From Anaerolineae bacterium (lineage in GTDB: Bacteria; Chloroflexota; Anaerolineae; Aggregatilineales; Phototrophicaceae): a stretch of DNA of 64,000 nt. Both the position numbers and the translations under genes were made by a program. This document shows positions 1 through 64,000 of this stretch, one piece after another; within the stretch, counting starts at the first letter, position 1; the number at the start of each line of letters is the position of its first letter. The notes under the pieces were generated by a model, which searched no databases, had not been told where the DNA came from, and saw only the letters and a list, made by a program, of their open reading frames with translations. The stretch spans positions 44,906 through 108,905 of the forward strand of contig JADLAY010000017.1 in NCBI GenBank assembly GCA_020849765.1, given 5' to 3'.

Positions 1-1575
1 GGCGTCGCCGCCCTGAGCGCGGTGCCCGGCGCGGTCGTGGTTACTGAGGTCGCCTGCCGCCTGCGCCCCGTGAGTTGGATCGCGATTGCGCTCGTCGTTG
101 CCCTTGCGCTCCCGGTAATGGCGCCGCGCTATCCCAACGTCGTCATCGACGAGCCGGTCACGCCGGGCACCAGCATCCGCTACGAGAGCATCTCCGGCAA
201 CCTGGGCGCGGTCGCCACGGCGGAGTACACGCCGCGCTGGGCGCAAGAACGCCCGCTGGCGGAAGGCTCACCCCAATTCTTCGACGATTGGCGCTGGAAC
301 GTCTACGTCTTGCGCGGTAGCCTGCCGGACGACGTCACGATCACAAGTGAGGACGGCGCACAGCGGACGGGCACACGCATCACCATCGACGCGCCGCAAG
401 CGTTCGCGCTCGACGTGCACCAGTTCTACTTCCCCGGCTGGGCGGCGACGCTCGACGGTGCGCCGGTCGAGATCGCGATTGCCGAACCGTACGGCACCAT
501 GCGCATCCAGATTCCGGCGGGCGAGCACACGCTCGAAGTCTGGTACGCAGGCACCGATGCACAGCACACCGGCGATCTGCTGACGCTGGCCGGGCTGGCG
601 ATCTGCGGGCTGCTGCTGACGCGTCGCAAGCAGAGCACGCCGACCGCCTACGTGGACGACGACAGGCGCACGGGATGGATCGTCGCTGCCGCTGCGATCG
701 TGTTCGCGCTGGTCTACGCCGGGATGGCGAGCCGCCCGTCAACGGATGCGCCGTTCACGCCGCCGCAGAATCTCTCGGCGGCGGGCGGCACGTTCGCGGA
801 TGCTGAGGGGACGCCGCAGATCGAACTGCTCGGCGTGAACCTGTCGCAAACGGACGCGATTCAAGCGGGCGACTGGCTCTACGTCGATCTGTACTGGCGC
901 GCGCTCGGCCCGCTCGACCCCGGTTGGCGCTTCGCCCTGACGCTGATCGACCCGACGCTCAGCCTCGTCTGGGCGCAGAGCGATACCGGCGCGCCCGGCG
1001 GCTTCGACCCGACCATCTGGCCAAGCGATCGCTACGTCGTCGACCGGCACGTCCTGCGCATCCGCGAGGATGGCCAACCTTACGTCGCTGATCTGGCCCT
1101 GCGCATCTACAACGAAGATGGCGACGAGCTGACCTACACGGGCGCCCCGCTGCCGTCGATCCGCATCCTCAACCCGACCTGCCCCGCGCCGCCCGTTGAT
1201 TCGACGCCGGTCTCGCTCACGTTTGGCGATGCAATCTCGCTGCGGACCTATTCATGGGAGCAGGATGGGGATACGGCGCGACTCAGGCTCGACTGGACGA
1301 CAAAGACGCCCTCCGGTGAGGACTACGCCCTGTTCATCCATTTTATGCGGGGTGATGAGCTGCTGCTGGCGGCGGATCGCTCGCCGCTTGACGCGTATCC
1401 GTCGTACCTGTGGACGGCGGGCCAATGCCTCGTCCACTATTCGGCCGTCGAGGTGCCGCCCGGCGCCGACCGGGTACTGATCGGCTTCTACGACCGCGCG
1501 ACATTAGCGAGGCTGCCCGCACACGGCAGCGCTGTGACACTCGAAAACGACGGCCTCGTCATCCGGCTGGATTGA
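1..1575 (+). CDS. hypothetical membrane protein, C-terminal portion (frame open to the window start; gene begins upstream)
   Basis: ORF 22..1575 has no in-frame stop back to base 1. Several hydrophobic segments (VSWIAIALVVALALPVMA, LLTLAGLAICGLLLT, GWIVAAAAIVFALVYAGMA). No recognisable catalytic motif. Confidence 0.5.
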   Translation, partial: GVAALSAVPGAVVVTEVACRLRPVSWIAIALVVALALPVMAPRYPNVVIDEPVTPGTSIRYESISGNLGAVATAEYTPRWAQERPLAEGSPQFFDDWRWNVYVLRGSLPDDVTITSEDGAQRTGTRITIDAPQAFALDVHQFYFPGWAATLDGAPVEIAIAEPYGTMRIQIPAGEHTLEVWYAGTDAQHTGDLLTLAGLAICGLLLTRRKQSTPTAYVDDDRRTGWIVAAAAIVFALVYAGMASRPSTDAPFTPPQNLSAAGGTFADAEGTPQIELLGVNLSQTDAIQAGDWLYVDLYWRALGPLDPGWRFALTLIDPTLSLVWAQSDTGAPGGFDPTIWPSDRYVVDRHVLRIREDGQPYVADLALRIYNEDGDELTYTGAPLPSIRILNPTCPAPPVDSTPVSLTFGDAISLRTYSWEQDGDTARLRLDWTTKTPSGEDYALFIHFMRGDELLLAADRSPLDAYPSYLWTAGQCLVHYSAVEVPPGADRVLIGFYDRATLARLPAHGSAVTLENDGLVIRLD

Positions 1576-1612
1576 CGGGCCGCGTTGTGGGGGTTGTGAG
1601 AAGGCTTTTCAA

Positions 1613-1813
1613 TCAGCCGGTTTGACGCACTTCGTCGTCTTCGTCCCAGGCACCGCGTTCCTGGCCCTCGCCGAGCAGGTGCGAGCGGGCTTCGACGACC
1701 TGTTCGAAGTCAACCGGAGCCGGAGCGATCCTGGCGACGCGAGCGTCTTCACCTGAGCCGTCGACCACTTTCGTGCCGAGCGCATCATTCGGGCGGAAGT
1801 TGTCGTGGGTCAT
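1613..1813 (-). CDS. small acidic protein (66 aa), paralog of 2021..2329
   Basis: Start MTHDNFRP preceded by AAGGAAAACGATC-ATG. C-terminus SHLLGEGQERGAWDEDDEVRQTG is near-identical to the C-terminus of the 2021..2329 product. About 100 bp of upstream sequence is also duplicated. Confidence 0.55.
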   Translation of the reverse strand: MTHDNFRPNDALGTKVVDGSGEDARVARIAPAPVDFEQVVEARSHLLGEGQERGAWDEDDEVRQTG

Positions 1814-1899
1814 GATCGTTTTCCTTGCCGGGATAGATGTGCAAAATTTCACAATCAAACCCGTATTAAATCGGAAAACGTGACCCTTCGCAAAGGGAT

Positions 1900-1915
1900 T
1901 GTGACATTTGTCACT
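1900..1915. promoter_or_regulatory. CRP/FNR-family-like palindrome TGTGA-N6-TCAC(T) upstream of small acidic protein gene A
   Basis: About 14 nt upstream of a TTGCGA-N17-TTTAAT sigma70-like promoter on the minus strand. The paralogous region at 2409..2424 keeps only the TGTGA half-site. Confidence 0.35.
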
Positions 1916-2020
1916 AACGAAAACGGCGATCAGGTGACGATCTGCCGCCAGCGGAGTTGTGCTGCTGGGCGCTCGCCGATCGATCCTGAGCGCCGCAGCA
2001 GTCTTCGTCAGATGCGACGC

Positions 2021-2329
2021 TCAGCCCGATTGGCGAACGTCGTCGTCTTCATCGGCCTTGCCGCGTTCCTGCCCTTCGCCGAGCAGACGTGAGCGCCCCT
2101 CGTCGTGATCTTCTTTGTCCGGTGACTTCGTTGACGCTTTGACGTCACGGACGTCTTCGCCCTCGTCGTCGTTCGCTTCATTCTTCTTGCCAAAGGCGTA
2201 GTCACCGTGCGGATCGTCGTCCGCCTTGCTCGCTGGTGTGCGCCCACGCCAACTCACGGACGTCGTATTCTGCAGCGGCGGCGCTTCCTTGTCCTTGCCG
2301 TCCTTCGGCTTTTGTTTGTCGTCGCTCAT
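2021..2329 (-). CDS. small acidic K/D/E-rich protein (102 aa), paralog of 1613..1813
   Basis: Internal start MSDDKQKP of the longer 2021..3112 ORF, preceded by AAGGAAACCATC-ATG. C-terminus SRLLGEGQERGKADEDDDVRQSG shared with the paralog. The longer N-terminal extension overlaps the GT4 gene on the other frame and is rejected. Confidence 0.55.
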   Translation of the reverse strand: MSDDKQKPKDGKDKEAPPLQNTTSVSWRGRTPASKADDDPHGDYAFGKKNEANDDEGEDVRDVKASTKSPDKEDHDEGRSRLLGEGQERGKADEDDDVRQSG

Positions 2330-2415
2330 GATGGTTTCCTTGCTGGATATGACCGTAAAGATTACGACCTTCCCGATCTTAGACCGAAAATGCGCTGCCG
2401 CAAAGGACTTGTGAC

Positions 2416-3543
2416 CTATCTCGCTCCCTGCTGGGTGACCCAGCGGTAGACGGCGTCGATCTGCTCGACCATCGCCGCGAGGCTGAGCGATTCCGCTGTC
2501 CGTCGCGCCTCCACCCGCGCCGCCGCCAGCCGCGCCGGATCGTCGAGCAAGCCCCGGATGGCCGCCGCCATCGCCCCGGCATCGCCCACCGGCACGGCGA
2601 CGCCCAGGCCGCGATGATCCGGCAGCATGCCGACCGCGGTGCCGACTGTGGGCAGGCCGCAGGACGCCGCTTCGAGCGTCGCCAGCGGGCCGGTCTCCGT
2701 CCAGGTTGCCATCAGGTGCAGCGCCGCGCGCCGGTAATGGGCGGGCAGGTCGAGGTGATCGACGCGCCCGATCCAGCGCACGCGCTCGGCCACGCCAAGC
2801 TCGACCGCCAACCGTTCGAGCCGCCCCCGCTCCGGGCCGTCGCCGATCACCTCGAGCGTCACGTCGGCGGGTAGCAGCGCCAGCGCGCGCAGCAGCAGCG
2901 CCTGATCTTTGATCGGGATCAGTGAGCCGACGTGGATCAAACGCCGAGGGTCGTAATCGCCGCCGGGCGTGAAATGATCCGTATCGACGCCGAGACAGAC
3001 GCGCTGCAAACGCTCGGCAGGCACGCGATAGCCGGCCCGCCCGATCAGGCCGTCGCTGTAGGCACAGGTCGAGAGCACGGCATCTGCCCGCAGCGCCTGA
3101 CCGACGATCCACCGGCTGAAGCGCGAGCGCTGCAAGCCGTAGCCGACTTCGGGGAAGCTGACCAGTTCACCGCCCAGGATCGAGACGACCGACGGCAGGC
3201 CGAGCTGCCGCCCTGCCCAGGCGGCCAGCGCGCCGGTCTCATCCGCCCACAGGCCATGGAGCAGATCGAACGGCGCCTCACGATGGAGCCGCCGGATCAC
3301 CCGCAGCGCATCGGCCCACAGCAGCAAACGACGCGCGCCGCTGGCTTGCGCCCAGCCAAGCGCCGTCACACCGACGCCGTCGATGCGATAGCGGTCGCGC
3401 CGGTGTGGATAGCGCAGGGCGATCACGTGGACGTCGTGCGTCTCGGCCAGCCGCGCGATCGTGCGCCGCCAGACCGGCAGCGCCCAGTCGGTCTCGTCAG
3501 TGCTGTGGCCGGGGATCAGGATGCCGACGCGCAAGCGCTTCAC
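2416..3543 (-). CDS. glycosyltransferase family 4 (GT-B, group 1)
   Basis: 375 aa. GT4-type C-terminal half (HLMATWTETGPLATLEAASCGLPTVGTAVG and surrounding) with an N-terminal Rossmann-like half. 4-bp overlap with the downstream GT39 gene suggests an operon. Confidence 0.85.
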   Translation of the reverse strand: MKRLRVGILIPGHSTDETDWALPVWRRTIARLAETHDVHVIALRYPHRRDRYRIDGVGVTALGWAQASGARRLLLWADALRVIRRLHREAPFDLLHGLWADETGALAAWAGRQLGLPSVVSILGGELVSFPEVGYGLQRSRFSRWIVGQALRADAVLSTCAYSDGLIGRAGYRVPAERLQRVCLGVDTDHFTPGGDYDPRRLIHVGSLIPIKDQALLLRALALLPADVTLEVIGDGPERGRLERLAVELGVAERVRWIGRVDHLDLPAHYRRAALHLMATWTETGPLATLEAASCGLPTVGTAVGMLPDHRGLGVAVPVGDAGAMAAAIRGLLDDPARLAAARVEARRTAESLSLAAMVEQIDAVYRWVTQQGAR

Positions 3544-5156
3544 GGTCGCACCTCGTAGAGCGTGAAGTTGCCGTAGCGCCCGATTTCGTCCAGGCCGCGC
3601 GTCTCACGCAGCCAGCGGACGGCGATCTCCGGGCTGAGGCCGCGCCATTGATTCTCGATCTGCCAGCGGTTGATCAGCAGATAATCGGTCGCCCCATCGC
3701 GCGCGCCGGCCAGCGTCTCCGGCGTCTGATCGTAGAGTTCGCGCGGCTCGAAGCGGGTGTAGCGGCGGAGGGGCAGCGCCAGCCCCAGGGCATAAACGCG
3801 CGCGTCGGGCGGGAGCTGCGTCTCCAACCAGGCGATCACCTGCTTGTCTTCGCTCTGGCGGGCGATGAAGGCCCTCGTGTAATCGACGCCGGTCGCGATC
3901 ATCTGCCCCAGCCCGACCGTGCAGACGATCAGCGCCAGCGCGAGCGCAAACCTGCGAACGCGATGCTGAAGCGTGAGCAACGCCTCCAGGCCGAGCGCCG
4001 CCAGCAGTGCGACCGCCGGGACGACGATCAGTGGGAAGCGGATGTTCTGGTACGGTGTCCCGGCCAGGAAGGCGTATGGCAGCAGCAGCCAGCCGAGGGC
4101 GAGGAGAGTCAGTGGTAGGGGCGCCCTCACCCTAAATCCCTCTCCCTGATGGAGAGGGACTTTCACGAGATCTTTTCGCTCCCCTTCTCCCTGAGGGAGA
4201 AGGGGCTGGGGGATGAGGGTCACAGGAGTCTGTCGTCTCTGCGACAGCGTCAACGCCCACTGCTTCCGCCATAGCAGCGCATAGACCCCAACGGCGACCA
4301 GCGGCGCGAGCCACGGCGACAGATAGATCGGCGCGTAGACCGGCTGCGCGTAGAAGGCGGCGTTGGTCGTCGCATACTCGAAATGTCCGTCGGCGTTGTC
4401 GAACGTGCTGCGCAGAGCATTGGCGGGCGACCAGCCGATCACCCACGGATGATCGAGCGCCGGGTAGGGATTGTTCAGGCTGTAGGCCGTCTGCGCGAGG
4501 ACGATCGGCAGCGCGCACAGAGCGGCGATCCCCAGGTGACGGAGCCTGGCGCGCATCGCGATCAGGGCCGCGATCCAGACCGGGACGAGGCCGAGGTAGA
4601 TCCAGCGCGTGACGACGGCGCAGACGAGCGCGACCGCCGCCAGGGCCAGCAAACCCCCACGCCCCGTGCGACCATAGTGCATGAGACCGAGCGCACTCAA
4701 ACTTGCCCAGAACAGCGCCGGAATATCCGACATGAGGACGACGCTCGACTGGATCGCCTGGCCGCCGACGGCGACGATCAGCCCGGCCAGCGCCGCGCTC
4801 CACGGGCGGCAGCCGCACTCGCGCGCCAGCAGGTAGACGATGGCACTGAGCGCGACGCCGATCAGCAGGCCGACCGCCTGCGCCGCGGCGATGCTCCCGC
4901 CGCTGACGGCGAAGACGAGCCCCAGCAGCGCCGGGTAGCCAAGCGGCCAGTAGAACGGCGGGATCGCCTCGCCATGCGCGAGCGCCGCCGACAGCCGCTC
5001 GGCGAAGTCGGCATAGGCGTAGGCGTCCTGGCCGTAAAGACCGTCGAAGCCCGCCCCGGCGAGCACGTGCAGGCGCAGCGCCAGCGCGACGAGGCAGACG
5101 AAAGCGAGGAGGAGTGAGTCGAGTGAAGGGCGAAGGCGGGGAGTCATACCACTCAC
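3540..5156 (-). CDS. glycosyltransferase family 39 / GT-C (ArnT/PMT-like) polytopic membrane protein
   Basis: 538 aa with more than 10 predicted TM helices. N-terminal loop DAYAYADFAERL is typical of PMT_2/ArnT-like enzymes. Carries an in-frame ~100-bp MITE-like insertion (PQPLLPQGEGERKDLVKVPLHQGEGFRVRAPLP). Confidence 0.75.
   Translation of the reverse strand: MSGMTPRLRPSLDSLLLAFVCLVALALRLHVLAGAGFDGLYGQDAYAYADFAERLSAALAHGEAIPPFYWPLGYPALLGLVFAVSGGSIAAAQAVGLLIGVALSAIVYLLARECGCRPWSAALAGLIVAVGGQAIQSSVVLMSDIPALFWASLSALGLMHYGRTGRGGLLALAAVALVCAVVTRWIYLGLVPVWIAALIAMRARLRHLGIAALCALPIVLAQTAYSLNNPYPALDHPWVIGWSPANALRSTFDNADGHFEYATTNAAFYAQPVYAPIYLSPWLAPLVAVGVYALLWRKQWALTLSQRRQTPVTLIPQPLLPQGEGERKDLVKVPLHQGEGFRVRAPLPLTLLALGWLLLPYAFLAGTPYQNIRFPLIVVPAVALLAALGLEALLTLQHRVRRFALALALIVCTVGLGQMIATGVDYTRAFIARQSEDKQVIAWLETQLPPDARVYALGLALPLRRYTRFEPRELYDQTPETLAGARDGATDYLLINRWQIENQWRGLSPEIAVRWLRETRGLDEIGRYGNFTLYEVRP
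4126..4224. repeat. MITE-like palindromic element, copy 1 (in-frame inside the GT39 gene)
   Basis: Ends CCCTCACCC...GGGGGATGAGGG. Internal hairpins CCCTCTCCC-TGA-TGGAGAGGGA and CCCCTTCTCCC-TGA-GGGAGAAGGGG. Confidence 0.7.
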
Positions 5157-5171
5157 CGCGCGCGATCCATC

Positions 5172-5293
5172 GCCAGGGACTCAAGCCCCTGGCTAGGGTT
5201 GCGCCCGGTGAACCGGGCTGCGATGGCCGACGCCACCCGAAAACTAGCCCCGTTTACGGGGCGCAGCCTCAGCCGGATGGTTAACCATCCGGC
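5172..5293 (-). promoter_or_regulatory. four consecutive perfect hairpins between the MerR gene 3' end and the GT39 gene 5' end
   Basis: GCCAGGG-ACTCAAGC-CCCTGGC, GCCCGG-TGAA-CCGGGC, GCCCCG-TTTA-CGGGGC, GCCGGATGG-TTAA-CCATCCGGC. Confidence 0.35.
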
Positions 5294-5335
5294 GGGCACC
5301 AGATCTGGCAACATCGTTCACTTTCGCTTCCCCAT

Positions 5336-6145
5336 TCATACCCGTTGCACCGGGAACTGCACCTCGGTTACGTAGGCATCCGGCGCGATACCCTCGGCGG
5401 GTCCGTGCAGATAGACCTCGCGGCTCGGCCCGGCGATCGGGTAGCCATTCTGCTCGATCCAGCGCATAACGGCGGTGTAGGCGGTGCCGATCGAGTCATA
5501 CTCGCCCTGGTAGATCGTCGTCACCATGTCCGCGCCGGGCAATGCGCGCACCTGGACGCGCCCGTCGCCCTCGCCGCCCACGATGGGCACGACGACCTCG
5601 ACGTCGCAGTCGGACTCGCGGTATTCGCCGTCGTGGAAGATCGCCATCAGCGGCCCGGTCGGCTGGATGCCGCGCGGCATCAGACTGCCGAACAGATCGC
5701 CGACGAGCTGGCCGGTGTGGCTGTAGGTCGGGATGGTGGCCCGCAGCGACGCTACCGTGAGCGACTCGACCGGCTTGAGCACGACTTCGTAGGCGGGCAG
5801 GTCGCCCTCGCGCTCGATCTGCTTGAGCCGCAGCATCAGTTGTTCCAGGCGCTGCTGCTCGGCGGCCATCTGCTGCTCGATCTCGGCGCGGCGCAGGCGG
5901 AACATGCCGCGCAGTTCGTCGGCGGAGATGTCCTCAGCGATCATCTGGCGGATCTGTTCCAGCGAGAAGCCGAGCGCCTTGAGCGCCAGAATGCGATTGA
6001 GGCGCGGCAGTTGATCTGCCGAGTAATAGCGATAGCCGGTCGCCGGGTCGACGCGCGCGGGCTGCAGCAGGCCCTCCTGATCGTAGAAACGAAGCGTCTT
6101 GACGGTGACCTGGCTCAACCTGGAGAATTCGCCGATTTTGAACAT
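5336..6145 (-). CDS. MerR-family transcriptional regulator with C-terminal GyrI-like effector-binding domain (BmrR/TipA-like)
   Basis: Internal start MFKIGEFSRLSQVTVKTLRFYDQEGLL (MerR HTH), coiled-coil linker, C-terminal GyrI-like domain. RBS AAGGACGAG upstream. The N-terminal extension of ORF 5336..6577 has no support. Confidence 0.85.
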   Translation of the reverse strand: MFKIGEFSRLSQVTVKTLRFYDQEGLLQPARVDPATGYRYYSADQLPRLNRILALKALGFSLEQIRQMIAEDISADELRGMFRLRRAEIEQQMAAEQQRLEQLMLRLKQIEREGDLPAYEVVLKPVESLTVASLRATIPTYSHTGQLVGDLFGSLMPRGIQPTGPLMAIFHDGEYRESDCDVEVVVPIVGGEGDGRVQVRALPGADMVTTIYQGEYDSIGTAYTAVMRWIEQNGYPIAGPSREVYLHGPAEGIAPDAYVTEVQFPVQRV

Positions 6146-6155
6146 GCACTCGTCC

Positions 6156-6186
6156 TTGACTCTCCCTTTAGGGGAGGGTGCATCAT
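6156..6186 (+). promoter_or_regulatory. MerR-type promoter/operator candidate (TTGAC, ~19-20 bp spacer containing dyad CTCCC-TTTAG-GGGAG, CATCAT)
   Basis: Lies in the 90-bp divergent region between the MerR gene and the GyrI-like gene. Confidence 0.4.
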
Positions 6187-6235
6187 GAGAGTAGTGTACG
6201 CCAGCATGCCCATCAGCACTACGCGGAGGAACGCG

Positions 6236-6859
6236 ATGCTCACCAAACTCGACCTCAAGAAAGATCTCAAACACCTGTACAACCCGTCGGCCAAGGACTT
6301 CAGCGTGGTCGAGGTGCCACCGCTGCGCTTCCTCATGATCGACGGCGCGGGCGATCCGAATACGTCGCCGGCCTACACGGATGCCGTCAGCGCATTGTTC
6401 GGCGTCGCTAACGCGATCAAGTTCGCCGTCAAGAAAGCGGGGCTGCTCGATTATGCCGTCATGCCGCTCGAAGGGTTGTGGTGGGCAGAGGATATGACGC
6501 AGTTCAGCACGGACGACAAATCGAACTGGCTGTGGACGGTCATGGTCGCCCAGCCGGAGGTCGTGAGCGAGGCGCACGTCGAGGCGGCACTGGCTGCGGT
6601 CAAACGCAAGGCGCCGTCACCCGCGCTGGATCGGGTGCGCTTCGAGATCTTCCACGAGGGGCTATCCGTCCAGATCATGCACATCGGCCCGTTCACGGCG
6701 GAAGGGCCGACCATCGCCCGCCTGCATGGCGAATTCATGCCCGCGCATGGCTACGTCGAAGCCGGGCAGCATCACGAGATCTATCTGACCGACGTCCGCC
6801 GCGCCGCGCCGGAGAAGTGGAAGACCGTCCTTCGTCAGCCGGTGCGCCCGCGCGGTTGA
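6236..6859 (+). CDS. GyrI-like small-molecule-binding domain protein
   Basis: Start MLTKLDLKKDLKHLYNP preceded by GGAGGAAcgcg-ATG. GyrI-like family fold signature (FLMIDGAGDPNTSPAY...). Transcribed divergently from the MerR gene. Confidence 0.7.
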   Translation: MLTKLDLKKDLKHLYNPSAKDFSVVEVPPLRFLMIDGAGDPNTSPAYTDAVSALFGVANAIKFAVKKAGLLDYAVMPLEGLWWAEDMTQFSTDDKSNWLWTVMVAQPEVVSEAHVEAALAAVKRKAPSPALDRVRFEIFHEGLSVQIMHIGPFTAEGPTIARLHGEFMPAHGYVEAGQHHEIYLTDVRRAAPEKWKTVLRQPVRPRG

Positions 6860-8085
6860 TCGCCGCCCAAACCGATCATGAGCGCGATGAAAGCCAGCGC
6901 CTCGACCAGCGCCAACGCTTGAGCTGCGCCCACCGCCCCTGCCCGCTCGATCAGCCAGGCGCTGGCGGCGAACTGGACGACGACCGCCGCGCCATTGACC
7001 AGATTGACCCGCGCTTCGCGCCCGCGCGCATAGCCATCAAGCGTACGCCCGCCGCGCAGCAGTCCGAAGGCGAGCGCCAGGCCGAGCCATTGCAGCGCCG
7101 GAACGGCGGGCGTGAAGTCCGCGCCGAAGACGAGCTCGATCAGCAGCGGGGCGAACAGTGCTAGCGCCGCGCCCGCCAGCACGCCATAGCCGAGCAAGCC
7201 GAGCAGCGCCCGGCGGAAGGTCGCCCGCAGGCGTTGAGGATCGGCGGCCAGGGCGCTCAAGGCCGGGAACAACGCGCCGAAGAAGGCGTTCGGCAGCAGG
7301 CGTGCGGCCTCACTGAAACGGTTCGCCGCCGCGAAATAACCCGCCGCATCCGCCCCGGCCAGGCTTTCGAGCAGGATGAAGCTCAGGCGCATCTGTGCGG
7401 CGAAGAAGACCGCCGCCAACCCGAAATGGCCGCTCGCGCGCAGCAGCGGCAGCACAGCCATCCGCCTCCCGCTCGGCGGCGCGTAATGGCGCGCGCGGTA
7501 GATCCACCAGGCTGCACCCAACTGCCCGGCTGAGGTCAGCGTGTTGATCAGGAAGACGAGCAGCAGGCGCGCGCTCATATCGGCGGATGGTTCCGTCAAT
7601 AGAGCCAGCGCCGTCAACGGCAGTTGCACGACCAGCATGCCGATATTCAGCCACGGGATCGGGCGCATGTCGCCGCGCGCGCGAAAGACCGCCGTGTAGG
7701 TGCTGAACAGCGGTTGGATCAGCACCAGCGGCGCGCTGATCTGCAAGCCGATGGCGGTCAGCGGGTCGGTGCTCAGGCTCGGCGCGGCGACGATCAAGAG
7801 CAGCGTCATGCCGCCGCCCATGATCTGGCGGGCGCGCACCGCCGCTCGCACGAGATCACCGCGGCGCGCCTCGTCCTGCGCGATCTCACGCGTCAGCAGT
7901 GTGCCCAGCCCGAACTCGACCCCCAGCGCCAGCGGCATGACCCAGGCCAGCGCCACGCCGTAGATGCCCAGCCCCTCTGCGCCGAGCGCCCGTCCGATCA
8001 GCGCGGCGAGCAGGAACGACAGCCCGGCCGTGCCGACATTGCTGACGGCGAGCGTGATCGTGTGGGTGGAGAGTCGTCCGCGCAT
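6835..8085 (-). CDS. polysaccharide biosynthesis protein / MOP-superfamily (Wzx-like) flippase
   Basis: 416 aa polytopic membrane protein, Ala/Leu-rich helices throughout, architecture typical of oligosaccharide flippases. Product assignment is moderate. Confidence 0.6.
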   Translation of the reverse strand: MRGRLSTHTITLAVSNVGTAGLSFLLAALIGRALGAEGLGIYGVALAWVMPLALGVEFGLGTLLTREIAQDEARRGDLVRAAVRARQIMGGGMTLLLIVAAPSLSTDPLTAIGLQISAPLVLIQPLFSTYTAVFRARGDMRPIPWLNIGMLVVQLPLTALALLTEPSADMSARLLLVFLINTLTSAGQLGAAWWIYRARHYAPPSGRRMAVLPLLRASGHFGLAAVFFAAQMRLSFILLESLAGADAAGYFAAANRFSEAARLLPNAFFGALFPALSALAADPQRLRATFRRALLGLLGYGVLAGAALALFAPLLIELVFGADFTPAVPALQWLGLALAFGLLRGGRTLDGYARGREARVNLVNGAAVVVQFAASAWLIERAGAVGAAQALALVEALAFIALMIGLGGDQPRGRTG

Positions 8086-8151
8086 GTTCCTCCGAGGCGG
8101 GTGTGATGCGAGGTCGATTGTAGCGGATGGCGACGCAAATCAGGTTGCGGT

Positions 8152-8199
8152 CTCATGTAGGGGCGAGGCGATGCCTCGCCCTGGGTCGCCCTACATGAG
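8152..8199. repeat. nested palindrome (CTCATGTAGGG-GCGAGGC-GAT-GCCTCGCC-...-CCCTACATGAG) in divergent flippase/MFS promoter region
   Basis: Inner GGGCGAGGC/GCCTCGCCC stem resembles the 32933..32960 hairpin. Confidence 0.45.
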
Positions 8200-8288
8200 A
8201 TGTGGCTGGCTCGCAAATCGTGGTTTGTTGGCCTTACATGGACTGCGGGTGATCGGCTATATTCATCCGGCGCAAAAATCATACCAGT

Positions 8289-9500
8289 ATGGTTCCACAA
8301 CGAAAGTCGCTACACATGCGGGCTCGCAAGGTTGACTACACGGCTGTCTTGATCGCTTATTTCAGTTTCATTGTGCTGGGGATGCCCGGCGCGCTGCTCG
8401 GTATCGTCTGGTCGCCGCACATGCGCGAGACGTTCGCGCTCGACCTGGACGGGGTCGCGGCACTCTATGCCACCGTCAGCATCGGTTATTTCGTCGCCAG
8501 TTTCATCAGCGGGCGCCTGTTCTCACGCTACAACATCGGCCTGCTGCTGACCGGGGGCTGCGCGATTGCGGCCATCGCCTTTACCGGGTATGCCCTGGCA
8601 TCGACATGGGGACTGGTCGTGGCGATCGGGTTTGCGGCAGGCTTCGGCGTCGGCATCCTCGACGGCGGCATGAATATCTACTTCGCCGCGCATTTCGATT
8701 CACGCCTGATGAACTGGCTGCATGCCTCGTTCGGCATCGGCGCGACGCTGGCGCCGTTCATCATCAACATCGTGCTGATCAACAACGGCTCCTGGCGCAT
8801 CGGCTACTGGATGATCGCCGGGTTGTACGTGCTGGTCGCCATCCTCTACTTCGTCACGCGCGCGCGCTGGCTGCCGCTCGATGGCGTGGTTGACCAGGCG
8901 AAAGCACGCAAAGGGACGCCCGTTCGGGATACGCTGCGGCTGCCGATCGTCTGGGTCGGGATCATCTTTTTCGTCCTGTTCGCCGGTCTGGAATCGAGTA
9001 CCGGCCAGTGGAGCAAGACGATTTTCAACGAGTCGCGCGGCGTCCCGGAGACCATCGCCAGCAACTGGGTCGGGCTTTACTGGCTCAGTTTCACCATCGG
9101 GCGCATCTTCTTCGGCTTCATCGTGACGCGCGTCGAAGCCAGCCGCCTGATTCGCATCTGCATGTTCGGGGCGTTGGCCGGGCTGGCCCTGTTCGTCTGG
9201 AATCCATTCCTGGAAAGCGGTCTGCTGGCGGTGGCGCTGTTCGGCTTCATGCTCGGCCCGATCTTCGCCATGATGGTGACGGCGACTCAGGAACGCCTGG
9301 GCGGCACGCATGCAGCCAATGCCATCGGCTTCCAGGTCGCCTCGTCGACGATCGGCATTGGCCTGATGCCGGGTCTGCTCGGCGTGGCGGGCGTCACCTT
9401 TGGCCTGGAGAGCATCACGGTCGCGCTGCTGGTCGTGCTGCTGATCATGACGGTCCTCTACGAACTATGGGGGCGGATGCCGGTGCGCATCGCCGCGTAG
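8289..9500 (+). CDS. MFS transporter
   Basis: 403 aa, 12 TM-like segments. MFS-like loop motif GRLFSRYNIG between TM2 and TM3. An alternative start at 8316 is possible. Confidence 0.8.
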   Translation: MVPQRKSLHMRARKVDYTAVLIAYFSFIVLGMPGALLGIVWSPHMRETFALDLDGVAALYATVSIGYFVASFISGRLFSRYNIGLLLTGGCAIAAIAFTGYALASTWGLVVAIGFAAGFGVGILDGGMNIYFAAHFDSRLMNWLHASFGIGATLAPFIINIVLINNGSWRIGYWMIAGLYVLVAILYFVTRARWLPLDGVVDQAKARKGTPVRDTLRLPIVWVGIIFFVLFAGLESSTGQWSKTIFNESRGVPETIASNWVGLYWLSFTIGRIFFGFIVTRVEASRLIRICMFGALAGLALFVWNPFLESGLLAVALFGFMLGPIFAMMVTATQERLGGTHAANAIGFQVASSTIGIGLMPGLLGVAGVTFGLESITVALLVVLLIMTVLYELWGRMPVRIAA

Positions 9501-9516
9501 CGTGGGTCAAGAATCA

Positions 9517-9545
9517 GAGGAGCAGCCTCTGGAATGCTGCTCCTC
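9517..9545 (+). terminator. hairpin after MFS gene (GAGGAGCAGC-loop-GCTGCTCCTC)
   Basis: 10-bp perfect stem immediately 3' of the stop at 9500. Confidence 0.5.
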
Positions 9546-9648
9546 AAACGTGCTATCGCTTCAGGTCGGCTGTTACGATATCCGGTCGCTCTCACCGCCA
9601 CTGCTCACAGCCGATGTAAATTCACAGTCTGTTCACCCAGACGTCGGC

Positions 9649-11004
9649 TTATGGAAGCCCCAACCCTCCTGGCAATCCGCCGCCACCGCCGCCCGTCACA
9701 TTGTTGACCACGTCGTTGACGTTTTCGACCACCGGGTCGACGACGCCACCCGTATCGCCGCCGGTCGTCTCATTCACGGTTTCGACGACCGGATCCACTA
9801 CGCCGCTGGTGCCGCCGGTATCCGCGGAATTGAGCACGTCGTTGACCGTATCGACCACCGGGTCGACGACGCCGCCCGTATCGCCGCCGGTCGCGTCATT
9901 CACCGCGTTGACGACCGGATCAATCACGCCGCTGGTGCCACCGCCCGTGCCCGTGGAGTTGAGCACGTCGTTGACCGTATCGACCACCGGGTCGACGACG
10001 CCGGTCGTATCGCTGCCGGTCACGCCATTCACGGTGTCCTGAACGCCGTTGACGATCGGGTCGATGACATTGCCCGCGCTATCGACGACCGGGTAGACGA
10101 TGTTGCCTGCGCTATCCACAACCGGCTCGATGATGTTGCCCGCGCTGTCGACCACAGGCTCGATCAGGCCGATATCGACGATGCTCGGATCGATGGTCGA
10201 GACGACGCCGGTGATCAGGTCGATGAGCGAGTCGGTATCGCTGATAGTGTCGTCGACGATAGTCACGACCGGAACATCCGAGCAATCACCGCCGACGGTC
10301 ACGTCTGAGACGGAGATGAGGCCGGTCGTGCCGTTATCATTGATCAGCAGCAGATCGCCCGTATCGACGCTGCCGACGACGGCCACAGGCGCTTCCGTGC
10401 CGACGGCAATCGCCGAACCGCCGCCTGAACTCGTCTGGATCGAGACGCCCGTCCCACCATTAGAACCCGCCAGGCACGACGTACTGGTCAGGTCGATGCC
10501 ACCCTCGATCAGCAGCGAGCCGTCGGCGGTCGTCGCCATCGAGGCCAGCAGGTCGAAGTTCTCTTCTGAGCAGGCAATGTCATTCGGATCGCCGGTCATC
10601 AGCATGAGGCCGTACCACTGCGCCTGCTGCGGATTCTGCGCCACGACATTCAACACATAGTTGGCACTACCGGGCACGATGCGCAGGCACATACCGCTGA
10701 CGCCGAGCTTCGCCATCATGACGTTCTCCAGCGTCAACTGGTCTGAGATGATGACGTTGAGCGGGTCCTGGTAGTCCTGGCTGGCCGCCATCACGTAAAT
10801 CGTCTGATTATTGAGCGCAGAGAAACGATACTGGTTGGACATCTGCGCGCCATTTACGTATTCCTGAACAATCTGGCCAAAGGGCAATACTGTGGGTACA
10901 GTCTGCGCGCCAGCGGGCTGAGCCAACAGCAGACTTACGAGCGATAGCATAATGAGAGCGACGAGGTAAGGTTTTTGGAGCCGCATACTGTCACTATCCT
11001 TCAA
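9649..11004 (-). CDS. secreted repeat protein (signal peptide, C-terminal tandem VVDPVVDTVNDVLN-type repeats)
   Basis: Signal peptide MRLQKPYLVALIMLSLVSLLLAQPAGAQ. The C-terminal half is built from tandem ~40-aa repeats encoded by ~120-bp DNA repeats. GGAGGA-TTAA-TTG start at 11004 or AAGGA-ATG at 10986. AT-rich upstream region. Confidence 0.7.
   Translation of the reverse strand: MKDSDSMRLQKPYLVALIMLSLVSLLLAQPAGAQTVPTVLPFGQIVQEYVNGAQMSNQYRFSALNNQTIYVMAASQDYQDPLNVIISDQLTLENVMMAKLGVSGMCLRIVPGSANYVLNVVAQNPQQAQWYGLMLMTGDPNDIACSEENFDLLASMATTADGSLLIEGGIDLTSTSCLAGSNGGTGVSIQTSSGGGSAIAVGTEAPVAVVGSVDTGDLLLINDNGTTGLISVSDVTVGGDCSDVPVVTIVDDTISDTDSLIDLITGVVSTIDPSIVDIGLIEPVVDSAGNIIEPVVDSAGNIVYPVVDSAGNVIDPIVNGVQDTVNGVTGSDTTGVVDPVVDTVNDVLNSTGTGGGTSGVIDPVVNAVNDATGGDTGGVVDPVVDTVNDVLNSADTGGTSGVVDPVVETVNETTGGDTGGVVDPVVENVNDVVNNVTGGGGGGLPGGLGLP
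9690..10060 (-). repeat. tandem ~120-bp coding repeats within the secreted repeat-protein gene
   Basis: Units such as gtcgttgaccgtatcgaccaccgggtcgacgacgcc...ggagttgagcac repeat at least three times. Approximate bounds. Confidence 0.6.
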
Positions 11005-11326
11005 TTAATCCTCCGATAATCTCAACATAAGGTGTCAACCGGACTTTATGACTAAAGGAAGAATTTGTGAATATATGCGCGAGATTTACATTCTTCACAG
11101 ATGGTTGATAGTGCAGACGTTCCGACGCTCAAATGCGCAAGCGCAGGTTGTCTCAAGGGTTCTTTAGGAAAACCTCAAGGGTCACTAGTAGCTAATATAA
11201 ACGACCTTGAAGCCCGATCTGCGGCTCCTGGGGGGATATTTGCTGCATAAATTCGTTGAAAAGTCGCTGGAAATGCATCTTCTGAGGCTCGGTTATTGCC
11301 TGACCAGCGCATTGCAGGCACTAGAG

Positions 11327-12199
11327 CTAACCCGATTCGTCGACGCCGTGGACGATGCCATCACGTTCGAACTCGATCCAGTAGTGATCGGCGAAGGCCG
11401 CCAGCGCGGGGATGCGCCCGATGCGATCGTCGAGCGCAGTGAGTACACGCAGCAACGGAGGGCGCCGCTCGATCACGCCATAGATGTCGCTCGGCGGCAG
11501 CCACAGGCCGAGCGGCTCGACGCGCGTCCGCCGGAACCACGGCGCGAAATCACGTGCCAACTTGCCGGGGGATGGGTAGAAGATGGCGGGGGCGGACAGG
11601 GCACGCCCTGTCCCTACAGGCAGGTCGTGATTTGTAGGGACGTCATGCTTGGCGTCCGCCGTCGTGCGCTTGCCTTCGAAGGTCGTCCCACCGCCCCAGC
11701 GCCGGAAAGCGACGTCGAATTCACCGTGCAGCGCATGCCAGCCGATCTCCCACAGGCACAGCGGCGGCATGACGCCGAAGGCCGCCCGCCCGCCCGGCGC
11801 CACGATCGTCGCCAGCCACGCCGCGAGAGGCTGCCAGCCGCTCAGGCAGTTGAGCACACCGAAGTTGGCGAAGACGAGATCGACCTTCTCCTCCGCCGGA
11901 TATGGATTCAAGTCGCTAAGGTCAAGATGTTCGACGCGCACGTTGGCATACCCGGCCAGCTTGGTGCGGGCGGCATCGAGCATCGCTTCGCTGGCGTCGG
12001 TCGCGATCACATGGACGCCGCGCCGGGCCAGATGCAGCGCATCCTCGCCCGTGCCGCAGCCGAGTTCGAGCGCCGTCTCGCCGGGCGCGATCAGCCGATC
12101 CAGCCGTGCGTGGACGCGTTCGCGCAGGTGACGCGCGATCGGCGAGTCCGTGAAGTCGGCGTCATAGGTCGGCGCGAGCGAGTCGAAAGCTGCAGGCAT
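11327..12199 (-). CDS. class I SAM-dependent methyltransferase
   Basis: SAM-binding motif ALELGCGTGEDA, DASEAML motif. Contains an in-frame copy of the 28-bp REP-like palindrome. Follows the radical SAM gene with a 6-bp gap. Confidence 0.85.
   Translation of the reverse strand: MPAAFDSLAPTYDADFTDSPIARHLRERVHARLDRLIAPGETALELGCGTGEDALHLARRGVHVIATDASEAMLDAARTKLAGYANVRVEHLDLSDLNPYPAEEKVDLVFANFGVLNCLSGWQPLAAWLATIVAPGGRAAFGVMPPLCLWEIGWHALHGEFDVAFRRWGGGTTFEGKRTTADAKHDVPTNHDLPVGTGRALSAPAIFYPSPGKLARDFAPWFRRTRVEPLGLWLPPSDIYGVIERRPPLLRVLTALDDRIGRIPALAAFADHYWIEFERDGIVHGVDESG
11591..11619. repeat. REP-like 28-bp palindrome (GCGGACAGGGCACGCCCTGTCCCTAC), copy in methyltransferase ORF
   Basis: Stem GGACAGGGC/GCCCTGTCC with ACG loop. 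28-bp identity with the 39079..39107 copy. Confidence 0.75.
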
Positions 12200-12205
12200 T
12201 GCGCC

Positions 12206-13702
12206 TCAGTCGACCAACCCGCCAACGATCACGGGCGGCGAGGCGGGCGGCAGCAGCGCCAGCCGGTCGAGTTCGGCGCGGGCGGCGGGCAGCGTCAGCG
12301 TGTGGTAGATCATGGCGGCGGTCTGGCGCAGCAGGCCGGGCGAAAGCTGGCGTGGATCGCGCAGCACGTCGCGCAGGGCGGCGCTCGTCTTGCGCGCGCG
12401 GTACTCCTTATGCACGACCGTGTGTAGTTGGCGGTAGAACTCGGTGCGATACGGCCCCTGGTAGAGCATGGCCAGGTCGGCGCTGTCGATCCAGTTGGCG
12501 CGCACGCCCAGCTCGTGCTTAACGTCCTCGTAGAACTTCGTCCCCGGCAGCGGATAGCTGACGCTGATGCCGATGTCGTCCGGCAGCAAGTCGCGCACCA
12601 TCTTGAGCGTCAGCTCGATGTCCTCGCGCGTCTCGCCGGGATAGCCGAACTGCAGGAAGAAGGCGACCTTGACGCCATGCGCGTGCAGTTGGCGCGTCGC
12701 CTCGTAGATCTGCTCGACGGTCGTGCCCTTGTCCATCGCGTCCAGGATCTTCTGCGAGCCGCTCTCGGCGCCGACCCAGACGATTTTCGCGCCCGCCCGC
12801 GCCAGCGCCGGGATGGTGCGCCCGCGCAGCAGCAGATCGACGCGATTGAGGCTCTTGAACGGGATGTGCACGTTTGCCGCGTCGAGTTGGTCGGCGAACT
12901 GCTCGATCCAGCGATCCTGAATGCCCATGATGTCGTCCATGAACCAGATGTGATCCGGCGCGAAGTTCTCCTGCAGCCAGCGCATTTCGGCGACGACGTT
13001 CTCCGGGCTGCGCACGTGATAGCGCTGGCCCCAGATCGGCTTGGCGCACCAGTTGCAGTGGAAGGGACAGCCGCGCGTCGTCACCAGGTTCATGCTGTAG
13101 TAGCCGTGGTGTTCGCGCCAGATGCGGGCGTACTTGTCGCGGTCGACCAGATCCCAGGCCGGGAACGGCAGCGAGTCGAGATCGGCGATCACGGGGCGCG
13201 GCAGCGTGCGCACGACCGTATCCGCACCGTCCAGGTAGGCGATGCCTGGCACGTCGGGCATTTCCGCACGGCCTAGCTGGTCGATCAGCTCCGGCAGCGT
13301 CGCGTCACCCTCACCGAGGATGACGGCATCCGCCCCAGCGTGCAGATAGGCGCCCGGATGATCGCTCGCATCCGATCCGCAAGCGATGACGACGCAGCCG
13401 CGCGCCTTGGCCATGCCGATCATTTCGAGCGCTGCCTCACGCATGCGCAGCAGGCTCATCTTGCTCAGGTAGTTGAAGTTGTCCTCGTAGATGACGGCGT
13501 AGCGCGGCTGATGCTGGGTCAGCGCGGCGTCCCATTCGCCCGTGCCCTCGCTGAGCATCGCGTCGAACAGCGCCACCTTGTAGCCGCGTTCACGCATGAC
13601 CGCCGCCGCGTAGAGCGTGCCGAGCGGCGGGTAGGGCTGCATCGCCTCGTAGAGCTTGGGGTCGAAGCGGAGGAAGTAGGATTGACCAAACAGGATGTCC
13701 AT
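12206..13702 (-). CDS. B12-binding domain-containing radical SAM protein (class B radical SAM)
   Basis: N-terminal cobalamin-binding-like domain, then CPFHCNWC (CxxxCxxC) radical SAM cluster motif. 498 aa. Confidence 0.9.
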   Translation of the reverse strand: MDILFGQSYFLRFDPKLYEAMQPYPPLGTLYAAAVMRERGYKVALFDAMLSEGTGEWDAALTQHQPRYAVIYEDNFNYLSKMSLLRMREAALEMIGMAKARGCVVIACGSDASDHPGAYLHAGADAVILGEGDATLPELIDQLGRAEMPDVPGIAYLDGADTVVRTLPRPVIADLDSLPFPAWDLVDRDKYARIWREHHGYYSMNLVTTRGCPFHCNWCAKPIWGQRYHVRSPENVVAEMRWLQENFAPDHIWFMDDIMGIQDRWIEQFADQLDAANVHIPFKSLNRVDLLLRGRTIPALARAGAKIVWVGAESGSQKILDAMDKGTTVEQIYEATRQLHAHGVKVAFFLQFGYPGETREDIELTLKMVRDLLPDDIGISVSYPLPGTKFYEDVKHELGVRANWIDSADLAMLYQGPYRTEFYRQLHTVVHKEYRARKTSAALRDVLRDPRQLSPGLLRQTAAMIYHTLTLPAARAELDRLALLPPASPPVIVGGLVD

Positions 13703-13973
13703 CGGCGGTCGGCTTTCGGCTATCCGCTGTCAGCCCTTCAATTGAACCGCAGCCTGCTCCCCCGCGCAAGCGCGAGCCGAAACGAAGGGAAAACTTATGA
13801 ACCACGGAGAGCACAAAGGGGAGATTCTTTGTGTCCTTTGCGCCTTTGCGGTTCAACATCCTCGTTCATTCCCATGATTCCTCGATACTCCCCACGCAGA
13901 GGTCTGCCTTACAATGAATATTATCGTGCAAAAAGATTGCTTCTGTCGTGCAGCCACGGAGGACGTCCAGCTC

Positions 13974-15467
13974 ATGAAACGTACTATCTTTGTGGGCATT
14001 CTTGCATCGCTTTTGCTGACGGTCGCGCCCGCCCTCGCCCAGATGCCCTTCGCCGGGCAGACGGTGATCGTGGCGACGCAGTCCGGCACCTCGATCGGCG
14101 GCCCCGTCATCGACTACCGGGAAGCCTGGGAAGCGAAAACGGGCGGTTTCGTCGAGATCATCCAGGTCCCCTTCGGGGAGTTGTTCGACACGATCATGAC
14201 CGATTTCAACGGCGAAGAGAGCGAGATCGACGTCATCATCTACGCGTCGGATTGGTCGGGTGACATCATGGGCGGCGGCCACGTGCTGCCGATCCCGGAC
14301 TCGATCAAGGAGCAAATCGATTGGGGCGACATCCTGCCGCTTTACCGCGAGCGGATCGCCGATTGGGGCGGCGTCACCTATGCGCTCCCGTTCGACGGCG
14401 ACTCGCACATGCTCTATTACCGCAAGGATCTCGTCAGCGCGGATTCGCCATTCGCCGCCGAGTTCGAATCGACCTATGGCTACCCGCTCGGCGAGCCGCA
14501 AACGTGGGCGCAATATGCGGACGTCGCCCAGTTCTTCAACGGGCGCGACGTCGAGACCGCCGGGCTGACCGCGCCGATCTTCGGCGTGATCGAGGCGCAG
14601 AAACCGGCGGCCCAGAGCTACTGGTTCCTGATGACGCGCGCCGCCGGCTATGCCAAAGTCCCCGGCGACCCGTGCTTCTTCTTCACCTGTACTGATGACG
14701 CGCCGATGCAGCCGCTGGTCAATACGCCCGGCTGGGTGCGCGGCCTCCAGGATTGGATCGACGTCAGCCCCTACGGCCCGCCGAACATGATCGAGTCGGA
14801 CGTGACGGCTGTCCGCCGCCTGTTCCCGTCCGGCCAGGCTGTGCTGGCACTCGATTGGGGCGACGTCGGCCCGCTGACGGTCGATTCGGCCCGCTCGTCG
14901 GTCAAGGATCTGGCGGGCTTCGGCGTGCTGCCGGGCGGCGACCAGTATTGGGACCCGTCGCTCAACAATGGCGCGGGAGATTGGGTCTCGCCGGAAGGCG
15001 GCGTCAACCGCGCGCCCTTCATCGCCTTCGGCGGCTGGGTGATCTCGGTCTCGGCACGCAGTGACGTGGCCGACGCCGCGCTCGACTTCGCCGCCTACAT
15101 GGCGGATAAGGATCTGGCGGGCGTGCTGGCGACGACCGGCGGCACCGGCGTCAATCCGCTGCGTGCCAGCCAGTTCGATAACATCGACCTCTGGATCAAC
15201 GCCGGGTTCAGCGAAGAATCGGCGCAGGAATATCTCGACGCCGTGCGCGCGACGATCGCCGATCCGAATGCCGTGCTCGACCTGCGCATCCCCGGCGCTG
15301 CCGAGTACTTCGCCGCCCTCGACGACGAGATCCACCATGCGCTGCTTGGCGAGGTGACGGCGCAGGAGGCGCTCGACGCGGTCGCCGCCGAGTGGGACGC
15401 GATCACCGACCGCTTTGGGCGCGACGAGCAGTTGACGCTCTACCGCCAGTCACTGGGGTTGGAGTGA
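13974..15467 (+). CDS. ABC transporter substrate-binding protein (family 1, sugar-type), secreted
   Basis: Start MKRTIFVGILASLLLTVAPALAQ (signal peptide). Large periplasmic-binding-protein-like sequence. No permease or ATPase gene adjacent. Confidence 0.85.
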   Translation: MKRTIFVGILASLLLTVAPALAQMPFAGQTVIVATQSGTSIGGPVIDYREAWEAKTGGFVEIIQVPFGELFDTIMTDFNGEESEIDVIIYASDWSGDIMGGGHVLPIPDSIKEQIDWGDILPLYRERIADWGGVTYALPFDGDSHMLYYRKDLVSADSPFAAEFESTYGYPLGEPQTWAQYADVAQFFNGRDVETAGLTAPIFGVIEAQKPAAQSYWFLMTRAAGYAKVPGDPCFFFTCTDDAPMQPLVNTPGWVRGLQDWIDVSPYGPPNMIESDVTAVRRLFPSGQAVLALDWGDVGPLTVDSARSSVKDLAGFGVLPGGDQYWDPSLNNGAGDWVSPEGGVNRAPFIAFGGWVISVSARSDVADAALDFAAYMADKDLAGVLATTGGTGVNPLRASQFDNIDLWINAGFSEESAQEYLDAVRATIADPNAVLDLRIPGAAEYFAALDDEIHHALLGEVTAQEALDAVAAEWDAITDRFGRDEQLTLYRQSLGLE

Positions 15468-15510
15468 GCCAAGACCTACATACGAATCCAACGGTTATTC
15501 ACTGCACATT

Positions 15511-15530
15511 GGGCGCATCACGATGCGCCC
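15511..15530 (+). terminator. hairpin after the substrate-binding-protein gene
   Basis: GGGCGCATC-ACG-GATGCGCCC followed by CTACTTGGCATTTGG. Confidence 0.5.
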
Positions 15531-15606
15531 CTACTTGGCATTTGGCTGTTGGTGGGTCAGAATGGCCTGCCAATAGCCGATCATTGCAACTGCCAAGAGC
15601 CAGCTC

Positions 15607-16797
15607 ATGACTGAACGCCTTTACTACGATGACTCGTACACCCATTCGTTCACGGCCACCATCACCGAGACATTGACCCACGACGGACACACCGCCGTCG
15701 TGCTCGAACGCACCTATTTCTACCCGACCGGCGGCGGCCAGCCCCATGACACCGGCACCATCGGCGGCGTACGCGTGCTCGACGTGTTCACACGCCCGGA
15801 GGACAAGGCCGTCGTCCACGTGCTCGACGGCGAGGCGGCGGGCGAGGTCAGCTGCGAAATCGACTGGGCGCGCCGCTTCGATCACATGCAGCAGCACACC
15901 GGCCAGCACATTCTCACCCAGGCGTTCGTCCAGACTGCGGGTACGTCCACCGTCGGCTTCCACCTGAGCGAGAACAGCGTCACCATCGACCTCGACGCAG
16001 AAGCGCTGACCCCGGAACAAATCGCCACTGCCGAGTCTCTGGCAAATCAAATCGTCTACAAAGACCGCCGGGTGACGACTCGCCTGATCGACCCGGAGGC
16101 CGCCGAGGGCGTACGCATGCGCCGCGTACCAGAGGCGCTGGCGACCAATGGTCTGCGCGTGGTCGAGGTAGAGGATTTCGATTCGACGGCCTGTGGCGGT
16201 ACACACGTCGCGCGTACGGGGCAGATCGGCGCGATCAAGGTCGTCGGGCTGGAGCGCTACAAAGGTGGCCAGCGCATCGAGTTCCGCTGCGGCTGGCGGG
16301 CACTCCACGACTACGACCTGCGCATCGGCGTGACGGGCCAGTTGACGAGCGCCCTGACCTGCGGCCTGGTCGATCTCCCGGCGGCGGTCGAACGCCTACA
16401 AAACACGAACCGCGACCGTGAGCGGACGATCAAGACGCTGCAAGAGCGGCTAATCGAATACGAGGCGGTCGATCTGCTGGCGAATGCGCAAGAGCGCGAC
16501 GGCGCGCGCTGGATCATCGCCGCCTTCGACGACCGGGATGCGGCGGCACTGCGCTGGCTGGCCGGGCGGCTCGTGCAGGAGCCAGGCGTGATCGTGCTGC
16601 TCGGCATCGGCGGTGAGAAGACGCACGTCATCTGCGCGCGCAGTGCGGAGCTGACGCAGGACATGAACGCAATGTTGCAGACGGCGTTAGCGCCGTTCGG
16701 GGGACGCGGCGGCGGTAAACCGGCGCAGGCGCAGGGTGGCGGCGAAGGAGCATCACGCGATCAGGTGCAGGCGGCGCTGGAAGCCGCGGCGGGCTGA
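15607..16797 (+). CDS. AlaX-type alanyl-tRNA editing protein (Ser-tRNA(Ala) deacylase-like)
   Basis: HxxxH zinc motif (HTGQHIL) and CGGTHV motif of the AlaRS editing/second-additional domain. 396 aa with C-terminal extension. Confidence 0.85.
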   Translation: MTERLYYDDSYTHSFTATITETLTHDGHTAVVLERTYFYPTGGGQPHDTGTIGGVRVLDVFTRPEDKAVVHVLDGEAAGEVSCEIDWARRFDHMQQHTGQHILTQAFVQTAGTSTVGFHLSENSVTIDLDAEALTPEQIATAESLANQIVYKDRRVTTRLIDPEAAEGVRMRRVPEALATNGLRVVEVEDFDSTACGGTHVARTGQIGAIKVVGLERYKGGQRIEFRCGWRALHDYDLRIGVTGQLTSALTCGLVDLPAAVERLQNTNRDRERTIKTLQERLIEYEAVDLLANAQERDGARWIIAAFDDRDAAALRWLAGRLVQEPGVIVLLGIGGEKTHVICARSAELTQDMNAMLQTALAPFGGRGGGKPAQAQGGGEGASRDQVQAALEAAAG

Positions 16798-16816
16798 GAG
16801 AATTCACACAAATTGT

Positions 16817-16840
16817 ACGGGCGGGATATATCCCGCCCGT
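16817..16840. terminator. bidirectional hairpin between convergent AlaX and cyclophilin genes
   Basis: ACGGGCGGGAT-AT-ATCCCGCCCGT. Confidence 0.55.
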
Positions 16841-16852
16841 GCATTGTTCCGC

Positions 16853-18094
16853 CTAGAGTTCCGCGGCGAAGATGTCCGACAGCAGCGCTTCGTAGAGCTG
16901 AGCGCCGACGAAGCGCGTCAGCCACAATTCCGGCCCGGACTCCTGATCGGCGGGGATGATGACCTCCGCCGTGGCGACGAAACGCCCGCGCTGCAAGTGA
17001 GTGAACGCGTGCGTGGCGTCCACATCACAGACGGTCTCGCTGCGCGTGTAGAGTGGGTACTTGAGCAGCACCGGGTTGCTCGGCGTGTAGCCATCGGCCT
17101 CGGCCAGCGTGTCCAGATAGCCATCGGTGATGGCGGCGTGCGCATCCGCGGCGCTCGCGTACGCATCGACCGTGTAGGCGACCTGCATGAACGGCAGTTG
17201 GCTCAGGTCACAGGTGGTCGTCTCAATTGAGTTGGCAACGCGATAGGCGTGATTGTGCGCAGCCAGGAAGTCGGCAAAGGCCGCCTGCTCGCTCTCCGGC
17301 GCGCTGGCCGCCGTCTCCTCGGTCGTGCGGATGCCGCTGCTGGCATCATCGACGATCAGGCCTTCGGGGACGTCCGGGCGAATGACGTCCAGGGCCGCTT
17401 CCACGTCTTCCGCGGTCGTTGTCGAGGTCTCATGCGCCGGCAGATCGACCGCCACTTCAGCCGGGTCGGTCAGGATGACGACCGTTTGCAGCGTCGTGCC
17501 CGGCTCGGGGTCCGTCTCCGGGTCGCGCAGGCGGATCGCGTCGACGTTCGACTGCCCATCGACCACCTTGCCGAAAATAGTGTGCTGGTAATTGAGATGC
17601 GGCGTCGGCACGGTCGTGATGAAAAACTGGCTGCCGTTGGTGCCTGCGCCCGCGTTCGCCATCGCCAGCAGGCCGGGCGTATCGAACGTCAGGTACGGCA
17701 GCAGTTCGTCAGTGAACTGGTAGCCGGGGCCGCTGGTGCCGGTCGCGGTCGGGTCGCCGCCCTGGGCCATGAAGCCCTCGATCACGCGGTGAAAGGTCGT
17801 GTTGTTGTAATAACCGTTGTCAGCCAGGAAGACGAAGTTGTTGACGGTCAGCGGCGTGTATTCTTCGAGCAAATCAATCGTGACCGGGCCGACGTCTGTG
17901 CAGAAGACAGCGTAGTAATCCGCGTTGGCTTCGAGCACCGTTTCCGGGTTTTCGTATTCGCGCGATGCGGGATCGGCGGCGGGCACGGCTTCGGCGCAGA
18001 TGTCCGCGGGGGTGCGCGCCTCTTGGGCGGCGGCGGGCAGCGTCATCGCCAGCACGAGCGCGGCGGCGATCAGCAGGGATAAGCAGCGTTTCAT
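16853..18094 (-). CDS. peptidyl-prolyl cis-trans isomerase, cyclophilin type, secreted, with C-terminal extension
   Basis: Signal peptide. Cyclophilin core FHRVIEGFMAQGGDP...GSQFFITTV...HTIFGKVV. Confidence 0.9.
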   Translation of the reverse strand: MKRCLSLLIAAALVLAMTLPAAAQEARTPADICAEAVPAADPASREYENPETVLEANADYYAVFCTDVGPVTIDLLEEYTPLTVNNFVFLADNGYYNNTTFHRVIEGFMAQGGDPTATGTSGPGYQFTDELLPYLTFDTPGLLAMANAGAGTNGSQFFITTVPTPHLNYQHTIFGKVVDGQSNVDAIRLRDPETDPEPGTTLQTVVILTDPAEVAVDLPAHETSTTTAEDVEAALDVIRPDVPEGLIVDDASSGIRTTEETAASAPESEQAAFADFLAAHNHAYRVANSIETTTCDLSQLPFMQVAYTVDAYASAADAHAAITDGYLDTLAEADGYTPSNPVLLKYPLYTRSETVCDVDATHAFTHLQRGRFVATAEVIIPADQESGPELWLTRFVGAQLYEALLSDIFAAEL

Positions 18095-18329
18095 CTAGAC
18101 TCTCCGTTCAGTCAGGCGGGAGGCTCAATGGTAGCCGATACGCCCAGCTTTGCCAGGGCGGGAGTTTGAGGACAGAGGCACGCCGAAGCACTCATAGTCA
18201 GCCAGACTGGCTTACCGACGTACCATTTGCCAGACGACTTAAGAGGATCATCCTCCCCCATTTTCACGGGGGTTTCGACACTTGGCGTAGAAGATTTACA
18301 AATTTCTTCTATTTGGAAATTATCATGCT

Positions 18330-19367
18330 ATGGCATACGGCAATCGTATGAACTTCTACGGCCACACAAGCCTGATGGAAGGGTCGGTGAATATGAGTTT
18401 GGAGACATCTCACGTGCAGTTGGCGCAAGCGATGGCACATCTCGAAAAAGATGAAACAGCCGAAGCGTTGCGCTTGCTGAATGACCTGATTGAAAAGGTC
18501 GACCTCCTCGACGCGCATCGTTTGCGCTTCACCATCTTGATAAAACGAATCGACAATCCCCATGATCTACGCGCATCACTGGACGTGTTGCGAACGGAAG
18601 CCCCTGATATATACAGCGCCGGGTTGGTGGAACTCGAGACTCAAATTCACAATCGTTTGAGCGAATTGCAGGACGGGATTACCGAAGCCACGCAGCGTGC
18701 CGAGATGCAGTCGTACCTCGACGAATACGACGCACTTGTGGTGTTGAGCGACCTGTTCCCCGTCATTCAGGTTGCCCGTGGGCTGGGCTATATGGCCGCC
18801 GCTCGCATCAGGGACAAAAAGGGGCAACCGGGCACCGAATCCCCCTACGAACATCTGCGGAGATTGCTCGCTAAAGACATGGCGGTCCCTTTCATGCGCG
18901 AACGTAATGAAACGGACAGCGTCGACGATACACAGGCCGAAAGGTGGCGCATGACCGCAGAACAGGCACTGTCTGCGGCGCTGATTTCCTTAACGCCGAA
19001 TCATCCATCCGTTGTCGAGATCCATGAAGTCTTAGGGATGCTCTACGAGGGCATGCATGAATACAGCAAGGCACTGCGGTCCTTTCAGGCCGCAATAGAG
19101 CACGGCAGCAGCAACATGGAGGACAAGGTACACGAACTCACAACGAAGATCAAACAGGAAACAGAGCGTCTGGCACTGGAGCGAGTCGATTCACTCCTGG
19201 CGAACCAACACCTGGACGAAGCCGAAACCTGCCTGGCGGAGTATGCGCCAGATGCGTTGACCGATGCCTGGCACTTACGTTATGCGGAACTCGCATTGCT
19301 ACGTGGTGACCGCGAAACAGCAATGCATCACTACGCCCTCATCCTGCCCCTTGTCCACAACAAATGA
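18330..19367 (+). CDS. hypothetical alpha-helical protein (partner of the downstream P-loop ATPase)
   Basis: 345-aa ORF with no recognisable motif. 15-bp gap to the next gene. Region looks lower in GC than its flanks. True start may be an internal Met (e.g. MSLETSHV). Confidence 0.55.
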   Translation: MAYGNRMNFYGHTSLMEGSVNMSLETSHVQLAQAMAHLEKDETAEALRLLNDLIEKVDLLDAHRLRFTILIKRIDNPHDLRASLDVLRTEAPDIYSAGLVELETQIHNRLSELQDGITEATQRAEMQSYLDEYDALVVLSDLFPVIQVARGLGYMAAARIRDKKGQPGTESPYEHLRRLLAKDMAVPFMRERNETDSVDDTQAERWRMTAEQALSAALISLTPNHPSVVEIHEVLGMLYEGMHEYSKALRSFQAAIEHGSSNMEDKVHELTTKIKQETERLALERVDSLLANQHLDEAETCLAEYAPDALTDAWHLRYAELALLRGDRETAMHHYALILPLVHNK

Positions 19368-19382
19368 GCAAGGAGATACCTG

Positions 19383-22124
19383 ATGGACTGGAATGATCCT
19401 TTCGTTGTGAGTAAAGCCTACGCGAAACTCCGCTCCATCGATCCGCCTGTCAATGCCGGATCAGATGCGGCTGTCCTTCCTCACGTGGCATTCAACGTGC
19501 CCGCCGATGACGTCAGGCGCCGAGCGCTTGCGGGTGTGCTTCATCTTCATCGCCAGGGTCGCCAGCAGTTTGATTTTCTGCCGCACCTGGAGACAGCCCT
19601 CCTATATGGCGACTTCGATGAGGAGACCAAACGCACGCTGCGCGCTGAAATCCGGGCGATTGAACGCGAGCGCCAGCAAGCTGCTTTTGCGACGATTCGC
19701 AGACTCAAGCGGAAGAAACTGCATGTCCAACCGAAACGCCGTTCGACAACCCGCCAACCCGCATCGTTTGTGATGCAGGTGACCGACGATAGCTGCATCG
19801 TCCGCTTTGGCTACCGGCTCACTAACGTGCGCGCAGTGCGCTTTGACATGCCCGTCGAGGCGGAAGGCGCGGCGTTACTCAGAACGCTGACTCAGGCTGT
19901 TGAAATCTGGAAAGACCGCCTCAGCCTGGGCCTTGAAGCTGACTTTACCTGGCGCTATTCCAGCGAGGCTCACCGTGTGAATCTGGAGTTGCTGGTTGAG
20001 CTTCATTTGCCGGAACCTGAAATGGCGGAGGAAGTCGTTCGTGGCCTACAAACCATCATTGAAAACCAACAGCCATTTCCCGAAGTCTATCATTTTGCGC
20101 GAATCGTCGAAAGGAAGCATCTTAAGAATTTCTACGGCAGCACATCGTTTGCCAGCGTCGCGGAGATCGTGCGCCATGAAGGTGTGATGGAGTATGAAGG
20201 GAAGAACCTCTATGTGATCTTTCCGGTGAAGGTGGATAGCGACCGCTTACACGATCTCATGGTCTACCTGCGTAGCGCAACGGATGGCAACGTCATCGAC
20301 ATCAAGATACGCCCCTCTGCGGTGACGCGCTCAGAGATCGATGCCGCTCTCGAGGCTATCACCATTGGCGTGAGTTATTATGACGAGGACAGCGAAGAGA
20401 TTCGGCTGAAAATGTCGGAAGGCGCGATCTTTGACCATCAATGGCTGAAAGCGCTGGATGCTTACCGGATGATGCTTTCCCAGATCCACAGCCAGGCTTA
20501 CGAAGTGCGCCTGCGTGTTGCCAGCAAAACGGATATCGACATCTTGCCGCTCGCCACGTTGGCCGGGCGTTCGCTCCTTGGCCTGGGAGCCTTCGACGTG
20601 ATTCCGGCGGCCTATGGTGCTCGGTCAATCGCCCTTGACGATCTGTCACCTCGCACCCGCGCCCCGGCAGAACTATCTCGGTTGCGCCGCATGTGGTCGC
20701 TTGTCGAAACAGCTTTTGTCACCCGCCTGCCACGACCATCTGCGGCGGGCATACCGGGAATCCCAATGACCCAGGTTAAGCCCCACCGGATACCCTCCGG
20801 GCTGCCTGAAGAGGGCTGTGTACTTGGACAGGTCACATCACAGGGAGAAACCACACCCACCCTGGTAAAACTACCTTACGTCGACCGCACACGACATGTC
20901 TATGTCGTCGGCCGAACCGGCACCGGCAAAACGACCATGCTGCATAACATGGCGCTGCAAGACATCGAAAATGGGCATGGTGTTGGGGTGATCGACCCCC
21001 ATGGCGACTTGATCGATGCGTTGTTGGAGCGCATACCGCACCATAGAGCCGGGGATGTTGTCCTGTTTGACCCTGGGGATATCTCGCGCCCGGTGGGTTT
21101 GAATTTGCTCGACGTGGAGGGCCCCATTGCGCAGAATTTGGCTGTCGCCGATTTTATTGGCTTGATGTACAGCATGTACGATCCGGGCCACACCGGGATC
21201 GTCGGCCCTCGATTCGAGCAAAGCGTGCGCAACAGCATGTACACCGCGATGGCAATACCCGGTGCGACCATCATCGACGTGCTGCGCATTATTAGCGATA
21301 ACCGGTACAGTCACGACGTCCAGAAGTATCTCACCGATCCGATTGTCAAAGACTATTGGGAGAAGATATACGACAGCCAGAGTGACTTTCATCGCAGCGA
21401 AGTCAAAGACTACATCACCAGCAAGTTCAGCCGCTTCACATCCGATCGTATGGTGCGGCAGATTATCGGCCAATCCAAGACCAGTCTCAATTTCGCCGAC
21501 ATTTTCAACAACAAGAAGATTCTGCTCGTCAATCTGGCGAAAGGGCGTATCGGCGAGTTCAACAGCCAGTTCCTGGGCTTCATTCTCGTATCGCAATTGT
21601 TGATTGCCGCATTCCAACGTGTGAACCAGGCTGTTGATCTGCGTATCCCATACTATCTGTACATTGATGAGTTTCAGAACTTCGCCACACCCGGCCTGGG
21701 GGCCATGCTTTCGGAGGGGCGAAAATATGGACTGGCGCTCACGCTGGCGCATCAATTCATCCATCAGCTGGATGTCAAAATCCGTGAAGCGGTTTTCGGT
21801 AACGTAGGCACTATCTGCGCTTTCCAGGTTGGGTTGCAGGATGCAGAGTATCTGGCTCGCGAGATGTACCCCGTCTTTGGCACTGACGATCTGGTCAATT
21901 TGCCAGCATATCATGCCGCGTCCAAGATTTTGGCGCACAAACAGACCCTGATGCCGTTTGTGATGCAGACGCTGCCCGAACAGAATCAGCCGCGAAAGGA
22001 AGTTGCTGACGCCATCCGGACTTTCAGTGGCCTGACATATGGGAGTAACGCGGCTGTCGTCGAAGACAACATTCGCGCTCAATTCGCGCTGCCCCTACAG
22101 AAACGTATGGAGCTGCTGACCTGA
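19383..22124 (+). CDS. FtsK/HerA/TraG-superfamily P-loop NTPase with large N-terminal domain of unknown function
   Basis: Walker A VVGRTGTGKT at about aa 505, IDPHGDL, Walker B YLYIDEFQNF, then EGRKYGLALTLAHQ (arginine-finger/Q motif typical of the HerA/FtsK/VirD4 clade). No TM segment. First ~470 aa uncharacterised. Confidence 0.75.
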   Translation: MDWNDPFVVSKAYAKLRSIDPPVNAGSDAAVLPHVAFNVPADDVRRRALAGVLHLHRQGRQQFDFLPHLETALLYGDFDEETKRTLRAEIRAIERERQQAAFATIRRLKRKKLHVQPKRRSTTRQPASFVMQVTDDSCIVRFGYRLTNVRAVRFDMPVEAEGAALLRTLTQAVEIWKDRLSLGLEADFTWRYSSEAHRVNLELLVELHLPEPEMAEEVVRGLQTIIENQQPFPEVYHFARIVERKHLKNFYGSTSFASVAEIVRHEGVMEYEGKNLYVIFPVKVDSDRLHDLMVYLRSATDGNVIDIKIRPSAVTRSEIDAALEAITIGVSYYDEDSEEIRLKMSEGAIFDHQWLKALDAYRMMLSQIHSQAYEVRLRVASKTDIDILPLATLAGRSLLGLGAFDVIPAAYGARSIALDDLSPRTRAPAELSRLRRMWSLVETAFVTRLPRPSAAGIPGIPMTQVKPHRIPSGLPEEGCVLGQVTSQGETTPTLVKLPYVDRTRHVYVVGRTGTGKTTMLHNMALQDIENGHGVGVIDPHGDLIDALLERIPHHRAGDVVLFDPGDISRPVGLNLLDVEGPIAQNLAVADFIGLMYSMYDPGHTGIVGPRFEQSVRNSMYTAMAIPGATIIDVLRIISDNRYSHDVQKYLTDPIVKDYWEKIYDSQSDFHRSEVKDYITSKFSRFTSDRMVRQIIGQSKTSLNFADIFNNKKILLVNLAKGRIGEFNSQFLGFILVSQLLIAAFQRVNQAVDLRIPYYLYIDEFQNFATPGLGAMLSEGRKYGLALTLAHQFIHQLDVKIREAVFGNVGTICAFQVGLQDAEYLAREMYPVFGTDDLVNLPAYHAASKILAHKQTLMPFVMQTLPEQNQPRKEVADAIRTFSGLTYGSNAAVVEDNIRAQFALPLQKRMELLT

Positions 22125-22566
22125 CAACCCGTAATGCAAAGGCAAGAATGCCACAGAGCATAAGGCGAAGACTGGCTTCAGGTGAGCAAGTACCAACGGC
22201 CAATGAGGCGAGAACTGCCGTCAGGGGTCGTCGGCAGTCACCTGTGGCAATACCCAGGACGTTCAACCAGCGGCGAAGATCGGCTTGAGGACGAGCGCGC
22301 CGCCGAGGCAGACGAAGATGTAGACGAGATTGACGACCGCGCGGGTCGCCCAGGGATGGTGCGAGAAATCGAGCCCGACCGCGCGCCCAACGATCACAAC
22401 GACGGTCGCCAGGTCGTGCAGGCCCGCCCGAAATGACGAACGTCATCAGCAGCGCGATCACACAGCGTGGGATTCGGCCTCTCACACGGAAGGCTCATGC
22501 AACCGATGCTAACGCGGCGGCGTATACGGGGTTACGACTCGTGAACACAAATGCAGGGCATTGATC

Positions 22567-23271
22567 ATGGCGAAGGCACAACCGCAGACGTCCAGGCGAC
22601 ATTCGTGGATCGGCCCGATCCTTGCCGCGGTGATGTTCATCGCCGTCACCGGCGGGCTGATCTACGCCATGAATACGCTCGGCACGGAGCGCTTGCAGCA
22701 GATCGTGCGCGACGCCGGGCCGCTCGCCCCGCTGATCTACATCCTGCTGCGCGCGGCGACCTACGTTTTCGCCCCGCTAACGACCGGCCCGATCCAGATC
22801 GCGAGCGGCGCATTGTTCGGCGTCTGGGGCGGCATTATCCTGTCGGTCATCGGCGAGACGCTCGGCGGCAGCATCAACTTCTTCATCGGGCGGCGCTTTG
22901 GGCGCCCGGTCGCGCTGCGGCTGGCCGGTGAGGAAGGGCTGAAGAAAGCTGAGGAGTACTACCAGCTCGTCGGCGATTGGCGCGGGCTGGTCGTCGCGCG
23001 GTTGGTGCTGTTCGCCATCTGGGACTTCCTCAGCTACGTGATCGGCTTCACGCCCGCGAAGTTCATCCATTACCTGCTCGTGTCGCTGTTCGTCGGCGCC
23101 ATCCCGACGGCAGCGGCCGTCTTCCTCGGCTCACAGTTAGGCGGCGACAATCAAACACTGCTGATCGTCGGCCTGATCGTCCTCTGCGTCGTCTTGCTGC
23201 TGCCGGTGCTGTTCAGCAAGCGCATCCGCCATTGGATGAGCACGCGCGGTTCCGCCAAACCCGGGTTGTAA
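22567..23271 (+). CDS. TVP38/TMEM64 (DedA-like, SNARE-associated) family membrane protein
   Basis: Polytopic membrane protein with family-typical G-rich motifs (FGVWGG, GETLGGSINFFIGRRFGR). ATG at 22567, with a TTG three codons upstream. Confidence 0.8.
   Translation: MAKAQPQTSRRHSWIGPILAAVMFIAVTGGLIYAMNTLGTERLQQIVRDAGPLAPLIYILLRAATYVFAPLTTGPIQIASGALFGVWGGIILSVIGETLGGSINFFIGRRFGRPVALRLAGEEGLKKAEEYYQLVGDWRGLVVARLVLFAIWDFLSYVIGFTPAKFIHYLLVSLFVGAIPTAAAVFLGSQLGGDNQTLLIVGLIVLCVVLLLPVLFSKRIRHWMSTRGSAKPGL
23158..23249 (+). repeat. direct repeat copy 1 (3' end of DedA-family gene)
   Basis: 92 bp, identical at about 89/92 positions to 24104..24195. Flanks the merB-like gene. Confidence 0.85.
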
Positions 23272-23359
23272 GCAGGTGATGGGTTTGCTGCAGCAGGGAT
23301 TAGCCGACTATACTGACACAAAGACTGAGTAGGCTATCAGAAGACAAACGGAGGCACGG

Positions 23360-24061
23360 ATGATGGATGCCAGTTTGATTCAACAAGCATATACCAGCAT
23401 TCAGCAGCACTTTGTCGAAACGGGACGCGCTCCACATTACACCGAATTAGCCTCGCTCCTGAGGATTACGCCCGACGAGGCACGCGCAGTCCAAAGCGCC
23501 GCAGCCAAAGCCGGTGTCGGGTGCTGGATTAGCGCAGACACCGATTACATCGCCTCATGGGCACCCTTCTCAAACATCCCCACCCAGTATCTCGTCACGG
23601 TAGACGGCCAACAAAAATGGTATGCGCAGTGAGGCCTGGAATCGCTGGCCGTGGGCTGGCTCTTTCCGGGCAAGGAAGTGCGCATAGAAGCGCGCTGTCT
23701 TGATTGCGGCGAGTCTATCCTCGTGCGCACAAAGGATGGCGAACTTCTGGACGCAAATCCGGACACCATTATCGGGCACATCAGCCTTCCCATCCGCCAA
23801 TGGGGAGCCGTCGCCAACGCCTTCCTCTGAAGTCACATCAATCTCTTCCGGTCGGAAGAACATGCGAAAAACTGGTTGCTCTATGATCCGTTGTCCGAGG
23901 AGTCGATCATGTCGCTGGCGGAGTGGATGCGGCTTGTCCGTGTCGGCTTGTGGCGCAACCGACTGCAGCCGGATTATCTCGCGCGGGTAGGCGAGTATCG
24001 CGCTGAGTTCCTGGCTACGGTGCATGAGATGGGCAAGACAGGCCCCTTCTGGCAGGTTTGA
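23360..24061 (+). CDS. organomercurial lyase MerB-family protein with two in-frame TGA codons (candidate selenoprotein, alternatively a pseudogene)
   Basis: The three same-frame ORF pieces (23360-23632, 23633-23830, 23876-24061) align end-to-end with MerB. This includes the N-terminal HTH-like region, and YAQ-TGA-GLE opposite YAW-C96-ALD99 and AFL-TGA-SHINLF opposite SFC-C159/160-HVHFF. GGAGG RBS before the ATG at 23360. Confidence 0.5.
23645..23659 (+). other. hairpin 12 nt downstream of first in-frame TGA (candidate bacterial SECIS-like element)
   Basis: CUGGCC-GUG-GGCUGG: 6-bp stem with two G-U pairs, loop GUG. Hand-folded only. Confidence 0.25.
23844..23859 (+). other. hairpin 13 nt downstream of second in-frame TGA (candidate bacterial SECIS-like element)
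   Basis: UCUUCC-GGUC-GGAAGA: perfect 6-bp stem with a GGUC loop, reminiscent of the G/U-containing apical loop of the E. coli fdhF SECIS. Confidence 0.35.
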
Positions 24062-24082
24062 TAGACCAGGAAACAACTTTAG

Positions 24083-24098
24083 AGAGCTGATGCTCTCC
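24083..24098 (+). terminator. small hairpin after merB-like gene
   Basis: GAGAGC-TGAT-GCTCTC. Confidence 0.3.
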
Positions 24099-24103
24099 AA
24101 ATG

Positions 24104-24195
24104 CTGCTGATCGTCGGCCTGATCGTCCTCTACGTCGTCTTGCTGCTGCCGGTGCTGCTCAGCAAGCGCATCCGCCACTGGATGAGCACGCGCGG
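24104..24195 (+). repeat. direct repeat copy 2 (duplicated 3' fragment of DedA-family gene, downstream of merB-like gene)
   Basis: Encodes a remnant MLLIVGLIVLYVVLLLPVLLSKRIRHWMSTRG, matching the C-terminus of the 22567..23271 product. Confidence 0.85.
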
Positions 24196-24321
24196 CACCT
24201 CCAAAGGCGACTGCTGAGCCGTAAATTCACACGAAACCCGCGAAACGTAGGTCACGAGTCGGGTAGCGCGGCGCATTCTGTGGCAGGATCGGGCCGTCGC
24301 TCAGCGAATGGAGTACTGCCC

Positions 24322-24717
24322 ATGACACATACTCAGACTCAGTCATCCATCACGCCGTTCATGCTCGTGATCGGCATCGCCGTCGCGCTCTTCCTCGTGA
24401 GCATCGTCGCGCCGTTTTACGCCCTGGGGCTGCATCTCGAACCGGCCAATCTGGTCGCGGGCGGCAGCTTCGATCCGAAAGGCTTCGAACTGACCGGTGG
24501 CTGGCTGCGCATGGTCGGCTTCCTCACGCTCACGCTCGGCCCGCTGGCCGTGGCCGTCTGCGGCGGCCTGATCGCCTTCCGCCTGCTGCGACGCGGGGAT
24601 CAGCTTCCCAGCCGTCTGCGCCTCTACGGGGTGATCAGCTGCGCGGCAGCCATCGGCCTGTGGCTGTTCATCTTCTCGCCGCTGGGCCGCTTGATCCTGG
24701 CCTGGTTTCTCGACTAG
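24322..24717 (+). CDS. hypothetical membrane protein
   Basis: Start MTHTQTQSS with GGAG 9 nt upstream. Four hydrophobic helices, no known motif. Confidence 0.5.
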   Translation: MTHTQTQSSITPFMLVIGIAVALFLVSIVAPFYALGLHLEPANLVAGGSFDPKGFELTGGWLRMVGFLTLTLGPLAVAVCGGLIAFRLLRRGDQLPSRLRLYGVISCAAAIGLWLFIFSPLGRLILAWFLD

Positions 24718-25862
24718 CCAGCAGGGCGAATACTCGAGGCAGCTTCGATATGAGCGGAGGCTGCCTCTGTCCATGCATCCGCATGGCCGATCGCCCCCTC
24801 CAGCACATCCTCTCGCAAGATCTGCCTCATCTTCTCCGGTTGTTCGTGGAACGGACTGTGAGCGGACTGCTCGAAGGTGTAGAAGCCCTTCAGAGGTGCT
24901 TTGATCTGCTCGAAGTATGCCCTGGCTTCCGGATAGGATGTCGTGTAATCGTGGCTGCCATGCACGAAATAGACGGGCAGCTTCAGTTCCGTCACCACTT
25001 GCGTCAGATCGGTGGCGAGGAGCTGCTCCCACAAGACGGCCCTGGAGAAGAACTTGCCGCGCCACAGGCTGATCTTTTCGCTGACCGTGTATTCCGGGCT
25101 CAGCCAAGATCGCAGGAAGATGCCCGTGATGACCGACCTCATGTCGCGCGTCGTGCCGATGCCAAGGCTGTGCATGGCGTCGTCGCGCAGTGCGTTGTAC
25201 GCCGCGGGCAGCCCATCCGTCATCGTGACGGGCGCTTGCTCTAGCTTGCGCGCCATCCTCCGGTTGCCGTTGGCCTTGAACTGCTGAAGCATGTAGTCGT
25301 AGGCCCACTTTTCGGACTTCAGCTGGTACGTCACCTGGCTGATGCCGATGTAGGCGTGATAGATTTCCGGTGTCCGTGCCGCGACTTGCAGACCGAGAAA
25401 GCTGCCCCAGGAATGCCCCATCAGGTAGATCTTGTCTTGACCAAAGCGCTGGCGCAGATAATTCGTGACTTCGAGCGTATCCGCGATCAGTTGCTCCACG
25501 GTGAGGGTCGCCGCGGACATCCCGGCATGGTAGGAGAGACCTGCGCCGCGCTGTTCCCACCAGCAGACGGTGAAGTCGTTCTCCAGATCCGCCGGATAAC
25601 GCCGGTTGAGGAAGTATGTCGGCATTCCAGGGCCGCCGTGAAGGAAGAGCAGCACCGGCTTCGATAGATCCTTGCTCCTGATGAACATGCCCTGGGCCAG
25701 GCCGTTGATGTTGACATGGATCTTTTCGGACAGGCTGCCCGTCAGTGGGTTGCCATCTTCATCGAGGAGCGGCGCCGGTCTTCCGTGACTCCAGAGCAGC
25801 AGCGCGCCGACCGGCATGAGAAGGCAAATCAACAGGATCGTGATTGCAGGCAACATAGGCAT
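24714..25862 (-). CDS. alpha/beta hydrolase (proline iminopeptidase / S33-like)
   Basis: HGGPG oxyanion motif, GHSWG nucleophile elbow, N-terminal signal/anchor. Confidence 0.85.
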   Translation of the reverse strand: MPMLPAITILLICLLMPVGALLLWSHGRPAPLLDEDGNPLTGSLSEKIHVNINGLAQGMFIRSKDLSKPVLLFLHGGPGMPTYFLNRRYPADLENDFTVCWWEQRGAGLSYHAGMSAATLTVEQLIADTLEVTNYLRQRFGQDKIYLMGHSWGSFLGLQVAARTPEIYHAYIGISQVTYQLKSEKWAYDYMLQQFKANGNRRMARKLEQAPVTMTDGLPAAYNALRDDAMHSLGIGTTRDMRSVITGIFLRSWLSPEYTVSEKISLWRGKFFSRAVLWEQLLATDLTQVVTELKLPVYFVHGSHDYTTSYPEARAYFEQIKAPLKGFYTFEQSAHSPFHEQPEKMRQILREDVLEGAIGHADAWTEAASAHIEAASSIRPAG

Positions 25863-25942
25863 CCCGTTTCGCAGAGGGAAGGAGGGAAAATCGCCGGGCT
25901 TTGTCTCCGTTTGTCGTTGGGGGAATTAAGGTCACGCTAGAC

Positions 25943-25975
25943 GTGCCGGAGTCCGATAAGGCCGAACTCCGGCAC
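25943..25975 (-). terminator. hairpin downstream of greA
   Basis: GTGCCGGAGT-loop-ACTCCGGCAC. Confidence 0.5.
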
Positions 25976-25999
25976 GATTCTGCGCCGCAGCCGAGTCCG

Positions 26000-26494
26000 T
26001 TACGACTCGTTTACAGGCGTGCGCCTGATACGGCGGATGATGTAACGCAGGGTGCCATCCGGCACTTTGACTTCGATCACGTCGCCCTTCTGGCAGCCGA
26101 GCAGGATCTTGCCGACCGGCGATTCGACTGAGACGCCGTCGCCCAGGTAGGCGACTTCCTCGTGGCTGCGCAGGACGAAGGTATCCGTTTCGCTGGTGTC
26201 GATGTCTTCGATGGTGACTTCGTCGCCCATGTCGACGCGATGCGGATCGGGATCTTCCTCAATGATCTCCGCCCGGTCGAGCACCGAACGCAAATAATTG
26301 ATGCGCTCGTCCAGATATTCTTTCTGCACGCGCGATTCGTAATCCGTGCCCTCGTCGTCCGGCTGCAGACCGCCCTCGCGGCGGATGTCGATCAGCTGTT
26401 CGGTCACCTGACGCTGGCGCTCGAGTAAAGCGTCGAGCTCGCGCTTGAGATTGTCATAACCCTGGCGTGTGAGTGTGAAGTTTTCAGCAGCCAT
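26000..26494 (-). CDS. greA: transcription elongation factor GreA
   Basis: 164 aa. N-terminal coiled coil (MAAENFTLTRQGYDNLKRELDALL) and C-terminal FKBP-like domain. GGAGG RBS. The N-terminal extension of ORF 26000..26707 is rejected. Confidence 0.9.
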   Translation of the reverse strand: MAAENFTLTRQGYDNLKRELDALLERQRQVTEQLIDIRREGGLQPDDEGTDYESRVQKEYLDERINYLRSVLDRAEIIEEDPDPHRVDMGDEVTIEDIDTSETDTFVLRSHEEVAYLGDGVSVESPVGKILLGCQKGDVIEVKVPDGTLRYIIRRIRRTPVNES

Positions 26495-26701
26495 TGCACG
26501 CCTCCAATTGTGCGTGTGGTGATTATCCTGAATTGTAGGGCCTTTTGCCCGGACATAGGACAGGGTTCGCGGGTGATGTTCGGCATGTTTACCGGTTGGT
26601 GAGTGAATGGCGACATCTATGGTAATCGCCCCTGTTTCTGTGTAGGATGGAGACTGACACGCGACTCTGGCGTAATGGAGTAGTAAAGCAAGGATAAGCA
26701 G

Positions 26702-27802
26702 ATGCATCGACTTTTTCTGATAGGGGCGGCGCTCGCGGCGGTTTTATTGATCGGCGTGCAGGTGACCGTCGCACAAGACCCGACGGCGACGACTGAGATG
26801 GCCGAGACGGTGGAGAGCCCCATCCCGGAGAACATTCGCCAGTCATTGCTGGCGGGTGGCGTCAATTTGCAGTTTGGCTTTTATGATACGGACAATTACG
26901 AGCCGGAGTCGTTTGACGAGGAACTGCCGTTGATCGCCGAGGCGGGCGCGCGCCACGTGCGGCTGCCGATCAGCATGGACATTCTCGAACGCGATCAAAC
27001 CGGGCGCCTGCGCAGCGACCGCTTCGCCGACGTCAAGCGCTTCGTCGAGCTGGCGCAGTCATACGGCCTGCTCACGATCATCGACGTGCACAACACCGGC
27101 CTGCGCGAATGCGACGGCTGCCCATGGACAGAAAATTACATGTGGGGCGTGGACGTGCCGAGTGTGCGCGAGCGCCACACCAGCCTGATGGTGGCGCTGG
27201 TCACAGAGTTGTATCGCAGTGGTCTGGATCGCGATTGGTTCGTCGTTCAGCCCGCCAACGAGCCGATCTTCTCCAGCAATCCAGGCGACTGGTACGCATA
27301 TCAGGCGGAACTGCTCGGCGAAATGCGCCAGGAGTGCCCGGACTGTGTGTTCTTCGCCATGGCCCACGACTGGCAGAGCATCCAGGCGACCGTCGACAAC
27401 CTCAATCCCCCGCTTGACGATCCGCTGCTCATCTACGACGTGCATTTCTACGAGCCGCTGGCGCTGACTCACTGCGCATTTCCGGGCCAGGAGAACACCT
27501 GCCTCGGATTGGAATACCCCGGCACGTTTACTTCGTGGCGCGGCGAGGAATACTGGGACAAGGCCAAGATCGAAGAGACCTTCCAGCCGCTCGTCAACTG
27601 GCGCGATCAGTATGGCGTGATGGTGCACTTCAGCGAGGTCGGCACTGCTGACCTGCTGGCCGAAGATGTGCGCGCCCATTACCTCGGCGACGTGGTGTCG
27701 ACCCTGCGTGAAGACGGCTTCGGCTACTCGATCTTCGAGTGGCACCGCAACTTCGGCGTCAAGGGCTTCCCGGACGTGCTGGCGGCGGTCTTCCCTAACT
27801 AG
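26702..27802 (+). CDS. glycoside hydrolase family 5 (cellulase-like), secreted
   Basis: Signal peptide. Conserved NEP acid/base motif (VVQPANEP) and nucleophile region HFSEVG. Confidence 0.8.
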   Translation: MHRLFLIGAALAAVLLIGVQVTVAQDPTATTEMAETVESPIPENIRQSLLAGGVNLQFGFYDTDNYEPESFDEELPLIAEAGARHVRLPISMDILERDQTGRLRSDRFADVKRFVELAQSYGLLTIIDVHNTGLRECDGCPWTENYMWGVDVPSVRERHTSLMVALVTELYRSGLDRDWFVVQPANEPIFSSNPGDWYAYQAELLGEMRQECPDCVFFAMAHDWQSIQATVDNLNPPLDDPLLIYDVHFYEPLALTHCAFPGQENTCLGLEYPGTFTSWRGEEYWDKAKIEETFQPLVNWRDQYGVMVHFSEVGTADLLAEDVRAHYLGDVVSTLREDGFGYSIFEWHRNFGVKGFPDVLAAVFPN

Positions 27803-27826
27803 AAACGGCCACAATCCCCTACGGAT

Positions 27827-27867
27827 AAAAACAGGCGGCGCATCGGTCAAAGATGCGCCGCCTGTTT
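27827..27867. terminator. bidirectional terminator between convergent GH5 and secreted-protein genes
   Basis: AAAAACAGGCGGCGCATC-GGTCAAA-GATGCGCCGCCTGTTT with flanking A/T runs. Confidence 0.7.
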
Positions 27868-27891
27868 GTTCTCGAACTGTGATACACGGAC

Positions 27892-28428
27892 TCAGCGGGC
27901 GAAGATCGAGATGGTGCCGCTCTCGCCGACCGAGCGCCCATCGACGAACTGCACGGTACTGCTGACGATCACATCCGCCAGGTACAGGTCGGCATACGCG
28001 CCGGACACCGACAGGATCACCCCGGTCGCACGGATGGTAGCCAGGTCTTCACCTTCGGGGTGATGGAAGTTGCCCGCATAATAGCCCTCGATCATGCCGG
28101 CCTCGGTTTCAATCGTGAACATGACCGTCACCTGATGAAATGGCGGTGACGGATTGGACGTCATCTCGCTGACGCGCGCCGTGATGGTGCCCGCGAGCGT
28201 GCCGCTCGCCGACCCCGCCGACATGATGCGGAAGGTCATGCGCCCGTCCGTCAGCAGTTCGATCGTGGGCGGCCCGGCAGCCGCGGTGCTGAAATCCACG
28301 ACGACGGGCGTGCTCGCAAGATTGATGGGTTCAATCATGTCCGCCTCCTGAGCCAGCGCCATGCCGGACAGGCCGACAATAGCGAGGCAGACGACCAACA
28401 GGGTGAGAAAGTGGCTTCGCTTCAACAT
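27892..28428 (-). CDS. secreted hypothetical protein
   Basis: Signal peptide MLKRSHFLTLLVVCLAIVGLSGMALAQ. Beta-rich 150-aa mature domain, no motif recognised. Confidence 0.6.
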   Translation of the reverse strand: MLKRSHFLTLLVVCLAIVGLSGMALAQEADMIEPINLASTPVVVDFSTAAAGPPTIELLTDGRMTFRIMSAGSASGTLAGTITARVSEMTSNPSPPFHQVTVMFTIETEAGMIEGYYAGNFHHPEGEDLATIRATGVILSVSGAYADLYLADVIVSSTVQFVDGRSVGESGTISIFAR

Positions 28429-28565
28429 GGTTCGCTCCTGAAATAGTGAATGGACTTCTCCAATGAACCATGTTCAGGCGGCAAACCGAAGGCGTCATCC
28501 GCACAAAAAACCGTACAATGATCTCATAATAGCTATTTTACGAAAACTCAGGCAATTTACGGGGT

Positions 28566-30917
28566 TTGATGGTTCAGGAAATCACCTTCAGTCAATGGCT
28601 CAAGACGCGGCGCAAACTGTTGGATCTCACACAGCAGGCGCTGGCGGATCGCATCCACTGCTCGGTCGAGACGATCTTCAAGATCGAAGCCGGGCAGCGC
28701 CGCCCCTCACCGCAGATCGCGCGGCTGATCGCCGACGAGCTGAACATCCCGGCGCATGAGCAAGACGACTTCATCGGCTTCGCGCGCGCCGAAGCGCCAA
28801 CCCGCCTGCACAGCCACCGAGTCGAGTTCACGCCCTGGCGCGACGCCTTCATTCCCCAGCACAATCTGCCGCTGCAGTTCACGGCGTTGATCGGGCGCGA
28901 GCAGCACGCCCAGGAAGCGCTCGTGCGCCTGCGCGAGGAAGACGTGCGCCTGCTGACGATTCTGGGGCCGCCCGGCATCGGCAAAACCCGGCTCGCGATC
29001 CAACTGGGCAGCGACGCCCTGCTCGACTTCCCCGACGGCGTCACGTTCGTCGAGCTGGCCTCCGTCACCCAGCCTGACCGCGTGATCCCGGCCATCGCCC
29101 GCACGCTCGACATCTCGATTGCCGGTCACAAGAAGCCGCTCGAAAGCCTGCAAGCCTATCTCTACGAGCGGCACACACTGCTCATCCTCGACAACTTCGA
29201 GCAAATCCTGGACGCAGCGCCCGACGTGCATGCCCTGCTGGCCGCCTGCCCGCTGATCAAGGTGGTCGCCACCAGCCGCGCGCCGCTCCGTCTGCGCGGC
29301 GAACGGCAGTTCCCGTTACAACCGCTGGCGCTGCCCGCACGCATCAACGATCTGAATGTCCACGGGCTGGCAGGCTATGCGTCCATCCAGTTGTTCGTCG
29401 ACCGGGCACGAGCTGTACAGCCCGGCTTCGCGCTGAGCGCCGATAATGCCGCCGCGCTGGCTGCCATCTGCGCCCGGCTTGACGGCCTGCCGCTCGCCAT
29501 CGAGATCGTCGCGGCGCAGGTGGCCGTGCTGCAACCGGAGGAAATCCTCGATCATCTGACCGGGCGGCGACTGCTGCAAAGCCAGGGCATGGCCGATGCT
29601 GATCCGCGCCATCAAACACTGAACGCTGCCATCGACTGGAGCTATCGCCAGCTTCATGACGACGAGCAGGTCTTCTTCCGGCGTATGGGCATCTTCGTCG
29701 ATGGCTGTGCGCTCGAAGCCGCTCAGGCTGTCTGCCAGCCGGAGCAGGACATTGTCCAGGTGCTGTCCAAGCTCGTGAGCATGAATCTGCTCAAACGCGA
29801 AACGGGCGCGGGGGGCGCATCCCGCTACCAGATGCTGGATACACTGCGCGCCTTCGCCCGCCAGGAACTGCATGCGCAAGCTGAATGGGATCCGCTTCTA
29901 TCACGCCACGCCGCTTATTTCCACGACTTCGCCCTGGCGCAAGAGGCGAGCGTGCGCAGTCACGGTCAGGTCGACGGCCTGGAGCGCGTCGAGCGCGAGC
30001 ACAGCAATCTTCAGGCGGCGCTGGATTACTTCCTGGCGACAGGGGCATGGGCGCAAGGGCTGACGCTGGCCGGGGCGCTGATCGAGTTCTGGGTCTATCG
30101 CAACCACCTGCTCGTCGGCCTGGATTACGTTCGCGCGTTCCTGGATGCCACGGCGGGCGATCCAGCGCTGCACGCGAGCCGGGCGCGGCTGTTGAACGGC
30201 GCGGCTATCCTGGCCTATTTTGCCGGGGATTATGCCGCCATCGGCCCCTATGCCGAAGCGGCACTCGCGGCAGCACAATCGGCCAACAACCCGCGCGAGA
30301 TCGCCTGGGCCTGCGCCAACCTGGGCATGATGAGCGGCGGCATGCACGATTTCGCAGCGGCGATCCGGTTCTTCGAGCAGGGCATGGCTGCAGCTCAAGA
30401 AGCCGATCTCCCATGGGAGACGGGCAGCCTGCTCAACGGCCTGGGCGAAGTCGCGCGCAGCCAGCGGCGCTATGAGGAAGCGATGCGCTACTACCAGCGC
30501 GGGCTTGCCGATGCCCGAAAGCTGGGGAATCACTGGCTCGCGGCGCACATCCTCGACAACATTGCGCACGCTGCCTATGCCCAGGGGCAGTTCGAGGTCG
30601 CCGCCGCATACACGCGCCAGAGCCTGGAGGCGAGCATGATCCTGGGCGACGAACGCGGCATCGCCATGTGCCTGGAGAAGATGGGCGGGATCGCCATCGC
30701 CAGCGGCGCGCCCGAACGGGCAGCGCACCTCCTCGGCGCGGCGGAAGCCCTGCGCAAAGCCAAGAACGCGCCGGTCGAGGGCATGGATGCCGAGGATTAT
30801 CATCGCTTCGTGGCCGACGTGCGCCAACAGCTCGCCCCGGATGCGCTCGAAGCAGCCTGGCAGTTCGGGGGGCAAACGCCCCTGGCGCAGATCATCGATC
30901 AGGTGCTCAACGGCTGA
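28566..30917 (+). CDS. XRE-type HTH + NB-ARC/AAA (STAND) ATPase + TPR-repeat transcriptional regulator
   Basis: N-terminal HTH (LTQQALADRIHCSVETIFKIEAG), Walker A GPPGIGKT, hhhhD Walker B LLILDNFE, C-terminal TPR-like repeats. Confidence 0.8.
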   Translation: MMVQEITFSQWLKTRRKLLDLTQQALADRIHCSVETIFKIEAGQRRPSPQIARLIADELNIPAHEQDDFIGFARAEAPTRLHSHRVEFTPWRDAFIPQHNLPLQFTALIGREQHAQEALVRLREEDVRLLTILGPPGIGKTRLAIQLGSDALLDFPDGVTFVELASVTQPDRVIPAIARTLDISIAGHKKPLESLQAYLYERHTLLILDNFEQILDAAPDVHALLAACPLIKVVATSRAPLRLRGERQFPLQPLALPARINDLNVHGLAGYASIQLFVDRARAVQPGFALSADNAAALAAICARLDGLPLAIEIVAAQVAVLQPEEILDHLTGRRLLQSQGMADADPRHQTLNAAIDWSYRQLHDDEQVFFRRMGIFVDGCALEAAQAVCQPEQDIVQVLSKLVSMNLLKRETGAGGASRYQMLDTLRAFARQELHAQAEWDPLLSRHAAYFHDFALAQEASVRSHGQVDGLERVEREHSNLQAALDYFLATGAWAQGLTLAGALIEFWVYRNHLLVGLDYVRAFLDATAGDPALHASRARLLNGAAILAYFAGDYAAIGPYAEAALAAAQSANNPREIAWACANLGMMSGGMHDFAAAIRFFEQGMAAAQEADLPWETGSLLNGLGEVARSQRRYEEAMRYYQRGLADARKLGNHWLAAHILDNIAHAAYAQGQFEVAAAYTRQSLEASMILGDERGIAMCLEKMGGIAIASGAPERAAHLLGAAEALRKAKNAPVEGMDAEDYHRFVADVRQQLAPDALEAAWQFGGQTPLAQIIDQVLNG

Positions 30918-31079
30918 CAAACAAGGGCGACTCTGGCCTGCCACGGCAGAATTTACGCCGTATTTACGCGACCCCCTAAACTGTAGGTGGCCCGCCACAT
31001 CAAATTTATCCTAAATTAAGAGGGTGCGGCGCGTGCTTCTGGTGCGCGTCGCTTCTATTTGTAGGGTGGGAGGTGGGCC

Positions 31080-32921
31080 ATGTTTGATTTCCTTATTATC
31101 GCGGTGCCAGTACTCGTGGTACTGGTCGTCCTGGTGGTCGTGCTGCCGGGCCTGCTGCTCGGCCTGACGATCATCGGTGAGCGCCAGGTTGGCGTCGTCG
31201 TCAAGCGCTTTGCAGTGAGCGGGAAGTCGCTGACTCCCGGCCAACTGATCGCGCTCAACGGTGAGGCGGGTTACCAGGCGGATACGCTGGCGCCAGGTTG
31301 GCATTTCGGTTACTGGTCGTGGATGTACAACGTCGTCAAAGTGCCGGTGACCGTGATTCCGCAGGGCGAAATCGGCCTGATCGTCGCGGCGGGCGGTGCG
31401 GCTGTCCCAGCGGATCGCATCCTGGGCAAAGTCGTCGATTGCGATAACTTCCAGGACGCGCGTGCCTTCTTGACGCATGGCGGCGAAAAAGGCCGCCAGC
31501 TCGGCATCCTGACGGCGGGCAGCTACCGCATCAACACGGCGCTGTTCACCGTGATCACACGGCGCAATGCCGACCAGAACGACATGAATCCGGACGATCT
31601 GATGGTCCGTTCGATCGAGCCGGATAAGGTCGGCATCCTGACGACGCTGGACGGCGCGCCGATTCTCGATGGTGAGATCGCGGCGCTGTTCCTGCCGGGG
31701 CACGATAACTTCCAGAATGCGCAGGCCTTCATCGACAATGGCGGCCAGCGCGGTCTGCAGGAGCAGGTGCTGCTGTCCGGCAGTTGGAATCTCAACCCGT
31801 GGTTCGTCAAGGTCGAGCAGGTGCCGATGACGGAGATCCCGATCGGCCACGTCGGCGTGGTCATCTCGTTCATCGGTAAGGCACACGTCGACATCAGCGG
31901 CACGGAGTTTAAGCACGGTGACCTGGTCAACACCGGTCACAAGGGCGTGTGGGCGATCCCGCTCTACCCCGGCAAACACCCGATCAACACGCGAGTCATG
32001 CGGGTCGAGCTGGTGCCGACGACCAACATCGTGCTCAACTGGTCGAACCGGATCGAAGCGCATCATTATGATGCCCGTCTGTCGTCGATCACTGTGCGCT
32101 CGCATGATGGCTTCGGCTTCAGCCTGGACGTCTCGCAGGTGATCCACGTCGGTGCGCTGGAAGCGCCGCGCGTCATCTCGCGCGTCGGCTCAGTGCAGAA
32201 TCTGGTCGATCACGTGCTGGAGCCGATCGTCGCCAACTACTTCCGCAATGCGGCCCAGTCGTACACCGTGCTCGACTTCCTGATCGCACGCAGCGATCGC
32301 CAGCACGAGGCGGCTGAACACATCGGGCGCGCGCTGCGGCTGTACGACGTCGAAGCCATCGATACGCTGATCGGCGACATCAACCCGCCGGCAGAGCTGA
32401 TGGCGACGCTGACCGACCGCAAGATCGCGGAGGAGCAGAACAAGACTTACCGCGTGCAGCAGGAAGCGCAGGCGCAGCGCCAGCAGCTCGTGCGCGCGAC
32501 TTCCCTGGCGGACATCCAGCAGGAGGTCGTCCACAGCGAGCAGGGCGTCAACATTGCCGAACTGCAAGCGCAGGCGGCCATCAAGCAGGCGAGCGGCGAC
32601 GCCGAGTCGATCAAGCTGCGCGCTCAGGGTGAAGCTGAGGCCATTCGTGCCCGCGGCGAAGCCCAGGCCGATGCTTACCGCGCCGGTGCCGAAGCGATGG
32701 GCGAGCAGGGCTACACCGCCGTGCAGCTCATGCAGATCGTCGGCGACCGCGGCGTGCGGATCATCCCGGACATCATGGTCGGTGGTCAGGGTCAGGGCGG
32801 CGGCAGCATGGTCGAGGCGCTGCTCGGCCTGCTCATGACGCAGCAGCTCGGCCAGGGGCACAAGCCGGTCACGGTCGAGTCCAACGGCGCGACCAACGGC
32901 AAGACTGAGCCGTCCGCGTAA
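31080..32921 (+). CDS. flotillin-like SPFH/band-7 family membrane protein (YqiK-like)
   Basis: N-terminal TM, two SPFH-like regions, Ala/Glu-rich coiled coil (EAEAIRARGEAQADAYRAGAEA) typical of flotillins. Confidence 0.85.
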   Translation: MFDFLIIAVPVLVVLVVLVVVLPGLLLGLTIIGERQVGVVVKRFAVSGKSLTPGQLIALNGEAGYQADTLAPGWHFGYWSWMYNVVKVPVTVIPQGEIGLIVAAGGAAVPADRILGKVVDCDNFQDARAFLTHGGEKGRQLGILTAGSYRINTALFTVITRRNADQNDMNPDDLMVRSIEPDKVGILTTLDGAPILDGEIAALFLPGHDNFQNAQAFIDNGGQRGLQEQVLLSGSWNLNPWFVKVEQVPMTEIPIGHVGVVISFIGKAHVDISGTEFKHGDLVNTGHKGVWAIPLYPGKHPINTRVMRVELVPTTNIVLNWSNRIEAHHYDARLSSITVRSHDGFGFSLDVSQVIHVGALEAPRVISRVGSVQNLVDHVLEPIVANYFRNAAQSYTVLDFLIARSDRQHEAAEHIGRALRLYDVEAIDTLIGDINPPAELMATLTDRKIAEEQNKTYRVQQEAQAQRQQLVRATSLADIQQEVVHSEQGVNIAELQAQAAIKQASGDAESIKLRAQGEAEAIRARGEAQADAYRAGAEAMGEQGYTAVQLMQIVGDRGVRIIPDIMVGGQGQGGGSMVEALLGLLMTQQLGQGHKPVTVESNGATNGKTEPSA

Positions 32922-32932
32922 GGCAGTATGCG

Positions 32933-32960
32933 GTGGGGCGAGGATTGCGCCTCGCCCCAC
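32933..32960 (+). terminator. hairpin after the flotillin gene (GTGGGGCGAGG-ATTGCG-CCTCGCCCCAC)
   Basis: 11-bp stem. Same GGGGCGAGG/CCTCGCCCC core as the 8152..8199 element. Confidence 0.55.
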
Positions 32961-32970
32961 TGCGATCTTC

Positions 32971-33291
32971 TCACCAGAACAGATCATCCTTCCGCTTTTG
33001 CTTCGAAACCCTCTTCCGTTCTCGCTTCGGCATCACAAATAGGTGCCAGATGATCGCTGTCAGGAGAAATCCGATCACCGGGCTGACCCCGCCCCCTTCC
33101 ATCCACCACAAGGTTTTTACAAACCCAAGACCTGGGAAAACATCGCGAGGATCGAGATCGGCCAGAAACTGCTGCCACGAGAGTTCAATCGCCAGGTATA
33201 TGATTGCGCCAACCACGAGTGTCGATATCACAAACAAGACGCCGAATTGCACATGCCGGGCAGTTTTGCGCTTTGGATCGTGATCGAACAT
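32971..33291 (-). CDS. small membrane protein (hypothetical)
   Basis: 106 aa, two TM helices, basic C-terminus. Weak RBS. Confidence 0.5.
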   Translation of the reverse strand: MFDHDPKRKTARHVQFGVLFVISTLVVGAIIYLAIELSWQQFLADLDPRDVFPGLGFVKTLWWMEGGGVSPVIGFLLTAIIWHLFVMPKRERKRVSKQKRKDDLFW

Positions 33292-33648
33292 GGGCCGGTG
33301 ACCTCTCGAACGCGGTCAAGAGCCTGCTTGATAAGGTATATACAGCCTCGGCCTCGGATATTCCCAGTCGACGCCGGGCGTAGGGATTTGGCGACGCCAA
33401 ATCCTCCACGTGAATCCCTGGCCTGCGACTATTTTCTGGCGGGGCCGGGGTGTGCCGCGTTATACTGCGCACATCTATCTGTAATCGCAATTCAAGAGCG
33501 CCCACGCGCCTCCGTCGCAGACAGATCATCGATCGGCTGGATGGTTCTAAGCGCGCTGATGGCGCAGAGTCCATCAACGAAAATGGACGGCATAGTTTAC
33601 AGATAGCGATACAGAATTATGCCTTTAAAGGAGGCGGTCTTGACTTAC

Positions 33649-34635
33649 ATGCCTGCAGAAACCCGTTATGATTCCATGCGCTACAACCGGACGGGACGCA
33701 GCGGCTTGCTGCTGCCTGCGGTGTCGCTCGGCATCTGGTACAACTTCGGCGGCGTCGATCCGCTGGAAAATGCCCGCGCCATGATCCACAAGGCATTCGA
33801 CCTGGGCATCACGCACATCGACATCGGCAACAACTACGGGCCGCCGCCCGGCTCGGCGGAAGAGACGCTCGGCCGCATTCTGCGCGACGACCTCTCCAGC
33901 TACCGCGACGAACTGGTCATCTCGGACAAGGCCGGTTACTACATGTGGCCCGGCCCTTATGGCGAGTGGGGATCGCGCAAGTACCTGATCGCGAGCTGCG
34001 ACCAGAGCCTCAAGCGCACCGGCCTCGAATACTTTGACATCTTCTACAGCCACCGGCCCGACCCGGACACACCGCTCGAAGAGACGATGGGCGCGCTCGA
34101 CTATATCGTGCGCAGCGGACGCGCGCTCTACGCGGGCATCTCGACCTACAGCCTGGAGCAGACGCGCGAAGCCTCACGCATCCTGCGCGAACTGGGCACG
34201 CCCTGCCTGATCCACCAGCCGCGCTACAACATGTTCGACCGCTGGATCGAGGACGGCCTGCTCGACGTGCTCGAAGAAGAAGGCATCGGCTGCATCGCCT
34301 TCTCGCCGCTGGCGCAGGGCATCCTGACCAACAAGTACATCCGCGAGATGCCGGATGATTCGCGGGCGCAGAAGCTGTCCGGTCGCTTCCACTGGGGCGA
34401 TGAGGTCAGCGAAGATCGTGTCGCTATGGTGCGCAAGCTGAACGAGATTGCCAAGGCGCGCGGGCAGAACATGGCCCAACTGGCCGTCGCCTGGGTGCTG
34501 CGCAACAAGGGCATGACCTCGGCGCTGATCGGCGCCAGCCGCCCGGAGCAGATCGAGGACGTGGTCAAGGCGCTCGACAACCTGGACTTCAGCGACGAAG
34601 AGCTGCAGGCCATCGAAGGCATCCTGGCCGGGTAA
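33649..34635 (+). CDS. aldo/keto reductase (YghZ/Gpr-like, Kv-beta type)
   Basis: N-terminus MPAETRYDSMRYNRTGRSGLLLPAVSLGIWYNFG parallels E. coli YghZ. AKR catalytic tetrad context. AAAGGAGG upstream. The earlier ATG at 33619 is also possible. Confidence 0.85.
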   Translation: MPAETRYDSMRYNRTGRSGLLLPAVSLGIWYNFGGVDPLENARAMIHKAFDLGITHIDIGNNYGPPPGSAEETLGRILRDDLSSYRDELVISDKAGYYMWPGPYGEWGSRKYLIASCDQSLKRTGLEYFDIFYSHRPDPDTPLEETMGALDYIVRSGRALYAGISTYSLEQTREASRILRELGTPCLIHQPRYNMFDRWIEDGLLDVLEEEGIGCIAFSPLAQGILTNKYIREMPDDSRAQKLSGRFHWGDEVSEDRVAMVRKLNEIAKARGQNMAQLAVAWVLRNKGMTSALIGASRPEQIEDVVKALDNLDFSDEELQAIEGILAG

Positions 34636-34648
34636 CTCAGGCGGCATT

Positions 34649-35185
34649 GTGCCGGATGTGATCACCGATCTCGCCGAGATCGAGCAGTTGGCGCGGGCGC
34701 GCCGCGACGAATTCGAGATCCTGCGCTACCAGTTGGAAGCGATGGACGACCTCGACGACGCGGCGCTCGACGCCTTTGTCGATGCGGTCGCAGCGCCGAT
34801 CGTTGCGGCCATCGACTGCACGCAGTGCGCCAACTGCTGCCGCTCGCTCCACGTCTACGTCACGGCGGAGGATGCGCAGCGCCTCGCCGATGGACTGCAC
34901 ATTCCCCTCGACGCCATCGAGACGCGCTACATCAATCGCGAGGCCGCGCAGGCGGACGATGAATGGGGCATGCTGCGCGCGCGCCCGTGTGCGTTTCTCC
35001 AGGGTAAGCTGTGTTCGGTCTACGCGCAGCGGCCGGATGCGTGCCGCCGCTATCCGCAGTTCACGCCGGACTTCCGCTGGACGCTGGCGGATACCCTCGA
35101 CGGCGCCGCCCTGTGCCCGATCATCTACAATGTGCTGAGCGAGATCGTCCGCCGCGTCGACGCGGGCGAACTGAAGGAATCCTGA
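34649..35185 (+). CDS. YkgJ-family (UPF0153) cysteine-cluster protein
   Basis: CTQCANCC and later Cys motifs characteristic of the Fe-S/zinc-chelating YkgJ family. Confidence 0.7.
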   Translation: MPDVITDLAEIEQLARARRDEFEILRYQLEAMDDLDDAALDAFVDAVAAPIVAAIDCTQCANCCRSLHVYVTAEDAQRLADGLHIPLDAIETRYINREAAQADDEWGMLRARPCAFLQGKLCSVYAQRPDACRRYPQFTPDFRWTLADTLDGAALCPIIYNVLSEIVRRVDAGELKES

Positions 35186-35188
35186 CGG

Positions 35189-35929
35189 CTAATCGCCCTC
35201 GTTATCTTCCGGGCGCGTCAGGCGCATGAAGGCGCGCTCCTGCGGGGAGAGGAAGGTCGGGTATTCGGTCTCGTCGTAAGCTTCGAGGATGCGGTAGCCC
35301 TCTTTGATGTAGCTGCGGATCGTGTGCAGGCTGATGCCCATCTCGTCCGCCGCCAGGTGCGCGGGCATGCCCTTGACGACGCACAACTCAATCGCCTGGC
35401 GCACGCGGTCGGTCAGATGCGGGTACTCGCGCTGCTTGGGCAGCACCGCCGCCGCGTGGATGCGGCTGGACATGTCGTCGCGCCGGCTAACCATGCGCGC
35501 GATCTCCTGCGTGACGAGGAAGTCATGATCGCGGGCGTAGACGATGGCCCAGGCGATTTGCAGGCGCACCTCGTGCTTGAGCAGGTAGGCGCGTGCCCCA
35601 GCACGATCCGCCGCGGCGATCAGGGCCGGGTCGGCGAACTGGGCCAGGCAGATGATCATGACATCCTTGATGGTCGAGCGCATCTTCTTGATCGCGCCCT
35701 CCAGCATCTCCGGGCCGCCCATGTGATCCGAGTCGAAGACGATGATATCCGGCAGTTCAGCCAGCGGCGTCTCCGCCAGGTAGGTCCACATCGCTTCAGC
35801 GCTCTCGGTCAGGAAGGTCACGCGCGTGCGCCGATCCCAGGCGAGGTAGCCGTTGATGGCCTGGAGGGCGTAGTAATCACTATCCAACAGCAAGACCTTG
35901 AGGTTGATATTGCTGATCGGGTCGTTCAT
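35189..35929 (-). CDS. LuxR/NarL-type response regulator (receiver-like domain + LuxR HTH)
   Basis: N-terminal REC-like domain (possibly atypical). C-terminal LuxR HTH (AHLAADEMGISLHTIRSYIKEG). Confidence 0.75.
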   Translation of the reverse strand: MNDPISNINLKVLLLDSDYYALQAINGYLAWDRRTRVTFLTESAEAMWTYLAETPLAELPDIIVFDSDHMGGPEMLEGAIKKMRSTIKDVMIICLAQFADPALIAAADRAGARAYLLKHEVRLQIAWAIVYARDHDFLVTQEIARMVSRRDDMSSRIHAAAVLPKQREYPHLTDRVRQAIELCVVKGMPAHLAADEMGISLHTIRSYIKEGYRILEAYDETEYPTFLSPQERAFMRLTRPEDNEGD

Positions 35930-36093
35930 GACCGTTATGCCCTTCTTGCCCCTGCGGCGTCCACCTGAAATGACCTTCTAAGTATACGCCATCACGCGGC
36001 GCTGAAAATAACAAACATCCTCACAATGTGCAGGCCCGGCAAATTGCGGTATGATCCGCCTCTGATGGCCTACAGCAAGCTGCGAGAGATCGT

Positions 36094-36366
36094 ATGACGA
36101 CCGAATCTCAGGGTCTGGCAAAATTCCCGCCCGTGCGCTGGGCAATGATACATCCGCGCCTCGCCGCCTGGATCGTGCTCTCCGTCGGCATGATCGTGCT
36201 CTTGATCGTCGAAGCGCGCGATGTCGGTCTGCTTCCAGGCCAGTGGCTTGCGCTGTTCGTCGCCTGCGTGCTCGTCTCCGGGCTGTGCATCTGGATCATC
36301 AGTTGGGAAGATGACGACGAGGAAGACGAGACGGTCGATGCCGACTCCGGCCAGAACTCGGCCTGA
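36094..36366 (+). CDS. small membrane protein with acidic C-terminal tail (hypothetical)
   Basis: 90 aa, two TM helices, DDDEEDE tail. Confidence 0.45.
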   Translation: MTTESQGLAKFPPVRWAMIHPRLAAWIVLSVGMIVLLIVEARDVGLLPGQWLALFVACVLVSGLCIWIISWEDDDEEDETVDADSGQNSA

Positions 36367-36380
36367 AGTCTGAGCCGCCG

Positions 36381-37010
36381 ATGGGCGACTATCCCCCAGG
36401 GTTCTACCTCCAGGCGGCCATTGAGACGCCCTGGAAAGTCCACAACAGCCTGATCCGCCACCTTGTCATCCCGGTGGCGCGCCTCAAGTTTGCGCTGGCC
36501 GGTATCCCCTGGCGGCGCGGATGGATGCTCTACGGCGTGCCGATCCTGCTCAAGCACCGCCAGAGCACGATCGCCATCGGCGACCGGCTCAGTCTGCGCT
36601 CGACGCTGCGCAGCAATCCACTCGGCCCCAATCACCCCGTCATCCTGTGCACCTGGCGCGAGGGCGCGCGCCTCATCATCGGCGACGACTTCGGCATGAC
36701 CGGCGGCTGCATCGTCGCCGAGCAGGAGATCGTCATCGGCAACCGCGTGACCATCGGCGCCAACTGCACGATCATGGACACCGACTTCCACCCGCTCGAT
36801 CCACAAACGCGTCACGCACGCCCGTACGACGCGGCCACCGCCCCCGTGCGCATCGAGGACGACGTGTTCGTCGGCATGAACAGCCTGATCCTCAAGGGCG
36901 TCACCCTCGGCGCAGGCAGCGTGATCGGCGCGGGCAGCGTCGTCACGTCCGACATCCCGCCCGGCGTGATCGCCGCGGGGGTGCCTGCGAAGGTGATCAG
37001 GGGGTTGTGA
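36381..37010 (+). CDS. hexapeptide-repeat (left-handed beta-helix) acetyltransferase
   Basis: Repeated [LIV]G-x4 hexapeptide motifs (IGANCTIMDTDFH, VFVGMNSLILKGVTLGAGSVIGAGSVV). Confidence 0.8.
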   Translation: MGDYPPGFYLQAAIETPWKVHNSLIRHLVIPVARLKFALAGIPWRRGWMLYGVPILLKHRQSTIAIGDRLSLRSTLRSNPLGPNHPVILCTWREGARLIIGDDFGMTGGCIVAEQEIVIGNRVTIGANCTIMDTDFHPLDPQTRHARPYDAATAPVRIEDDVFVGMNSLILKGVTLGAGSVIGAGSVVTSDIPPGVIAAGVPAKVIRGL

Positions 37011-37119
37011 GCGAACGTATCTGCGTTCATCTGACCACGTGTTGTCGAATATTTGCATCGTCGACTTACGAAATAGATAATAAACGTGGTGTACTTATTA
37101 GGAGTTCTTTCAAACCACA

Positions 37120-38775
37120 ATGCCTAGTGCATTCATCTCTTATCGCCGCGTCGAAAGCGCTGCCCTTGCCACGCTGATCGCCGTCACCTTGCAAGACAAG
37201 CATGGCATTGAAGTTTTCGTCGATACCCGCAGTACCGACGGTGGTGGCCTGTTTCCTGACCGCTTGCGCCGCGCCATTGAACATTGCGACGTATTCGTTT
37301 GCCTGCTTGGCGCGACGACGCTGGAATCCGCCTGGGTGATGGAAGAGATCGAACATGCGCATAACTTGCGCAAGACGATGATCCCGGTCTTCCAGGAACG
37401 TTACGTTCCGCCCAACCCAATTCCCAGCGTACACGTCGAAGCACTGCTGCAATCGGATGGATTGCAGGTTCTTGATGTGCGCAACGTGTACGTCGATCAA
37501 GCTATCTCCGACTTGGCGTCAATGATCAGAAGATCCGTCGGTGCTCCAATGCCGCCGCCCAGGCGAGGCATCGGGTTACCTCTGATTGCCGCAGTCTTGG
37601 TGTTGCTCGCGTTAGTCGCCCTTGGCATCTTCCTGGTGTCTCGCGCCATGGAATCCCCCACTTCAACAGCCAGTCCGACACAGATCGCGGGTGGTGTGAC
37701 CGCCAGCACCACCATCGAGCAACCCACCGCTGCACCGACAGAAGATGCGGCTGGCACACGGGTCGCCCAATTGCAGGCCAGCCTGACCGCCTTGGCGCAA
37801 CTTCAAATCGTAGGGGAAGAAACCGCGACGGCGGACGCCGCAACGCGTGGTGCTGCTGCACAAATCGATGCGACTTTGCGGGCAGCCGCGGACACCGCGA
37901 CCGCGGCTGCCCTCGCTATCACGCAATCCGTATTGGGTGAAACGGCGACTCAGCAAGCCATTGACGCGACCGCGATAGCTAGTGTATCGACAGATACTCC
38001 CACCCCATCCGCGACACCTACGCCTATCACACTGGAATATGCTTACGCCCAGGCAGTAAATTATGATGATGGTCAGGGAAATACGGCATGGACGCCTATT
38101 GCATATACGTTTGGGGATGGCGTGACGATGGTTCTAGTACCGACGGGCTGCTTTTTGATGGGTAGCAGCGAAGGTAATATTAACGAACAGCCCATCAATG
38201 AGCAGTGCTTTGTCGTGCCATTCTGGATCGACCAGACTGAAGTGACACAGGCCGATTTTGTACGTCTGAGTGGACAAAAGGCGGCCCCGAATGAATTTCC
38301 TGCTGACCAACACCCCGTTGAGAATATCACTTGGTTCGAAGCACGTAATTTCTGCGTGTTGCGGGGTGCGCGCTTGCCAACAGAGCGCGAATGGGAATAT
38401 GCAGCCCGCGGCCCTGAAGGATGGATCTACCCATGGGGAAACATGTGGGACACGAGCTATGCTGCATGGAACCGGAGTAGATCGCAAAGAACCGCCATCG
38501 TGGGAACAGCATCAAATGGGGTTTCCTGGGTCGGTGCACAGGATATGAGCGGCAACGTCTGGGAGTGGGCGAGCTCCCTTTACCAGCCGTACCCCTATGC
38601 GGCAGACGATGGACGAGAGGGGGATATGAGAGACCTTGCGGATGCTCAACGTGTGTTGAGAGGCGGTTCTTGGTACTACGTCAGTACTATTGGCCTACGC
38701 GCGCCTACGCGCAGCGGACTCGACCCAATAGCCAAAGACAATCTATTAGGTTTCCGTTGCGCCCGCGATGTCTGA
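37120..38775 (+). CDS. TIR domain - TM helix - Thr/Ala-rich linker - FGE-sulfatase (SUMF1-like) domain fusion protein
   Basis: N-terminus SAFISYRRVES and SAWVMEEIEHA (TIR alphaC SxW..E motif with the conserved Glu). One TM (LPLIAAVLVLLALVALGIFLV). C-terminal FGE-sulfatase signatures GNVWEWASS, RGGSWYY, GFRCARD. AT-rich promoter region 37010-37120. Confidence 0.8.
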   Translation: MPSAFISYRRVESAALATLIAVTLQDKHGIEVFVDTRSTDGGGLFPDRLRRAIEHCDVFVCLLGATTLESAWVMEEIEHAHNLRKTMIPVFQERYVPPNPIPSVHVEALLQSDGLQVLDVRNVYVDQAISDLASMIRRSVGAPMPPPRRGIGLPLIAAVLVLLALVALGIFLVSRAMESPTSTASPTQIAGGVTASTTIEQPTAAPTEDAAGTRVAQLQASLTALAQLQIVGEETATADAATRGAAAQIDATLRAAADTATAAALAITQSVLGETATQQAIDATAIASVSTDTPTPSATPTPITLEYAYAQAVNYDDGQGNTAWTPIAYTFGDGVTMVLVPTGCFLMGSSEGNINEQPINEQCFVVPFWIDQTEVTQADFVRLSGQKAAPNEFPADQHPVENITWFEARNFCVLRGARLPTEREWEYAARGPEGWIYPWGNMWDTSYAAWNRSRSQRTAIVGTASNGVSWVGAQDMSGNVWEWASSLYQPYPYAADDGREGDMRDLADAQRVLRGGSWYYVSTIGLRAPTRSGLDPIAKDNLLGFRCARDV

Positions 38776-39313
38776 TTGCGACCACACTTACCCCCAGCGC
38801 AAATCGCCTCGTCTCCGCGACTATGATTACGCACAATCCGGTGCATATTTCGTCACCATCTGTACCTATCGACGTGAGCATCTCTTTGGCGAGGTCGTCG
38901 ATCAACAGATGCATCTGTCGCGGATGGGATCGATTGCTCATGACCTGTGGTACACCATCCCCGATCATCATTCGCAGGTCGAACTCGATGCGTTCGTCGT
39001 CATGCCCAACCATGTCCACGGCATCATCGTTGTAGGGACGCCGCGTGCGGCGTCCGGCGGCGAGAATGATGGGCGATCGGCGGACAGGGCACGCCCTGTC
39101 CCTACGGAATCGCTCGGAGCGATCATCGGTGCGTACAAGTCCGCCGTGACACGCACCGTCAATCAGGCGATGAGGTTGGTCGCGCCGACGGTCTGGCAGA
39201 CGCGCTATGACCATCACATCATTCGCAGCGAGCACGATCTAGACCGCATCCGCGCCTACGTCGCCGACAACTCCGCGCGATGGCTGGATGACACGCTGTT
39301 CACAAAAGGATAG
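38768..39313 (+). mobile_element. REP-associated tyrosine transposase (RAYT, IS200/IS605-like Y1 HUH transposase)
   Basis: HUH motif NHVHGIIVV and catalytic Tyr context RYDHHIIRS. Start ATG overlaps the TIR-FGE stop (ATGTCTGA). Contains an in-frame copy of the 28-bp REP-like palindrome. Confidence 0.8.
39079..39107. repeat. REP-like 28-bp palindrome, copy inside the RAYT ORF
   Basis: Identical core to 11591..11619. Encodes SADRARPVPT in-frame. Confidence 0.75.
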
Positions 39314-39316
39314 CCC

Positions 39317-40732
39317 TCAGCACTCGGCGACGTTGACCGGGATCTGCACGGCGAGGCCGCCCTCTGCCGTCTCTTTGTACTTGTCGCTCATGTCGCGCGC
39401 CGTCTCCCACATCGTGCGGATGACCGCATCCAGCGAGACGCGCGCGTTCTGCGGTGTGCTCTCCAGGGCGATGTGCGCGGCGGTGATCGCCTTCATGGCG
39501 CCCATGGCATTACGCTCGATGCACGGGATCTGCACCAGCCCGCCGACCGGATCGCAGGTCAGGCCGAGGTGATGCTCCATCGCGATCTCGGCGGCCATCA
39601 GCGCCTGATCGACCGTGCCGCCCAGGCATTCGGTCAGCGCTGCCGCGGCCATCGCCGATGAGACGCCGATCTCCGCCTGGCAGCCGCCGAGCGCCGCGGA
39701 AATCGTCGCGCCCGTCTTGAACAGCCCGCCGATGGCGCTCGCGGTCAGCAGGAAGCGCAGCGAATCCGCCTCGCTCGCCTGATGCGCGCAGACGAAATGC
39801 ATCAGCACCGCCGGGATGACCCCGGCTGCCCCGTTGGTCGGCGCGGTGACGACTCGCCCGAAGGCGGCGTTCTCCTCGTTGACGGCCAATGCGAAGCAGC
39901 TCACCCACTTGACCGTGTCCTGGAATGTGCGCGGGCGCGACCGGATCGCTTCGATCCACGAGTCGCGGTCGTGGTAGGTCGCCACATCCATCAGCTTGCG
40001 GTGCATGTGCTGGGCGCGGCGCACGACGCGCAGCCCGCCCGGCAGATCGCCATCGGCATGGCAGCCGCGGTAGATCGAGTCGGCCATCGTCCCCCAGATG
40101 CGGCGCAGCCCGGCGTCGATCGTGACGTCGTCGCGCCAGGCACGCTCGTTTTCGCGTACCATCTCCCAGATCGACAGCCCGTGCCCGTGGCAGCAGTCCG
40201 CGATCTCGGCGGCGCTCATGCATGGATACGGCGCGGTGATCTCGTCCTCGCCGGTCGCCTCACCCTCGCGGACGACGAAGCCACCGCCTATCGAATAGTA
40301 GGTGCCTTCGACGGTCGATCCATCGTCGAGCCGGGCGCTCAGGCGGATGCCGTTGGGATGAAACGGCAGCGATCGGTTGTAGTGGAAGATCAGGTCGGCG
40401 GCGGGGTCGAAGGGGATGATCTTGCGACCCAGCAGCGCGATTTCGCCCGCCATCTCCGTCTGGCGGATGACGTGGCCGACGTGCCGCGTATCACAGCTTG
40501 CCGGGTCTTCGCCGCGCAGACCCATCAGCACCGCGATGTCGGTGCCATGGCCGCGACCGGTCTTCGCCAGCGAGCCGAATAGCTCGACCTGGACGCTCGC
40601 GACCGAGTCGAGATTGCCCGCCGCCTCGAGTTCGTACAGAAAGCGCTCGGCGGCGCGCCACGGCCCCATCGTGTGCGAACTGGACGGCCCGACGCCGATC
40701 TTGAAGATGTCGAAAACGCTGATCCGCTGCAT
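39317..40732 (-). CDS. sdaA: L-serine dehydratase (Fe-S dependent, single-chain alpha+beta)
   Basis: 471 aa. N-terminal motif [19 protein letters not shown] and C-terminal Cys ligands typical of SdaA. Confidence 0.9.
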
Positions 40733-40846
40733 GGTTTGTATCGCTCGCTTCTCGTGTGCGGAATTATACCTCCGGCGAGCGCATCCGTTGCACTCCCTGG
40801 TGTACAGTCGAGCAGATTTTCTTCCGCCCCCGAATGAAAGCCGTCG

Positions 40847-41458
40847 CTAGCGGAATCCATTCCACATCAGGTTCAGGTAGGCGGGCAGAATGTCCTTGAC
40901 GACCTGCTGCGCGGCCTGCTCGGCGGAGATCGGCAGGCCCTTCTCCAGCCACCACGAGGCAATCCCGATGAAGCCGGTGCTGTAGAACTGGAGCGTCATC
41001 TCCAGCGGATAGCCGATGTCGAGCTGCGGATGATCCCGCGTGATCGGCTCGAAGATCAGCTCGTTCAGCAGCGCCTGAAACAACTCGCGAAACAGTGGAT
41101 CGCCATGCTTGCCGAGCAGGGTTCGGTAGAAAGCCTCATGCCGCTCCAGGTGGTGCAAGACGTTCGCCACGACCGGCTCCAATGACGCCGGGTCCTGCTG
41201 CTTATCCCAAACTTTGTAGATTTCTGTGCGCACTTCGCCGAACAGGGTTTTCGCGCAATCTTCCAGCAGTTCGTGCAAGCCGCTGTAATGCAGGTAGAAC
41301 GTCGTTCGATGCAACCCGGCTTGCTGAGTCACGTCCTGGATCGTCAGGCTGGAGAAGCCCCTGTCCGCGATCAGCGCCATCAGCGCATTGCGCAGTAAGG
41401 CGCGGGTGCGAACGATTCGGGGGTCCTGGGTCGCGTCGTTCATCGATACCTTGTCCAT
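40847..41458 (-). CDS. TetR/AcrR-family transcriptional regulator
   Basis: TetR HTH (LTIQDVTQQAGLHRTTFYLHYSG). Start chosen at an internal Met of ORF 40847..41527 and may be off by about 15 bp. Divergent from the MMPL gene. Confidence 0.75.
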   Translation of the reverse strand: MDKVSMNDATQDPRIVRTRALLRNALMALIADRGFSSLTIQDVTQQAGLHRTTFYLHYSGLHELLEDCAKTLFGEVRTEIYKVWDKQQDPASLEPVVANVLHHLERHEAFYRTLLGKHGDPLFRELFQALLNELIFEPITRDHPQLDIGYPLEMTLQFYSTGFIGIASWWLEKGLPISAEQAAQQVVKDILPAYLNLMWNGFR

Positions 41459-41577
41459 ATTTGTCGAATAGACAACACAGGCCGTGGAAATGTCGATTTG
41501 TAATTCGAGCCTGTGCGTATAATACAACTTATCGACAGAATGTCGATTAGCGAACCTGCATGGTGTTGGCGCGCCAG

Positions 41578-41699
41578 CCTACCCTCAACCCCGTCCCCTT
41601 CTCCCTGATGGAGAAGGGGAGAAAAATCGGTTCTGAAAGTCCCTCTCCCTGACGACCAAAGGGAGCACCGAAGGTTGGGAGAGGGATTTAAGGTGAGGG
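41578..41699. repeat. MITE-like palindromic element, copy 2 (inverse orientation, TetR-MMPL intergenic region)
   Basis: Both termini match copy 1 ends in reverse complement (CCCTCAACCCCGTCCCCTTCTCCCTGA / GGGAGAGGGATTTAAGGTGAGGG). Confidence 0.7.
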
Positions 41700-41816
41700 C
41701 AACAAAGAGCACAACGAATGATGACCAAGTCACACTGAGTTCTGCCCCGCCAGCGCGGCCCCGTTCTTGTTTGTCTGTTGAACCGAGTACTTACCGTAAT
41801 CCATTCGCATTGATGC

Positions 41817-44423
41817 GTGAGGAATCACTTCATGTCCTATCGCCGTATCGGCGCGGCGGCCGTCCGCCTGCGCTATCCCATTATCGTCGCCTGGATTGCC
41901 GCCGCGGTCATCATCACGCTGCTGGCGCCGAATCTATCCGACGTGACGACTGCCGATCTCTCGCAGATGCTGCCGACCGACGCGCCGTTCAATTATGCCG
42001 CGGACATCTACAAAGCCGCCTTCCCCGACTCTGCGGACACGACCGGCGCCGTGATCGTCATCAAGACGACCGATGCCGAGGGCGTCCTCAATCAGGCTGC
42101 GCCCACCTTCGCCGAGCAAACCCGGACGCCCGCCGCTGAATTCATCAGCGAGCTGTGCGCGTGGCTGAGCAGCGACGACGCCCCAGAGCGCATCACCGGC
42201 GTGACCTGCCCCGTGAGCGCTGAGGAAGTCGCCGGGATGACGATCGACAGCAGCAACCAGGTCGCCATGGTTCCGCTCAACCTGGCGGATGGCGACGTCA
42301 TCTTCGAGCAGGTGGTCGCCGACCCGATTCGCGCCTGGATCGGTGAGCATCAGCCGGACGGCATCACCAGCTACATCACCGGGTCACAGGCGGTGATTTC
42401 TGCCTTCGTCGACGCGGCGCTGACGACGGTCGAGCGCACGCTGATCGTGACGGTCGCGCTGGTCGTGCTGCTGCTGCTGCTGATTTACCGCTCGCCGGTC
42501 AGCCCGATCATCCCGCTGACTGCCGTCACGCTGTCGTACCTGATCACGCGCGGAATCGTCGGCGTGCTTGCGGCCAACGTGCTGACCGTCTCCAGCTACG
42601 CCGACATCCTGCTCGTCGTCGTCATTTACGGCGCGGGCACGGATTACTGCCTGTTCCTGATCAGCCGCTTCCGCGAGGAGGTCGCCGGGCACCTGGCCAT
42701 CCCCGAAGCGACGATCACGACCGTCGAAAGCGTGGGCGAGACGATCGCCAGCAGCGCAGGGACGATCTTCGTCGGCTTCACGGCCATGGTCTTCGCGCAT
42801 TTCGGCGTCTTCAACGCCTCCGGCCCGACGCTGGCGATCGGGATCGTCATCTCGTTGATCGCGGGCCTGACGCTCGTGCCCGCGATGCTGTCCGCCCTCG
42901 GCAACCGGGCATTCTGGCCCGGCACAGCCAGGCACCGCGCGCAAGGCCGATTCTACGCCGCGACGTCGAACCTGGTCGCGCGTCACCCGGCGCTGATCAT
43001 GATCATCATCATTGCGGTGATGCTGCCGCTCGGCATCTACGGCTTCAACGCGCCGCTCAGCTACAGTTCGCTCGAAGATCTGCCGGATCACGTCGAGGCT
43101 AAAGCGGGCTTCAACGTGCTTGAGGATACGCTCGGCCCCGGCAACCTGGCACCGCTGACGGTCGTCGTCACCGAGCGCGACCCGGCCACCATGACCGGCG
43201 AGATCATCCAGCTCGAGTCCGATCTGCTGGCGCTTGACGGTGTCGCCGACGTCATGAGCCTGAACAATCCGGTCGGGCAAGGCGGCGAGATCAGCAGCCT
43301 GCTGCGCGTCGACAGCCAGCTGCGCCTGATCGGGAGCTTCCTCTCGTTGGGCAGCACGGAGACGATGCCCGATCTGCAATCGATCAACACGATGTTCGCC
43401 GGCATGCAGCAGTATCTTGACAATCTCGCGGCGAAGTTCCCCAGCATCGCCGATGACCCCGACCTGCTGACGCTCAAGCAGAGCTTCACCAGCCTGTTGA
43501 CCTTCGCGCAGCATCAGGCGGATGTGGCGCCCGCGCTCGAAAACCTGGCGACGCGCTTCGAGTCAATCGACGATCCCTACTTCGACATCAGCGAACTGGC
43601 GAACCTGATGCCCGCCGATTCTGGCATGGCCGAAGGCGCCATGTTCACGCAGTTGATCGACCAGTATCTATCGACCGACCGGCAGAATTACCGCATGACA
43701 GTCATCCTGACCGGCGACCCCAACAGCGGCCAGGCGCTGGATACGCTGCTCGAAATCCGCGGCGTGCTGGATCACTACAAGAACGGCGGCGAAGCAGTCG
43801 TCAACGGGCAGCCCGCCATGCTGGCCGACCTGCGCGACGTGCTCAACTCCGATCTCGTCCTGACCATCGGCGTCGTCAGCCTGGGCATCTTCCTCGTCCT
43901 GCTGGTGATGCTGCGCAGCTTCATCGCGCCGCTGTATTTGATCGCGACGGTGAGCCTGAGCTACTCGTTCACGATGGGGATCACCGATCTCGTATTCCGC
44001 ACCTTCTTCGGAGCGGAGAACGGCCTGTCATTCGTCATCCCGGTCTTCTGCTTCGTCTTTTTGGTCGCGCTGGGCGTCGATTACAGCATCTTCCTGATGG
44101 GGCGCGTCAAGGAAGAAGTCGCGCAGCGGGGCATCGGTGACGGCATCCACGAAGCGGTCGTCGCCACCGGGCCGATCATCACGTCGGCGGGCATCATCCT
44201 GGCGGGCACCTTTGGCTCGATGATGTTCGGCGATGTCGCGGCGTTGGCGCAGCTTGGCTTCTCCGTCGCCGTCGGCATTTTGATCGACACGCTGGTGGTG
44301 CGCACGATGCTCGTCCCGGCGATCACGCTGCTGCTGGGGAAGTGGGCCTGGTGGCCCGGCGGCACCGCGCAGGCGAACACAGAGGCGAAGGCCGTAAGCG
44401 ACGCCCGTCTGGCAAAAGGGTAA
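41817..44423 (+). CDS. MMPL/RND-superfamily membrane transporter
   Basis: 868 aa, two 6-TM bundles each followed by a large extracytoplasmic loop, typical MMPL architecture. Paired with TetR. Confidence 0.85.
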   Translation: MRNHFMSYRRIGAAAVRLRYPIIVAWIAAAVIITLLAPNLSDVTTADLSQMLPTDAPFNYAADIYKAAFPDSADTTGAVIVIKTTDAEGVLNQAAPTFAEQTRTPAAEFISELCAWLSSDDAPERITGVTCPVSAEEVAGMTIDSSNQVAMVPLNLADGDVIFEQVVADPIRAWIGEHQPDGITSYITGSQAVISAFVDAALTTVERTLIVTVALVVLLLLLIYRSPVSPIIPLTAVTLSYLITRGIVGVLAANVLTVSSYADILLVVVIYGAGTDYCLFLISRFREEVAGHLAIPEATITTVESVGETIASSAGTIFVGFTAMVFAHFGVFNASGPTLAIGIVISLIAGLTLVPAMLSALGNRAFWPGTARHRAQGRFYAATSNLVARHPALIMIIIIAVMLPLGIYGFNAPLSYSSLEDLPDHVEAKAGFNVLEDTLGPGNLAPLTVVVTERDPATMTGEIIQLESDLLALDGVADVMSLNNPVGQGGEISSLLRVDSQLRLIGSFLSLGSTETMPDLQSINTMFAGMQQYLDNLAAKFPSIADDPDLLTLKQSFTSLLTFAQHQADVAPALENLATRFESIDDPYFDISELANLMPADSGMAEGAMFTQLIDQYLSTDRQNYRMTVILTGDPNSGQALDTLLEIRGVLDHYKNGGEAVVNGQPAMLADLRDVLNSDLVLTIGVVSLGIFLVLLVMLRSFIAPLYLIATVSLSYSFTMGITDLVFRTFFGAENGLSFVIPVFCFVFLVALGVDYSIFLMGRVKEEVAQRGIGDGIHEAVVATGPIITSAGIILAGTFGSMMFGDVAALAQLGFSVAVGILIDTLVVRTMLVPAITLLLGKWAWWPGGTAQANTEAKAVSDARLAKG

Positions 44424-44487
44424 CCAACAACCACTCACCCCGCGCGTCATGGGATGCGCGACCCGTCAGACGGCGGTCGCATCCTAT

Positions 44488-44520
44488 GACGGGGCAAGAA
44501 AAAACCCGCGTCATTTGGCG
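44488..44520. terminator. bidirectional intrinsic terminator between MMPL gene and tRNA-Gln
   Basis: AAAAAA-CCCGCG-TCATTTGG-CGCGGG-TTTTT. A longer imperfect palindrome at 44441..44488 precedes it. Confidence 0.75.
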
Positions 44521-44522
44521 CG

Positions 44523-44593
44523 GGTTTTTATACTGGGGGACCTGGATTCGAACCAAGATCACCTGGGCCAGAACCAGGCGTTCTGCCGTTGAA
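44523..44593 (-). tRNA. tRNA-Gln (anticodon CUG)
   Basis: Hand-folded cloverleaf from the reverse complement: acceptor UGGGGGA/UCCCCCA with the U1-A72 pair typical of bacterial tRNA-Gln, U8, D-stem GUUC/GAAC, anticodon loop UUCUGGC, T-loop UUCGAAU, discriminator G. No encoded CCA. Confidence 0.75.
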
Positions 44594-44647
44594 CTATCCC
44601 CCATAGTTCGAAGCGAATAGTAGCACAGCCCCCACGCCCGATCAAGG

Positions 44648-46357
44648 CTAAACCCGCGCAGTTCCCAACGGAGTCGGCGCATCGGCGAAAGCGAGCGGCA
44701 AACGCACGCGGAAGGTGCTGCCTTTGCCAGGCATGCTCTCGACCTCGATCGTGCCTTCGTGCGCGTCGACCACCATCTTGGCGATGGTCAGCCCCAGGCC
44801 CAGCCCGGCGCGCGAAGGCGTGCGCGCACCATCGACTTTGTAGAACGGCTCGAAGATGCGCGTCAACTGGTCGGCGGCGATGCCCTCACCCGTGTCGCTG
44901 ACCTCGACCACCATGTGGCGGCGTTCGGCTTCGGCGCACAGGATGATGCGCCCGCCCTCGGCAGTGTGCGCCAGCGCGTTTTCGATCAGATGCGTGAAGG
45001 CGATCTGCAGTTTGGCCTCGTCGGCTTTGACGAATGGCAGGCCGTCATCCATCTGGACGAGGAAGGTCAGCTTGCGCGTGGTCGCCCTGGGCATGTAGTG
45101 CTCGTTGAGGCGGATCAAAAGCGGGCGGATGTCGACCGGCAGCGGTTTCGGATCGTTGACCGCGGTGATCAGCGACAGGTTGGCGATCTGTGTGTTCATC
45201 TGAAAGACGGAATCGCGAATCGCCGACAGGCTCTGATCGATGCGCTGGCTGTCACCGCCATCTTCCAGGATCTTGCCGATCACGTAGCGCGCGCTCTCGA
45301 CGCGGGAGAGGCGTGTGCGGAAATCGTGCGAGACGGCCTGCACGAACTGGTTGAGCAGCGCAAACCGCTCGTGCTGGAGGGTAAGCTGCCAGCGCTGTTC
45401 TTCCTCGCGTTTGCGCGCCGTAATATCGACCACCGCACCATAGTGGCCGATCACGCGTGTGTGGGCGACGTTCCAGTTCGGCACGCGTTTGATCGACAAC
45501 CAGCGCAGCTCGCCATCCTTGCGGAAGATGCGATATTCGCTTTCGACGAGCTGCCCGGAGATGACCGCCCGCAGCCCATCCTGCGCCTTGGCCATGTCAT
45601 CCGGGTGGACAATCGAGAGCACTTCCTCGGCGGGCAGTTCTTCAAAGCTGTAGCCGGTGATGTCCTCGAACGCGTCGGTGATCCACTCGCGCACGTAGCG
45701 CCCGCTGCTGTTGAGCCGGTGATAGAAGGTGTAATCCGACGTCAGGTCGGAGATCATGCGATAGCGATCCTGGCTGGCCTGGAGCGCATGCTGCTTGTTG
45801 GTCTCTTTGCGTTTCCAGTGATAGAGAAAGATCAGGCTGTAGATGCCCGCGATCAGGTTGAAGGCAAGCGGGCCTTCGATGATGTCTTGCAGCGGAACAC
45901 CGAGCACGTACGGCCCGCCGACGAACATCAGGGCACAATAGGTCAGCATGATCACGAACGCGCTGCTGATAGAGACAAACGACGCGGAGAAGATGACGAC
46001 GTTGATCAGGTAGTAGAGGATGTCCATGCCGCGATGCCCGGACAGCAGACCGGACACCAGCAGCGTGATCATGGTCGCTACGCCCGCCCCGGTGAGGACG
46101 GTCGCGCGCAGTTGGCCGTAACGGCTGAAGACGTAAGCGACGATGTAGAGGAAGGCGCTGGCGACGATGACCAGCACTTCGGCGGGGCGCTGGCGCCAGA
46201 CCAGGGGCAGGATGACGATGGTGCTGAAGAGGGACAGCAGCACCACCACCACGCTCAGCGAGGCGAGTGACTGCACATCGTAACGGCGATCGTCGTCCTC
46301 TACTTCGACCCAGGGCGCTGTGATCCTGTTCCAGAGGGACATGAATCGCGTGCGCAT
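44648..46357 (-). CDS. sensor histidine kinase (multi-TM sensor, PAS, HisKA, HATPase_c)
   Basis: H-box VSHDFRTRL, N/G1/G2 boxes (LIENALAHT, DTGEGI, GLGLGLTIAK). PAS domain mid-protein. No response regulator adjacent. Confidence 0.85.
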   Translation of the reverse strand: MRTRFMSLWNRITAPWVEVEDDDRRYDVQSLASLSVVVVLLSLFSTIVILPLVWRQRPAEVLVIVASAFLYIVAYVFSRYGQLRATVLTGAGVATMITLLVSGLLSGHRGMDILYYLINVVIFSASFVSISSAFVIMLTYCALMFVGGPYVLGVPLQDIIEGPLAFNLIAGIYSLIFLYHWKRKETNKQHALQASQDRYRMISDLTSDYTFYHRLNSSGRYVREWITDAFEDITGYSFEELPAEEVLSIVHPDDMAKAQDGLRAVISGQLVESEYRIFRKDGELRWLSIKRVPNWNVAHTRVIGHYGAVVDITARKREEEQRWQLTLQHERFALLNQFVQAVSHDFRTRLSRVESARYVIGKILEDGGDSQRIDQSLSAIRDSVFQMNTQIANLSLITAVNDPKPLPVDIRPLLIRLNEHYMPRATTRKLTFLVQMDDGLPFVKADEAKLQIAFTHLIENALAHTAEGGRIILCAEAERRHMVVEVSDTGEGIAADQLTRIFEPFYKVDGARTPSRAGLGLGLTIAKMVVDAHEGTIEVESMPGKGSTFRVRLPLAFADAPTPLGTARV

Positions 46358-46577
46358 CGTTTCGATGGAATTCCGCGTGATAATGATTGACCTCGACGAA
46401 CTGTTCCCCAGGCGTCCCCATGCCTCATTCACATTGCCAAACGTTGGTGGCAATCCGATGCTGTTCCGCGCGCATCCTGGCAGCGCTTTCGATCTTTAGT
46501 CGATCACAGTATACGGGCAATCTTCGATTCCGAGTCGCGTAATTGATCCGCCGTCCGCTTATGTTGGCGAATGCGCC

Positions 46578-48101
46578 TCAGCCGCCCACCTGCGCCAGCG
46601 CCAGGTCGATCCGGCGCAGCGTTTCGTCCTTGCCGATGATCTCCATCGTCTCGAAGGTCGGCGTCGAAATCGTCTGGCCGGTGACCGCAACGCGCAGGAC
46701 GCCGAACAACTGGCCGTTGCTCAGGCCAAGCTCTTCTGTCAGCGGCTGGATGGCATCGTGCAGCGCCTGCGTCGTGAAGTCGTCGACGCCCGCCAGCATT
46801 GCGCGCGAACGCGCCAGCGCCTGGGCCGTGGCCGCCGCGTCCATCTTCTTCTGGATGATCGCCTCGGCGGGCGCGGGCGTGAACTCCGGCTTGAAGAAGA
46901 AGCCCGCTAAGCCAACGACTTCGTTGAGCGTCTTGATGCGCGTCTGCACCTGCGGTGTCACCTTGAGCAGCAAATCCTGATCGACGGTCAGCCCGGCATC
47001 TTCGAGCGGCTTGCGCAGACGGGCGGCCAGTTCGTCGACCGGCAGTTCGCGGATGTGCAGGCCGTTGAGCCATTCGAGCTTCTCGGTCGGGAAGGTCGAG
47101 TTGGCCTCGTTGATGCGTTCGAGTTCGAAGCGCTCGACGGCATCTTTGATGTAGAAGAATTCGCGGTCATCGCCAAAGTTCCAGCCGATGTTGGCCAGGA
47201 AGTTATCCAGCGCCTCCGGCAGATAACCGGCTTTCATGAAGTCGTGCGCCATGACCGGGATCGGGTTGCCGTGCTTATCCTTCGGCGGCTTGCGTTTGCT
47301 CAGCTTGCCCTTGCCGTCCGGGTTGAGGATGACCGGCAGATGCGCATAGATCGGCGGCTCCCAGCCGAACGCCAGCCACAACTGCCAGTGCACCGGCAGC
47401 GACGGCAGCCATTCGACAGCGCGCATCACGTGCGAGATCTCCATAAAGTGATCGTCGACGACGTGCGCCAGATGATAGGTCGGCAGGCCGTCGGCCTTGA
47501 GCAGCACCATGTCCTGGAGCGTGGCATTTTCGAAGACGACGCGCCCGCGTATCACGTCCTCGATGGCCGTGTCACCTTCGAGCGGCATCTTGAAGCGGAC
47601 GACCGGCACGCGCCCCTCCGCTTCGAAGGCGGCGCGCTCGTCGGCGCTGAGCGTGCGATGCTGGCGGTTGTAGCCCGGCGGCTGCTTGCGCGCCATCTGC
47701 TCCTTGCGCATCTGATCGAGTTCTTCCGCCGTCTCGTAAGCGTAGTAGGCTTTGTCGTTTTCGATCAGCCAGTTCGCCCATGTCTGATAGAGTTCCCGCC
47801 GTTCGCTCTGGATGTAGGGGCCGTAATCGCCGCCGACGTCCGGGCCTTCATCCCAGTTCAGACCCGCCCAGCGCAGCGCCTCGGTCAATTCTTCGAGCGA
47901 GTGCGGCTCGTAGCGTTTCTGGTCGGTGTCTTCGATGCGCAGGATGAACCTGCCGCCGTGGCGCCGGGCGAACATCCAGTTGAAGAGCGCCGTGCGCAGG
48001 CCGCCGATGTGCAGCGAGCCGGTCGGGCTGGGCGCGAAGCGTGTGCGCACGGGACGGTTGGGTATCGGTTCAGTCACGAGTCGTCTCCTGAGGGTCGACA
48101 T
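46578..48101 (-). CDS. gltX: glutamate--tRNA ligase
   Basis: HIGH region PSPTGSLHIGG, LRIEDTD, KLSKRK (KMSKS-type) motif. Confidence 0.9.
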   Translation of the reverse strand: MSTLRRRLVTEPIPNRPVRTRFAPSPTGSLHIGGLRTALFNWMFARRHGGRFILRIEDTDQKRYEPHSLEELTEALRWAGLNWDEGPDVGGDYGPYIQSERRELYQTWANWLIENDKAYYAYETAEELDQMRKEQMARKQPPGYNRQHRTLSADERAAFEAEGRVPVVRFKMPLEGDTAIEDVIRGRVVFENATLQDMVLLKADGLPTYHLAHVVDDHFMEISHVMRAVEWLPSLPVHWQLWLAFGWEPPIYAHLPVILNPDGKGKLSKRKPPKDKHGNPIPVMAHDFMKAGYLPEALDNFLANIGWNFGDDREFFYIKDAVERFELERINEANSTFPTEKLEWLNGLHIRELPVDELAARLRKPLEDAGLTVDQDLLLKVTPQVQTRIKTLNEVVGLAGFFFKPEFTPAPAEAIIQKKMDAAATAQALARSRAMLAGVDDFTTQALHDAIQPLTEELGLSNGQLFGVLRVAVTGQTISTPTFETMEIIGKDETLRRIDLALAQVGG

Positions 48102-48330
48102 GAGTGCGGATGATGAATGGCGGCATTATACCAGTCGTCGCCAGGGATTTTGAGCCGTGAGGGGAAAAGAAATAAGGGCACGCTTGTGGCGTACCCTTAT
48201 GTATCGCGATGGTGAGCGACGTAGGCTTGAATGATCGCGTTAAATTTAGAGTAGGGCACTTTTGCGTAAAAAAGAATTAAGGAATCTCAATTCTTCCAAC
48301 ACATCTCAATTTACTAACAAAAGTGCCGTT

Positions 48331-50619
48331 TCAAGTGGGCGACACGGGGTTACCCGCAAAGCCGTCCTCGTCCTGCGCCGACGTGCCTTCGCTCTTGTGC
48401 AGTTGCTTGCGCGCCTGCTGCCCTCGCGATCCGTTCGGGTCGAGCGCGAGCGCCTGCTCAAAATGGGCGCGCGCCGCGTCCGGTTGGCCGCACTGCTGCA
48501 GAATCTGCGCATATTCGACGTGCATCGAGGCAGCGATCACGAGCAGCTTCATCGCGCGGTCGTTCGCCGTCTGGGTGGCAAGCGCCAGCGCCTCATCACA
48601 GCGCGCATTGAAGGCCAACGCGAGCGCGTGCGACATCTGCCTGCCCAAGCGGCCATAATCCGCCAGCGCATTGCCGATCAAGGGCCGCGAGTCAAACTGA
48701 CTCGCCACGTCGATCATGTCCAGCGCCCGCGCCGGGTCGGACTCCGTGTTCAGGTAGTAATGTGCAAGACCCTCGTAGCCGATCGCCAGCTCCGGCGCGA
48801 GGCGAGTCGCCGCCTCGAGATACGGCAGCGCCTCGTCGTGGCGCTCCATGTTGATCAGGCAGTAGCCGATGTTCGCGACCAGCATGGCGACGTTCTGCTG
48901 CGCCATAACGCCAGGTCTGCGCACAATCTCGCGCAAGAGCGGCAGCGCCTCTTCGTGCCGCCCCGCCAGCAGCAGCCCGTAGATCTGCCAGATCGGATTG
49001 CCATGTTTGGCGGCCTGCGCGTCGGTCTCATCCGGCGGATAGCCGTTGCGTTCCAGCAGGTGATCATAGTCGCCATGCATGAGCAGACGGACGTTCGTCC
49101 GCGTGTTCGTGTCGCCGAGCGAGAGCAGATAACCGCTGACGAGCGAGCGCGCGAGAACGTAGCCCAGCCCCGCGCTGAGGGCGAACTCGACTGCAATGCG
49201 CGCAGAATCGATCAATTCCGTGAGCACGAACAGCATGCCGGTCATCGCGATCAGCATGAACGCGACCTGCACGAAGTAGCTGAGGATGAAATGCCGGGCA
49301 TTCAAGGGATTGGGCACTGCGTCTTGCGCGTCGAATTCCGGCAGCGACGCCAGGATGGCGCGCGTTTCGGCCCAGCGGCGGCGGCTCTGTCGAAAATTCG
49401 GGATGTAGCGCAGGAAGAAATCGGCGGCGATCAGCAGCAACGGCGTGAGCAGGGAGAGCATCGAACCGGCAATGATACCGTCAGGATCATCGACCGATGC
49501 GGTGGTACCACGATTGAACACGGTCAGCAGGAGCGAGTCATCCGGGCCGGGGGCGAGTTGAACCGGAACCCCGTCCCCCACGTCAGGCAGATTCGCTCTC
49601 CAATGCCAGGTATCGTCCTCGTAAACGTAGACGGCGTCGCCGCTACCTACCCATACGCGCTCACCCAGGACAGCGCCAGCCCAGATGTAATCTTTCATGC
49701 CAATCGAATCCGGCCAGAATTCTTCAGTCTTGCCGTCACGGGTATCAAGGCGCTGCACGCCATAGCCATCCAGATACCAGATCGCCTCACCGGTGGCGCC
49801 GACCAACGAAAGGTACCCGTAGTACTGCGCGGACTCTGAACCCGCGGGCTGCCAGCCATCGCCATCGAAACGCCACAGCCCGCGGTAGCTCAGCCAGAGC
49901 GAGCCATCTGCCATGCGGATGAAGACCGGGGGATAAATCTCGTCGTAGAAATCCTCTTCAATCGACACCCCAGGCAGCGCTTTGATGACCGGCGTGTGCT
50001 TCCAGGCACCCTGCCAGAAGCGCGACAGATTGTTATCGGCGTCGATGACGAAGACACCGTACTCACCCGCGGCGATCGCAAGCGGGACATCCGTCAGCAG
50101 CGTGTCCCGGAACACCTCCCAATGCGCCCCATCAAAGTGGAAGATGTCGCTGCCCGTGGCGCCCCAGAGTTGCTCACCATCGGTGGTGATGCGTGTGTTA
50201 TCGTGCAGTTCGACGCCGGTCGAAAACGATGGATACGAAACCCACAGACCGTTGCGATAGCGACTGAGCAAGCCGCCATCGCCATCGACCGCCCACAGCG
50301 CGCCCGCGTCGTCCATGACCAGATTGATCGTATCCGCCATCACGTCGCCTGACGGCAGGTCGAAGCGGGCCCACTCGCCGCTCGCATCCAGGCGATAGAG
50401 TTGCAGTGAGGGCAGCGTGATTCGGTAGGTGAGGACGACTGCCGGGATCAGCAGAATCAGCAGGATGGCGGCGATGGCATAGAAGCGGATGCGGGCAGCG
50501 CGCCGGTAGCGCTTCCCCTGGGCGATCAAAGCGGGGAGATCGAGGTTGTCATGCGCGGCCAAGGGATGCTCCAGTGCATGTGACGATATCCTTAGCATAA
50601 GGCCGCGCACGATGTTCAT
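48331..50619 (-). CDS. membrane protein with periplasmic beta-propeller-like region and C-terminal TPR repeats (hypothetical)
   Basis: 762 aa. TM near the N-terminus and mid-protein. WxxDG/YxY-rich repeats. C-terminal TPR-like helices. Confidence 0.6.
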   Translation of the reverse strand: MNIVRGLMLRISSHALEHPLAAHDNLDLPALIAQGKRYRRAARIRFYAIAAILLILLIPAVVLTYRITLPSLQLYRLDASGEWARFDLPSGDVMADTINLVMDDAGALWAVDGDGGLLSRYRNGLWVSYPSFSTGVELHDNTRITTDGEQLWGATGSDIFHFDGAHWEVFRDTLLTDVPLAIAAGEYGVFVIDADNNLSRFWQGAWKHTPVIKALPGVSIEEDFYDEIYPPVFIRMADGSLWLSYRGLWRFDGDGWQPAGSESAQYYGYLSLVGATGEAIWYLDGYGVQRLDTRDGKTEEFWPDSIGMKDYIWAGAVLGERVWVGSGDAVYVYEDDTWHWRANLPDVGDGVPVQLAPGPDDSLLLTVFNRGTTASVDDPDGIIAGSMLSLLTPLLLIAADFFLRYIPNFRQSRRRWAETRAILASLPEFDAQDAVPNPLNARHFILSYFVQVAFMLIAMTGMLFVLTELIDSARIAVEFALSAGLGYVLARSLVSGYLLSLGDTNTRTNVRLLMHGDYDHLLERNGYPPDETDAQAAKHGNPIWQIYGLLLAGRHEEALPLLREIVRRPGVMAQQNVAMLVANIGYCLINMERHDEALPYLEAATRLAPELAIGYEGLAHYYLNTESDPARALDMIDVASQFDSRPLIGNALADYGRLGRQMSHALALAFNARCDEALALATQTANDRAMKLLVIAASMHVEYAQILQQCGQPDAARAHFEQALALDPNGSRGQQARKQLHKSEGTSAQDEDGFAGNPVSPT

Positions 50620-50743
50620 GCGTAAATGTGGCGCTCAGGCGAGGAGGTTTTTACGCATGAGGGATTGTCGAAAACGAGCACCGCTTCTTGCGCACGCCTG
50701 GGGTAAAATCAGCCGCATGAACCTCGATACTGTGAACCGGTAG

Positions 50744-52000
50744 ATGTCTATGGCAACCATTCGCGAACTTCGCTGCTCGCTCTGCAATCACACTTACGCG
50801 CCGGACGCCGTCGCCTACACCTGCCCCGTCTGCGGCGAGGTCGGCACGCTCGACGTGCTCTATGACTACGACGCCCTGCGCGCGACGCTCGACCGCGATG
50901 CGATCGGCGCCAGCCGCGAGGTGTCAATGTGGCGCTATCGAGCGCTGCTGCCGCTCGGCGACGATGCCGAAGTCCCGCCGCTGCGCGTGGGTGGCACGCC
51001 GTTCTATCACGCGCCGCGCCTGGCCGCCGATCTCGGATTGCGCGCGGCCTGGGTCAAGGACGACGGCCTCAACCCGACCGGCTCGCTCAAAGACCGCGCC
51101 AGCGCCATGATCGTCGCCCGCGCGCTTGAGGGCCGCATCCCGGTCGTCTCGACGGCGAGCACGGGCAATGCGGCGGCGGCACTGGCCGGGGTCGGCGCAT
51201 CGGTCGGTGCGGATCGCGTGCGGATCGTCATCTTCGTGCCCGCCAGCGCGCCGGAAGCCAAGATCGCGCAGCTACTCGTCTACGGCGCGACGGTCGTGCT
51301 GGTCGAGGATAGCTACGACGTCGCCTTCGACCTGTGCTTCGCCATCTGCCAGGAGCAGGGCTGGTACTGCCGCAACACCGGCATCAACCCGTTCACCGCC
51401 GAGGGCAAGAAGACCGTCGCCTTCGAGATCGCCGAGGCGCTCGGCTGGCGCGCGCCGGATGCGCTGGTCGTCAGCGTCGGCGACGGCAACATCATCGCCG
51501 GGGTGCACAAGGGCTTCAGCGATCTGCAGCGCCTGGGCTGGATTGACAGGATTCCGCGGTTGATCGGTGTACAAGCAGAAGGCAGCTCGCCACTCGTGCA
51601 CGCGTGGCAGAACGGCACCGCCGCGCAGGACATGCCGCCGGAAGATGCGCAGACGCTGGCGGACAGCATCAGCGCGGGCATCCCGCGCGATCGAGCCAAG
51701 GCGCTGCGGGCGGTGCGCGAGACGAACGGCGCCTTCATCGCCCTGCCGGATGAGGCGATCCTGGCGGCGATCCCGACGTTTGCGCGGCTGACCGGAGTCT
51801 TCGCCGAGCCGTCCGCCGCCTCAATTTACGCCGGGGCGCGACGTGCTGTAGAATTGGGATATCTACACCCGGAGGACGAGGTCGTCTTCCTGGCGACCGG
51901 CAGCGGCCTGAAGGACGTCCGCCGCGCGCAGCAATCCGTCAGCGGTGGGCTGCGCGTGCCGCCGACGCTGGAGGCGATCCGGCAGGTGTTAGGTCTCTGA
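50744..52000 (+). CDS. thrC: threonine synthase (PLP-dependent) with N-terminal zinc-ribbon
   Basis: CxxC...CxxC N-terminus and PLP-lysine motif GSLKDR. Confidence 0.9.
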   Translation: MSMATIRELRCSLCNHTYAPDAVAYTCPVCGEVGTLDVLYDYDALRATLDRDAIGASREVSMWRYRALLPLGDDAEVPPLRVGGTPFYHAPRLAADLGLRAAWVKDDGLNPTGSLKDRASAMIVARALEGRIPVVSTASTGNAAAALAGVGASVGADRVRIVIFVPASAPEAKIAQLLVYGATVVLVEDSYDVAFDLCFAICQEQGWYCRNTGINPFTAEGKKTVAFEIAEALGWRAPDALVVSVGDGNIIAGVHKGFSDLQRLGWIDRIPRLIGVQAEGSSPLVHAWQNGTAAQDMPPEDAQTLADSISAGIPRDRAKALRAVRETNGAFIALPDEAILAAIPTFARLTGVFAEPSAASIYAGARRAVELGYLHPEDEVVFLATGSGLKDVRRAQQSVSGGLRVPPTLEAIRQVLGL

Positions 52001-52013
52001 GGCGAACAGAACG

Positions 52014-52081
52014 CCTCACCCCCGTCTCGCTCCGCTTCGACTCCCCCTCTCTGTGCGCGGAGAAGGGGTTGGGGGGTGAGG
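52014..52081. repeat. MITE-like element, short copy 3 (thrC - GT2 intergenic)
   Basis: CCTCACCCCC...GGGGGGTGAGG termini with an internal CCCCCTCTC/GAGAAGGGG hairpin. Confidence 0.5.
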
Positions 52082-52177
52082 TTCATGGATAGGTCTTAGT
52101 TGAATTCGATGAGTGCACACGATCAGAAGCTTGATCTGGGCACCGCACATCCTGAAGGGCGAAATGGGGAACGGCAC

Positions 52178-53185
52178 ATGACATCACATCCCCGTTATTC
52201 AATCGTCGCGCCCATCTTCAACGAAGAGGGCAATATCCCCCTGCTCTATGACCGCATGTGTAGGGTCATGGACGGGCTGGGCGAACCGTGGGAGATGATC
52301 TGCGTCAACGACGGCAGCCGCGACCGCTCGGCGGAGCTGCTCGACGAACTGGCCGCGCGCGATTCACGGATCAAGGCGATCCACTTCGCGCGCAACTTCG
52401 GCCACCAGATCGCGGTCACGGCGGGCATCGACTACGCGCTGGGCGACGCGGTCATTCTGATCGACGCCGACCTGCAAGACCCGCCGGAGTTGATCGTTGA
52501 CATGGTCGAGCGCTGGAAGGCGGGCTACGAGGTCGTCTATGCCACGCGCGAACGGCGCGAGGGCGAAACGTGGTTCAAGATCTTCACCGCGCACATGTTC
52601 TACCGCGTCATCCATGCCATCACCGACGTGCACATCCCGGTTGATACAGGTGACTTCCGGCTGATGGATCGGCGCGTGGTCGACGTGCTCAAGTCGATGC
52701 GCGAGCACAGCCGTTTCATCCGCGGCATGACGAGCTGGGTCGGCTTCCGCCAGATCGGCGTCAGCTACGTGCGCGATCAACGGCACTCCGGCGAGACCAA
52801 ATACCCCCTGCGCAAGATGATCCGCTTCGCGCTCGATGCCATCACCGGCTTCTCGTTCTGGCCGCTGCAGATCATGATCTACGTCGCGCTGCTGCTCGGC
52901 GTGCTGGCGCTGCTGGCGATCCCGTTCGTGACGATCATGCGCGTGGCGACGGATACCCTCTGGTTCGAGGGTCAGGCGACCACCATCATCCTGCTGCTGC
53001 TGCTGAGTTCGTTCCAGTTGTTCTTCCTGTTCGTTCTCGGCCAGTACGTCGCGCGCACATATGACGAGACGCGCAACCGGCCGCTCTACGTCGTCGCGCG
53101 CACCGAGGGTTTCGACAGTCAGGATACGGACAAGCACCTGCCACTGCTGACCGAGGAAGCGTTCGAAGTCGAGAGCGGCGACTGA
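52178..53185 (+). CDS. GT2 polyprenyl-phosphate glycosyltransferase (DPM1/ArnC/GtrB-like)
   Basis: SIVAPIFNEEGNI, DGSRD, DADLQDPPE (DxD) motifs. Two C-terminal TM helices. Confidence 0.85.
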   Translation: MTSHPRYSIVAPIFNEEGNIPLLYDRMCRVMDGLGEPWEMICVNDGSRDRSAELLDELAARDSRIKAIHFARNFGHQIAVTAGIDYALGDAVILIDADLQDPPELIVDMVERWKAGYEVVYATRERREGETWFKIFTAHMFYRVIHAITDVHIPVDTGDFRLMDRRVVDVLKSMREHSRFIRGMTSWVGFRQIGVSYVRDQRHSGETKYPLRKMIRFALDAITGFSFWPLQIMIYVALLLGVLALLAIPFVTIMRVATDTLWFEGQATTIILLLLLSSFQLFFLFVLGQYVARTYDETRNRPLYVVARTEGFDSQDTDKHLPLLTEEAFEVESGD

Positions 53186-53494
53186 CCATCGTCGCGCCGT
53201 ATCGGCACAGTCGGATACTCCAGATCAATCACCTTACGGCGAAGTCGTGCAAATGGACAGAAAGTGTGCACGCGTTCGCCGGACGTTGAAACGCCTGGCT
53301 ATAGCTCATTAAGCGCACTAAAGGCGCTTCATTATCGTTCTTGGTCTATTCTAGCCCCTTCAGTGGGTTTGATTTTTGTTAGCCGTGCGGCTTCAGCCAA
53401 CGGCGGCAACAGCCGAATCATCCACAAGAAATGCATCGCCGTCCCCATCTGTCATCCATTCTCATCTTGTCACTGTCTTCAGACAAATATGAGA

Positions 53495-53519
53495 GGGTGC
53501 GCCGCGATGCACCCTTTTT
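53495..53519 (+). terminator. intrinsic-terminator-like hairpin with T-run in an AT-rich intergenic region (no plus-strand gene upstream)
   Basis: GGGTGC-GCCGCGAT-GCACCC-TTTTT. Confidence 0.45.
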
Positions 53520-53596
53520 CGATTCCTTTGCGTGCCTTTCCTCGCGTTTCGGGGTTTAATAAAACGTAGAGAGCGCCTCATGGCGGGGGGTAACAG

Positions 53597-53836
53597 GTGT
53601 TGCAAGACGATACGATGACACGAGAACAGCTCAAAGAAGTGTTGGAGTACCGCAAGCTGGTGCTGCTCTACGAAGCGGTCGATGCTGAAATCGATCAACT
53701 GATCATGCAGCACGGCGGGCGCAGCGAAGACATGCCAGACGCAGACCGCGACCGCTATCGCGATCTGGCACGCCAGCGCGACGATCTGCAGAACGACATG
53801 CGCGCGATGGAGCAGCGCCTGCTCGACGAAGAGTAG
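53597..53836 (+). CDS. hypothetical small acidic coiled-coil protein
   Basis: 79-aa ORF with a GTG start after a G-rich RBS. No homology recognised. Confidence 0.4.
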   Translation: MLQDDTMTREQLKEVLEYRKLVLLYEAVDAEIDQLIMQHGGRSEDMPDADRDRYRDLARQRDDLQNDMRAMEQRLLDEE

Positions 53837-53845
53837 CGCTCAGCC

Positions 53846-54436
53846 TTAATCGCGGCGCAGGATCAACCAACCCACGATCATAATCGCCGCCCCCGCCGCC
53901 ACCAGGAAGACCATGTTATCGGTTGGCGCGGGCGGGGCAGAGATGCGCGTGCGTTCCTCCTCGGTACGCGCACGACGACGCGCCAGTTCCAGTTCGAGAC
54001 TTTGCAACCCCATCGCCATCGCCCACCTGTGATTCGCGCTGAAGATCGGGCGCAGCAGCGGCGTCAGCGTCTTGAGCAGCGGTTTCTCCGCGCGGATCGT
54101 CCACTCGTAGGTCGCGACCACCCAATCGCCATCCTGCGCGAAGGTCCACTCCCCGTGGCCGACGAAATCACCCTTCGCCTCCAGCAAAATGCGCTTGCCC
54201 CGCTCGATCTCAGCCACGCGAAAGTCCCAGCGCAGCGTGTACGGCAGCCAGCCCTTGGTGTAGAGGCTGATCTCCTCGCCGATGCCGTTCGCATCGCCCG
54301 GCTTGATCCGCTGCACGCCCAGGTAGACGGCGGGCCACCAGCGCGGCAGATCGGTCGCGTCCGCCAGGACGTCCATCACCTCGTCGACCGTCCCCCACAC
54401 CCGCCACTGCGTGATGAAGTGATACTGGTTGTCCAT
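53846..54436 (-). CDS. SRPBCC-superfamily (polyketide cyclase/AHSA1-like) protein with C-terminal TM anchor
   Basis: Start MDNQYHF preceded by AAGGAG. Beta-grip-like sequence, hydrophobic C-terminus. Confidence 0.65.
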   Translation of the reverse strand: MDNQYHFITQWRVWGTVDEVMDVLADATDLPRWWPAVYLGVQRIKPGDANGIGEEISLYTKGWLPYTLRWDFRVAEIERGKRILLEAKGDFVGHGEWTFAQDGDWVVATYEWTIRAEKPLLKTLTPLLRPIFSANHRWAMAMGLQSLELELARRRARTEEERTRISAPPAPTDNMVFLVAAGAAIMIVGWLILRRD

Positions 54437-54637
54437 GCTGATGTGCTCCTTGGGCACTGTGACCGGATGGCGGGAATGCTAGCACGAAGGGGCGAGGATC
54501 TCCCATACTAGATGATCCGTAGCTGGCCGCAACAGCCTTGCCGCGTGCCTAAGGCGAGACCTCAGTCAGGGAATTCGAAGCTGGTTTCGGAAGCAATGCC
54601 TTGTCGGAGCGCCACTCGATAGGCACCAAAACGATCA

Positions 54638-55633
54638 TCAATGGCCACGGAGCCGCGGATGCGACGAAACATAAATAATTCGTGGCGGCTCTTGAAGTTT
54701 TGGCTTGATAATGTATCGATCAAGCTTATCAAGATAGTCAGGGCGCCGATAGATAAATGCAGATGTGAATGTCTGCCAGAATATGCGCGCTTCTGGCCGT
54801 GTCTTAGGGACTTCGTAGCCAAGTTTTGCCGCAAGATCCGGCAGATAAATGTCAAACGCCGCTTTAGCGAATTCGCCCCAGCTGATGGCGGCGGCGGTAG
54901 CTCGTTGCACCGCGAATACGGCGAACACAATCACAACAGGGATTATCCCAACAACCTCAACTCGTTTCTGCACCAATACGAGTACAACGTATTCCAGGAT
55001 AATCAGGACACTGATAAACCAGAAATTAAGCCACATGTTGGTCTTTGTCTGAGCTGTATCCAATTCTGTACGAAAATCCGCAGGAATTACAGATAACAGC
55101 CGCGGCCAACCCTCAATGCCTTCCAGGCCATACATGACACGTGAATAAACCTCAAAAGCCCGTATTGCGTTTCCAAAAGCGGTTGGCAGAATCCACTCCT
55201 CAGCGTCTGGAAACTCCTGAGCTTTCTTCTGTTGAAGTCGACTCCAATAGTCTTCAGCAGCTTCGCGCTCGGGAGTTCCTTCCTTCAGATTCCATGCCTT
55301 TTCACGCGCTGCCTCGACGTCCTTCTGAAGTTGTCTATAGCGGTTCAATTCCAGGGCCAGAAAGTAGTGGAATGGATTCCCCTTCTTCCCGTAACCCTCT
55401 AACAGTCGATACACGCCCAGATTGACCGCGTTCAACACAACCCCTGTGGCCCAAGACAGAAAGCCAAACAAGACGGTTTCTGCGAGAGGCGTCTGACCGG
55501 TAAGTAATGCAGGGAAAGTTATGACGCCGAAGCTTTGCAGGAGATATGCCGTTATGATCAGCAACGCGGCTGACGGGAGCACAAATCCTGTGGCGAAATT
55601 GCGATCAAGCAGTTTCGTGAGCTCACTAAACAT
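54638..55633 (-). CDS. 4-TM membrane protein (candidate effector partner of the upstream TIR protein)
   Basis: 331 aa. TM1-2 at aa ~15-75, ~120-aa coiled-coil/charged cytoplasmic region, TM3-4 at aa ~200-250. Region looks about 50% GC. 11-bp gap to the TIR gene. Confidence 0.6.
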   Translation of the reverse strand: MFSELTKLLDRNFATGFVLPSAALLIITAYLLQSFGVITFPALLTGQTPLAETVLFGFLSWATGVVLNAVNLGVYRLLEGYGKKGNPFHYFLALELNRYRQLQKDVEAAREKAWNLKEGTPEREAAEDYWSRLQQKKAQEFPDAEEWILPTAFGNAIRAFEVYSRVMYGLEGIEGWPRLLSVIPADFRTELDTAQTKTNMWLNFWFISVLIILEYVVLVLVQKRVEVVGIIPVVIVFAVFAVQRATAAAISWGEFAKAAFDIYLPDLAAKLGYEVPKTRPEARIFWQTFTSAFIYRRPDYLDKLDRYIIKPKLQEPPRIIYVSSHPRLRGH

Positions 55634-55644
55634 GGATGCCTCCT

Positions 55645-56118
55645 CTATTCGTCAGCGGCAGCAGTGGCTGGAGGCGGCGGCGGAGGCGGGTCAAGTGGCA
55701 GAGGTGAGGTTCCCTTGCCGGGAAAGAGAGCAAGACCAGGAAATGATCGACGCATCAGACCGTCCATGTAGTCAGTCATGTCGCGAAGGGTGCCAGGTAC
55801 GTCAGTCTCAAGGCGTTTCGCTGCGACTTCATCAATGCCTTCATCGAGTTGGATGGTGAGATAATACGTCGGCTTTTCGAGTGTGCGAGCGATTTCAATC
55901 TCACGTTGAACTTGTTCGGATTGAGTGGAACCATCTTTGATTACGACGATCACTGCATCACTATCCGCGATATAGTCATGAACGTAATTCGCCCAGTATT
56001 CACCAGGACGTATTTCCGCACTCCTGTTGGTTTCTATGCCGTTGAGATCGAGCCTATCCGCAATTCTACGGCTCAGATCGTCATCATCAGATGTGTGGGA
56101 TACGAATATCTTCGGCAT
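55645..56118 (-). CDS. TIR-domain protein (TIR_2/ThsB-like, 157 aa) with Pro-rich tail
   Basis: Start MPKIFVSHTSDDDD after GGGAGGTG. Motifs IFVSH, GEYW, SDAVIVVI, STQSEQVQREIEIA (conserved Glu). Low-GC region. Confidence 0.7.
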   Translation of the reverse strand: MPKIFVSHTSDDDDLSRRIADRLDLNGIETNRSAEIRPGEYWANYVHDYIADSDAVIVVIKDGSTQSEQVQREIEIARTLEKPTYYLTIQLDEGIDEVAAKRLETDVPGTLRDMTDYMDGLMRRSFPGLALFPGKGTSPLPLDPPPPPPPATAAADE

Positions 56119-56530
56119 ATCACACCTCCCTGACCTACGTGCCAGCAACTGACTATGATTAACCCAACCATATTGATCTCAAGCATATTATATGGTGAAT
56201 TGAGAAATATAGCCGAATAACGATCTGCAAGCAGAGTGTGGCGTGACATGCCTAAAGCCTTTGAGCGGTATCACGGTTCATAATCGTATCTCGTTCTTCT
56301 CAAGTTAATTTCATATCTCACCGCTATCGGCGCGAAGATGAATAGACAGGGTTAACAGGTCGGCGTGGATTCGGCTTTTGGGAACGCCCGCCCATAAAAT
56401 GGGACGGGCTACGGAATCGCCCTCTCCGAGGGCTATATCAACAGCGATCTCATCAGGAAGCCTTCGTAGGAGACGCCTGCTTAGACAGGGGATTTCATTC
56501 CCTGGCGACGAAACTCCGCAACAAAAAGAG

Positions 56531-56548
56531 GGATGCGCGCGGCGCATC
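56531..56548 (-). terminator. intrinsic terminator downstream of gyrA
   Basis: On the minus strand GATGCGC-CGC-GCGCATC followed by CCTCTTTTTGTTG. Confidence 0.65.
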
Positions 56549-56594
56549 TGCCACACTCATCCCTCATTATCTCGCATGACTGCCTTGTGAAACC

Positions 56595-59090
<2,496 letters not shown>

Positions 59091-59441
59091 AGATTCAGGC
59101 GTGAGGCAGGATACTGGCAGATACTGCCACGCACTGCGCTCCTTTCGTCATGTCACCGTCTTGAGTGTGGGTCTCGTGCAAAAATGGACACGGGCGCTAC
59201 CCTCGAAAATAGAGTGCGCCGGTGCATGATAACCGGGAAAAATGATACATGTCCATGTACGCATTTTATCATAAAAACGCCGATTTTTGAAGCGAACATT
59301 TGTGCGTACCACAACAATTACACTTGGCACGGATAAGAGAAAAGCATACGCTTATTTGATGAGCAAATGATGTGTGAGCTGTGCTCGCTACTGCTGAACG
59401 CTGCCGCTCAGGCTGCGCATCCGATGATCGTGAGGAGAACG

Positions 59442-60602
59442 ATGAAAGATCGGGGTTTCTCGTGGAGCAAATGCACAGGCATTGCACTGGCAATCCTGCT
59501 GCTGGTGCCTGCCCTCGCCGCCGCGCAAGAGGATCTGCCCGCACCGCAGTTTCTCTTCCGCCAGGATGACCGGCTCGTCCTGCTGGATGGCTACACGGGC
59601 GAAACATCCGAGCTGCCTTTCGCCGTCACAGCACTGGATCAATTCGCATGGTCGCCTGACGGACGCTACCTGCTCGCCCTGTTGAGGGAAGAAGACGGGC
59701 GCAGCTCGTGTCTCAATCTGTACGACGTGGATGCGCTGGCGTGGATTGACGATCAGCCGGTATCTTGTGGCTTAGGTCAGGCTCTTTTCACATCCGATAG
59801 CACCCGCATCTTCTACGCGACCAACGATGAGATCAACGGGACACTGTGGGAGTACGATCTGGCCGATGCCGCCAGCCAGGAACTCTATCAGACGACGTCA
59901 GGGACTGACCTCAATCCGTCATGGATCAATCACCTTGAGTGGTCGCCTACAGAGTTCTATCTGACGTTTCTCAATAATCACCAGATCATGGGTGGAACGC
60001 TCAACTCCCTGGTCGTGATGAATGCCCGCCATCACACCTATATTTCGTTGAGTGCGCCGGATACCTATTATGCCAGCTACTATCCCACATGGTCGGCGGA
60101 TGACGCGTGGTTCCTCGTGAAGCTCAAGGATGAGCATGTGACAAATGGGGTCATGCCGGTCACCAACCACGAGGGGGATGTGTACGTCGTCAACACGGAG
60201 AGCGGTGATTCCGTTCGCCTCACCTACACGCCAGGTGTCTCCGAACGGAATGTGCATTGGACGGACGACGGCGGCATCGCCTATTCCGTCTTTACTGAGC
60301 AAAAGACCACGCTCACCCTCGAGGAAGCGCTCGACGTCCCGGAGGTGCCCGCCAGCGAAATCGTGACCCCGGAACCGATTGATCCACAAGAGTATTTCCG
60401 CCCGACAGATACGTCAGATAATGGGTTGAGATCGCCCGATCCAAATATCACGACCTGGGTTACCTCCGATGGACATGGCCAAACACTGCTAAGTATCGGC
60501 GGTTACAGTGCGGATTTCAGCATCCCGATTGCCGATCCCACCATGGATTCGTCAATCCTGATTGGCTGGCGACCGACCGACGTGTCCTATCCGCTGGGGT
60601 AA
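59442..60602 (+). CDS. secreted beta-propeller (PD40/TolB-like) repeat protein
   Basis: Start MKDRGFSW after GAGGAG. Signal peptide. Repeated WSPDG/WSAD motifs. Confidence 0.6.
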   Translation: MKDRGFSWSKCTGIALAILLLVPALAAAQEDLPAPQFLFRQDDRLVLLDGYTGETSELPFAVTALDQFAWSPDGRYLLALLREEDGRSSCLNLYDVDALAWIDDQPVSCGLGQALFTSDSTRIFYATNDEINGTLWEYDLADAASQELYQTTSGTDLNPSWINHLEWSPTEFYLTFLNNHQIMGGTLNSLVVMNARHHTYISLSAPDTYYASYYPTWSADDAWFLVKLKDEHVTNGVMPVTNHEGDVYVVNTESGDSVRLTYTPGVSERNVHWTDDGGIAYSVFTEQKTTLTLEEALDVPEVPASEIVTPEPIDPQEYFRPTDTSDNGLRSPDPNITTWVTSDGHGQTLLSIGGYSADFSIPIADPTMDSSILIGWRPTDVSYPLG

Positions 60603-60760
60603 TCGCCGCATCCATCATCGAACGCCACAAACAAACCGAGGGCTGGCACTGCCAACCCCCGGTCTTGCTTGTTCTTCGATTTGCAGCCAGAAGCTAAAAA
60701 CTACCCGCCGAAAGCGCTCCCCCTCCGGCTAACAGCTAAAAGCTAACCACGAACGGCTAT

Positions 60761-63532
<2,772 letters not shown>

Positions 63533-63720
63533 AATGCCTCGGTTCTCACCAATCAACGTGAGCTACTAGCTTGACAAGCAGTTTCGCATTATAGCATAGC
63601 AGTATTGGCGATCTGTTAGAGAAGCAATGATGCTGTGTGTCGAAGCTGTGACACGTTTTTATGCATCCGCGGGGCGGCATAACGTGTTATTGTTGTGGCA
63701 TATCTCAGGGGGAAACCACC

Positions 63721-64000
63721 ATGTTCAACAAGCTGCAGAATAGTTGGGAACTCGCCAAGGCGAGCTGGGCCGTGCTTCAGTCGGATAAGGAGCTGCTGAT
63801 CTTCCCGGTCATCTCTGCCATCGGCTCGATCATCGTTTCGATCCTGTTCGCCATCCCGTTCTTTACCGTCGGGCTGGTCGAAAGCGCGCGCGGCAACGAT
63901 CCGGGTGTGTCGCCGCTCGGCTACGTCATCGGTTTTCTTTTCTACGTCGTCCTTTATACCGTCATCTTCTTCTGCAATACGGCCCTGGTCGGCGCGGCGC
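63721..64000 (+). CDS. hypothetical membrane protein, N-terminal portion (runs off window end)
   Basis: ATG after GGGGGA RBS. Two TM helices. No stop before base 64000. Confidence 0.4.
   Translation, partial: MFNKLQNSWELAKASWAVLQSDKELLIFPVISAIGSIIVSILFAIPFFTVGLVESARGNDPGVSPLGYVIGFLFYVVLYTVIFFCNTALVGAA

Follow-up and report, generated by a model that had tools for sequence, protein, structure and literature searches.

The 64-kb window from an Anaerolineae genome (the whole stretch of DNA analysed, 64,000 nucleotides) contains a palindromic repeat, present as two full copies and one copy with a single hairpin. The three sites probably represent a small mobile repeat that is neither coding nor autonomous, and one copy of which was inserted into a gene encoding a GT39/PMT-family membrane glycosyltransferase. 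That copy 1 is an in-frame, lineage-specific insertion in this gene is supported by alignments with orthologues. Related copies were found in several phyla, and some of them also lie in frame within genes.

Structure of the repeat

The repeat has the layout GCCCTCACCC, hairpin A, spacer, hairpin B and GGGGGATGAGGG. It consists of two inverted modules, each with a G+C-rich hairpin that comes after a terminal CCCTCAYCC(C) motif, and the unit of approximately 95 nt is therefore a large palindrome closed by its termini. A dispersed palindromic family had been proposed at three sites of the window in the original prediction, and all three exist, with slightly corrected coordinates (orientation given from A to B):

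4123-4220, plus strand: core of copy 1 (from the sequence; nhmmer E = 2.5e-33, copy in seed)
4124-4132: left terminus of copy 1, CCCTCACCC
4138-4158: hairpin A of copy 1, arms CCCTCTCCC and GGAGAGGG
4159-4180: spacer of copy 1
4181-4205: hairpin B of copy 1, arms CCCCTTCTCCC and GGGAGAAGGGG
4211-4219: right terminus of copy 1, GGGATGAGG
41577-41701, minus strand: copy 2 (nhmmer E = 5.2e-29, copy in seed)
52013-52083, plus strand: copy 3, short and diverged, with one hairpin (from the sequence; partial nhmmer match, E = 3.6e-4, copy outside the seed)

The nhmmer profile was seeded with three copies, namely copies 1 and 2 of the window and the copy in the orthologous locus L001, and the E-values of copies 1 and 2 are circular because both are in the seed. 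When reverse-complemented, copy 2 aligns to copy 1, with a hairpin A loop that is approximately 24 nt longer. Copy 3 has the order GCCTCACCCCC, spacer, CCCCCTCTCTGTGCGCGGAGAAGGGG, TT, GGGGGGTGAGG and is located 12 nt past the stop codon of a PLP-enzyme gene and 16 nt ahead of a GT2 gene. The core length ranges from 71 to 125 nt, with three copies in the 64 kb. The sequence CCCTCTCCCTGA, allowing at most one mismatch, occurs four times in the window (0.31 expected), a number reached in none of 100 shuffles.

Terminal inverted repeats of 9-10 bp close the element. The pairing of GCCCTCACCC with GGGGATGAGGGC comprises nine pairs, including one conserved C.A mismatch, with 88% of the cells paired in an alignment of 40 copies, and the asymmetry of the ends (C.A versus G.T) was kept in 37 of them. 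The stems in this alignment are conserved as sequence, with few compensatory changes, and the unpaired linkers TAAAT and ACTTTGA are, like the stems and termini, also kept across phyla. Covariation was discarded as evidence for an RNA, since the copies vary too little and hairpin B is invariant only because of the pattern used in the scan.

All copies of the window are predicted to fold into a multibranch structure closed by the termini (z = -3.2 to -6.0 against shuffles). The predicted RNA folds of copy 1 have energies of -57.1 and -60.3 kcal/mol (z = -4.8 and -6.0), and z-scores were -3.2 and -4.9 for copy 2 and -3.4 and -4.4 for copy 3. A canonical G-quadruplex (G4) motif is present in the right half of 128 and in the left half of 134 of 159 full-length copies, and, of the four G4 motifs in the window, three lie within elements. 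The putative G4-forming stretch of the element is GGGAGAAGGGGCTGGGGGATGAGGG.

The copy within the GT39 gene

The features of the gene and of the insert are as follows:

3540-5156, minus strand: gene for the GT39/PMT-family membrane glycosyltransferase, 538 amino acids (Pfam PF02366, E = 4e-8)
4119-4259, minus strand: whole insert, 141 nt or 47 codons, free of stop codons (from the DNA alignment with L001, L002 and L003 and the protein alignments)
4221-4259: unique extra 39 nt within the insert, on the hairpin-B side of the element, with a small hairpin of its own (CTGTCG..CGACAG)

The GT39 protein has 145 homologues and a 100% match to a protein annotated as 'MAG: Anaerolineae bacterium' at NCBI. 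The insert is composed of the 98 nt of the element together with 4 nt and 39 nt of unique sequence, and its translation is WALTLSQRRQTPVTLIPQPLLPQGEGERKDLVKVPLHQGEGFRVRAP, longer than the approximately 33 residues originally estimated. One peptide predicted to span the insert is DLVKVPLHQGEGFR.

In the protein alignment the insert is absent from 86 of 88 homologues. These have 12-25 residues at the insert site, compared with 63 in the window protein and 55 in P0002. At the DNA level, empty sites were found in L002 and L003, both orthologues with 76% identity. In L001, an 83%-identical orthologue from an independent JGI assembly, an element is present in the same loop in the opposite orientation, its junction one codon away. 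The original prediction of one copy in frame within this gene is thus borne out, and the orthologue alignment confirms an insertion and not a conserved ancestral segment.

No target-site duplication was seen at the GT39 junctions when the window was aligned with the orthologous DNA. No second copy of the extra 39 nt was found in 1.8 Mb (the window plus the loci); the first 15 nt or so resemble the extra sequence of the L001 insert. A tandem duplication of the target (RRRQ-LPLTLL) was considered as the origin of these 39 nt and rejected, the similarity being too weak. Altogether, the 43 nt of the insert that do not belong to the element are a poor fit to a simple insertion.

Both the GT39 frame and the flanking gene are intact, and every invariant residue of the family is present. 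In the AlphaFold2 model (mean pLDDT 91.1, pTM 0.90) residues 309-346 form a coil with a pLDDT of 49-53, i.e. approximately 50, compared with more than 90 for the rest of the protein. The coil is flanked by helices 281-308 and 347-365, in agreement with the earlier suggestion that the added residues are in a loop between helical segments, and the position of the insert is predicted to be compatible with the GT39 fold.

Copy 1 probably inserted into the coding sequence of a short loop, positively charged and situated between two helices, after the lineage had split from that of GCA_023382675.1. Since the insert has a length that is a multiple of three and contains no in-frame stop, it would be read through as a 47-residue disordered loop, which the enzyme appears to tolerate.

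The copy between the TetR and MMPL genes

Copy 2 is flanked by two genes:

40847-41527, minus strand: TetR gene
41817-44423, plus strand: MMPL gene

An operator-like palindrome, ATCGACAGAATGTCGAT (41531-41547), adjoins a TATAAT sequence (41518-41523). This palindrome is kept in three orthologous TetR/MMPL intergenic regions from which the element is absent (L120, L121 and L122). Copy 2 had been predicted to lie where the TetR operator would be expected, but the conserved palindrome is outside it. No junction or duplication can be read for copy 2, because the orthologous spacers hold approximately 115 nt of unrelated sequence at its position. Copy 2 separates the conserved TetR operator/promoter region from the start codon of MMPL, and is therefore probably within the 5' leader of MMPL. 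A regulatory effect of copy 2 or copy 3, if any, would be secondary.

Distribution of the repeat

Among the matches listed, the element was found at more than 116 loci in genomes and more than 120 in metagenomes, both figures being lower bounds, with hosts that include Anaerolineae, many Cyanobacteria, Leptospirales, Proteobacteria and others. At least 159 full-length copies are present among the 243 loci listed. The family, originally treated as belonging to one genome, is thus not specific to a lineage and is common to several phyla. A regular expression for the modules missed known copies and was not used, and a literature search with sequence strings of the element returned only unrelated human and primer matches.

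Copies in Cyanobacteria and other Chloroflexota are 86-88% identical, and the identity of copy 1 to the copies from Microcoleus, Phormidesmidales and Tolypothrix (0.87-0.88) equals its identity to an Anaerolineae copy. Bacterial miniature inverted-repeat elements (MITEs) are reported to be specific to genera (PMC11602168), in contrast to this non-coding repeat, which is so similar in different phyla. The similarity suggests either transfer, probably within microbial mats, or recognition machinery that is widely shared. Leptospirales and Burkholderiales have more diverged copies with two hairpins, and single modules were found in metagenome loci and in Alphaproteobacteria. The core is embedded, in Nostocales and Leptolyngbyaceae, in longer repeats with outer inverted repeats of their own. 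Viral contigs contained a single-hairpin variant in one lineage, and hairpin B was not found in them; carriage of the element by phages is possible but rare.

At least nine of the 159 full-length copies (approximately 6% intragenic) are in frame in genes verified with Pfam:

GT39 gene of the window
GT39 gene of L001
PMT gene of L079
TPS gene of L066
GT4 gene of L055
HypF gene of L005
Eco57I/MmeI methylase gene of L195
Wzy_C gene of L185
NAD synthase gene of L135

From the intact frames, these copies would be read through. Copies in coding regions occur in either orientation, and between co-directional genes the orientation was not biased (26 versus 29, p = 0.79). Many of the in-frame hosts are polytopic membrane proteins or proteins of glycosyl transfer.

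Mobility and alternative explanations

Close relatives differ in the presence of the repeat at two loci: the GT39 loop is filled in the window and L001 and empty in L002 and L003, and the TetR/MMPL spacer contains the element in the window and not in L120-L122. The repeat has the behaviour of selfish, non-autonomous DNA and in this is comparable to the Rickettsia palindromic elements (RPEs).

The flanks of 67 copies contained no target-site duplication of fixed length and no preferred length of direct repeat, with only a slight excess of flanking direct repeats of 2-5 nt over shuffled pairs (3-mers, 11 versus 7.7; 5-mers, 3 versus 0.4). In 1.8 Mb, no transposase-like open reading frame of 200 or more amino acids was found between matching termini, and the open reading frames between termini were only ordinary genes situated between two separate copies. 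No repeats flank the Y1_Tnp gene of the window (38768-39313). Near copies, the only further Y1 homologue is in L168, a classical RAYT flanked by GTAG REPs that differ in sequence from the element. A partnership with RAYT/Y1 enzymes was therefore rejected for the loci examined, the nearby Y1 genes having other repeats or none, and the enzyme that moves the element would act in trans, from a gene located elsewhere.

A hairpin- or single-strand-recognising HUH tyrosine transposase (of the IS200, RAYT or TIRYT kind) is a tentative candidate for this enzyme, rated somewhat likelier than a DDE cut-and-paste transposase, for which the case is doubtful. The HUH type is favoured because there is no target-site duplication, the subterminal hairpin stems are conserved and so is the C/T asymmetry of the ends. 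IS200/IS605 elements and REPs are not known to carry terminal inverted repeats of the kind seen here, which counts against the link with HUH enzymes.

The repeat could instead be a classical MITE, that is, a deletion derivative of an insertion sequence with a DDE transposase, moved by cut and paste, with duplications too short or too decayed to be detected. The label MITE, used in the original prediction, agrees with the terminal inverted repeats that close the element, its small size, its multiple copies and its presence/absence polymorphism. The slight excess of short flanking direct repeats and the longer cyanobacterial repeats with outer inverted repeats are also in line with it, and Cyanobacteria and Leptospirales are reported to be rich in MITEs (PMC11602168). 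However, target-site duplications of fixed length and a partner transposase, which would be expected of such an element, were not seen in the 67 copies and the 1.8 Mb, respectively, and the occurrence of this element in several phyla contrasts with the reported restriction of 98% of MITE clusters to a single genus (PMC11602168). The label is accordingly loose, and this origin appears somewhat unlikely.

An unlikely, broader proposal is that the unit of approximately 95 nt, whose halves carry G4 motifs on opposite strands, forms a single element passed horizontally among Cyanobacteria, Chloroflexota, Leptospirales and some Proteobacteria, and moved without target duplication by a not yet recognised partner enzyme. 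It would be a recurrent source of disordered loops, especially in polytopic membrane glycosyltransferases and ligases, and thereby a cross-phylum counterpart of the RPEs.

It is quite unlikely that the repeat is not selfish and is instead a structural or regulatory element selected by the host, such as a REP-like mRNA stabiliser or terminator, a protein-binding site or a G-quadruplex/i-motif, its conservation reflecting function. The stems, termini and unpaired linkers kept across phyla, the frequent G4 motifs, the strong predicted folds and a sub-threshold likeness to the orphan whalefall-1 RNA motif would fit such a role. Against it, orientation relative to transcription is unbiased, coding-region copies occur in both orientations, orthologous sites in close relatives have no copies, a T run is absent after the hairpins, covariation is small and no Rfam family reached its gathering score in the window and ten other element-bearing loci.

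Instead of being an insertion, the extra GT39 segment might in principle be low-complexity coding sequence, either ancestral or of independent origin, or a product of chimeric assembly. Such an origin might be suggested by the segment's 43 nt of non-repeat sequence, its G/P/E-rich peptide and the occurrence of the exact gene in one assembly only, but is already contradicted by its absence from nearly all homologues, by the recurrence of its 98 nt at two other sites of the window and hundreds elsewhere, by the same element family in the same loop in the independent L001 assembly, and by the intact frame, flanking gene and invariant residues.

Comparison with known repeats

In-frame, read-through insertion of selfish palindromes is best documented in Rickettsia. 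The RPEs (Ogata et al. 2000, 2002) are palindromic repeats of approximately 100-150 bp, in frame in unrelated genes and read through (summarised in PMC10969869). By description, the mobile repeat resembles them in being in frame in the Pfam-verified hosts and in the position of its peptide, which is compatible with the modelled fold. It differs in its hosts (Chloroflexota, Cyanobacteria and others instead of Rickettsia) and in its spread across phyla, and also in the small share of intragenic copies, compared with nearly half in some RPE families (PMC10969869). Comparable in-frame insertions would occur among free-living bacteria of the Chloroflexota and Cyanobacteria, including two in one loop of a single enzyme family, and offer a tractable case for how mobile DNA adds loops to proteins.

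REPs are described in PMC3116915 and PMC3733652 as imperfect palindromes of 20-40 nt with a GTAG or CGTC tag at one end. As in the REPs and REPINs of these accounts, two hairpin modules in inverted order make up a larger palindrome, modules are also found singly, target-site duplications are absent and some copies are inside genes (PMC3116915, PMC3733652). The element, in contrast, has no GTAG or CGTC tag, and its modules are longer and start with (G)CCCTCAYCC. No RAYT gene is flanked by it, the RAYT-like genes seen having other repeats or none. REPIN families are also inherited vertically within a genus (PMC3116915, PMC3733652), unlike the element.

With MITEs such as Nezha of Anabaena and Nostoc (PMC3184786), Correia and ERIC the element shares its small size, lack of coding capacity and terminal inverted repeats, and Nezha was recently transferred between species (PMC3184786). 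A stable predicted fold, filled and empty sites in relatives and occasional fusions with open reading frames are further likenesses. It differs from Nezha (compared by description), Correia and ERIC in having no direct repeats at its ends and no matching insertion sequence among the sequences searched. For Nezha, Zhou et al. in 2008 reportedly also proposed a transfer from cyanobacteria to a betaproteobacterium.

The consensus of the whalefall-1 RNA (Rfam RF01762), an orphan metagenomic motif without assigned function, has a CUCUCC/GGAGAG hairpin followed by AGGGUGAGG, an arrangement that corresponds to hairpin A and the terminus on the B-to-A strand. The match at 4123-4160 (minus strand) scored 22.3 bits compared with a gathering score of 37, and the spacing is 5 nt rather than 24.

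TIRtrons, or TIRYT repeats, have terminal inverted repeats, are in some cases doubly palindromic, carry a GGGGWSAS motif and flank a tyrosine transposase gene, according to PMC3733652. The ends of copy 3 and the right ends of 'type 2' copies (GGGGTGAG) fit the motif as given there, whereas the copy 1 right end (GGGGATGA) deviates from it, and no tyrosine transposase gene flanked by the element was found in 1.8 Mb.

Matches in protein databases

A word-indexed protein search with the insert peptide gave no matches, whereas 26 were obtained when 1.84 billion representatives were searched in full with HMMER. Those inspected were tiny open reading frames over intergenic copies or unrelated repetitive proteins (P0215, P0225, P0237 and P0239), and the search was for this reason unusable for counting intragenic copies. 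The repeats create many spurious small open reading frames in protein databases, of the form ...IPQPLLPxGEGEQDFKVPLPxGEGFRVRA...

Three copies of one palindromic repeat

On inspection of the sequence, the three sites named in the original prediction as a MITE-like family were indeed copies of one repeat of about 100 bases, with inverted termini and two hairpins (A and B, bracketed below):

4123-4220, copy 1 core: G-CCCTCACCC-TAAAT-(CCCTCTCCC TGAT GGAGAGGG)-ACTTTCACGAGATCTTTTCGCT-(CCCCTTCTCCC TGA GGGAGAAGGGG)-CTGG-GGGATGAGG-GT
41577-41701, opposite strand to copy 1, copy 2: the same two-hairpin unit, first-hairpin loop about 24 bases longer
52013-52083, copy 3: termini and a single hairpin retained, with a PLP-dependent enzyme gene ending 12 nt before it and a GT2 gene 16 nt after it

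The hairpin-A motif was found four times in the window, against an expectation of 0.31; in 100 shuffles the count never reached four. A profile seeded with window copies 1 and 2 and the copy from L001, a locus of an independent JGI assembly, found the full copies in the window at E = 2.5e-33 and 5.2e-29, scores made circular by the presence of both copies in the seed. The search also found copy 3, which is outside the seed, at E = 3.6e-4, and gave no match in the window beyond these three copies. Each copy was predicted to fold with paired termini closing two or three hairpins (RNA z = -3.2 to -6.0). The recurrence, the profile scores and the folds show that the repeat is not a product of chance.

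Copy 1 within the GT39 gene

The ORF at 3540-5156 (minus strand, 538 aa) encodes a membrane glycosyltransferase of the PMT/GT39 family. In an 88-homologue alignment the segment from the end of one helix (...GVYALL) to the start of another (LPLTLL) was long only in the window protein (63 residues) and in P0002, the orthologue in L001 (55 residues); in the remaining homologues it was 12-25 residues, mostly 14-16. The alignment with orthologues called for in the original prediction thus placed the insert in these two proteins and in no other of the 88. Two orthologues that align with the window protein at 76% identity, from L002 (GCA_023382675.1) and L003, have an uninterrupted junction in their DNA, ...CGACGTCGACAA/CTGCCGCTG..., at which the window carries 141 extra bases (4119-4259). 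The repeat accounts for 98 of these; it is flanked by 4 bases at one end and by 39 (4221-4259) at the opposite end, and this flanking sequence had no second occurrence in 1.8 Mb. Folded as single-stranded DNA, the 141-nt insert gave z = -5.6.

The insert corresponds to 47 codons, free of stops in the frame used, so that copy 1 lies in frame in a continuous ORF, as had been predicted. The window protein retains every family-invariant residue. An AlphaFold2 model from the 88-sequence alignment (mean pLDDT 91.1, pTM 0.90) placed the inserted segment, at pLDDT 49-53, in a predicted coil (309-346) flanked by helices 281-308 and 347-365. This low-confidence coil between helices agrees with the predicted extra loop between membrane segments in all but its length, which the empty-site alignment sets at 47 residues rather than about 33. 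We infer from the sequence that the insert would be translated as a loop of an active enzyme.

Further insertions in GT39 and other genes

P0002 is 83% identical to the window protein and has the element family in the same loop, in the orientation opposite to that of copy 1 relative to the gene. The junction is between RR and Q in L001 and after RKQ in the window, and on its hairpin-B side the L001 insert is extended by about 21-25 bases, the first 15 or so of which resemble the extra bases of the window. The simpler reading is that members of one sub-family inserted twice, independently; a single insertion, with the entire insert later inverted, may also account for the two. A different C-rich hairpin repeat (CCTCACCCC ... 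CCCCTCCCC/GGGGAGGGG) was found in frame in another loop of P0004, the GT39 orthologue in L003 (about 8590-8725), where it adds 46 residues.

Copies elsewhere were regarded as in frame when the frame was open through the copy and for at least 50-70 codons beyond it on both sides, followed by a Pfam check. The hosts were:

L079, Tildeniella (cyanobacterium), PMT/GT39 protein
L066, Caldora, TPS-domain protein
L055, Chloroflexaceae, GT4 glycosyltransferase
L005, Anaerolineae, HypF, with a second element-derived segment just downstream
L195, metagenome, Eco57I/MmeI-type methylase
L185, metagenome, Wzy_C O-antigen-ligase protein
L135, metagenome, NAD synthase, copy within the CN_hydrolase domain

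Including the window and L001, at least nine of 159 full-length copies have such hosts. In addition, L179 encodes a membrane protein which holds two copies and has no Pfam match. At least one of the six frames was open in 63 of the first 75 copies examined, which partly explains the tolerance of insertions. Insertion in a permissive loop, with the frame kept and no stop introduced, would allow the element to persist within a gene.

Copy 2 and the TetR/MMPL spacer

Copy 2 lies between two genes:

40847-41527, minus strand, TetR gene
41817-44423, plus strand, MMPL transporter gene

Just downstream of the latter is a tRNA gene, 44533-44603 (-) (Rfam RF00005, 62.5 bits).

Orthologous spacers were compared from three relatives with TetR identities of 84%, 85% and 70%, and the element was absent from all three. 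All four spacers retain a stretch adjoining the TetR gene, in which a TATAAT (41518-41523) lies next to ATCGACAGAATGTCGAT (41531-41547), a perfect palindrome. Overlapping this stretch is a promoter-like site for the TetR strand. The likely TetR operator/promoter region is 41518-41547. It is outside copy 2, and the original placing of that copy at the expected operator site is not supported. Copy 2 is probably in the MMPL 5' leader, downstream of the operator region toward MMPL. In the relatives this position is taken up by about 115 nt of unrelated sequence, which leaves copy 2 with no clean empty site.

Distribution across phyla

A genome scan (one genome per species) with hairpin B as the sole query gave at least 116 stretches, and a metagenome scan with the left end as the sole query gave at least 120, with G+C of 0.32 to 0.67. 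Among the genome matches listed were Anaerolineae and other Chloroflexota, many Cyanobacteria (Nostoc, Tolypothrix, Calothrix, Leptolyngbya, Microcoleus and others), Hyphomonadaceae/Caulobacterales, Leptospirales, Beta- and Gammaproteobacteria, one Bacteroidales and one WOR-1 genome. The profile identified at least 159 non-overlapping full-length copies in the 243 loci from both scans, and the complete genome of Tolypothrix tenuis PCC 7101 contained at least 11 separate blocks.

Cyanobacteria and Chloroflexota share a nearly identical form of the full two-hairpin unit, down to its unpaired linkers TAAAT and ACTTTGA. Copy 1 has an identity of 0.87-0.88 to copies from Microcoleus, a Phormidesmidales genome and Tolypothrix, equal to that with another Anaerolineae copy. 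In a census, 98.2% of MITE clusters (95% identity, full length) were restricted to one genus (PMC11602168), and sharing at 86-88% between phyla is therefore unusual, although the two identity thresholds differ.

The loops and the central spacer vary, with nested insertions in some loops. Among copies ascertained by the left end the right half is modular: it combines hairpin CCCCTTCTCCC with GGGGGATGAGGG or hairpin CCCCTCTCC with GGGGGTGAGGG, or is made up of other repeats; in Alphaproteobacteria single modules stand alone. Longer repeats with conserved flanks of their own (for example ...GGTGCATCCCA.../...TGGGATGCACC and ...GTGTCAACTTAAGC...) enclose the core in Nostocales (L007, L040, L046-L048, L077, L082, L093 and others) and in Leptolyngbyaceae and relatives (L036, L065, L096). 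These composites may correspond to named cyanobacterial MITEs.

Three IMG/VR viral contigs (L243, L244, L245), of one viral lineage, carry a single-hairpin variant with both termini; hairpin B was not found in IMG/VR viral contigs. Database proteins of 43-130 aa (P0216, P0222, P0226, P0229 and others), with the translation ...IPQPLLPxGEGEQDFKVPLPxGEGFRVRA..., are called over intergenic copies and are probably spurious.

Proposed mobilisation and relation to known repeats

The element fits a selfish, non-autonomous palindromic repeat which has spread within and between phyla. Flanking direct repeats of 67 copies were like those of random left/right pairings, with no favoured length, and a search of 1.8 Mb for a transposase-like ORF enclosed by matching termini found none. 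The termini are asymmetric in 37 of 40 copies, CCCTCA-C-CC on the left and the complement of CCCTCA-T-CC on the right; when they pair, this leaves a C.A mismatch on one strand and, on the opposite strand, a G.T pair. The stems are conserved in sequence, with double changes in five pairs only, in an alignment where the invariance of hairpin B is a product of the scan pattern and carries no weight. The absence of target duplication, the conserved stems and the asymmetric ends lean towards an enzyme recognising hairpins in single-stranded DNA, and the terminal inverted repeats towards a DDE enzyme.

The window contains an IS200-like Y1_Tnp ORF (38768-39313 (+), 181 aa, Pfam PF01797) tightly between two genes, with internal hairpins at 39032-39059 and 39078-39105, the first with a REP-like GTAG at its start. 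A relative (L120) has a homologue of 78% identity at the syntenic place, and the gene looks like a resident RAYT-like gene, possibly domesticated. The only other homologue near an element copy in the 243 loci, at 2300-3300 of L168, is RAYT-like, with classical GTAG REPs (GTAGGGGCGATGCATTCGGCC) on both sides, 2.4 kb from the copy. For these loci a link of RAYT to the element was rejected, since no repeats flank the window ORF and the L168 REPs are unrelated to the element in sequence.

A host-selected function is less likely, because there was no orientation bias between co-directional genes (26 vs 29, p = 0.79), intragenic copies occur in both orientations and the element is absent at orthologous sites.

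Canonical G-quadruplex motifs are present in both halves on opposite strands (128/159 and 134/159 copies), and three of the four in the 64-kb window lie within elements: 4124-4146 (-), 4195-4219 (+) and 41582-41605 (-).

The closest functional parallel is with the Rickettsia palindromic elements (PMC10969869). In structure the element comes nearest to REPINs and MITEs (PMC3116915, PMC3184786, PMC3733652), although it lacks a defining feature of each of these two. It is a new family of an already known kind, part of which may have been named before among the cyanobacterial MITEs (Nezha and the Anabaena MITEs). At threshold the element matched no Rfam family, either in the window or in ten further loci. 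The closest model was the orphan motif whalefall-1 (22.3 bits vs a gathering score of 37, window 4123-4160 (-)), whose consensus hairpin CUCUCC/GGAGAG and tail AGGGUGAGG resemble hairpin A and the terminus; this motif may be related to the repeat family.

Follow-up and report, generated by a model that had tools for sequence, protein, structure and literature searches.

A TPR–ATPase gene pair in an Anaerolineae genome as a candidate split form of a coupling-protein-like motor

Introduction

What does a conjugation-type motor do when it is encoded far from any conjugation machinery, and with which partner does it work? Orphan VirD4-like ATPases, encoded apart from any secretion system, number in the thousands. 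Orphan homologues of type IV coupling proteins (T4CPs) are widespread, with exaptation proposed for them, and in Patescibacteria VirD4-type T4CP genes lie away from any virB4 or type IV secretion system (T4SS) genes (PMC12102498). The question is raised here by two adjacent genes in the window (the whole stretch of 64,000 nucleotides that was analysed), an ATPase gene and its upstream partner. We find that the pair belongs to a clade of ATPases with tetratricopeptide repeats (TPRs), which gives an unusually informative handle on such orphans.

Results

A two-gene cassette of atypical composition

The two open reading frames, 18330..19367 (345 aa) and 19383..22124 (913 aa), both lie on the + strand with a gap of 15 bp. 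They are flanked by a cyclophilin gene (Pro_isomerase, 3.3e-41) and a VTT/DedA gene (9.2e-17), so that the arrangement described in the original prediction is borne out by the reading frames and by the family matches. Because homologues of the partner begin at Met22, its start is likely at position 18393, giving a protein of 324 aa. The main features of the locus are as follows:

18100..22200, no strand: low-GC, low-GC3 atypical segment that holds only the two genes (from GC and GC3)
18295..18323, + strand: weak sigma-70-like promoter match 5' of the partner gene (TTTACA-17-AATTAT, 9/12 matches)
18393..19367, + strand: partner gene, encoding an all-alpha TPR protein of 324 aa (the reading frame opens at 18330)
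19370..19375, + strand: Shine-Dalgarno sequence AAGGAG inside the 15-bp spacer, 7 nt 5' of the ATPase ATG (from the sequence)
19383..22124, + strand: soluble ATPase of 913 aa, VirD4/VirB4 branch of the FtsK-HerA superfamily

The lower GC that had been noted for this segment is confirmed: GC across 18.0-22.2 kb is 0.50-0.59 versus 0.62-0.68 in the flanks, and the GC3 of the partner and ATPase genes is 0.64/0.65, while the other window genes measured reach 0.78-0.89 with the single exception of a GreA-like gene (0.67). The window copy (GC3 0.64, versus ~0.84 in its neighbours) is in this respect like the other loci at which the family is split over two genes (~0.60-0.63). Judged by its composition, the two-gene cassette appears to have been laterally acquired. 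No direct or inverted repeats above chance border the island, no att-like repeats were seen there, and no tRNA gene was found near it.

The promoter match is no more than suggestive, since the region has 5 such sites versus 2.7 expected, and a scan for terminators at the locus stayed at chance level. At homologous loci the pair occurs either with a 14-nt overlap or with gaps of 4-58 nt; such close or overlapping spacing is consistent with co-translation.

The motor is of the coupling-protein type and has no membrane anchor

The motor domain of the ATPase and its motifs map as follows:

20835..22121, + strand: P-loop motor domain, aa ~485-913 (from profile matches)
20910..20933, + strand: Walker A, GRTGTGKT, aa 510-517 (from the sequence)
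21654..21683, + strand: Walker B, YLYIDEFQNF, aa 758-767 (from the sequence)
21714..21755, + strand: EGRKYGLALTLAHQ motif, aa 778-791 (from the sequence)

All four motifs named in the original prediction are found in the sequence, the fourth being IDPHGDL at aa 537. All catalytic residues are invariant across the set of 34 homologues; the invariant positions include G510, T512, G513, G515 and K516 in Walker A, D762 and E763 in Walker B, and E778, R780, K781, A789 and Q791 in the EGRKYGLALTLAHQ motif. The predicted placement in the HerA/FtsK/VirD4 clade agrees with three Pfam matches that all exceed their cut-offs, namely TrwB_AAD_bind (33.8 bits, cut-off 20.5), DUF87 (27.1 bits) and TraG-D_C (24.2 bits, cut-off 22).

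Within this superfamily the motor sequence is nearer to TraD and TrwB than to VirB4. It matches the TraD model TIGR03743 at 2.8e-12, and the closest solved T4SS ATPase is TrwB (2.6e-6, or 4.5e-8 with the family profile). The motor thus shares with T4CPs (VirD4/TraD/TrwB) a P-loop core carrying T4CP sequence signatures, but it stays below the NCBIfam TraD/VirD4 cut-offs (TIGR03743, 45.9 vs 366; TIGR03754, 30.7 vs 647; NF045973, 29.3 vs 250). Membership in VirB4 is equally absent at the sequence level (TIGR00929, 10.9 bits vs 643.1; CagE_TrbE_VirB, PF03135, no match). With orphan T4CP-like proteins, most of them from Patescibacteria and groundwater samples, the motor shares 40-47% identity.

The ATPase had been described as free of transmembrane segments, and hydropathy agrees: Kyte-Doolittle means over 19 residues peak at 1.62 (3.35 for the DedA protein), this maximum falls on a conserved helix of the ATPase core, and there is no hydrophobic segment in the first 480 aa. 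The N-terminal transmembrane anchor of the T4CPs is therefore missing from this protein. The lack of membrane, relaxase or T4SS partners argues for a motor that works in the cytoplasm.

The N-terminal region contains a VirB4-type fold

Two parts can be distinguished ahead of the motor:

19383..19727, + strand: helical extension, aa 1-115 of the ATPase, counterpart of the last part of the TPR region of the fused forms described below
19770..20777, + strand: VirB4-NTD-like alpha/beta domain, aa ~130-465

In the AlphaFold2 model the extension forms helices at aa 6-17, 44-58, 62-75 and 80-114. The domain that follows has the fold of the N-terminal domain (NTD) of VirB4, as in VirB4/TrwK of the R388 T4SS (PDB 7o42, 7o41, 8rtd); elsewhere this fold is found in secretion-system ATPase assemblies, VirB4 and EccE. 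The N-terminal 470 aa were originally taken to be a novel domain without recognisable motifs. They indeed have no Pfam match, but the claim of novelty falls, as the region is mostly a VirB4-NTD-like domain common to a large family and is novel neither in fold nor in family. Profile-profile comparison (hhalign) of the N-terminal region was negative both with the 473-aa membrane protein encoded upstream of one Patescibacteria homologue and with the Patescibacteria protein P0177.

In T4SSs the VirB4 NTD offers a surface that binds VirB3 and the tails of VirB8, and it mediates dimerisation (PMC9259494). VirB3, VirB8 and other T4SS genes were not found at any locus examined here. The predicted VirB4-like domain suggests a docking place for the TPR array.

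The partner is a TPR adaptor

The partner combines a fold of repeated helical hairpins with a TPR sequence signature, and it contains one loop of low confidence:

18813..18923, + strand: acidic loop of the partner, low-confidence and probably disordered, aa 141-177 of the 324-aa form (from pLDDT and alignment)

In this loop pLDDT is below 50 at aa 141-152 and 159-177, and in the alignment aa 141-177 are poorly conserved and contain indels. We found no nuclease or NADase fold in the partner, and no effector domain in it by PADLOC or Pfam. The partner is an adaptor, neither a nuclease nor an NADase.

Fused relatives identify the pair as the probable halves of one protein

In at least 29 other clusters of Anaerolineae proteins, about 1,300-1,500 aa long, the two halves occur in a single chain, which runs from a partner-like N-terminus through additional TPRs, frequently accompanied by a Zn ribbon, to the NTD and the motor. 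Over its whole length the partner profile can be aligned to aa 2-295 of one of them, the 1,422-aa P0010 (hhalign 99.2%, E 1.9e-19), and it is also collinear with the N-termini of P0024, P0011, P0012, P0013 and P0023. The ATPase aligns over aa 71-903 with aa 588-1418 of P0010, where aa 588 comes directly after the TPR array. The fused proteins match Pfam TPR_16 and TPR_19 over cut-off in addition to the same ATPase domains, and their TPR half matches the consensus TPR at 1.2e-27.

In a neighbour-joining tree the TPR clade is monophyletic (100/100 bootstraps), as are the split forms (100/100), which are nested inside the fused forms (98/100). The partner lies directly upstream of the ATPase in 6/6 split loci, so that the pair proved to be conserved as predicted; hhalign of the partner with the 426-aa gene product encoded upstream of P0079, a more distant relative, was negative. 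The window pair thus appears to be a fission product of a long TPR–ATPase fused protein, and this evidence of fusion and fission identifies the TPR array as the working partner of the motor. We consider it somewhat better than an even bet (a probability of roughly 55%) that the pair consists of a split TPR arm and a domesticated coupling-protein-like motor, two halves of one machine. Among orphan T4CP-like ATPases it is best read as a new variant.

Neighbourhoods speak against a decayed mobile element

The family comprises ~40 clusters at 50% identity within a very diverse class, and its spread looks sparse. No full-length homologue was found in 185,579 species-representative genomes, among which the window's own genome was not found either, and only a handful were present in 5.8 billion proteins. 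Among the matches listed from a metagenome scan there were just broad-family ATPases and no fused forms, and a word-index search with the 34-sequence alignment returned the same five proteins and nothing further. In deposited phages and IMG/VR contigs there were only relatives of 21-38% identity that have neither the TPR nor the N-terminal regions.

Flanking genes differ in every locus. The fused forms occur as single genes in metabolic surroundings, with a GC3 matching that of the genes around them. At none of the nine TPR-clade loci (that of the window and eight others) is there an adjacent gene for a relaxase, an integrase, a T4SS component or defence. More distant relatives have other surroundings: P0005, P0058 and P0079 adjoin genes for PF13814 Replic_Relax (MobC), a serine recombinase, toxin-antitoxin proteins and a transposase; Patescibacteria-type ATPases lie beside efp and mnmA, some of them beside XerC/D-like and FtsB-like genes; and one distant relative is carried by a Bradyrhizobium plasmid, where CHAT and TPR proteins are encoded around it.

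These data bear on the earlier suggestion of a degraded mobile element, taken here in the form of a coupling protein that has outlived the relaxase, integrase and transfer genes of a conjugative or mobilizable element. The VirD4/TraD-type signatures of the motor, the lower GC of the segment and the MobC-type relaxases and recombinases beside more distant coupling-protein-like relatives would all fit such an origin. However, relaxase, integrase and T4SS genes are missing from the locus in the window and from the eight other TPR-clade loci, as are att-like repeats and tRNA targets; no catalytic residue varies among the 34 sequences, the fused forms have a native appearance, and intact family members in genomes without a conjugative element are already largely what is seen. 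A TPR-bearing clade that is monophyletic, diverse and intact points to long-term selection rather than decay, and we regard the remnant explanation as very unlikely.

Discussion

If the pair is, as we favour, a split TPR arm with its domesticated motor, the two genes would encode a ring motor from the lineage of conjugation ATPases that is cytoplasmic, driven by ATP and equipped with a TPR recognition arm. In the lineage seen here the fused gene would have been split once, with loss of the central TPRs, and the split gene would then have moved as a self-contained two-gene cassette into its present high-GC genome. The TPR subunit may dock on the N-terminal helices and NTD of the ATPase and pick out or gate its ligand, a protein or nucleoprotein, for translocation or remodelling by the oligomeric motor. 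The motor would most likely stem from the coupling proteins of integrative mobilizable elements (IMEs) and have been exapted for a host-encoded function. Our best guess, made with low confidence, is that this function consists in handling DNA or nucleoprotein during conflicts with mobile elements. A more specific version, possible rather than probable, is that we see here a coupling-protein lineage that came from mobilizable elements and was domesticated in filamentous Anaerolineae, in which a TPR sensor arm has replaced the membrane anchor and relaxase coupling to give a previously undescribed cytoplasmic sensor-translocase encoded by one gene, or here by two, with the TPR array aiming the motor at a specific foreign or cellular nucleoprotein. 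Should it act in defence, it would represent a new type of defence whose effector is the conjugation-derived translocase itself. The split version of the pair, being self-contained and laterally mobile, offers a convenient experimental unit.

The original prediction likened the pair to defence systems in which HerA is joined to an effector. SIR2-HerA and DUF4297-HerA likewise consist of an ATPase of the FtsK-HerA superfamily with one tightly linked upstream gene, but their partner is an enzyme (NADase or nuclease) and not, as in this pair, a TPR array. The defence-HerA model NF042944 (HerA_antiphage_2) gives 12.1 bits against a cut-off of 850, and the PADLOC HerA models match the ATPase at 11-24 bits over short stretches. 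The analogy therefore finds no support, and a false lead is removed: the pair is neither a HerA-plus-nuclease nor a HerA-plus-NADase system. An identity with mad8 of MADS was dropped, because the PADLOC match (3.4e-15, 54 bits, profile positions 23-244 of 314) is weak and partial and no other mad genes lie nearby. Among NTPases of the STAND type with TPR sensors (Avs-like), nSTAND_NTPase5 (20.8 vs 34) and nSTAND3 (14.5 vs 27) match the P-loop only; this identity too was rejected, with both models below cut-off and a motor of the FtsK-HerA superfamily.

A role in defence against phages or plasmids may nevertheless take another form, in which an invader protein is sensed by the TPR arm, which switches on the ATPase; the ATPase would itself be the effector, stripping or pumping the DNA of the invader, for example. 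Such a pair would add a sensor-motor variant to the NTPase-plus-repeat conflict systems, which are common in multicellular bacteria. It would agree with the lateral acquisition of the cassette suggested by GC3, the sparse-looking distribution (the ~40 clusters), the flanks that change from locus to locus, the weak PADLOC matches to mad8 and HerA, and the distant relative among CHAT/TPR proteins on the Bradyrhizobium plasmid. Against it stand the absence of an effector domain from a partner made of TPRs only, the ten neighbouring proteins without a match to any PADLOC defence model, the lack of defence genes beside the fused forms, the native composition of those forms, and the scores of the HerA_antiphage_2 and nSTAND models under their cut-offs. 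We saw no positive sign of defence and judge it somewhat unlikely. The eLife 2020 paper on conflict systems makes no mention of an ATPase of the TPR-clade type, and we found no literature that joins VirB4, tetratricopeptide and Chloroflexi.

A housekeeping role in filamentous Anaerolineae, with the TPR arm localising the motor for DNA segregation or transfer across septa or for assembly of an envelope or secretion complex, would account for the fused forms in native contexts with matching GC3. It could also draw on the efp, mnmA, XerC/D-like and FtsB-like neighbours of the Patescibacteria-type ATPases, and on an NTD fold otherwise known from the VirB4 and EccE assemblies. However, a family with no full-length homologue in the species-representative genomes and so few among billions of proteins is too rare for a core function; moreover, the membrane anchor is absent, neighbours are not conserved and the window copy appears to be laterally acquired. 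We therefore hold this explanation to be unlikely.

As to the source of the motor, one known IME layout (class 8, PMC5357655) joins a VirD4 coupling protein to a MobC relaxase and a serine integrase. P0005 and P0058 share this gene layout, and the motor of P0005 is ~32% identical to that of the window, but the window pair and all TPR-clade loci have neither relaxase nor integrase and the mobile-element forms have no TPR arm. The motor is likely to have evolved from an IME-type coupling protein. The orphan Patescibacteria T4CPs (PMC12102498) differ in another way, as they have no TPR region, and in many of them there is a hydrophobic anchor at the N-terminus or a Zn ribbon at the C-terminus; homology of their N-domain to that of the window protein was not demonstrable by sequence. 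The top library match for the motor is phrog_5156 (1e-52, aa 470-897), an unannotated phage/prophage family of similar length (824 aa) with an N-domain of ~375 aa. The N-terminal 375 positions of its profile have no match in the window ATPase; positions 376-804 match the motor.

Composition and organisation of the locus

The pair lies between a cyclophilin gene (Pro_isomerase, 3.3e-41) and a VTT/DedA gene (9.2e-17) and consists of two co-oriented genes:

18330..19367, + strand: partner, 345 aa
19383..22124, + strand: ATPase, 913 aa

ORFs and Pfam matches thus agree with the arrangement in the original prediction. An AAGGAG sits within the 15-bp spacer, 7 nt upstream of the ATPase ATG. Because partner homologues begin at its Met22, 18393 is the likelier true partner start, rather than 18330. 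A protein identical to the partner is already deposited (hypothetical protein IT320_06390, on a 122.9-kb contig of an Anaerolineae MAG). The lower-GC island noted by eye is borne out: GC is 0.50-0.59 over 18.0-22.2 kb versus 0.62-0.68 on both flanks, and GC3 stands at 0.64-0.65 in the pair versus 0.78-0.89 in the other measured window genes, with one exception. This is a GreA-like gene (26000-26707, - strand; GC3 0.67, low like that of the cassette) with a ~77-aa N-terminal extension ahead of its GreA_GreB_N domain.

The cyclophilin gene (16853-18094, - strand) encodes 413 aa; the N-terminus resembles a signal peptide, and a C-terminal region of ~215 aa has no Pfam match. The 436 bp that separate the ATPase and DedA genes (22125-22560) show strong A-over-T skew (AT skew 0.20-0.27), only overlapping, non-coding-looking ORFs on both strands, and no Rfam match. 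The GC minimum of the profiled part of the window (0.486-0.52) is at 10750-11500, between an ORF that ends near 11004 and one that starts near 11207. A second lower-GC stretch (23300-24750, GC 0.56-0.60) holds three ORFs without Pfam or PADLOC match:

23360-23632, + strand: 90 aa
23570-24178, - strand: 202 aa
24280-24717, + strand: 145 aa, hydrophobic

The partner is a TPR array

Pfam TPR models score slightly under cut-off on the partner, and a partner profile of three sequences hits consensus TPR proteins at 5e-8. The AF2 model, built from a 14-sequence alignment, is confident (pLDDT 85.7, pTM 0.75): it is built of 15 helices without any strand, plus a single disordered loop. Together these data show the partner to be a TPR array, and it contains no enzymatic fold, be it nuclease, SIR2 or other. 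PADLOC returned nothing of note for the partner and matched 0 of ten neighbouring proteins. The proposed analogy with HerA-effector defence pairs, for which a nuclease or NADase fold had been proposed as a search target, is not supported on these points, and membership in such pairs or in MADS was rejected. A role in defence or conflict, as the analogy implied, appears unlikely.

The ATPase combines a VirB4-like plan with a VirD4-like motor

The four motifs quoted in the original prediction are present at aa 510, 537, 758 and 778, with key residues invariant in 34 homologues. Positions ~480-870 match TrwB_AAD_bind, DUF87/HerA and TraG-D_C above Pfam cut-offs and phrog_5156 at 1e-52; NCBIfam TraD/VirD4 models also match, but far under cut-off. 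By sequence, the nearest solved T4SS ATPase is TrwB. The motor (aa ~485-913) is thus shown to be VirD4-like, with its catalytic motifs intact. As anticipated, the ATPase contains no TM-like segment, and neither does the partner.

The N-terminal 470 aa had been called novel, which holds insofar as Pfam gives no match. However, AF2 modelling of aa 1-490 from 23 sequences (pLDDT 78, pTM 0.65) gives a helical segment (aa 1-115) and a well-predicted alpha/beta domain (aa 130-465), and by sequence aa 196-484 share homology with the N-domain of a soluble 855-aa relative (hhalign 99.2%, E 3e-19). The region is therefore mostly a VirB4-NTD-like domain common to relatives. In VirB4 the NTD (residues 15-400) is the dimer interface and also the contact surface for VirB3 and for the VirB8 tails (PMC9259494).

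The ATPase thus has a VirB4-like two-domain plan, with motor signatures nearer VirD4 and TraD. VirB4 membership was rejected by sequence and by context. Unlike canonical VirD4, the protein lacks a TM anchor and any relaxase or T4SS linkage and scores below curated cut-offs, and that membership was rejected on these grounds. It is best described as an orphan T4CP-like ATPase that is TPR-armed, VirB4-NTD-bearing and membrane-free, encoded here with its TPR part as two genes. We found no paper describing a TPR, VirB4-NTD and VirD4-like motor architecture.

Partner and ATPase are fused in related proteins

An exhaustive profile search with the ATPase retrieved 21,978 cluster representatives (E <= 0.001), among which the 913-aa architecture occurs in one cluster only beyond the window's own. 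In about 40 clusters, mostly of 1,300-1,500 aa, the C-terminal end matches ATPase positions ~70-200 through 900. Seven of the members examined have N-terminal TPR arrays, and the named ones are Anaerolineae or Anaerolinea proteins labelled 'tetratricopeptide repeat' or hypothetical. Residues 2-295 of the closest fused protein match the whole partner profile end to end (hhalign 99.2%, E 1.9e-19), and at least five more are collinear with the profile at their N-termini. At the level of predicted proteins, this shows that partner and ATPase are one polypeptide elsewhere. The fused proteins contain an additional ~225-290 aa of TPRs, missing from the split form, and 20 of 29 (P0016-P0050) carry a CxxC-x10-CxxC zinc ribbon (aa ~305-350) just past the partner-homologous region; this ribbon is missing in split forms and their nearest fused relatives.

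An NJ tree of NTD and motor, with four TPR-less relatives as the root, recovers the TPR-bearing clade (100/100 bootstraps) and the split forms (100/100) each as monophyletic, the split forms nested within the fused ones (98/100). This topology indicates that one fission gave rise to the split forms. A partner homologue (292+ to 335 aa) stands directly upstream of the ATPase in all six split loci with visible upstream DNA (window, L001, L002, L023, L024 and L110), overlapping it by as much as 14 nt or lying as far as 58 nt away. The pair is therefore conserved; it is real, and more structured than originally thought.

Genomic context and mobility

Flanks differ at every split locus compared:

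Window: cyclophilin and DedA
L001: CinA
L002: fasciclin-like and trehalohydrolase-like genes
L110: CN-hydrolase

Three fused genes on 69-240-kb contigs are solitary amid metabolic genes (H+-PPase, mevalonate-pathway genes, ABC transporters, PPK2, NAD synthase), and no integrase, relaxase, T4SS or recognisable defence gene was seen near them. Their GC3 is level with that of their neighbours (0.60 vs 0.58, 0.77 vs 0.73 and 0.76 vs 0.75). Such settings would suit a cellular role, which we consider somewhat more doubtful than defence. Directly downstream of fused P0013, an MBL-fold hydrolase gene (L107 14511-15344, - strand) has a weak Anti-Pycsar Apyc1 match.

The window copy has GC3 0.64 against ~0.84 in its neighbours, resembling the other split loci (~0.60-0.63), and was most simply acquired laterally from a lower-GC relative, to judge from composition. 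Neither att-like repeats nor a tRNA target was found at the locus, nor were conjugation or defence neighbours of the pair. No full-length relative occurs in 185,579 species-representative genomes; annotated phages and plasmids give motor-only matches at 21-32% identity and nothing longer, and IMG/VR contigs give matches at 25-38%. That the pair is a remnant of a mobile element, as also proposed originally, is very improbable, given the lack of att-like repeats, tRNA target and conjugation neighbours at the locus.

Origin and possible action of the motor

Among the matches listed, proteins of ~600-860 aa, chiefly of Patescibacteria and groundwater origin, share 40-47% identity with the motor. 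This fits the report of 5,713 VirD4-type T4CP homologues in Patescibacteria, only 148 of them near virB4, for which the authors put forward exaptation as a possibility (PMC12102498). A hydrophobic anchor at the N-terminus is present in about 40 of the 108 broad-family representatives; the others are soluble. The nearest TPR-less soluble relatives sit in mobile-element settings: P0058 adjoins a PF13814 Replic_Relax protein, a second DUF87 ATPase, an HTH_17 protein and an antitoxin; P0079 adjoins ParDE and a transposase; and P0005 adjoins Replic_Relax and a serine recombinase. These settings match a known IME layout of VirD4 coupling protein, MobC relaxase and serine integrase (PMC5357655). The motor thus probably descends from an MGE-borne ancestor, and the TPR clade looks domesticated.

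We favour, at somewhat better than even odds, a generic exapted motor to which no specific role is assigned. The TPR subunit would bind the N-terminal helices and NTD of the ATPase and might choose or gate a protein or nucleoprotein ligand, which an oligomeric ATPase ring could then translocate or remodel in the cytoplasm. Conjugation-derived ATPases of this kind form a large, uncharacterised class, to which the pair gives clean and testable access.

Neighbourhoods across the wider family

Adjoining the mobilizable element of P0005, L003 400-7500 holds a cluster for ubiquitin-like conjugation (BubE, ThiF/E1 with DUF6791, Multi_ubiq) and, after it, a complete type I restriction-modification system; the two in combination have the look of a defence island. 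On Bradyrhizobium sp. 131 plasmid p131_1 (L106 1-14200), a 708-aa T4CP-like ATPase with a motor 31% identical lies amid two CHAT-domain proteins and a TPR protein, a possible conflict-system context of a distant relative.

Paceibacteria homologues (L008 7932-13107, L009 9914-11818) lack the long N-domain and adjoin efp and mnmA; the longer ones (601-634 aa) end in a CxxC Zn ribbon with a low-complexity tail. L008 has tandem paralogues of 447 and 601 aa, with a 473-aa membrane protein and a 182-aa protein upstream. Across 97 broad-family loci (L006-L104), neighbours of the orphan ATPase include an XerC/D-like tyrosine recombinase (18), an FtsB-like small membrane protein (13), mnmA (11) and efp (10), and small acidic proteins directly upstream (7-9 loci each). 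These recurrences may reflect shared CPR synteny, not function.

A 426-aa gene without Pfam match (L127 1724-3004) lies upstream of, and overlaps, TPR-less P0079. It bears no relation to the TPR partner; differing N-terminally adjacent partners may accordingly be a theme of this ATPase family.

Follow-up and report, generated by a model that had tools for sequence, protein, structure and literature searches.

The organomercurial lyase MerB of the plasmid R831b/Tn21 type (EC 4.99.1.2; PDB 3F0O, 3F0P, 1S6L) has a triad composed of Cys96, Asp99 and Cys159, the two cysteines of which bind the metal. In MerB2 of Bacillus megaterium (PDB 5C17) both cysteines are kept and Asp99 is naturally replaced by Ser, so natural variation at the acid position of the triad does occur in the family. 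The activity of MerB2 is much reduced (PMC10114901).

Selenocysteine (Sec) has already been found in one MerB-like protein, the "selenocysteine-assisted organometallic lyase" SaoL (NF040728), whose Sec is aligned with Cys159 (Haft & Gwadz, bioRxiv 10.1101/2022.07.06.499078). An earlier note on the DNA studied here, which knew of no described Sec-containing MerB, had overlooked this protein. SaoL carries a single Sec, which directly follows a Cys (Cys-Sec dipeptide) and lies about 50 residues from the C-terminus; its other two triad residues are still Cys and Asp. SaoL marks the nine-gene SAO locus (saoTECXLBPAD) in strict anaerobes. It also appears in two reviews (PMC9312934, PMC13188914), in which a two-Sec site is not listed. 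Outside this superfamily, FdhF, [NiFeSe] hydrogenase and HgcA (CU motif) share with the gene described below a UGA followed immediately by a SECIS element within the coding region, and a Sec that ligates a soft or redox metal. Their folds, however, are unrelated, and each of them uses one Sec as ligand; in the present protein, two are predicted to meet at one site.

In the following, "the window" is the whole 64,000-nucleotide stretch of Anaerolineae DNA that was analysed. We consider it highly probable that positions 23360–24061 of its forward strand encode an intact selenoprotein of the MerB fold, arranged as Sec91-x2-Glu94...Sec157, whose two in-frame UGAs would be recoded through SECIS elements and which would represent a separate, widespread family. 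This family, which is known for the most part from environmental sequences, is distinct from both classical MerB and SaoL and, as far as the open-access literature goes, is apparently undescribed.

One reading frame with two UGAs at the catalytic positions of MerB

A single frame spans 23360–24061 and consists of 233 codons plus a TGA terminator (24059–24061). All features given below lie on the same (+) strand. A Shine-Dalgarno-like GGAGG, read from the sequence at 23350–23354, precedes the ATG by 5 nt. The frame contains an in-frame TGA at 23630–23632 (codon 91, UGA-1) and another at 23828–23830 (codon 157, UGA-2), and standard gene callers cut it into three ORFs. The earlier note had proposed that these three pieces together are homologous to MerB. 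This is what we find: with Cys written at both stops, the window protein matches the Pfam MerB family PF03243 over residues 70–193, across both TGAs, with 80.1 bits (cut-off 27) and E=1.7e-22.

The position of the two codons was examined in HMMER alignments with the solved MerB chains 1s6l, 3f2g and 5c17. Codon 91 corresponds to Cys96 (YAW-C-ALD in MerB, YAQ-TGA-GLE in the window) and codon 157 to Cys159 (SF-C-CHVHFF in MerB, FL-TGA-SHINLF in the window), while Glu94 (GAA, 23639–23641) sits at the place of the proton donor Asp99. The assignment of the TGAs to the two catalytic cysteines, with Glu in place of Asp99, thus stands as first suggested. Glu94 is invariant in the family (85/85). Between the two UGAs lies a CxxC motif, Cys113-Leu-Asp-Cys116 (23696–23707), in which Cys113 is invariant and aligned with the structural Cys117 of MerB, and Cys116 is present in at least 90% of the members.

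The best match of the window protein to a solved structure is MerB2 (E=1.4e-7, residues 31–188). The fold itself was tested on a natural homologue with Cys at both sites (P0006, 53% identical to the window protein) in place of the window protein. Its AlphaFold model has a pLDDT of 91.3, and only MerB and MerB2 are matched significantly in the PDB (E=3e-10 to 7e-7, TM 0.55–0.67). The N-terminal 65 residues bear a weak likeness to winged-helix DNA-binding domains such as those of LexA, DtxR and MarR (E=0.05–1).

Comparison with MerB and SaoL

The window protein and MerB share the fold and the register of the triad positions, and their alignment is collinear, running from the helical region at the N-terminus through to the C-terminus, with the Cys at the structural position 117 kept. 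Nevertheless, their identity is about 13–18%, and the window protein scores 35.9 against a cut-off of 200 bits with the NCBIfam MerB model NF033555 and 39 against 193 bits with PRK13239. The triad Cys/Asp/Cys becomes Sec/Glu/Sec, Cys160 is missing, and the window protein has the additional CxxC and a C-terminal extension. Compared with MerB2, in which the acid is lost and both thiols remain, the acid is here Glu and both thiols are replaced by selenols. Genes of the mer operon are likewise lacking in the neighbourhood: merA, merR, merT and merP were not found near the window gene. Classical mer-operon MerB was ruled out on these two grounds, the scores below the NCBIfam cut-offs and the lack of mer neighbours.

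With SaoL, the window gene has in common the PF03243 superfamily, a Sec at the Cys159 position, database gene calls that usually end at the UGA, and no linkage to a classical mer operon. The differences are more numerous. The SaoL model NF040728 gives 43.2 bits against its 140-bit cut-off, over residues 59–137 only. Unlike SaoL, the window protein has its second Sec in a Leu-Sec-Ser context 76 residues before the C-terminus, a Sec at the Cys96 position and Glu at that of Asp99. Among the family members, Cys never precedes the site-2 Sec; the residues seen there are A, N, L, T, S, G, R and K. Furthermore, the present family has an extension of about 25 residues at the C-terminus, is fused in some members to a cyclase or an AAA+ domain, and is without the conserved neighbourhood that SaoL has in the SAO locus; NCBIfam and Pfam scans found no Sao families among the window neighbours. 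Membership in SaoL was therefore rejected, given the NF040728 score and the absence of the CU motif and of the SAO locus.

Conservation of the two codons among relatives

Homologous loci were compared at the DNA level, and collinear full-length translations were obtained in 94 of them. At site 1 the codon is TGA in 77/94 loci and TGC or TGT in the other 17, and at site 2 it is TGA in all 94; TAA and TAG never occur at either site. Scored jointly in 90 loci, the pair is TGA/TGA in 75 and TGY/TGA in 15, and 4 further loci agree with this pattern. One homologue (L099/P0006) has TGT and TGC at the two Sec positions. Among the members examined at the DNA level, Sec at site 2 would thus be constant, while site 1 appears to alternate between Cys and Sec in evolution.

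The relatives are 43–80% identical at the protein level. Their MAG records name, among other hosts, Gammaproteobacteria, Thermoflexaceae, Anaerolineae, Thermodesulfobacteriota, Geobacter and Nitrospinaceae. In the segments that follow TGA-1 and TGA-2, dN/dS is 0.09–0.38, with pN far below pS, and the MerB-like frame contains neither frameshifts nor extra stops. The true terminators of the family genes are TAG in 45, TGA in 22 and TAA in 18 cases (n=85).

In the databases these proteins are named "hypothetical protein". As anticipated in the earlier note, they are mostly kept as fragments: 87 of the 120 best database homologues end exactly at site 2 and 2 at site 1. A further 24 are full-length with Trp at both sites; in the one such entry that was checked (P0033), both codons are TGA at the DNA level.

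Predicted SECIS hairpins

Bacterial SECIS elements are expected to have a loop of 3–9 nt with G within its first two positions and a stem of 4–16 bp, to lie 16–37 nt from the UGA, and to have a minimum free energy of at most -7.5 kcal/mol (PMC13188914). A small hairpin 12–13 nt after each TGA had been pointed out in the earlier note, and rightly so: both hairpins are minimum-free-energy structures and fall within all of these limits.

SECIS-1 (23634–23671) is formed by GCUGGCC-GUG-GGCUGGC (23644–23660) on top of an 8-bp lower stem that pairs 23634–23641 with 23664–23671. Its energy is -23.8 kcal/mol (z=-2.65); the upper stem has 7 bp, and the loop GUG, which opens with G then U, begins 18 nt after the UGA. 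RNAalifold finds this hairpin again: in 70 distinct sequences with Sec at site 1, none of the 420 pair cells is broken and one pair change is compensatory. The homologues with Cys at this site serve as a control. The full stem (6/6 pairs) together with the GU of the loop is found in 73/73 Sec forms and in 3/12 Cys forms (Fisher p=5e-10); stem and/or loop GU are gone in the remaining 9/12 Cys forms, compared with 0/73 Sec forms.

SECIS-2 (23844–23859; UCUUCC-GGUC-GGAAGA) is encoded by codons 162–167 (Leu-Phe-Arg-Ser-Glu-Glu). It has 6 bp, a loop GGUC that begins 19 nt after the UGA, and an energy of -8.0 kcal/mol with z=-0.89, which alone is not significant. A seventh base pair, usual in relatives, is absent in the window gene because codon 167 is GAA and not GAG. 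Although weak when taken alone, SECIS-2 is strongly supported as a candidate element by the comparison with other loci. RNAalifold finds it again as well, with a single broken pair cell out of 456 among 76 distinct sequences. The codons CTC, TTC, CGG, TCG and GAA that encode it are near-invariant in 85 sequences: their entropy is 0–0.37 bits, compared with 0.87–2.36 bits where these amino acids occur at other places of the gene. In the Cys/Cys homologue L099 the peptide MNIFRSED is preserved at this place, yet its codons ATA TTT CGT TCT GAA GAC cannot form the site-2 hairpin. The GGUC loop (nucleotides 23–26 from the UGA) presumably resembles the SECIS loop of E. coli fdhF.

Overall, synonymous variation collapses exactly at the codons of both hairpins. 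Little true covariation is seen, because the stems are almost invariant; as far as sequence comparison goes, the RNA-level case rests on this freezing of synonymous sites and on the Cys-form controls. By analogy with established bacterial Sec decoding, each UGA would be recoded on its own, with a hairpin beginning 11–13 nt downstream. The apical loop with G(G/U), 18–19 nt after the UGA, is the predicted binding site of SelB·GTP·Sec-tRNA(Sec), and the SelB complex would deliver Sec while the UGA occupies the A site. The site-1 element would be retained only where the site-1 codon is UGA.

Possible function and domain fusions

The replacement of the MerB triad by Sec/Glu/Sec is chemically conservative, and a MerB-like mechanism is possible. 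Two selenolates and a carboxylate probably make a site that is very avid for soft metals, which would act on carbon-metal(loid) species either by splitting the bond through protonolysis of the MerB type or by binding them. In model chemistry cited in PMC11639659, selones that mimic organomercurial lyase are reported to break Hg-C bonds more rapidly than thiones, their sulfur analogues. At the same time, the affinity of Se for Hg should hinder product release, and the bis-selenolate site might hold Hg(II) too tightly for turnover; therefore, another organometal(loid) target, a single-turnover trap or a sensor role may apply.

The last of these possibilities leads to an alternative in which the recoding is the same but the protein is no lyase: a selenium-based soft-metal sensor or chaperone, or a redox switch, that controls an output domain or a partner. 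Besides the expected difficulty of releasing Hg(II) from a bis-selenolate complex, such a role is suggested by the fusions. The MerB-like domain is followed at its C-terminal side by an adenylate/guanylate cyclase domain (PF00211, class III) in 18/87 loci and by an AAA+ ATPase domain (PF00004) in 4/87. Since about a quarter of the sampled relatives have such a fusion, the MerB-like domain, located upstream of the cyclase or the ATPase, is probably an input or sensor module in these lineages. The conserved CxxC between the two Sec residues, for which a diselenide or selenenylsulfide switch can be proposed, and the weak winged-helix likeness of the N-terminus would also agree with a switch or regulator, as would the recurrence of cyclase, PAS, GAF, HD and histidine-kinase genes as neighbours. 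Against this, the MerB triad geometry is whole, its replacements are conservative and its acid residue is invariant, which is what catalysis needs. Moreover, Sec is usually recruited for catalysis, and 60/87 members, the window gene among them, stand alone. We regard a non-lyase role as less likely than not, though it is the most probable of the alternatives.

All-against-all BLAST clusters of 1310 flanking ORFs and Pfam scans of the 125 nearest neighbours show no family in more than 3 loci, and mer-type families are absent from the 25 most frequent Pfam families (each with at most 3 proteins) among the 125 neighbours of related loci. Separate cyclase, PAS, GAF, HD and histidine-kinase genes were observed to recur among these otherwise unconserved neighbours. 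In the window, the genes near the MerB-like gene encode a VTT-domain membrane protein, an alpha/beta hydrolase, GreA, a TraD-like ATPase and an unknown 145-aa protein; a promoter/terminator scan around the MerB-like gene gave nothing informative.

Insertion site and presumed decoding in the host

The MerB-like gene sits in a lineage-specific insertion of about 840 bp, bracketed by a duplication of 108 nt. The left copy of this direct repeat (23152–23259) forms the 3′ end of the TVP38/VTT-domain gene that lies upstream (22561–23271), the right copy lies at 24098–24205, and the two flank the inserted gene with 93% identity. In related Aggregatilineales MAG contigs (L094, L095) synteny is conserved on both sides and the gene is absent between them. 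Since the insertion is lineage-specific, some of the purifying-selection signal may stem from a donor lineage.

A second alternative follows from these data, namely that the family is a real selenoprotein family but the copy in the window is silent, horizontally acquired cargo of a host without the ability to decode Sec, so that translation stops at codon 91. The absence of the gene at the syntenic site and the bracketing duplication would fit this view, and no Sec machinery lies within the window: ARAGORN, Rfam and Pfam searches of the 64 kb found no selA, selB, selD or tRNA-Sec, and the sole match of the Rfam scan is a tRNA-Gln. Likewise, tRNA-Sec was not found in 60 related loci, and the window contains no second selenoprotein gene, as the pairs of coding-like ORFs split by a TGA proved to be gene junctions and antisense artefacts. 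However, the 7% divergence of the repeat indicates that the insertion is not brand new, and still the frame of 702 nt has stayed intact together with both of its TGAs and both of its hairpins. Furthermore, UGA-2 and its SECIS are present in the closest relatives (L001, L008 and L097, 71–83% identity), which are Anaerolineae-type sequences, as well as in L007, a homologue at greater distance (52%) from an uncultured Anaerolineaceae MAG. The occurrence of both elements in Anaerolineae-type relatives suggests that this lineage decodes Sec, and Sec decoding in the present Anaerolineae host is assumed here. A silent copy thus seems to us improbable.

Less probable still is a decaying pseudogene, i.e., a Cys/Cys MerB homologue that received two chance nonsense mutations exactly on its catalytic codons. 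The three ORFs given by the gene callers and the lower GC3 of the inserted segment (0.67, compared with about 0.8–0.9 in neighbour genes) could be taken as signs of decay. Yet dozens of divergent loci, spread over several phyla, have TGA at the same columns and never TAA or TAG; the sequence that follows each TGA is under purifying selection in a frame free of other lesions; and the SECIS hairpins are conserved with frozen synonymous sites. On this evidence from codon conservation, dN/dS and SECIS the pseudogene was rejected, and the preference of the earlier note for Sec over two nonsense mutations is upheld.

Finally, a reassignment of UGA to a standard amino acid (Trp or Gly, codes 4 or 25), as the 24 Trp/Trp entries among the best 120 homologues and many JGI gene calls would imply, has a negligible chance of being correct and was rejected. 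More genes of the window truly end in TGA than in any other stop codon (21/43 predicted genes, this one included), and TGA is a true stop in 22/85 family members. In-frame UGA occurs nowhere but at the two columns where homologues have Cys, and the Trp/Trp entry that was checked is plain TGA and fits a code-4 gene-calling artefact on short contigs. Moreover, high-GC Chloroflexota, Proteobacteria and the other hosts are not known for a reassigned code.

Implications

The reading that we favour, a MerB-fold protein with two recoded UGAs, has consequences for databases as well as for selenium biology. The records of hundreds of environmental homologues are 155-aa or 90-aa stumps or Trp-containing mistranslations; with a family model that includes both Sec sites, they would be mended, and the counts of selenoproteins and of "merB" in mercury-cycling surveys would improve. 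A MerB active site in which both thiolates are replaced by selenolates was not described in the open-access literature searched. In addition, an obligatory and a facultative Sec site in one gene, the latter with a SECIS that decays upon reversion to Cys, provide a clean natural system for the study of Cys/Sec exchange.

As to what the family does, the fusions to cyclase and AAA+ domains suggest a selenium-dependent signal input. In its broadest form, the proposal would be that of an unannotated class of bis-selenolate MerB-fold proteins that carry out or sense carbon-metal(loid) chemistry without a mer operon, coupled to cAMP in some lineages; we put it forward as speculative, with more doubt than confidence. 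In sediments, soils and groundwater, for example, such chemistry might demethylate methylmercury or other organometallics. If this proposal is true, the cAMP-coupled bis-selenolate site would be the first selenocysteine-based sensory input domain, and metagenomic "merB" surveys would be miscounting and mistranslating a distinct class of enzymes.

Results

The interval 23360-24061 (+) is a single frame of 233 codons, broken only by in-frame TGA at codon 91 (site 1, 23630-23632, +) and codon 157 (site 2, 23828-23830, +) and closed by a terminator TGA (24059-24061, +); in an ordinary ORF listing it appears as three separate pieces. The earlier note had joined these pieces into one MerB homologue, and this is borne out by the PF03243 (MerB) profile, which matches the window protein, with Cys at both stops, over residues 70-193 (80.1 bits, E=1.7e-22) and hence spans the two TGAs. 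HMMER alignment with solved MerB chains places codon 91 at Cys96, codon 157 at Cys159 and Glu94 at Asp99, as that note had proposed for the catalytic cysteines and the Asp99 replacement; indeed, all its factual statements were correct.

A search of 5.8 billion proteins yielded 161 homologues, and the site classes were read in the best 120. Of these, 87 carry Cys at site 1 and stop precisely at site 2, at ~155 aa, and 2 stop precisely at site 1. Full length is reached by 24 entries with Trp at both sites and by 2 (P0006 and P0077) with Cys at both; the overall footprint is that of a putative, unrecognised selenoprotein. Two further database homologues, P0003 (Ser/Cys at sites 1/2) and P0012 (Ser/Trp, the Trp being probably TGA), may be variants without the first ligand.

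DNA was obtained for 9 genome loci, 80 metagenome loci and several single look-ups. Homologous loci carry TGA or a Cys codon at site 1 and TGA at site 2: the pair is TGA/TGA in 75 of 90 loci and TGC or TGT/TGA in 15, with the same pattern in 4 further loci, and neither TAA nor TAG occurs at either column in the 90 loci and these 4. The real terminators of the family genes are TAG (45), TGA (22) and TAA (18). One Trp/Trp entry whose DNA was checked has TGA at both sites, so that the Trp calls agree with a translation that used genetic code 4. Among the hosts given by MAG records are Gammaproteobacteria, Thermoflexaceae, Anaerolineae, Thermodesulfobacteriota, Geobacter and Nitrospinaceae, and in all of them in-frame translation reaches the conserved C-terminus MNLFRSEEHAKNW...GKTGPFW. 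Comparison of the window gene with six relatives gives a dN/dS of 0.09-0.30 over codons 92-156 and of 0.17-0.38 over codons 158-233; together with the open frame, these values indicate that the sequence 3′ of each TGA is translated. The 71% identical locus of Anaerolineae bacterium BC1.4 (L008) has a frame shift at ~10608-10650, some 25 codons short of the expected C-terminus, which reflects either an assembly error or beginning decay in that genome.

The small hairpins noticed 3′ of each TGA are both recovered by thermodynamic folding as minimum-free-energy structures: SECIS-1 has a 7-bp stem, a GUG loop, a UGA-to-loop spacing of 18 nt and an MFE of -23.8 kcal/mol, while SECIS-2 has a 6-bp stem, a GGUC loop, a spacing of 19 nt and an MFE of -8.0 kcal/mol. 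Both agree with the bacterial SECIS consensus (loop of 3-9 nt, upper stem of 4-16 bp, G in the first two loop positions, UGA-to-loop distance of 16-37 nt, MFE <= -7.5 kcal/mol; PMC13188914). RNAalifold finds the same two hairpins in 70 distinct site-1 and 76 distinct site-2 sequences, with 0/420 and 1/456 broken pair cells, respectively; the changes in the site-1 stem are seven G·U-to-A-U and one compensatory G-C-to-C-G. Because the stems are nearly invariant, synonymous sites provide the stronger argument. In a set of 85 sequences, Leu162 is CTC in 84/84, Phe163 TTC in 85/85, Arg164 CGG in 84/85, Ser165 TCG in 85/85 and Glu166 GAA in 79/85, and the codon entropy over codons 162-166 is ~0-0.4 bits; for the same amino acids in the rest of the gene it is 0.9-2.4 bits. 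The same freezing, less complete, is seen 3′ of site 1 at codons 95-99. When site 1 is UGA, all 6/6 stem pairs and GU at loop positions 2-3 are present in 73/73 sequences, whereas both are kept in only 3/12 sequences with Cys at site 1 (Fisher p=5e-10). The true Cys/Cys homologue L099 retains the peptide MNIFRSED with the codons ATA TTT CGT TCT GAA GAC, with which no hairpin is possible. These Cys-bearing sequences are natural controls that separate the constraint on RNA from that on protein.

The window gene is thus very probably a bona fide selenoprotein gene with two Sec residues. This particular host may lack Sec decoding, given that no selA, selB, selD or tRNA-Sec is found within the 64-kb window; among the chromosomal genes that it does carry are gyrA, secA and gltX. 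The conserved TGA columns, the dN/dS after the TGAs and the SECIS evidence exclude a pseudogene and together support the note's preference for Sec over nonsense mutations at both Cys sites. General UGA reassignment is likewise excluded, TGA ending 21/43 predicted window genes, the selenoprotein gene included. A single TGA also parts the gene of a B12-binding radical SAM enzyme (12206-13702) from that of a SAM methyltransferase directly downstream in the same frame (11327-12199, minus strand); read-through was set aside, and the two were treated as ordinary adjacent genes.

The note's author knew of no Sec-containing MerB. A MerB-like one has in fact been published, namely SaoL (NF040728; bioRxiv 10.1101/2022.07.06.499078), and the window protein falls outside it. 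The only Sec of SaoL lies at the Cys159 position, within a Cys-Sec dipeptide, and SaoL is the marker of a nine-gene locus found in anaerobes; the window protein lacks the CU motif, its gene has no SAO locus around it, and it scores 43 bits against the SaoL HMM cut-off of 140, which rules out SaoL identity. It likewise stays below the cut-offs of the NCBIfam MerB equivalogs, and no NCBIfam model claims the two-Sec family, whose members appear in public databases as truncated products named "hypothetical protein" (e.g., UCC53724.1, MBI3635283.1). In the reviews of prokaryotic selenoproteomes from 2022 and 2026, the CU/one-Sec type is the sole MerB-like family (PMC9312934, PMC13188914), and we found no other MerB, alkylmercury lyase or organomercurial lyase selenoprotein in the open-access literature. 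On these grounds the window gene is classified as a second MerB-like selenoprotein clade, set apart by predicted Sec at both metal-ligand positions.

No mer operon surrounds the gene. Its neighbours encode a TVP38/VTT-domain membrane protein, an unknown 145-aa protein, an alpha/beta hydrolase and GreA and, upstream, also a TPR protein and a TraD/VirD4-like ATPase. It is bracketed by a 108-nt direct repeat (23152-23259 and 24098-24205, 93% identity) that duplicates the VTT gene 3′ end; the right copy ends ...SKGDC*, nearer to the relatives' C-terminus ...TKDGS* than the ...AKPGL* now used by the VTT gene. Two related Aggregatilineales MAG contigs (L094 and L095, ~82% nucleotide identity) share synteny with the window on either side, and there the VTT gene is directly followed by the 145-aa gene (L094 3358-4757); this empty site indicates that the selenoprotein gene is an insertion in the window's lineage. 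Flanking synteny with the closest homologues L001 and L008 is absent, and among the 125 nearest neighbours across all loci no family accounts for more than 3. The gene acts as a self-contained mobile unit. A 10-bp inverted repeat, TTTAGAGAGC-TGAT-GCTCTCCAAA (24078-24101), between its stop codon and the right repeat copy could be a terminator or the remnant of a recombination site.

Segment 18167-22494, with the TPR gene (18330-19367) and that of the 913-aa TraD/VirD4/HerA-like ATPase (19383-22124), is window-specific, a small cupin gene standing there in L094/L095; given its GC3 of ~0.65 as compared to 0.8-0.9 nearby, it may be a mobile-element remnant. Since the syntenic region of L094 likewise has no alpha/beta-hydrolase gene (24714-25862, minus strand, in the window; segment 24719-25960), the 18-26 kb stretch holds three lineage-specific insertions. 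Elsewhere, an ORF at 38768-39313, adjoining a serine dehydratase gene, has a partial match to IS200-like Y1 transposase (PF01797, E=4e-7).

Discussion

P0006, a Cys/Cys homologue that shares 53% identity with the window protein, was modelled at pLDDT 91.3, and the model has significant PDB matches only to MerB and MerB2 (E ~1e-10, TM 0.55-0.67). Invariant or nearly so are Sec/Cys91, Glu94, Sec157, a CxxC (Cys113, Cys116) and the FRSEE(H) segment, the last partly through constraint by SECIS-2. In MerB, Cys96 and Cys159 coordinate R-Hg+, a proton from Asp99 cleaves the Hg-C bond, two thiolates hold Hg(II) until it is passed on, and D99S alters metal specificity (PMC10114901). Homology to MerB predicts that Sec91 and Sec157 meet in a single site next to Glu94. 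The most economical mechanism would then be that this predicted bis-selenolate/carboxylate site cleaves a soft organometal(loid) by protonolysis, as MerB does, or binds it tightly; we infer this function tentatively, giving it somewhat less than an even chance. The main functional rival, a sensor or chaperone role, is less likely; it draws on the C-terminal fusion of the domain to a class III adenylate/guanylate cyclase (PF00211) in 18/87 loci (L041, L044, L046, L047, L058, L059, L062, L065, L066, L068, L071-L073, L075, L076 and L081; in L037 and L061 the cyclase fusion seems to be frameshifted) or to an AAA+ ATPase (PF00004) in 4/87 (L040, L043, L045 and L049). At one locus only, that of the closest two-Sec relative (L097), the gene next upstream (519-1283) encodes an ArsR-type HTH joined to a low-molecular-weight phosphatase/ArsC-like domain, which hints at a metalloid context.

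The two-Sec MerB-like family introduces no new principle. It is clean, widespread and overlooked by annotation; its two-Sec active site is chemically provocative, the obligatory and the facultative Sec site in one gene form an informative pair, and the unexpected fusions with signalling domains add to its value.

What the first reader, a model, noticed from the sequence alone, without database searches (positions are those of the whole stretch)
37120..38775. Receptor-like TIR-TM-FGE-sulfatase-domain fusion protein
Single polypeptide with a cytoplasmic N-terminal TIR domain (FISYRR start, SAWVMEEI alphaC motif with the conserved Glu). It is followed by one TM helix, a 150-aa Thr/Ala/Pro-rich linker predicted to be extracytoplasmic, and a C-terminal FGE-sulfatase/SUMF1-like domain (GNVWEWASS, RGGSWYY, GFRCARD). 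In bacterial Ser/Thr kinases the FGE-sulfatase domain acts as an extracytoplasmic sensor module. Here it is wired to a TIR signalling/NADase domain instead, an inverted Toll-like-receptor-style topology that I do not recognise as a described architecture. The gene lies in a lower-GC patch with an AT-rich promoter and is translationally overlapped by a RAYT transposase gene, suggesting mobility.
Basis: partly seen in the sequence, partly recalled or inferred. Interest (0 to 1): 0.7.

Follow-up and report, generated by a model that had tools for sequence, protein, structure and literature searches.

The report
Membrane-spanning bacterial TIR receptor-like protein
This gene encodes a single-pass membrane protein with a SARM1-like TIR (NAD-cleaving type) domain inside the cell and a non-catalytic lectin-fold (FGE-type) binding domain outside; it belongs to a widespread but experimentally untouched family of Chloroflexota proteins that look like bacterial counterparts of Toll-like receptors.

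Summary
ORF 37120..38775 (+, 551 aa) has a TIR_2 domain (aa 5-121, 58.5 bits), one hydrophobic helix (aa ~152-176), a low-complexity Ala/Thr-rich linker and an FGE-sulfatase domain (aa 336-549, 143.9 bits). Family data support TIR-in/FGE-out. All 71 TIR+FGE homologues examined have exactly one hydrophobic segment; K+R averages 3.56 on the TIR side and 0.46 on the FGE side. A probable disulfide pair (C412/C547) is kept in 61/64 TM forms but 3/8 TM-less forms. The TIR is SARM1-like, with the catalytic-position Glu (E76) invariant. The FGE domain lacks the FGE Cys pair and any EgtB iron-binding domain, so it is most likely a binding module; its variability concentrates at aa 517-543. The architecture is not unique: it is common in Chloroflexota MAGs, and this protein is GenBank MCC6613108.1. 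The same TIR+TM chassis carries SH3_3, beta-propeller and other ectodomains, and also occurs in the Toll-like-receptor orientation. FGE/CLec sensors paired with TIR effectors are published for cytoplasmic, NTPase-linked systems. I found no description of the single-pass version. The mobility argument fails: the overlap and low GC3 are real, but no homologue examined has a neighbouring RAYT. Best reading: an outside-in receptor whose ligand-driven clustering activates a TIR NADase (inferred).

The parts
37120..38775 (+). Complete gene for the TIR-TM-linker-FGE protein (551 aa; GenBank MCC6613108.1)
   Evidence: ORF list; Pfam; exact match in NCBI nr
37120..37539 (+). Cytoplasmic SARM1-like TIR domain (aa 1-140)
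   Evidence: TIR_2 58.5 bits; the best solved relative is the SARM1 TIR, E=4.6e-8; AF2 pLDDT about 90-97 with a flavodoxin-like beta/alpha pattern
37327..37350 (+). alphaC motif S70-A-W-V-M-E-E-I77; E76 (37345-37347) aligns with SARM1 catalytic Glu in WVHKEI
   Evidence: Alignment to SARM1 TIR; S70 and E76 invariant and W72 >=90% in 58 family members; E76 >=90% in 148 TIR-subfamily representatives
37573..37647 (+). Single transmembrane helix (aa ~152-176), N-in/C-out
   Evidence: KD peak 3.26; AF2 helix 153-176; in the family, K+R is 3.56 on the TIR side and 0.46 on the FGE side, with more on the TIR side in 67/71
37648..38019 (+). Low-complexity Ala/Thr/Gln-rich extracytoplasmic linker (aa 177-300); length and sequence not conserved in the family (PT-rich in most relatives)
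   Evidence: Composition; pLDDT 33-73, disordered 177-208, then low-confidence helices 210-235 and 240-287; 48% gaps in the A1 alignment
38020..38772 (+). Extracytoplasmic FGE-sulfatase / C-type-lectin-like module (aa 301-551; Pfam match aa 336-549 plus a conserved N-terminal extension with invariant W324)
   Evidence: PF03781 143.9 bits; PDB sequence hits pFGE, CalU17, EgtB, FGE, PorK, TvpA; Foldseek; pLDDT >90; conservation
38668..38748 (+). Family-hypervariable segment of the FGE domain (aa 517-543). It replaces the Cu-binding Cys loop of true FGEs and (from memory of Mtd/TvpA) corresponds to the variable region of DGR CLec targets; likely ligand-contact surface
   Evidence: Mean column entropy 2.74 against 1.37 for aa 336-500; alignment to S. 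coelicolor FGE, GGSYLCHDSYCNRYR against GGSWYYVSTI--GLR
38353..38355 (+). Cys412 codon, inferred disulfide partner of Cys547 (38758-38760)
   Evidence: Both Cys present in 61/64 TM forms against 3/8 TM-less TIR-FGE proteins (Fisher p=2e-4); lost together in the 3 exceptions; ER-luminal pFGE has both, cytoplasmic EgtB has neither
38758..38760 (+). Cys547 codon (GFRC motif), inferred disulfide partner of Cys412
38768..39313 (+). Downstream RAYT-like Y1 (HUH) transposase ORF, 181 aa, overlapping the stop of the TIR gene by 8 nt (GenBank MCC6613109.1); adjacent but not part of the receptor
   Evidence: overlap; Pfam Y1_Tnp 30.7 bits, NCBIfam REP_Tyr_transpos 53.2 bits (below 80); absent next to homologues
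37052..37081 (+). Only sigma-70-like promoter match upstream (TTTGCA-18-GATAAT), weak
   Evidence: 1 found against 1.4 expected in shuffles, so not evidence on its own

Best explanation
The gene encodes a type-II (N-in, C-out) single-pass membrane protein. The extracytoplasmic FGE-fold domain has lost the formylglycine-generating chemistry and most likely serves as a lectin-like binding module with a family-variable pocket. The cytoplasmic domain is a SARM1-type TIR with an intact catalytic-position Glu. Proposed mechanism (inferred): binding of a multivalent or surface-associated ligand outside the membrane (a phage or foreign cell-surface component, or a cell-envelope fragment) clusters the ectodomains. 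This brings the juxtamembrane TIR domains together. TIR self-association then switches on NAD+ cleavage, giving NAD+ depletion and growth arrest or death of that cell, or nucleotide signals for unlinked effectors. Shown: domains, fold, single TM, topology indicators, conservation of the catalytic motif, loss of FGE catalytic residues, modular reuse of the TIR+TM chassis. Inferred: ligand binding, activation by clustering, NADase output, biological role.
For: Domains and fold. Topology has four independent indicators. (i) Exactly one hydrophobic segment in 71/71 TIR+FGE homologues, and K+R of 3.56 (TIR side) against 0.46 (FGE side). (ii) The C412/C547 pair is kept in 61/64 TM forms against 3/8 soluble forms and is lost pairwise. 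(iii) FGE-only relatives carry N-terminal signal/anchor segments, and kinase relatives are Pkinase-TM-FGE. (iv) In 12 relatives of opposite orientation (ectodomain-TM-TIR), K+R is 0.42 on the ectodomain side and 5.17 on the TIR side. So the TIR is cytoplasmic in both orientations. Enzyme competence of the TIR: the closest solved structure is the SARM1 NADase TIR; FISYRR is identical; E76 aligns with the SARM1 catalytic Glu; S70 and E76 are invariant and W72, F5, S7, Y8, R10 are >=90% conserved. Non-catalytic FGE: the Cys pair is absent; the egtB model scores 88 bits against a 360 cut-off and matches only the C-terminal part. Sensor behaviour: variability is focused on aa 517-543. The same TIR+TM module is fused to other binding ectodomains (SH3_3 in 10/34, PD40/WD40 propellers, CARDB, PBP_like_2). 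Published proposals treat FGS/CLec as invader sensors and TIR as effectors.
Against: There is no experimental datum for any member. No ligand is known. There is no conserved partner gene and no clear defence-island context in the window or in most homologue loci, so an immune role is not supported by guilt-by-association. PADLOC and NCBIfam TIR hits are domain-level only. TM-less TIR-FGE fusions exist in Acidobacteriota and Methylococcaceae, so the FGE domain can also work in the cytoplasm. Topology rests on hydropathy, charge and Cys statistics, not on a dedicated predictor or an experiment. FGE-fold proteins without the Cys pair can still be enzymes (PvdO; my recollection of its role).
Confidence: 0.5

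Rival explanations
1. Same receptor architecture, but the role is not anti-phage. It monitors the organism's own cell envelope, sheath or neighbouring cells in filamentous Chloroflexota, and triggers localised cell death or filament breakage (developmental or damage-induced programmed cell death, or kin recognition).
For: The alternative ectodomains on the same TIR+TM chassis are typical cell-wall or envelope binders (SH3_3 in 10/34, PD40 propellers, CARDB; a LysM-containing member P0090). The gene sits among housekeeping genes, not in a defence island. The family is concentrated in Anaerolineae, Aggregatilineales and Phototrophicaceae. Kaur et al. link FGS systems to multicellular bacteria.
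Against: Hypervariability focused on one surface of the FGE domain, 1-3 FGE copies per protein even at syntenic loci (P0021 against P0079), and a probable second copy in the same MAG (P0017, unverified) look more like an arms race than recognition of an invariant self structure.
Confidence: 0.22
2. The TIR domain is a signal generator or scaffold, not a killer. On activation it makes cADPR-isomer-type nucleotides, or recruits other TIR or STAND proteins encoded elsewhere (Thoeris-like or TLR/MyD88-like logic).
For: There are domain-level hits to ThsB models (PADLOC PDLC00434 E=5e-11; NCBIfam Thoeris type III ThcB4 E=1e-13; Pfam ThsB_TIR 21.3 bits). STAND genes lie within 5-6 kb in this window (HTH-NB-ARC-TPR, 28566-30917) and at two syntenic homologue loci (DUF4062-NB-ARC-TPR).
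Against: No ThsA-type (SIR2/SLOG/Macro) gene lies next to this gene or to any of the 7 homologue neighbourhoods. The TIR is closest to SARM1, a stand-alone NAD+ consumer. The STAND genes are not adjacent and are not conserved across loci.
Confidence: 0.15
3. The FGE-fold domain is an extracytoplasmic enzyme (a PvdO-like or other oxidative maturation activity). The TIR is a cytoplasmic regulatory or anchoring module, so the information flow is inside-out or there is none.
For: FGE-fold proteins lacking the Cys pair include proteins deposited as biosynthetic components (PvdO, CalU17, ToxD appear among the structural and sequence matches). PGAP names the protein a 'nonheme iron enzyme'.
Against: There is no DinB-type iron-binding domain and no Cys pair. 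The most variable part of the domain is the pocket where catalytic residues would sit, which is unusual for an enzyme family. The FGE module is interchangeable with non-enzymatic binding domains on the same chassis. The TIR catalytic motif is under the strongest constraint.
Confidence: 0.08
4. The gene is cargo of a mobile element driven by the overlapping RAYT.
For: 8-nt overlap with a Y1-transposase-like ORF. Both genes have low GC3 (0.583 and 0.692, against a median of 0.823).
Against: No homologue examined has a RAYT or other transposase adjacent. No flanking direct or inverted repeats delimit a unit. There is no second copy in the window. From general knowledge, RAYTs act on REP hairpins, not on neighbouring genes.
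Confidence: 0.04

Closest known systems
FGS/CLec-sensor conflict systems with TIR effectors (Kaur, Burroughs, Iyer, Aravind 2020 and 2021, eLife; Dore et al. 2024 PNAS; Vallota-Eastman et al. 2020)
   Same: A C-terminal FGE-sulfatase (C-type-lectin-fold) domain proposed as the recognition module, with the 'strict syntax' of all other domains lying N-terminal to it. TIR is among the fused or linked effectors. Enriched in multicellular or filamentous bacteria.
   Different: Published cases are built around NTPases (vWA-MoxR, STAND/NACHT) and are often DGR-diversified and mostly cytoplasmic. Here there is no NTPase, no DGR reverse transcriptase or template repeat in the window or in 7 homologue neighbourhoods, and a single TM helix puts sensor and effector on opposite sides of the membrane. 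'TIR+TM+FGS' is absent from the 2021 supplement.
SARM1 TIR domain (animal NAD+ hydrolase)
   Same: It is the best-matching solved structure (E=4.6e-8). It has an identical FISYRR box, and W-x-x-x-E with E76 at the catalytic Glu position. A 2026 preprint places SARM1's TIR inside a bacterial clade (PMC13142454).
   Different: SARM1 is regulated by ARM and SAM domains and NMN/NAD+ sensing in the cytosol. Here regulation would come through a TM helix from an ectodomain. Activity is untested.
Toll-like receptors / IL-1 receptors
   Same: A single-pass membrane protein with an extracellular ligand-binding domain and a cytoplasmic TIR. Signalling by receptor clustering is the natural model.
   Different: The orientation is inverted (TIR N-terminal, type II). 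The ectodomain is FGE-fold, not LRR or Ig. The TIR is of the enzymatic SARM1-like type, not the scaffold type. There is no evidence of adaptor proteins. Relatives in the true TLR orientation (signal/anchor-ectodomain-TM-TIR) do exist in the same TIR subfamily.
Bacterial Ser/Thr kinases and metacaspases fused to FGE-sulfatase domains
   Same: The same C-terminal FGE module follows a TM segment and is used as the presumed sensory part (Pkinase-TM-FGEx2: P0013, P0103). Metacaspase-FGE, including a version with TM helices between the domains, is described in PMC3501461.
   Different: The output domain is a TIR in place of a kinase or caspase.
Thoeris ThsB
   Same: A TIR domain with a conserved Glu, and weak to moderate profile matches to ThsB models.
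   Different: No ThsA partner. The matches cover only the TIR core. ThsB proteins are soluble cytoplasmic sensors.

Membership tests
TIR domain superfamily (Pfam TIR_2, PF13676) | Profile match above the curated threshold | tested here: met
   58.5 bits against 28; PF01582 27.2 against 21.3
TIR domain superfamily (enzymatic NADase class) | Catalytic Glu in alphaC, preceded by the conserved Trp (W-x-x-x-E) | tested here: met
   E76 aligns with the Glu of SARM1 WVHKEI; invariant in 58 homologues
TIR domain superfamily (enzymatic NADase class) | NAD+ cleavage activity | not testable with these tools
   Needs a biochemical assay
FGE-sulfatase domain family (PF03781 / C-type-lectin-like fold) | Profile match above threshold and the FGE fold | tested here: met
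   143.9 bits against 23.3; Foldseek probability 1.00 to CalU17, pFGE, PvdO, FGE, TvpA
Formylglycine-generating enzyme proper (SUMF1/FGE) | Copper-binding catalytic Cys pair (C-x4-C loop after RGGS) | tested here: not met
   S. coelicolor FGE GGSYLCHDSYCNRYR against GGSWYYVSTI--GLR; no conserved Cys there in the family consensus
EgtB/OvoA/SenA sulfoxide synthases ('nonheme iron enzyme', the PGAP name) | N-terminal DinB-like domain carrying the iron-binding His triad; full-length model match | tested here: not met
   TIGR03440 88.2 bits against cut-off 360, matching only model positions 272-413; SenA 81.4 against 420; no DinB hit in Pfam
Thoeris (ThsB sensor) | Adjacent ThsA effector gene (SIR2/SLOG/Macro/TM) | tested here: not met
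   None in the window neighbourhood or in homologue loci L001-L006 and L087-L090
DGR variable protein (CLec target) | Template repeat matching the C-terminal variable region, and a nearby reverse transcriptase | tested here: not met
   No repeat of the gene's 3' region anywhere in the 64-kb window; no RVT gene in 7 homologue neighbourhoods; a remote DGR elsewhere in the genome cannot be excluded
NTPase-centred FGS conflict systems (Kaur et al.) | STAND / vWA-MoxR NTPase fused to or adjacent to the FGS protein | tested here: not met
   No NTPase domain in the protein; the nearest STAND-like gene is 6 kb away (28566-30917) and is not conserved across loci
Single-pass membrane receptor (type II, N-in/C-out) | One TM helix, positive-inside charge bias, extracytoplasmic features on the C-terminal side | tested here: met
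   no dedicated topology predictor or experiment was available
RAYT (REP-associated tyrosine transposase), downstream ORF | Match to the RAYT model above cut-off, and flanking REP hairpins | tested here: inconclusive
   NCBIfam NF047646 53.2 bits against 80; Pfam Y1_Tnp 30.7 against 23; no flanking REP pairs found, but a hairpin inside the ORF recurs at 11.6 kb

The most novel reading that the evidence does not exclude
Chloroflexota (and some other bacteria) possess a whole class of true 'outside-in' TIR receptors. These are single-pass proteins, in both type-I (TLR-like) and type-II orientations, that couple interchangeable extracytoplasmic recognition domains (FGE/CLec, SH3, beta-propeller, PPC/VWA and others) across the membrane to a SARM1-like NADase. 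On this reading, a bacterial cell can sense a threat or a neighbour at its surface, before anything enters the cytoplasm, and respond by NAD+ depletion. It would be a prokaryotic functional counterpart, and possibly an evolutionary source pool, of Toll-like-receptor and SARM1 logic.
Probability: 0.35. Interest if true: 0.75.

Novelty: new variant of a known kind. Interest (0 to 1): 0.5.

Why it matters
The bacterial TIR immune systems I know of (Thoeris, CBASS/Pycsar effectors, SPARTA, Avs/STAND fusions) sense events inside the cell. A TIR NADase wired through one TM helix to an external lectin-fold domain would be surface-level sensing with an abortive or signalling output. It would give a simple one-protein model for how clustering across a membrane activates an enzymatic TIR, which is the step shared with TLR and SARM1 biology. 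The family is large, modular and concentrated in filamentous Chloroflexota, so it also bears on the proposed link between multicellularity and apoptosis-like immunity. [quoted passage not shown]

Tried and rejected
(1) DGR target: I searched the 64-kb window for a template repeat of the gene (blastn word 7) and for TIR or FGE paralogues (tblastn). There were none, and no RT appeared in homologue loci. Rejected for the window; a remote DGR cannot be excluded.

(2) Conserved operon partner: ten loci representing 7 distinct neighbourhoods were inspected. Nothing is shared except synteny between L004 and L089. Two look-ups (P0001, P0017) were not on record.

(3) Defence-island context: Pfam and PADLOC scans of about 15 flanking genes gave only generic hits.

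(4) Genome-wide taxonomic scan with the family alignment: it was seeded only by FGE motifs, so it returned FGE domains from many phyla and not the fusion. It was salvaged by scanning the loci for upstream TIRs, which revealed TM-less fusions in Acidobacteriota and Methylococcaceae.

(5) Word-indexed search with TIR+TM alone: only 10 mostly truncated hits, uninformative. It was replaced by the exhaustive representative search.

(7) Promoter and terminator scan: no signal above shuffles.

(8) REP search around the RAYT: no flanking REP pairs.

(9) Literature probes for an explicit description of prokaryotic single-pass TIR receptors: none found in the held library, which does not cover most subscription journals.
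Full report
**1. What is there**

The ORF 37120..38775 (+) is real and encodes 551 aa. Pfam assigns TIR_2 to aa 5-121 (58.5 bits, cut-off 28) and FGE-sulfatase to aa 336-549 (143.9 bits, cut-off 23.3). A single strongly hydrophobic stretch lies at aa ~152-176 (Kyte-Doolittle peak 3.26). It is followed by a 160-aa Ala (24%) / Thr (18%) rich low-complexity region.

An AlphaFold2 model built on 58 homologues (mean pLDDT 83.5) shows:
- a confident TIR fold at aa 1-140;
- a helix at aa 153-176;
- a disordered or low-confidence helical linker at aa 177-300;
- a confident FGE fold at aa 301-551, which includes a conserved N-terminal extension.

Foldseek against the PDB returns CalU17, pFGE, PvdO, bacterial and human FGE, and TvpA.

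**2. Topology**

No dedicated TM predictor was available, so I used family-level tests.

- Of the 120 best database hits, 71 carry both TIR and FGE. All 71 have exactly one hydrophobic segment, placed directly after the TIR.
- The 15 residues flanking it carry on average 3.56 Lys+Arg on the TIR side and 0.46 on the FGE side. The TIR side has more in 67 of 71.
- FGE-only relatives start with a signal or anchor segment, and kinase relatives are Pkinase-TM-FGE.
- Two cysteines, C412 and C547, are both present in 61 of 64 TM-containing proteins but in only 3 of 8 TM-less TIR-FGE proteins (Fisher p=2e-4). In the three TM-containing exceptions they are lost together. From memory, they correspond to the structural disulfide C218-C365 of ER-luminal human FGE. 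In the alignments they are present in pFGE and absent in cytoplasmic EgtB.
- In 12 relatives with the opposite domain order (signal/anchor-ectodomain-TM-TIR), the charge bias flips with the TIR: 0.42 on the ectodomain side and 5.17 on the TIR side.

Together these support TIR-in, FGE-out.

**3. State of the two domains**

The nearest solved structure to the TIR is the SARM1 NADase TIR (E=4.6e-8). The FISYRR box is identical, and E76 aligns with the Glu of SARM1 'WVHKEI'. From memory, that Glu is the catalytic E642. S70 and E76 are invariant, and W72, F5, S7, Y8 and R10 are at least 90% conserved in 58 family members. E76 is at least 90% conserved in 148 subfamily representatives. So the TIR looks catalytically competent.

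The FGE domain lacks the copper-binding Cys pair of true FGEs (GGSYLCHDSYCNRYR against GGSWYYVSTI--GLR). There is no DinB-type iron domain: the EgtB model scores 88 bits against 360 and matches only its C-terminal part. [quoted passage not shown]

Across the family, the FGE core is conserved (mean column entropy 1.37 for aa 336-500). The segment aa 517-543 is highly variable (2.74). This is the loop that carries the catalytic Cys pair in FGE. From memory of the Mtd and TvpA structures, it also corresponds to the variable region in DGR CLec targets. That pattern fits a binding module with diversified specificity.

**4. How common, and how modular**

The protein is GenBank MCC6613108.1 from an Anaerolineae MAG. 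P0017 (MCC6612482.1), another TIR-TM-FGE protein, has a nearby accession number and is probably from the same MAG; I did not verify this. Named relatives are Anaerolineae, Aggregatilineales, Phototrophicaceae and 'Chloroflexi bacterium'. Members carry one to three FGE copies. The syntenic loci L004 and L089 differ in copy number (P0021 has one, P0079 has two).

An exhaustive phmmer search with the TIR alone found 3,331 50%-identity representatives at E<=1e-3 and 111 at E<=1e-30. The best 148 split as follows:

| Class | Count |
|---|---|
| N-TIR / TM / FGE | 22 (plus 5 without a TM) |
| N-TIR / TM / other C-terminal region >150 aa | 34 |
| C-terminal TIR preceded by a TM | 24 |
| C-terminal TIR without a TM | 34 |
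| N-TIR / no TM / other | 13 |
| Short or truncated | 16 |

- The 'other' ectodomains include SH3_3 (10 of 34), PD40/WD40-type propellers, CARDB and PBP_like_2.
- The TM-then-TIR class includes Pkinase-FHA-2TM-TIR (8 proteins) and signal-PPC/VWA-TM-TIR proteins.
- Outside Chloroflexota (Bryobacteraceae L011, Methylococcaceae L033), the TIR-FGE fusion exists without a TM.
- Pairwise identities of the TIR and FGE parts are uncorrelated (r=0.01). This hints at module shuffling, though the sample was selected by FGE similarity.

**5. Context**

No partner gene is conserved. Ten loci (7 distinct neighbourhoods) show unrelated housekeeping genes, with no reverse transcriptase, no ThsA-like gene and no RAYT. 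The exceptions are:
- an E2-CBASS/ThiF cluster directly downstream in L087;
- a DUF4062-NB-ARC-TPR gene about 5 kb away in the syntenic L004 and L089.

In the window the neighbours, in order, are: aldo/keto reductase, a CxxCxxCC protein, a response-regulator/sigma70-r4-like protein, a hexapeptide acetyltransferase, the gene and RAYT, L-serine dehydratase, TetR, MMPL and a PAS histidine kinase. An HTH-NB-ARC-TPR gene lies 6 kb upstream. There is no template repeat or paralogue in the window.

**6. The mobility argument**

The 8-nt overlap with ORF 38768..39313 is real. That ORF is a Y1/HUH transposase of RAYT type: it passes Pfam and is below the NCBIfam cut-off. Both genes have low GC3 (0.583 and 0.692, against a median of 0.823), which is compatible with a foreign origin. 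But nothing delimits a mobile unit and no homologue has a RAYT neighbour. From general knowledge, RAYTs move REP hairpins, not adjacent genes. I treat the adjacency as incidental.

**7. Literature**

- Kaur et al. 2020 and 2021 describe the 'FGS' domain as a lectin-fold sensor or neutraliser in NTPase-centred conflict systems. Other domains always lie N-terminal to it, and TIR is among the effectors.
- Dore et al. 2024 and Vallota-Eastman et al. 2020 list TIR among N-terminal domains of DGR-diversified CLec proteins, with some TM-containing or secreted targets.
- Asplund-Samuelsson et al. 2012 describe metacaspase-FGE proteins, including a version with two TM helices between the domains.
- The supplement of the 2021 paper has 94 'TIR+FGS' strings (the passages shown were inside vWA proteins) and 'TIR+TM+NACHT+7xTM+FGS' in Chloroflexi, but no 'TIR+TM+FGS'.
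- A 2026 preprint places SARM1's TIR within a bacterial clade.
- I found no paper describing or testing single-pass TIR-TM-ectodomain proteins. The library lacks most subscription journals, so this is absence in what I could search.

**8. Interpretation and verdict**

The best-supported reading is an outside-in receptor. A non-catalytic, specificity-diversified lectin-fold ectodomain binds an extracytoplasmic ligand. Clustering brings the juxtamembrane SARM1-like TIRs together and switches on NAD+ cleavage. Architecture and topology are well supported (about 0.9). The activation mechanism and biological role are inferred (overall 0.5).

The rivals are self-envelope or filament surveillance (0.22), signal or scaffold output (0.15), an enzymatic ectodomain (0.08) and RAYT cargo (0.04).

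It is a new variant of a known kind. The components and the sensor-effector idea are known, and the family is abundant in databases. The trans-membrane coupling, and the existence of a modular TIR+TM chassis in both orientations, appear to be undescribed and untested. Interest 0.5.

Noticed in passing
window 39079-39105 and 11591-11617: An exact 27-bp repeat containing a perfect hairpin (GGACAGGG-CACG-CCCTGTCC; 0.02 matches expected by chance) occurs inside two unrelated coding sequences. One is the central, poorly conserved insert of the RAYT ORF (read as ADRARPVPT). The other is a methyltransferase-like ORF, 11327..12199 on the minus strand (read as VGTGRALSA). Further GGAC...GTCC hairpins lie next to both copies (for example 39036-39055). 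It looks like REP-like palindromes tolerated in-frame within genes.
   Followed up: partly
proteins P0137, P0155, P0164, P0165, P0189, P0199, P0258: Bacterial proteins with the true Toll-like-receptor orientation carry the same SARM1-like TIR subfamily: N-terminal signal/anchor, ectodomain (PPC, VWA or unassigned), TM helix, then a C-terminal TIR 7-60 residues after the helix. Lys+Arg is strongly biased to the TIR side (5.17 against 0.42).
   Followed up: partly
proteins P0142, P0170, P0175, P0207, P0213, P0215, P0223, P0259: A recurrent ~1000-aa architecture, Pkinase + FHA + two adjacent TM helices + C-terminal SARM1-like TIR (8 representatives). It is another membrane-associated use of this TIR.
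   Followed up: no
L011 (Bryobacteraceae MAG) 3567-6410; L033 (Methylococcaceae MAG) 2337-3515: TM-less TIR-FGE fusions, in tandem copies in L011. They show that the same two-domain pairing also works entirely in the cytoplasm in other phyla.
   Followed up: partly
L087 9743-14334 (Phototrophicaceae contig): Directly downstream of a TIR-TM-FGE homologue lies a cluster with a CBASS-type E2 (PF26395), a ThiF E1-like gene, a methyltransferase and a NUDIX hydrolase. It may be a ubiquitin-like conjugation defence module. It is the only defence-like adjacency seen.
   Followed up: no
window 28566-30917 (+); L004 14628-17291 and L089 15015-17678 (-): STAND-type genes lie within 5-6 kb of the TIR-TM-FGE gene in three loci: HTH-NB-ARC-TPR in the window, and DUF4062-NB-ARC-TPR in two syntenic homologue loci. 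They are not adjacent and not of the same type, so this is possibly coincidence.
   Followed up: no
window 18330-22124, 54638-56148, 33043-33606: Several other genes in the window have markedly low GC3 (0.48-0.65, against a median of 0.82), so the TIR gene is not the only compositionally atypical gene here. The 19383-22124 ORF (913 aa) and the pair at 54.6-56.1 kb were not annotated.
   Followed up: no
alignment A1 (58 TIR-TM-FGE proteins): Pairwise identities of the TIR and FGE portions are uncorrelated (r=0.01, with mean identities of 0.51 and 0.53). This suggests recombination or shuffling between the two modules within the family, though the sample was selected on FGE similarity.
   Followed up: no
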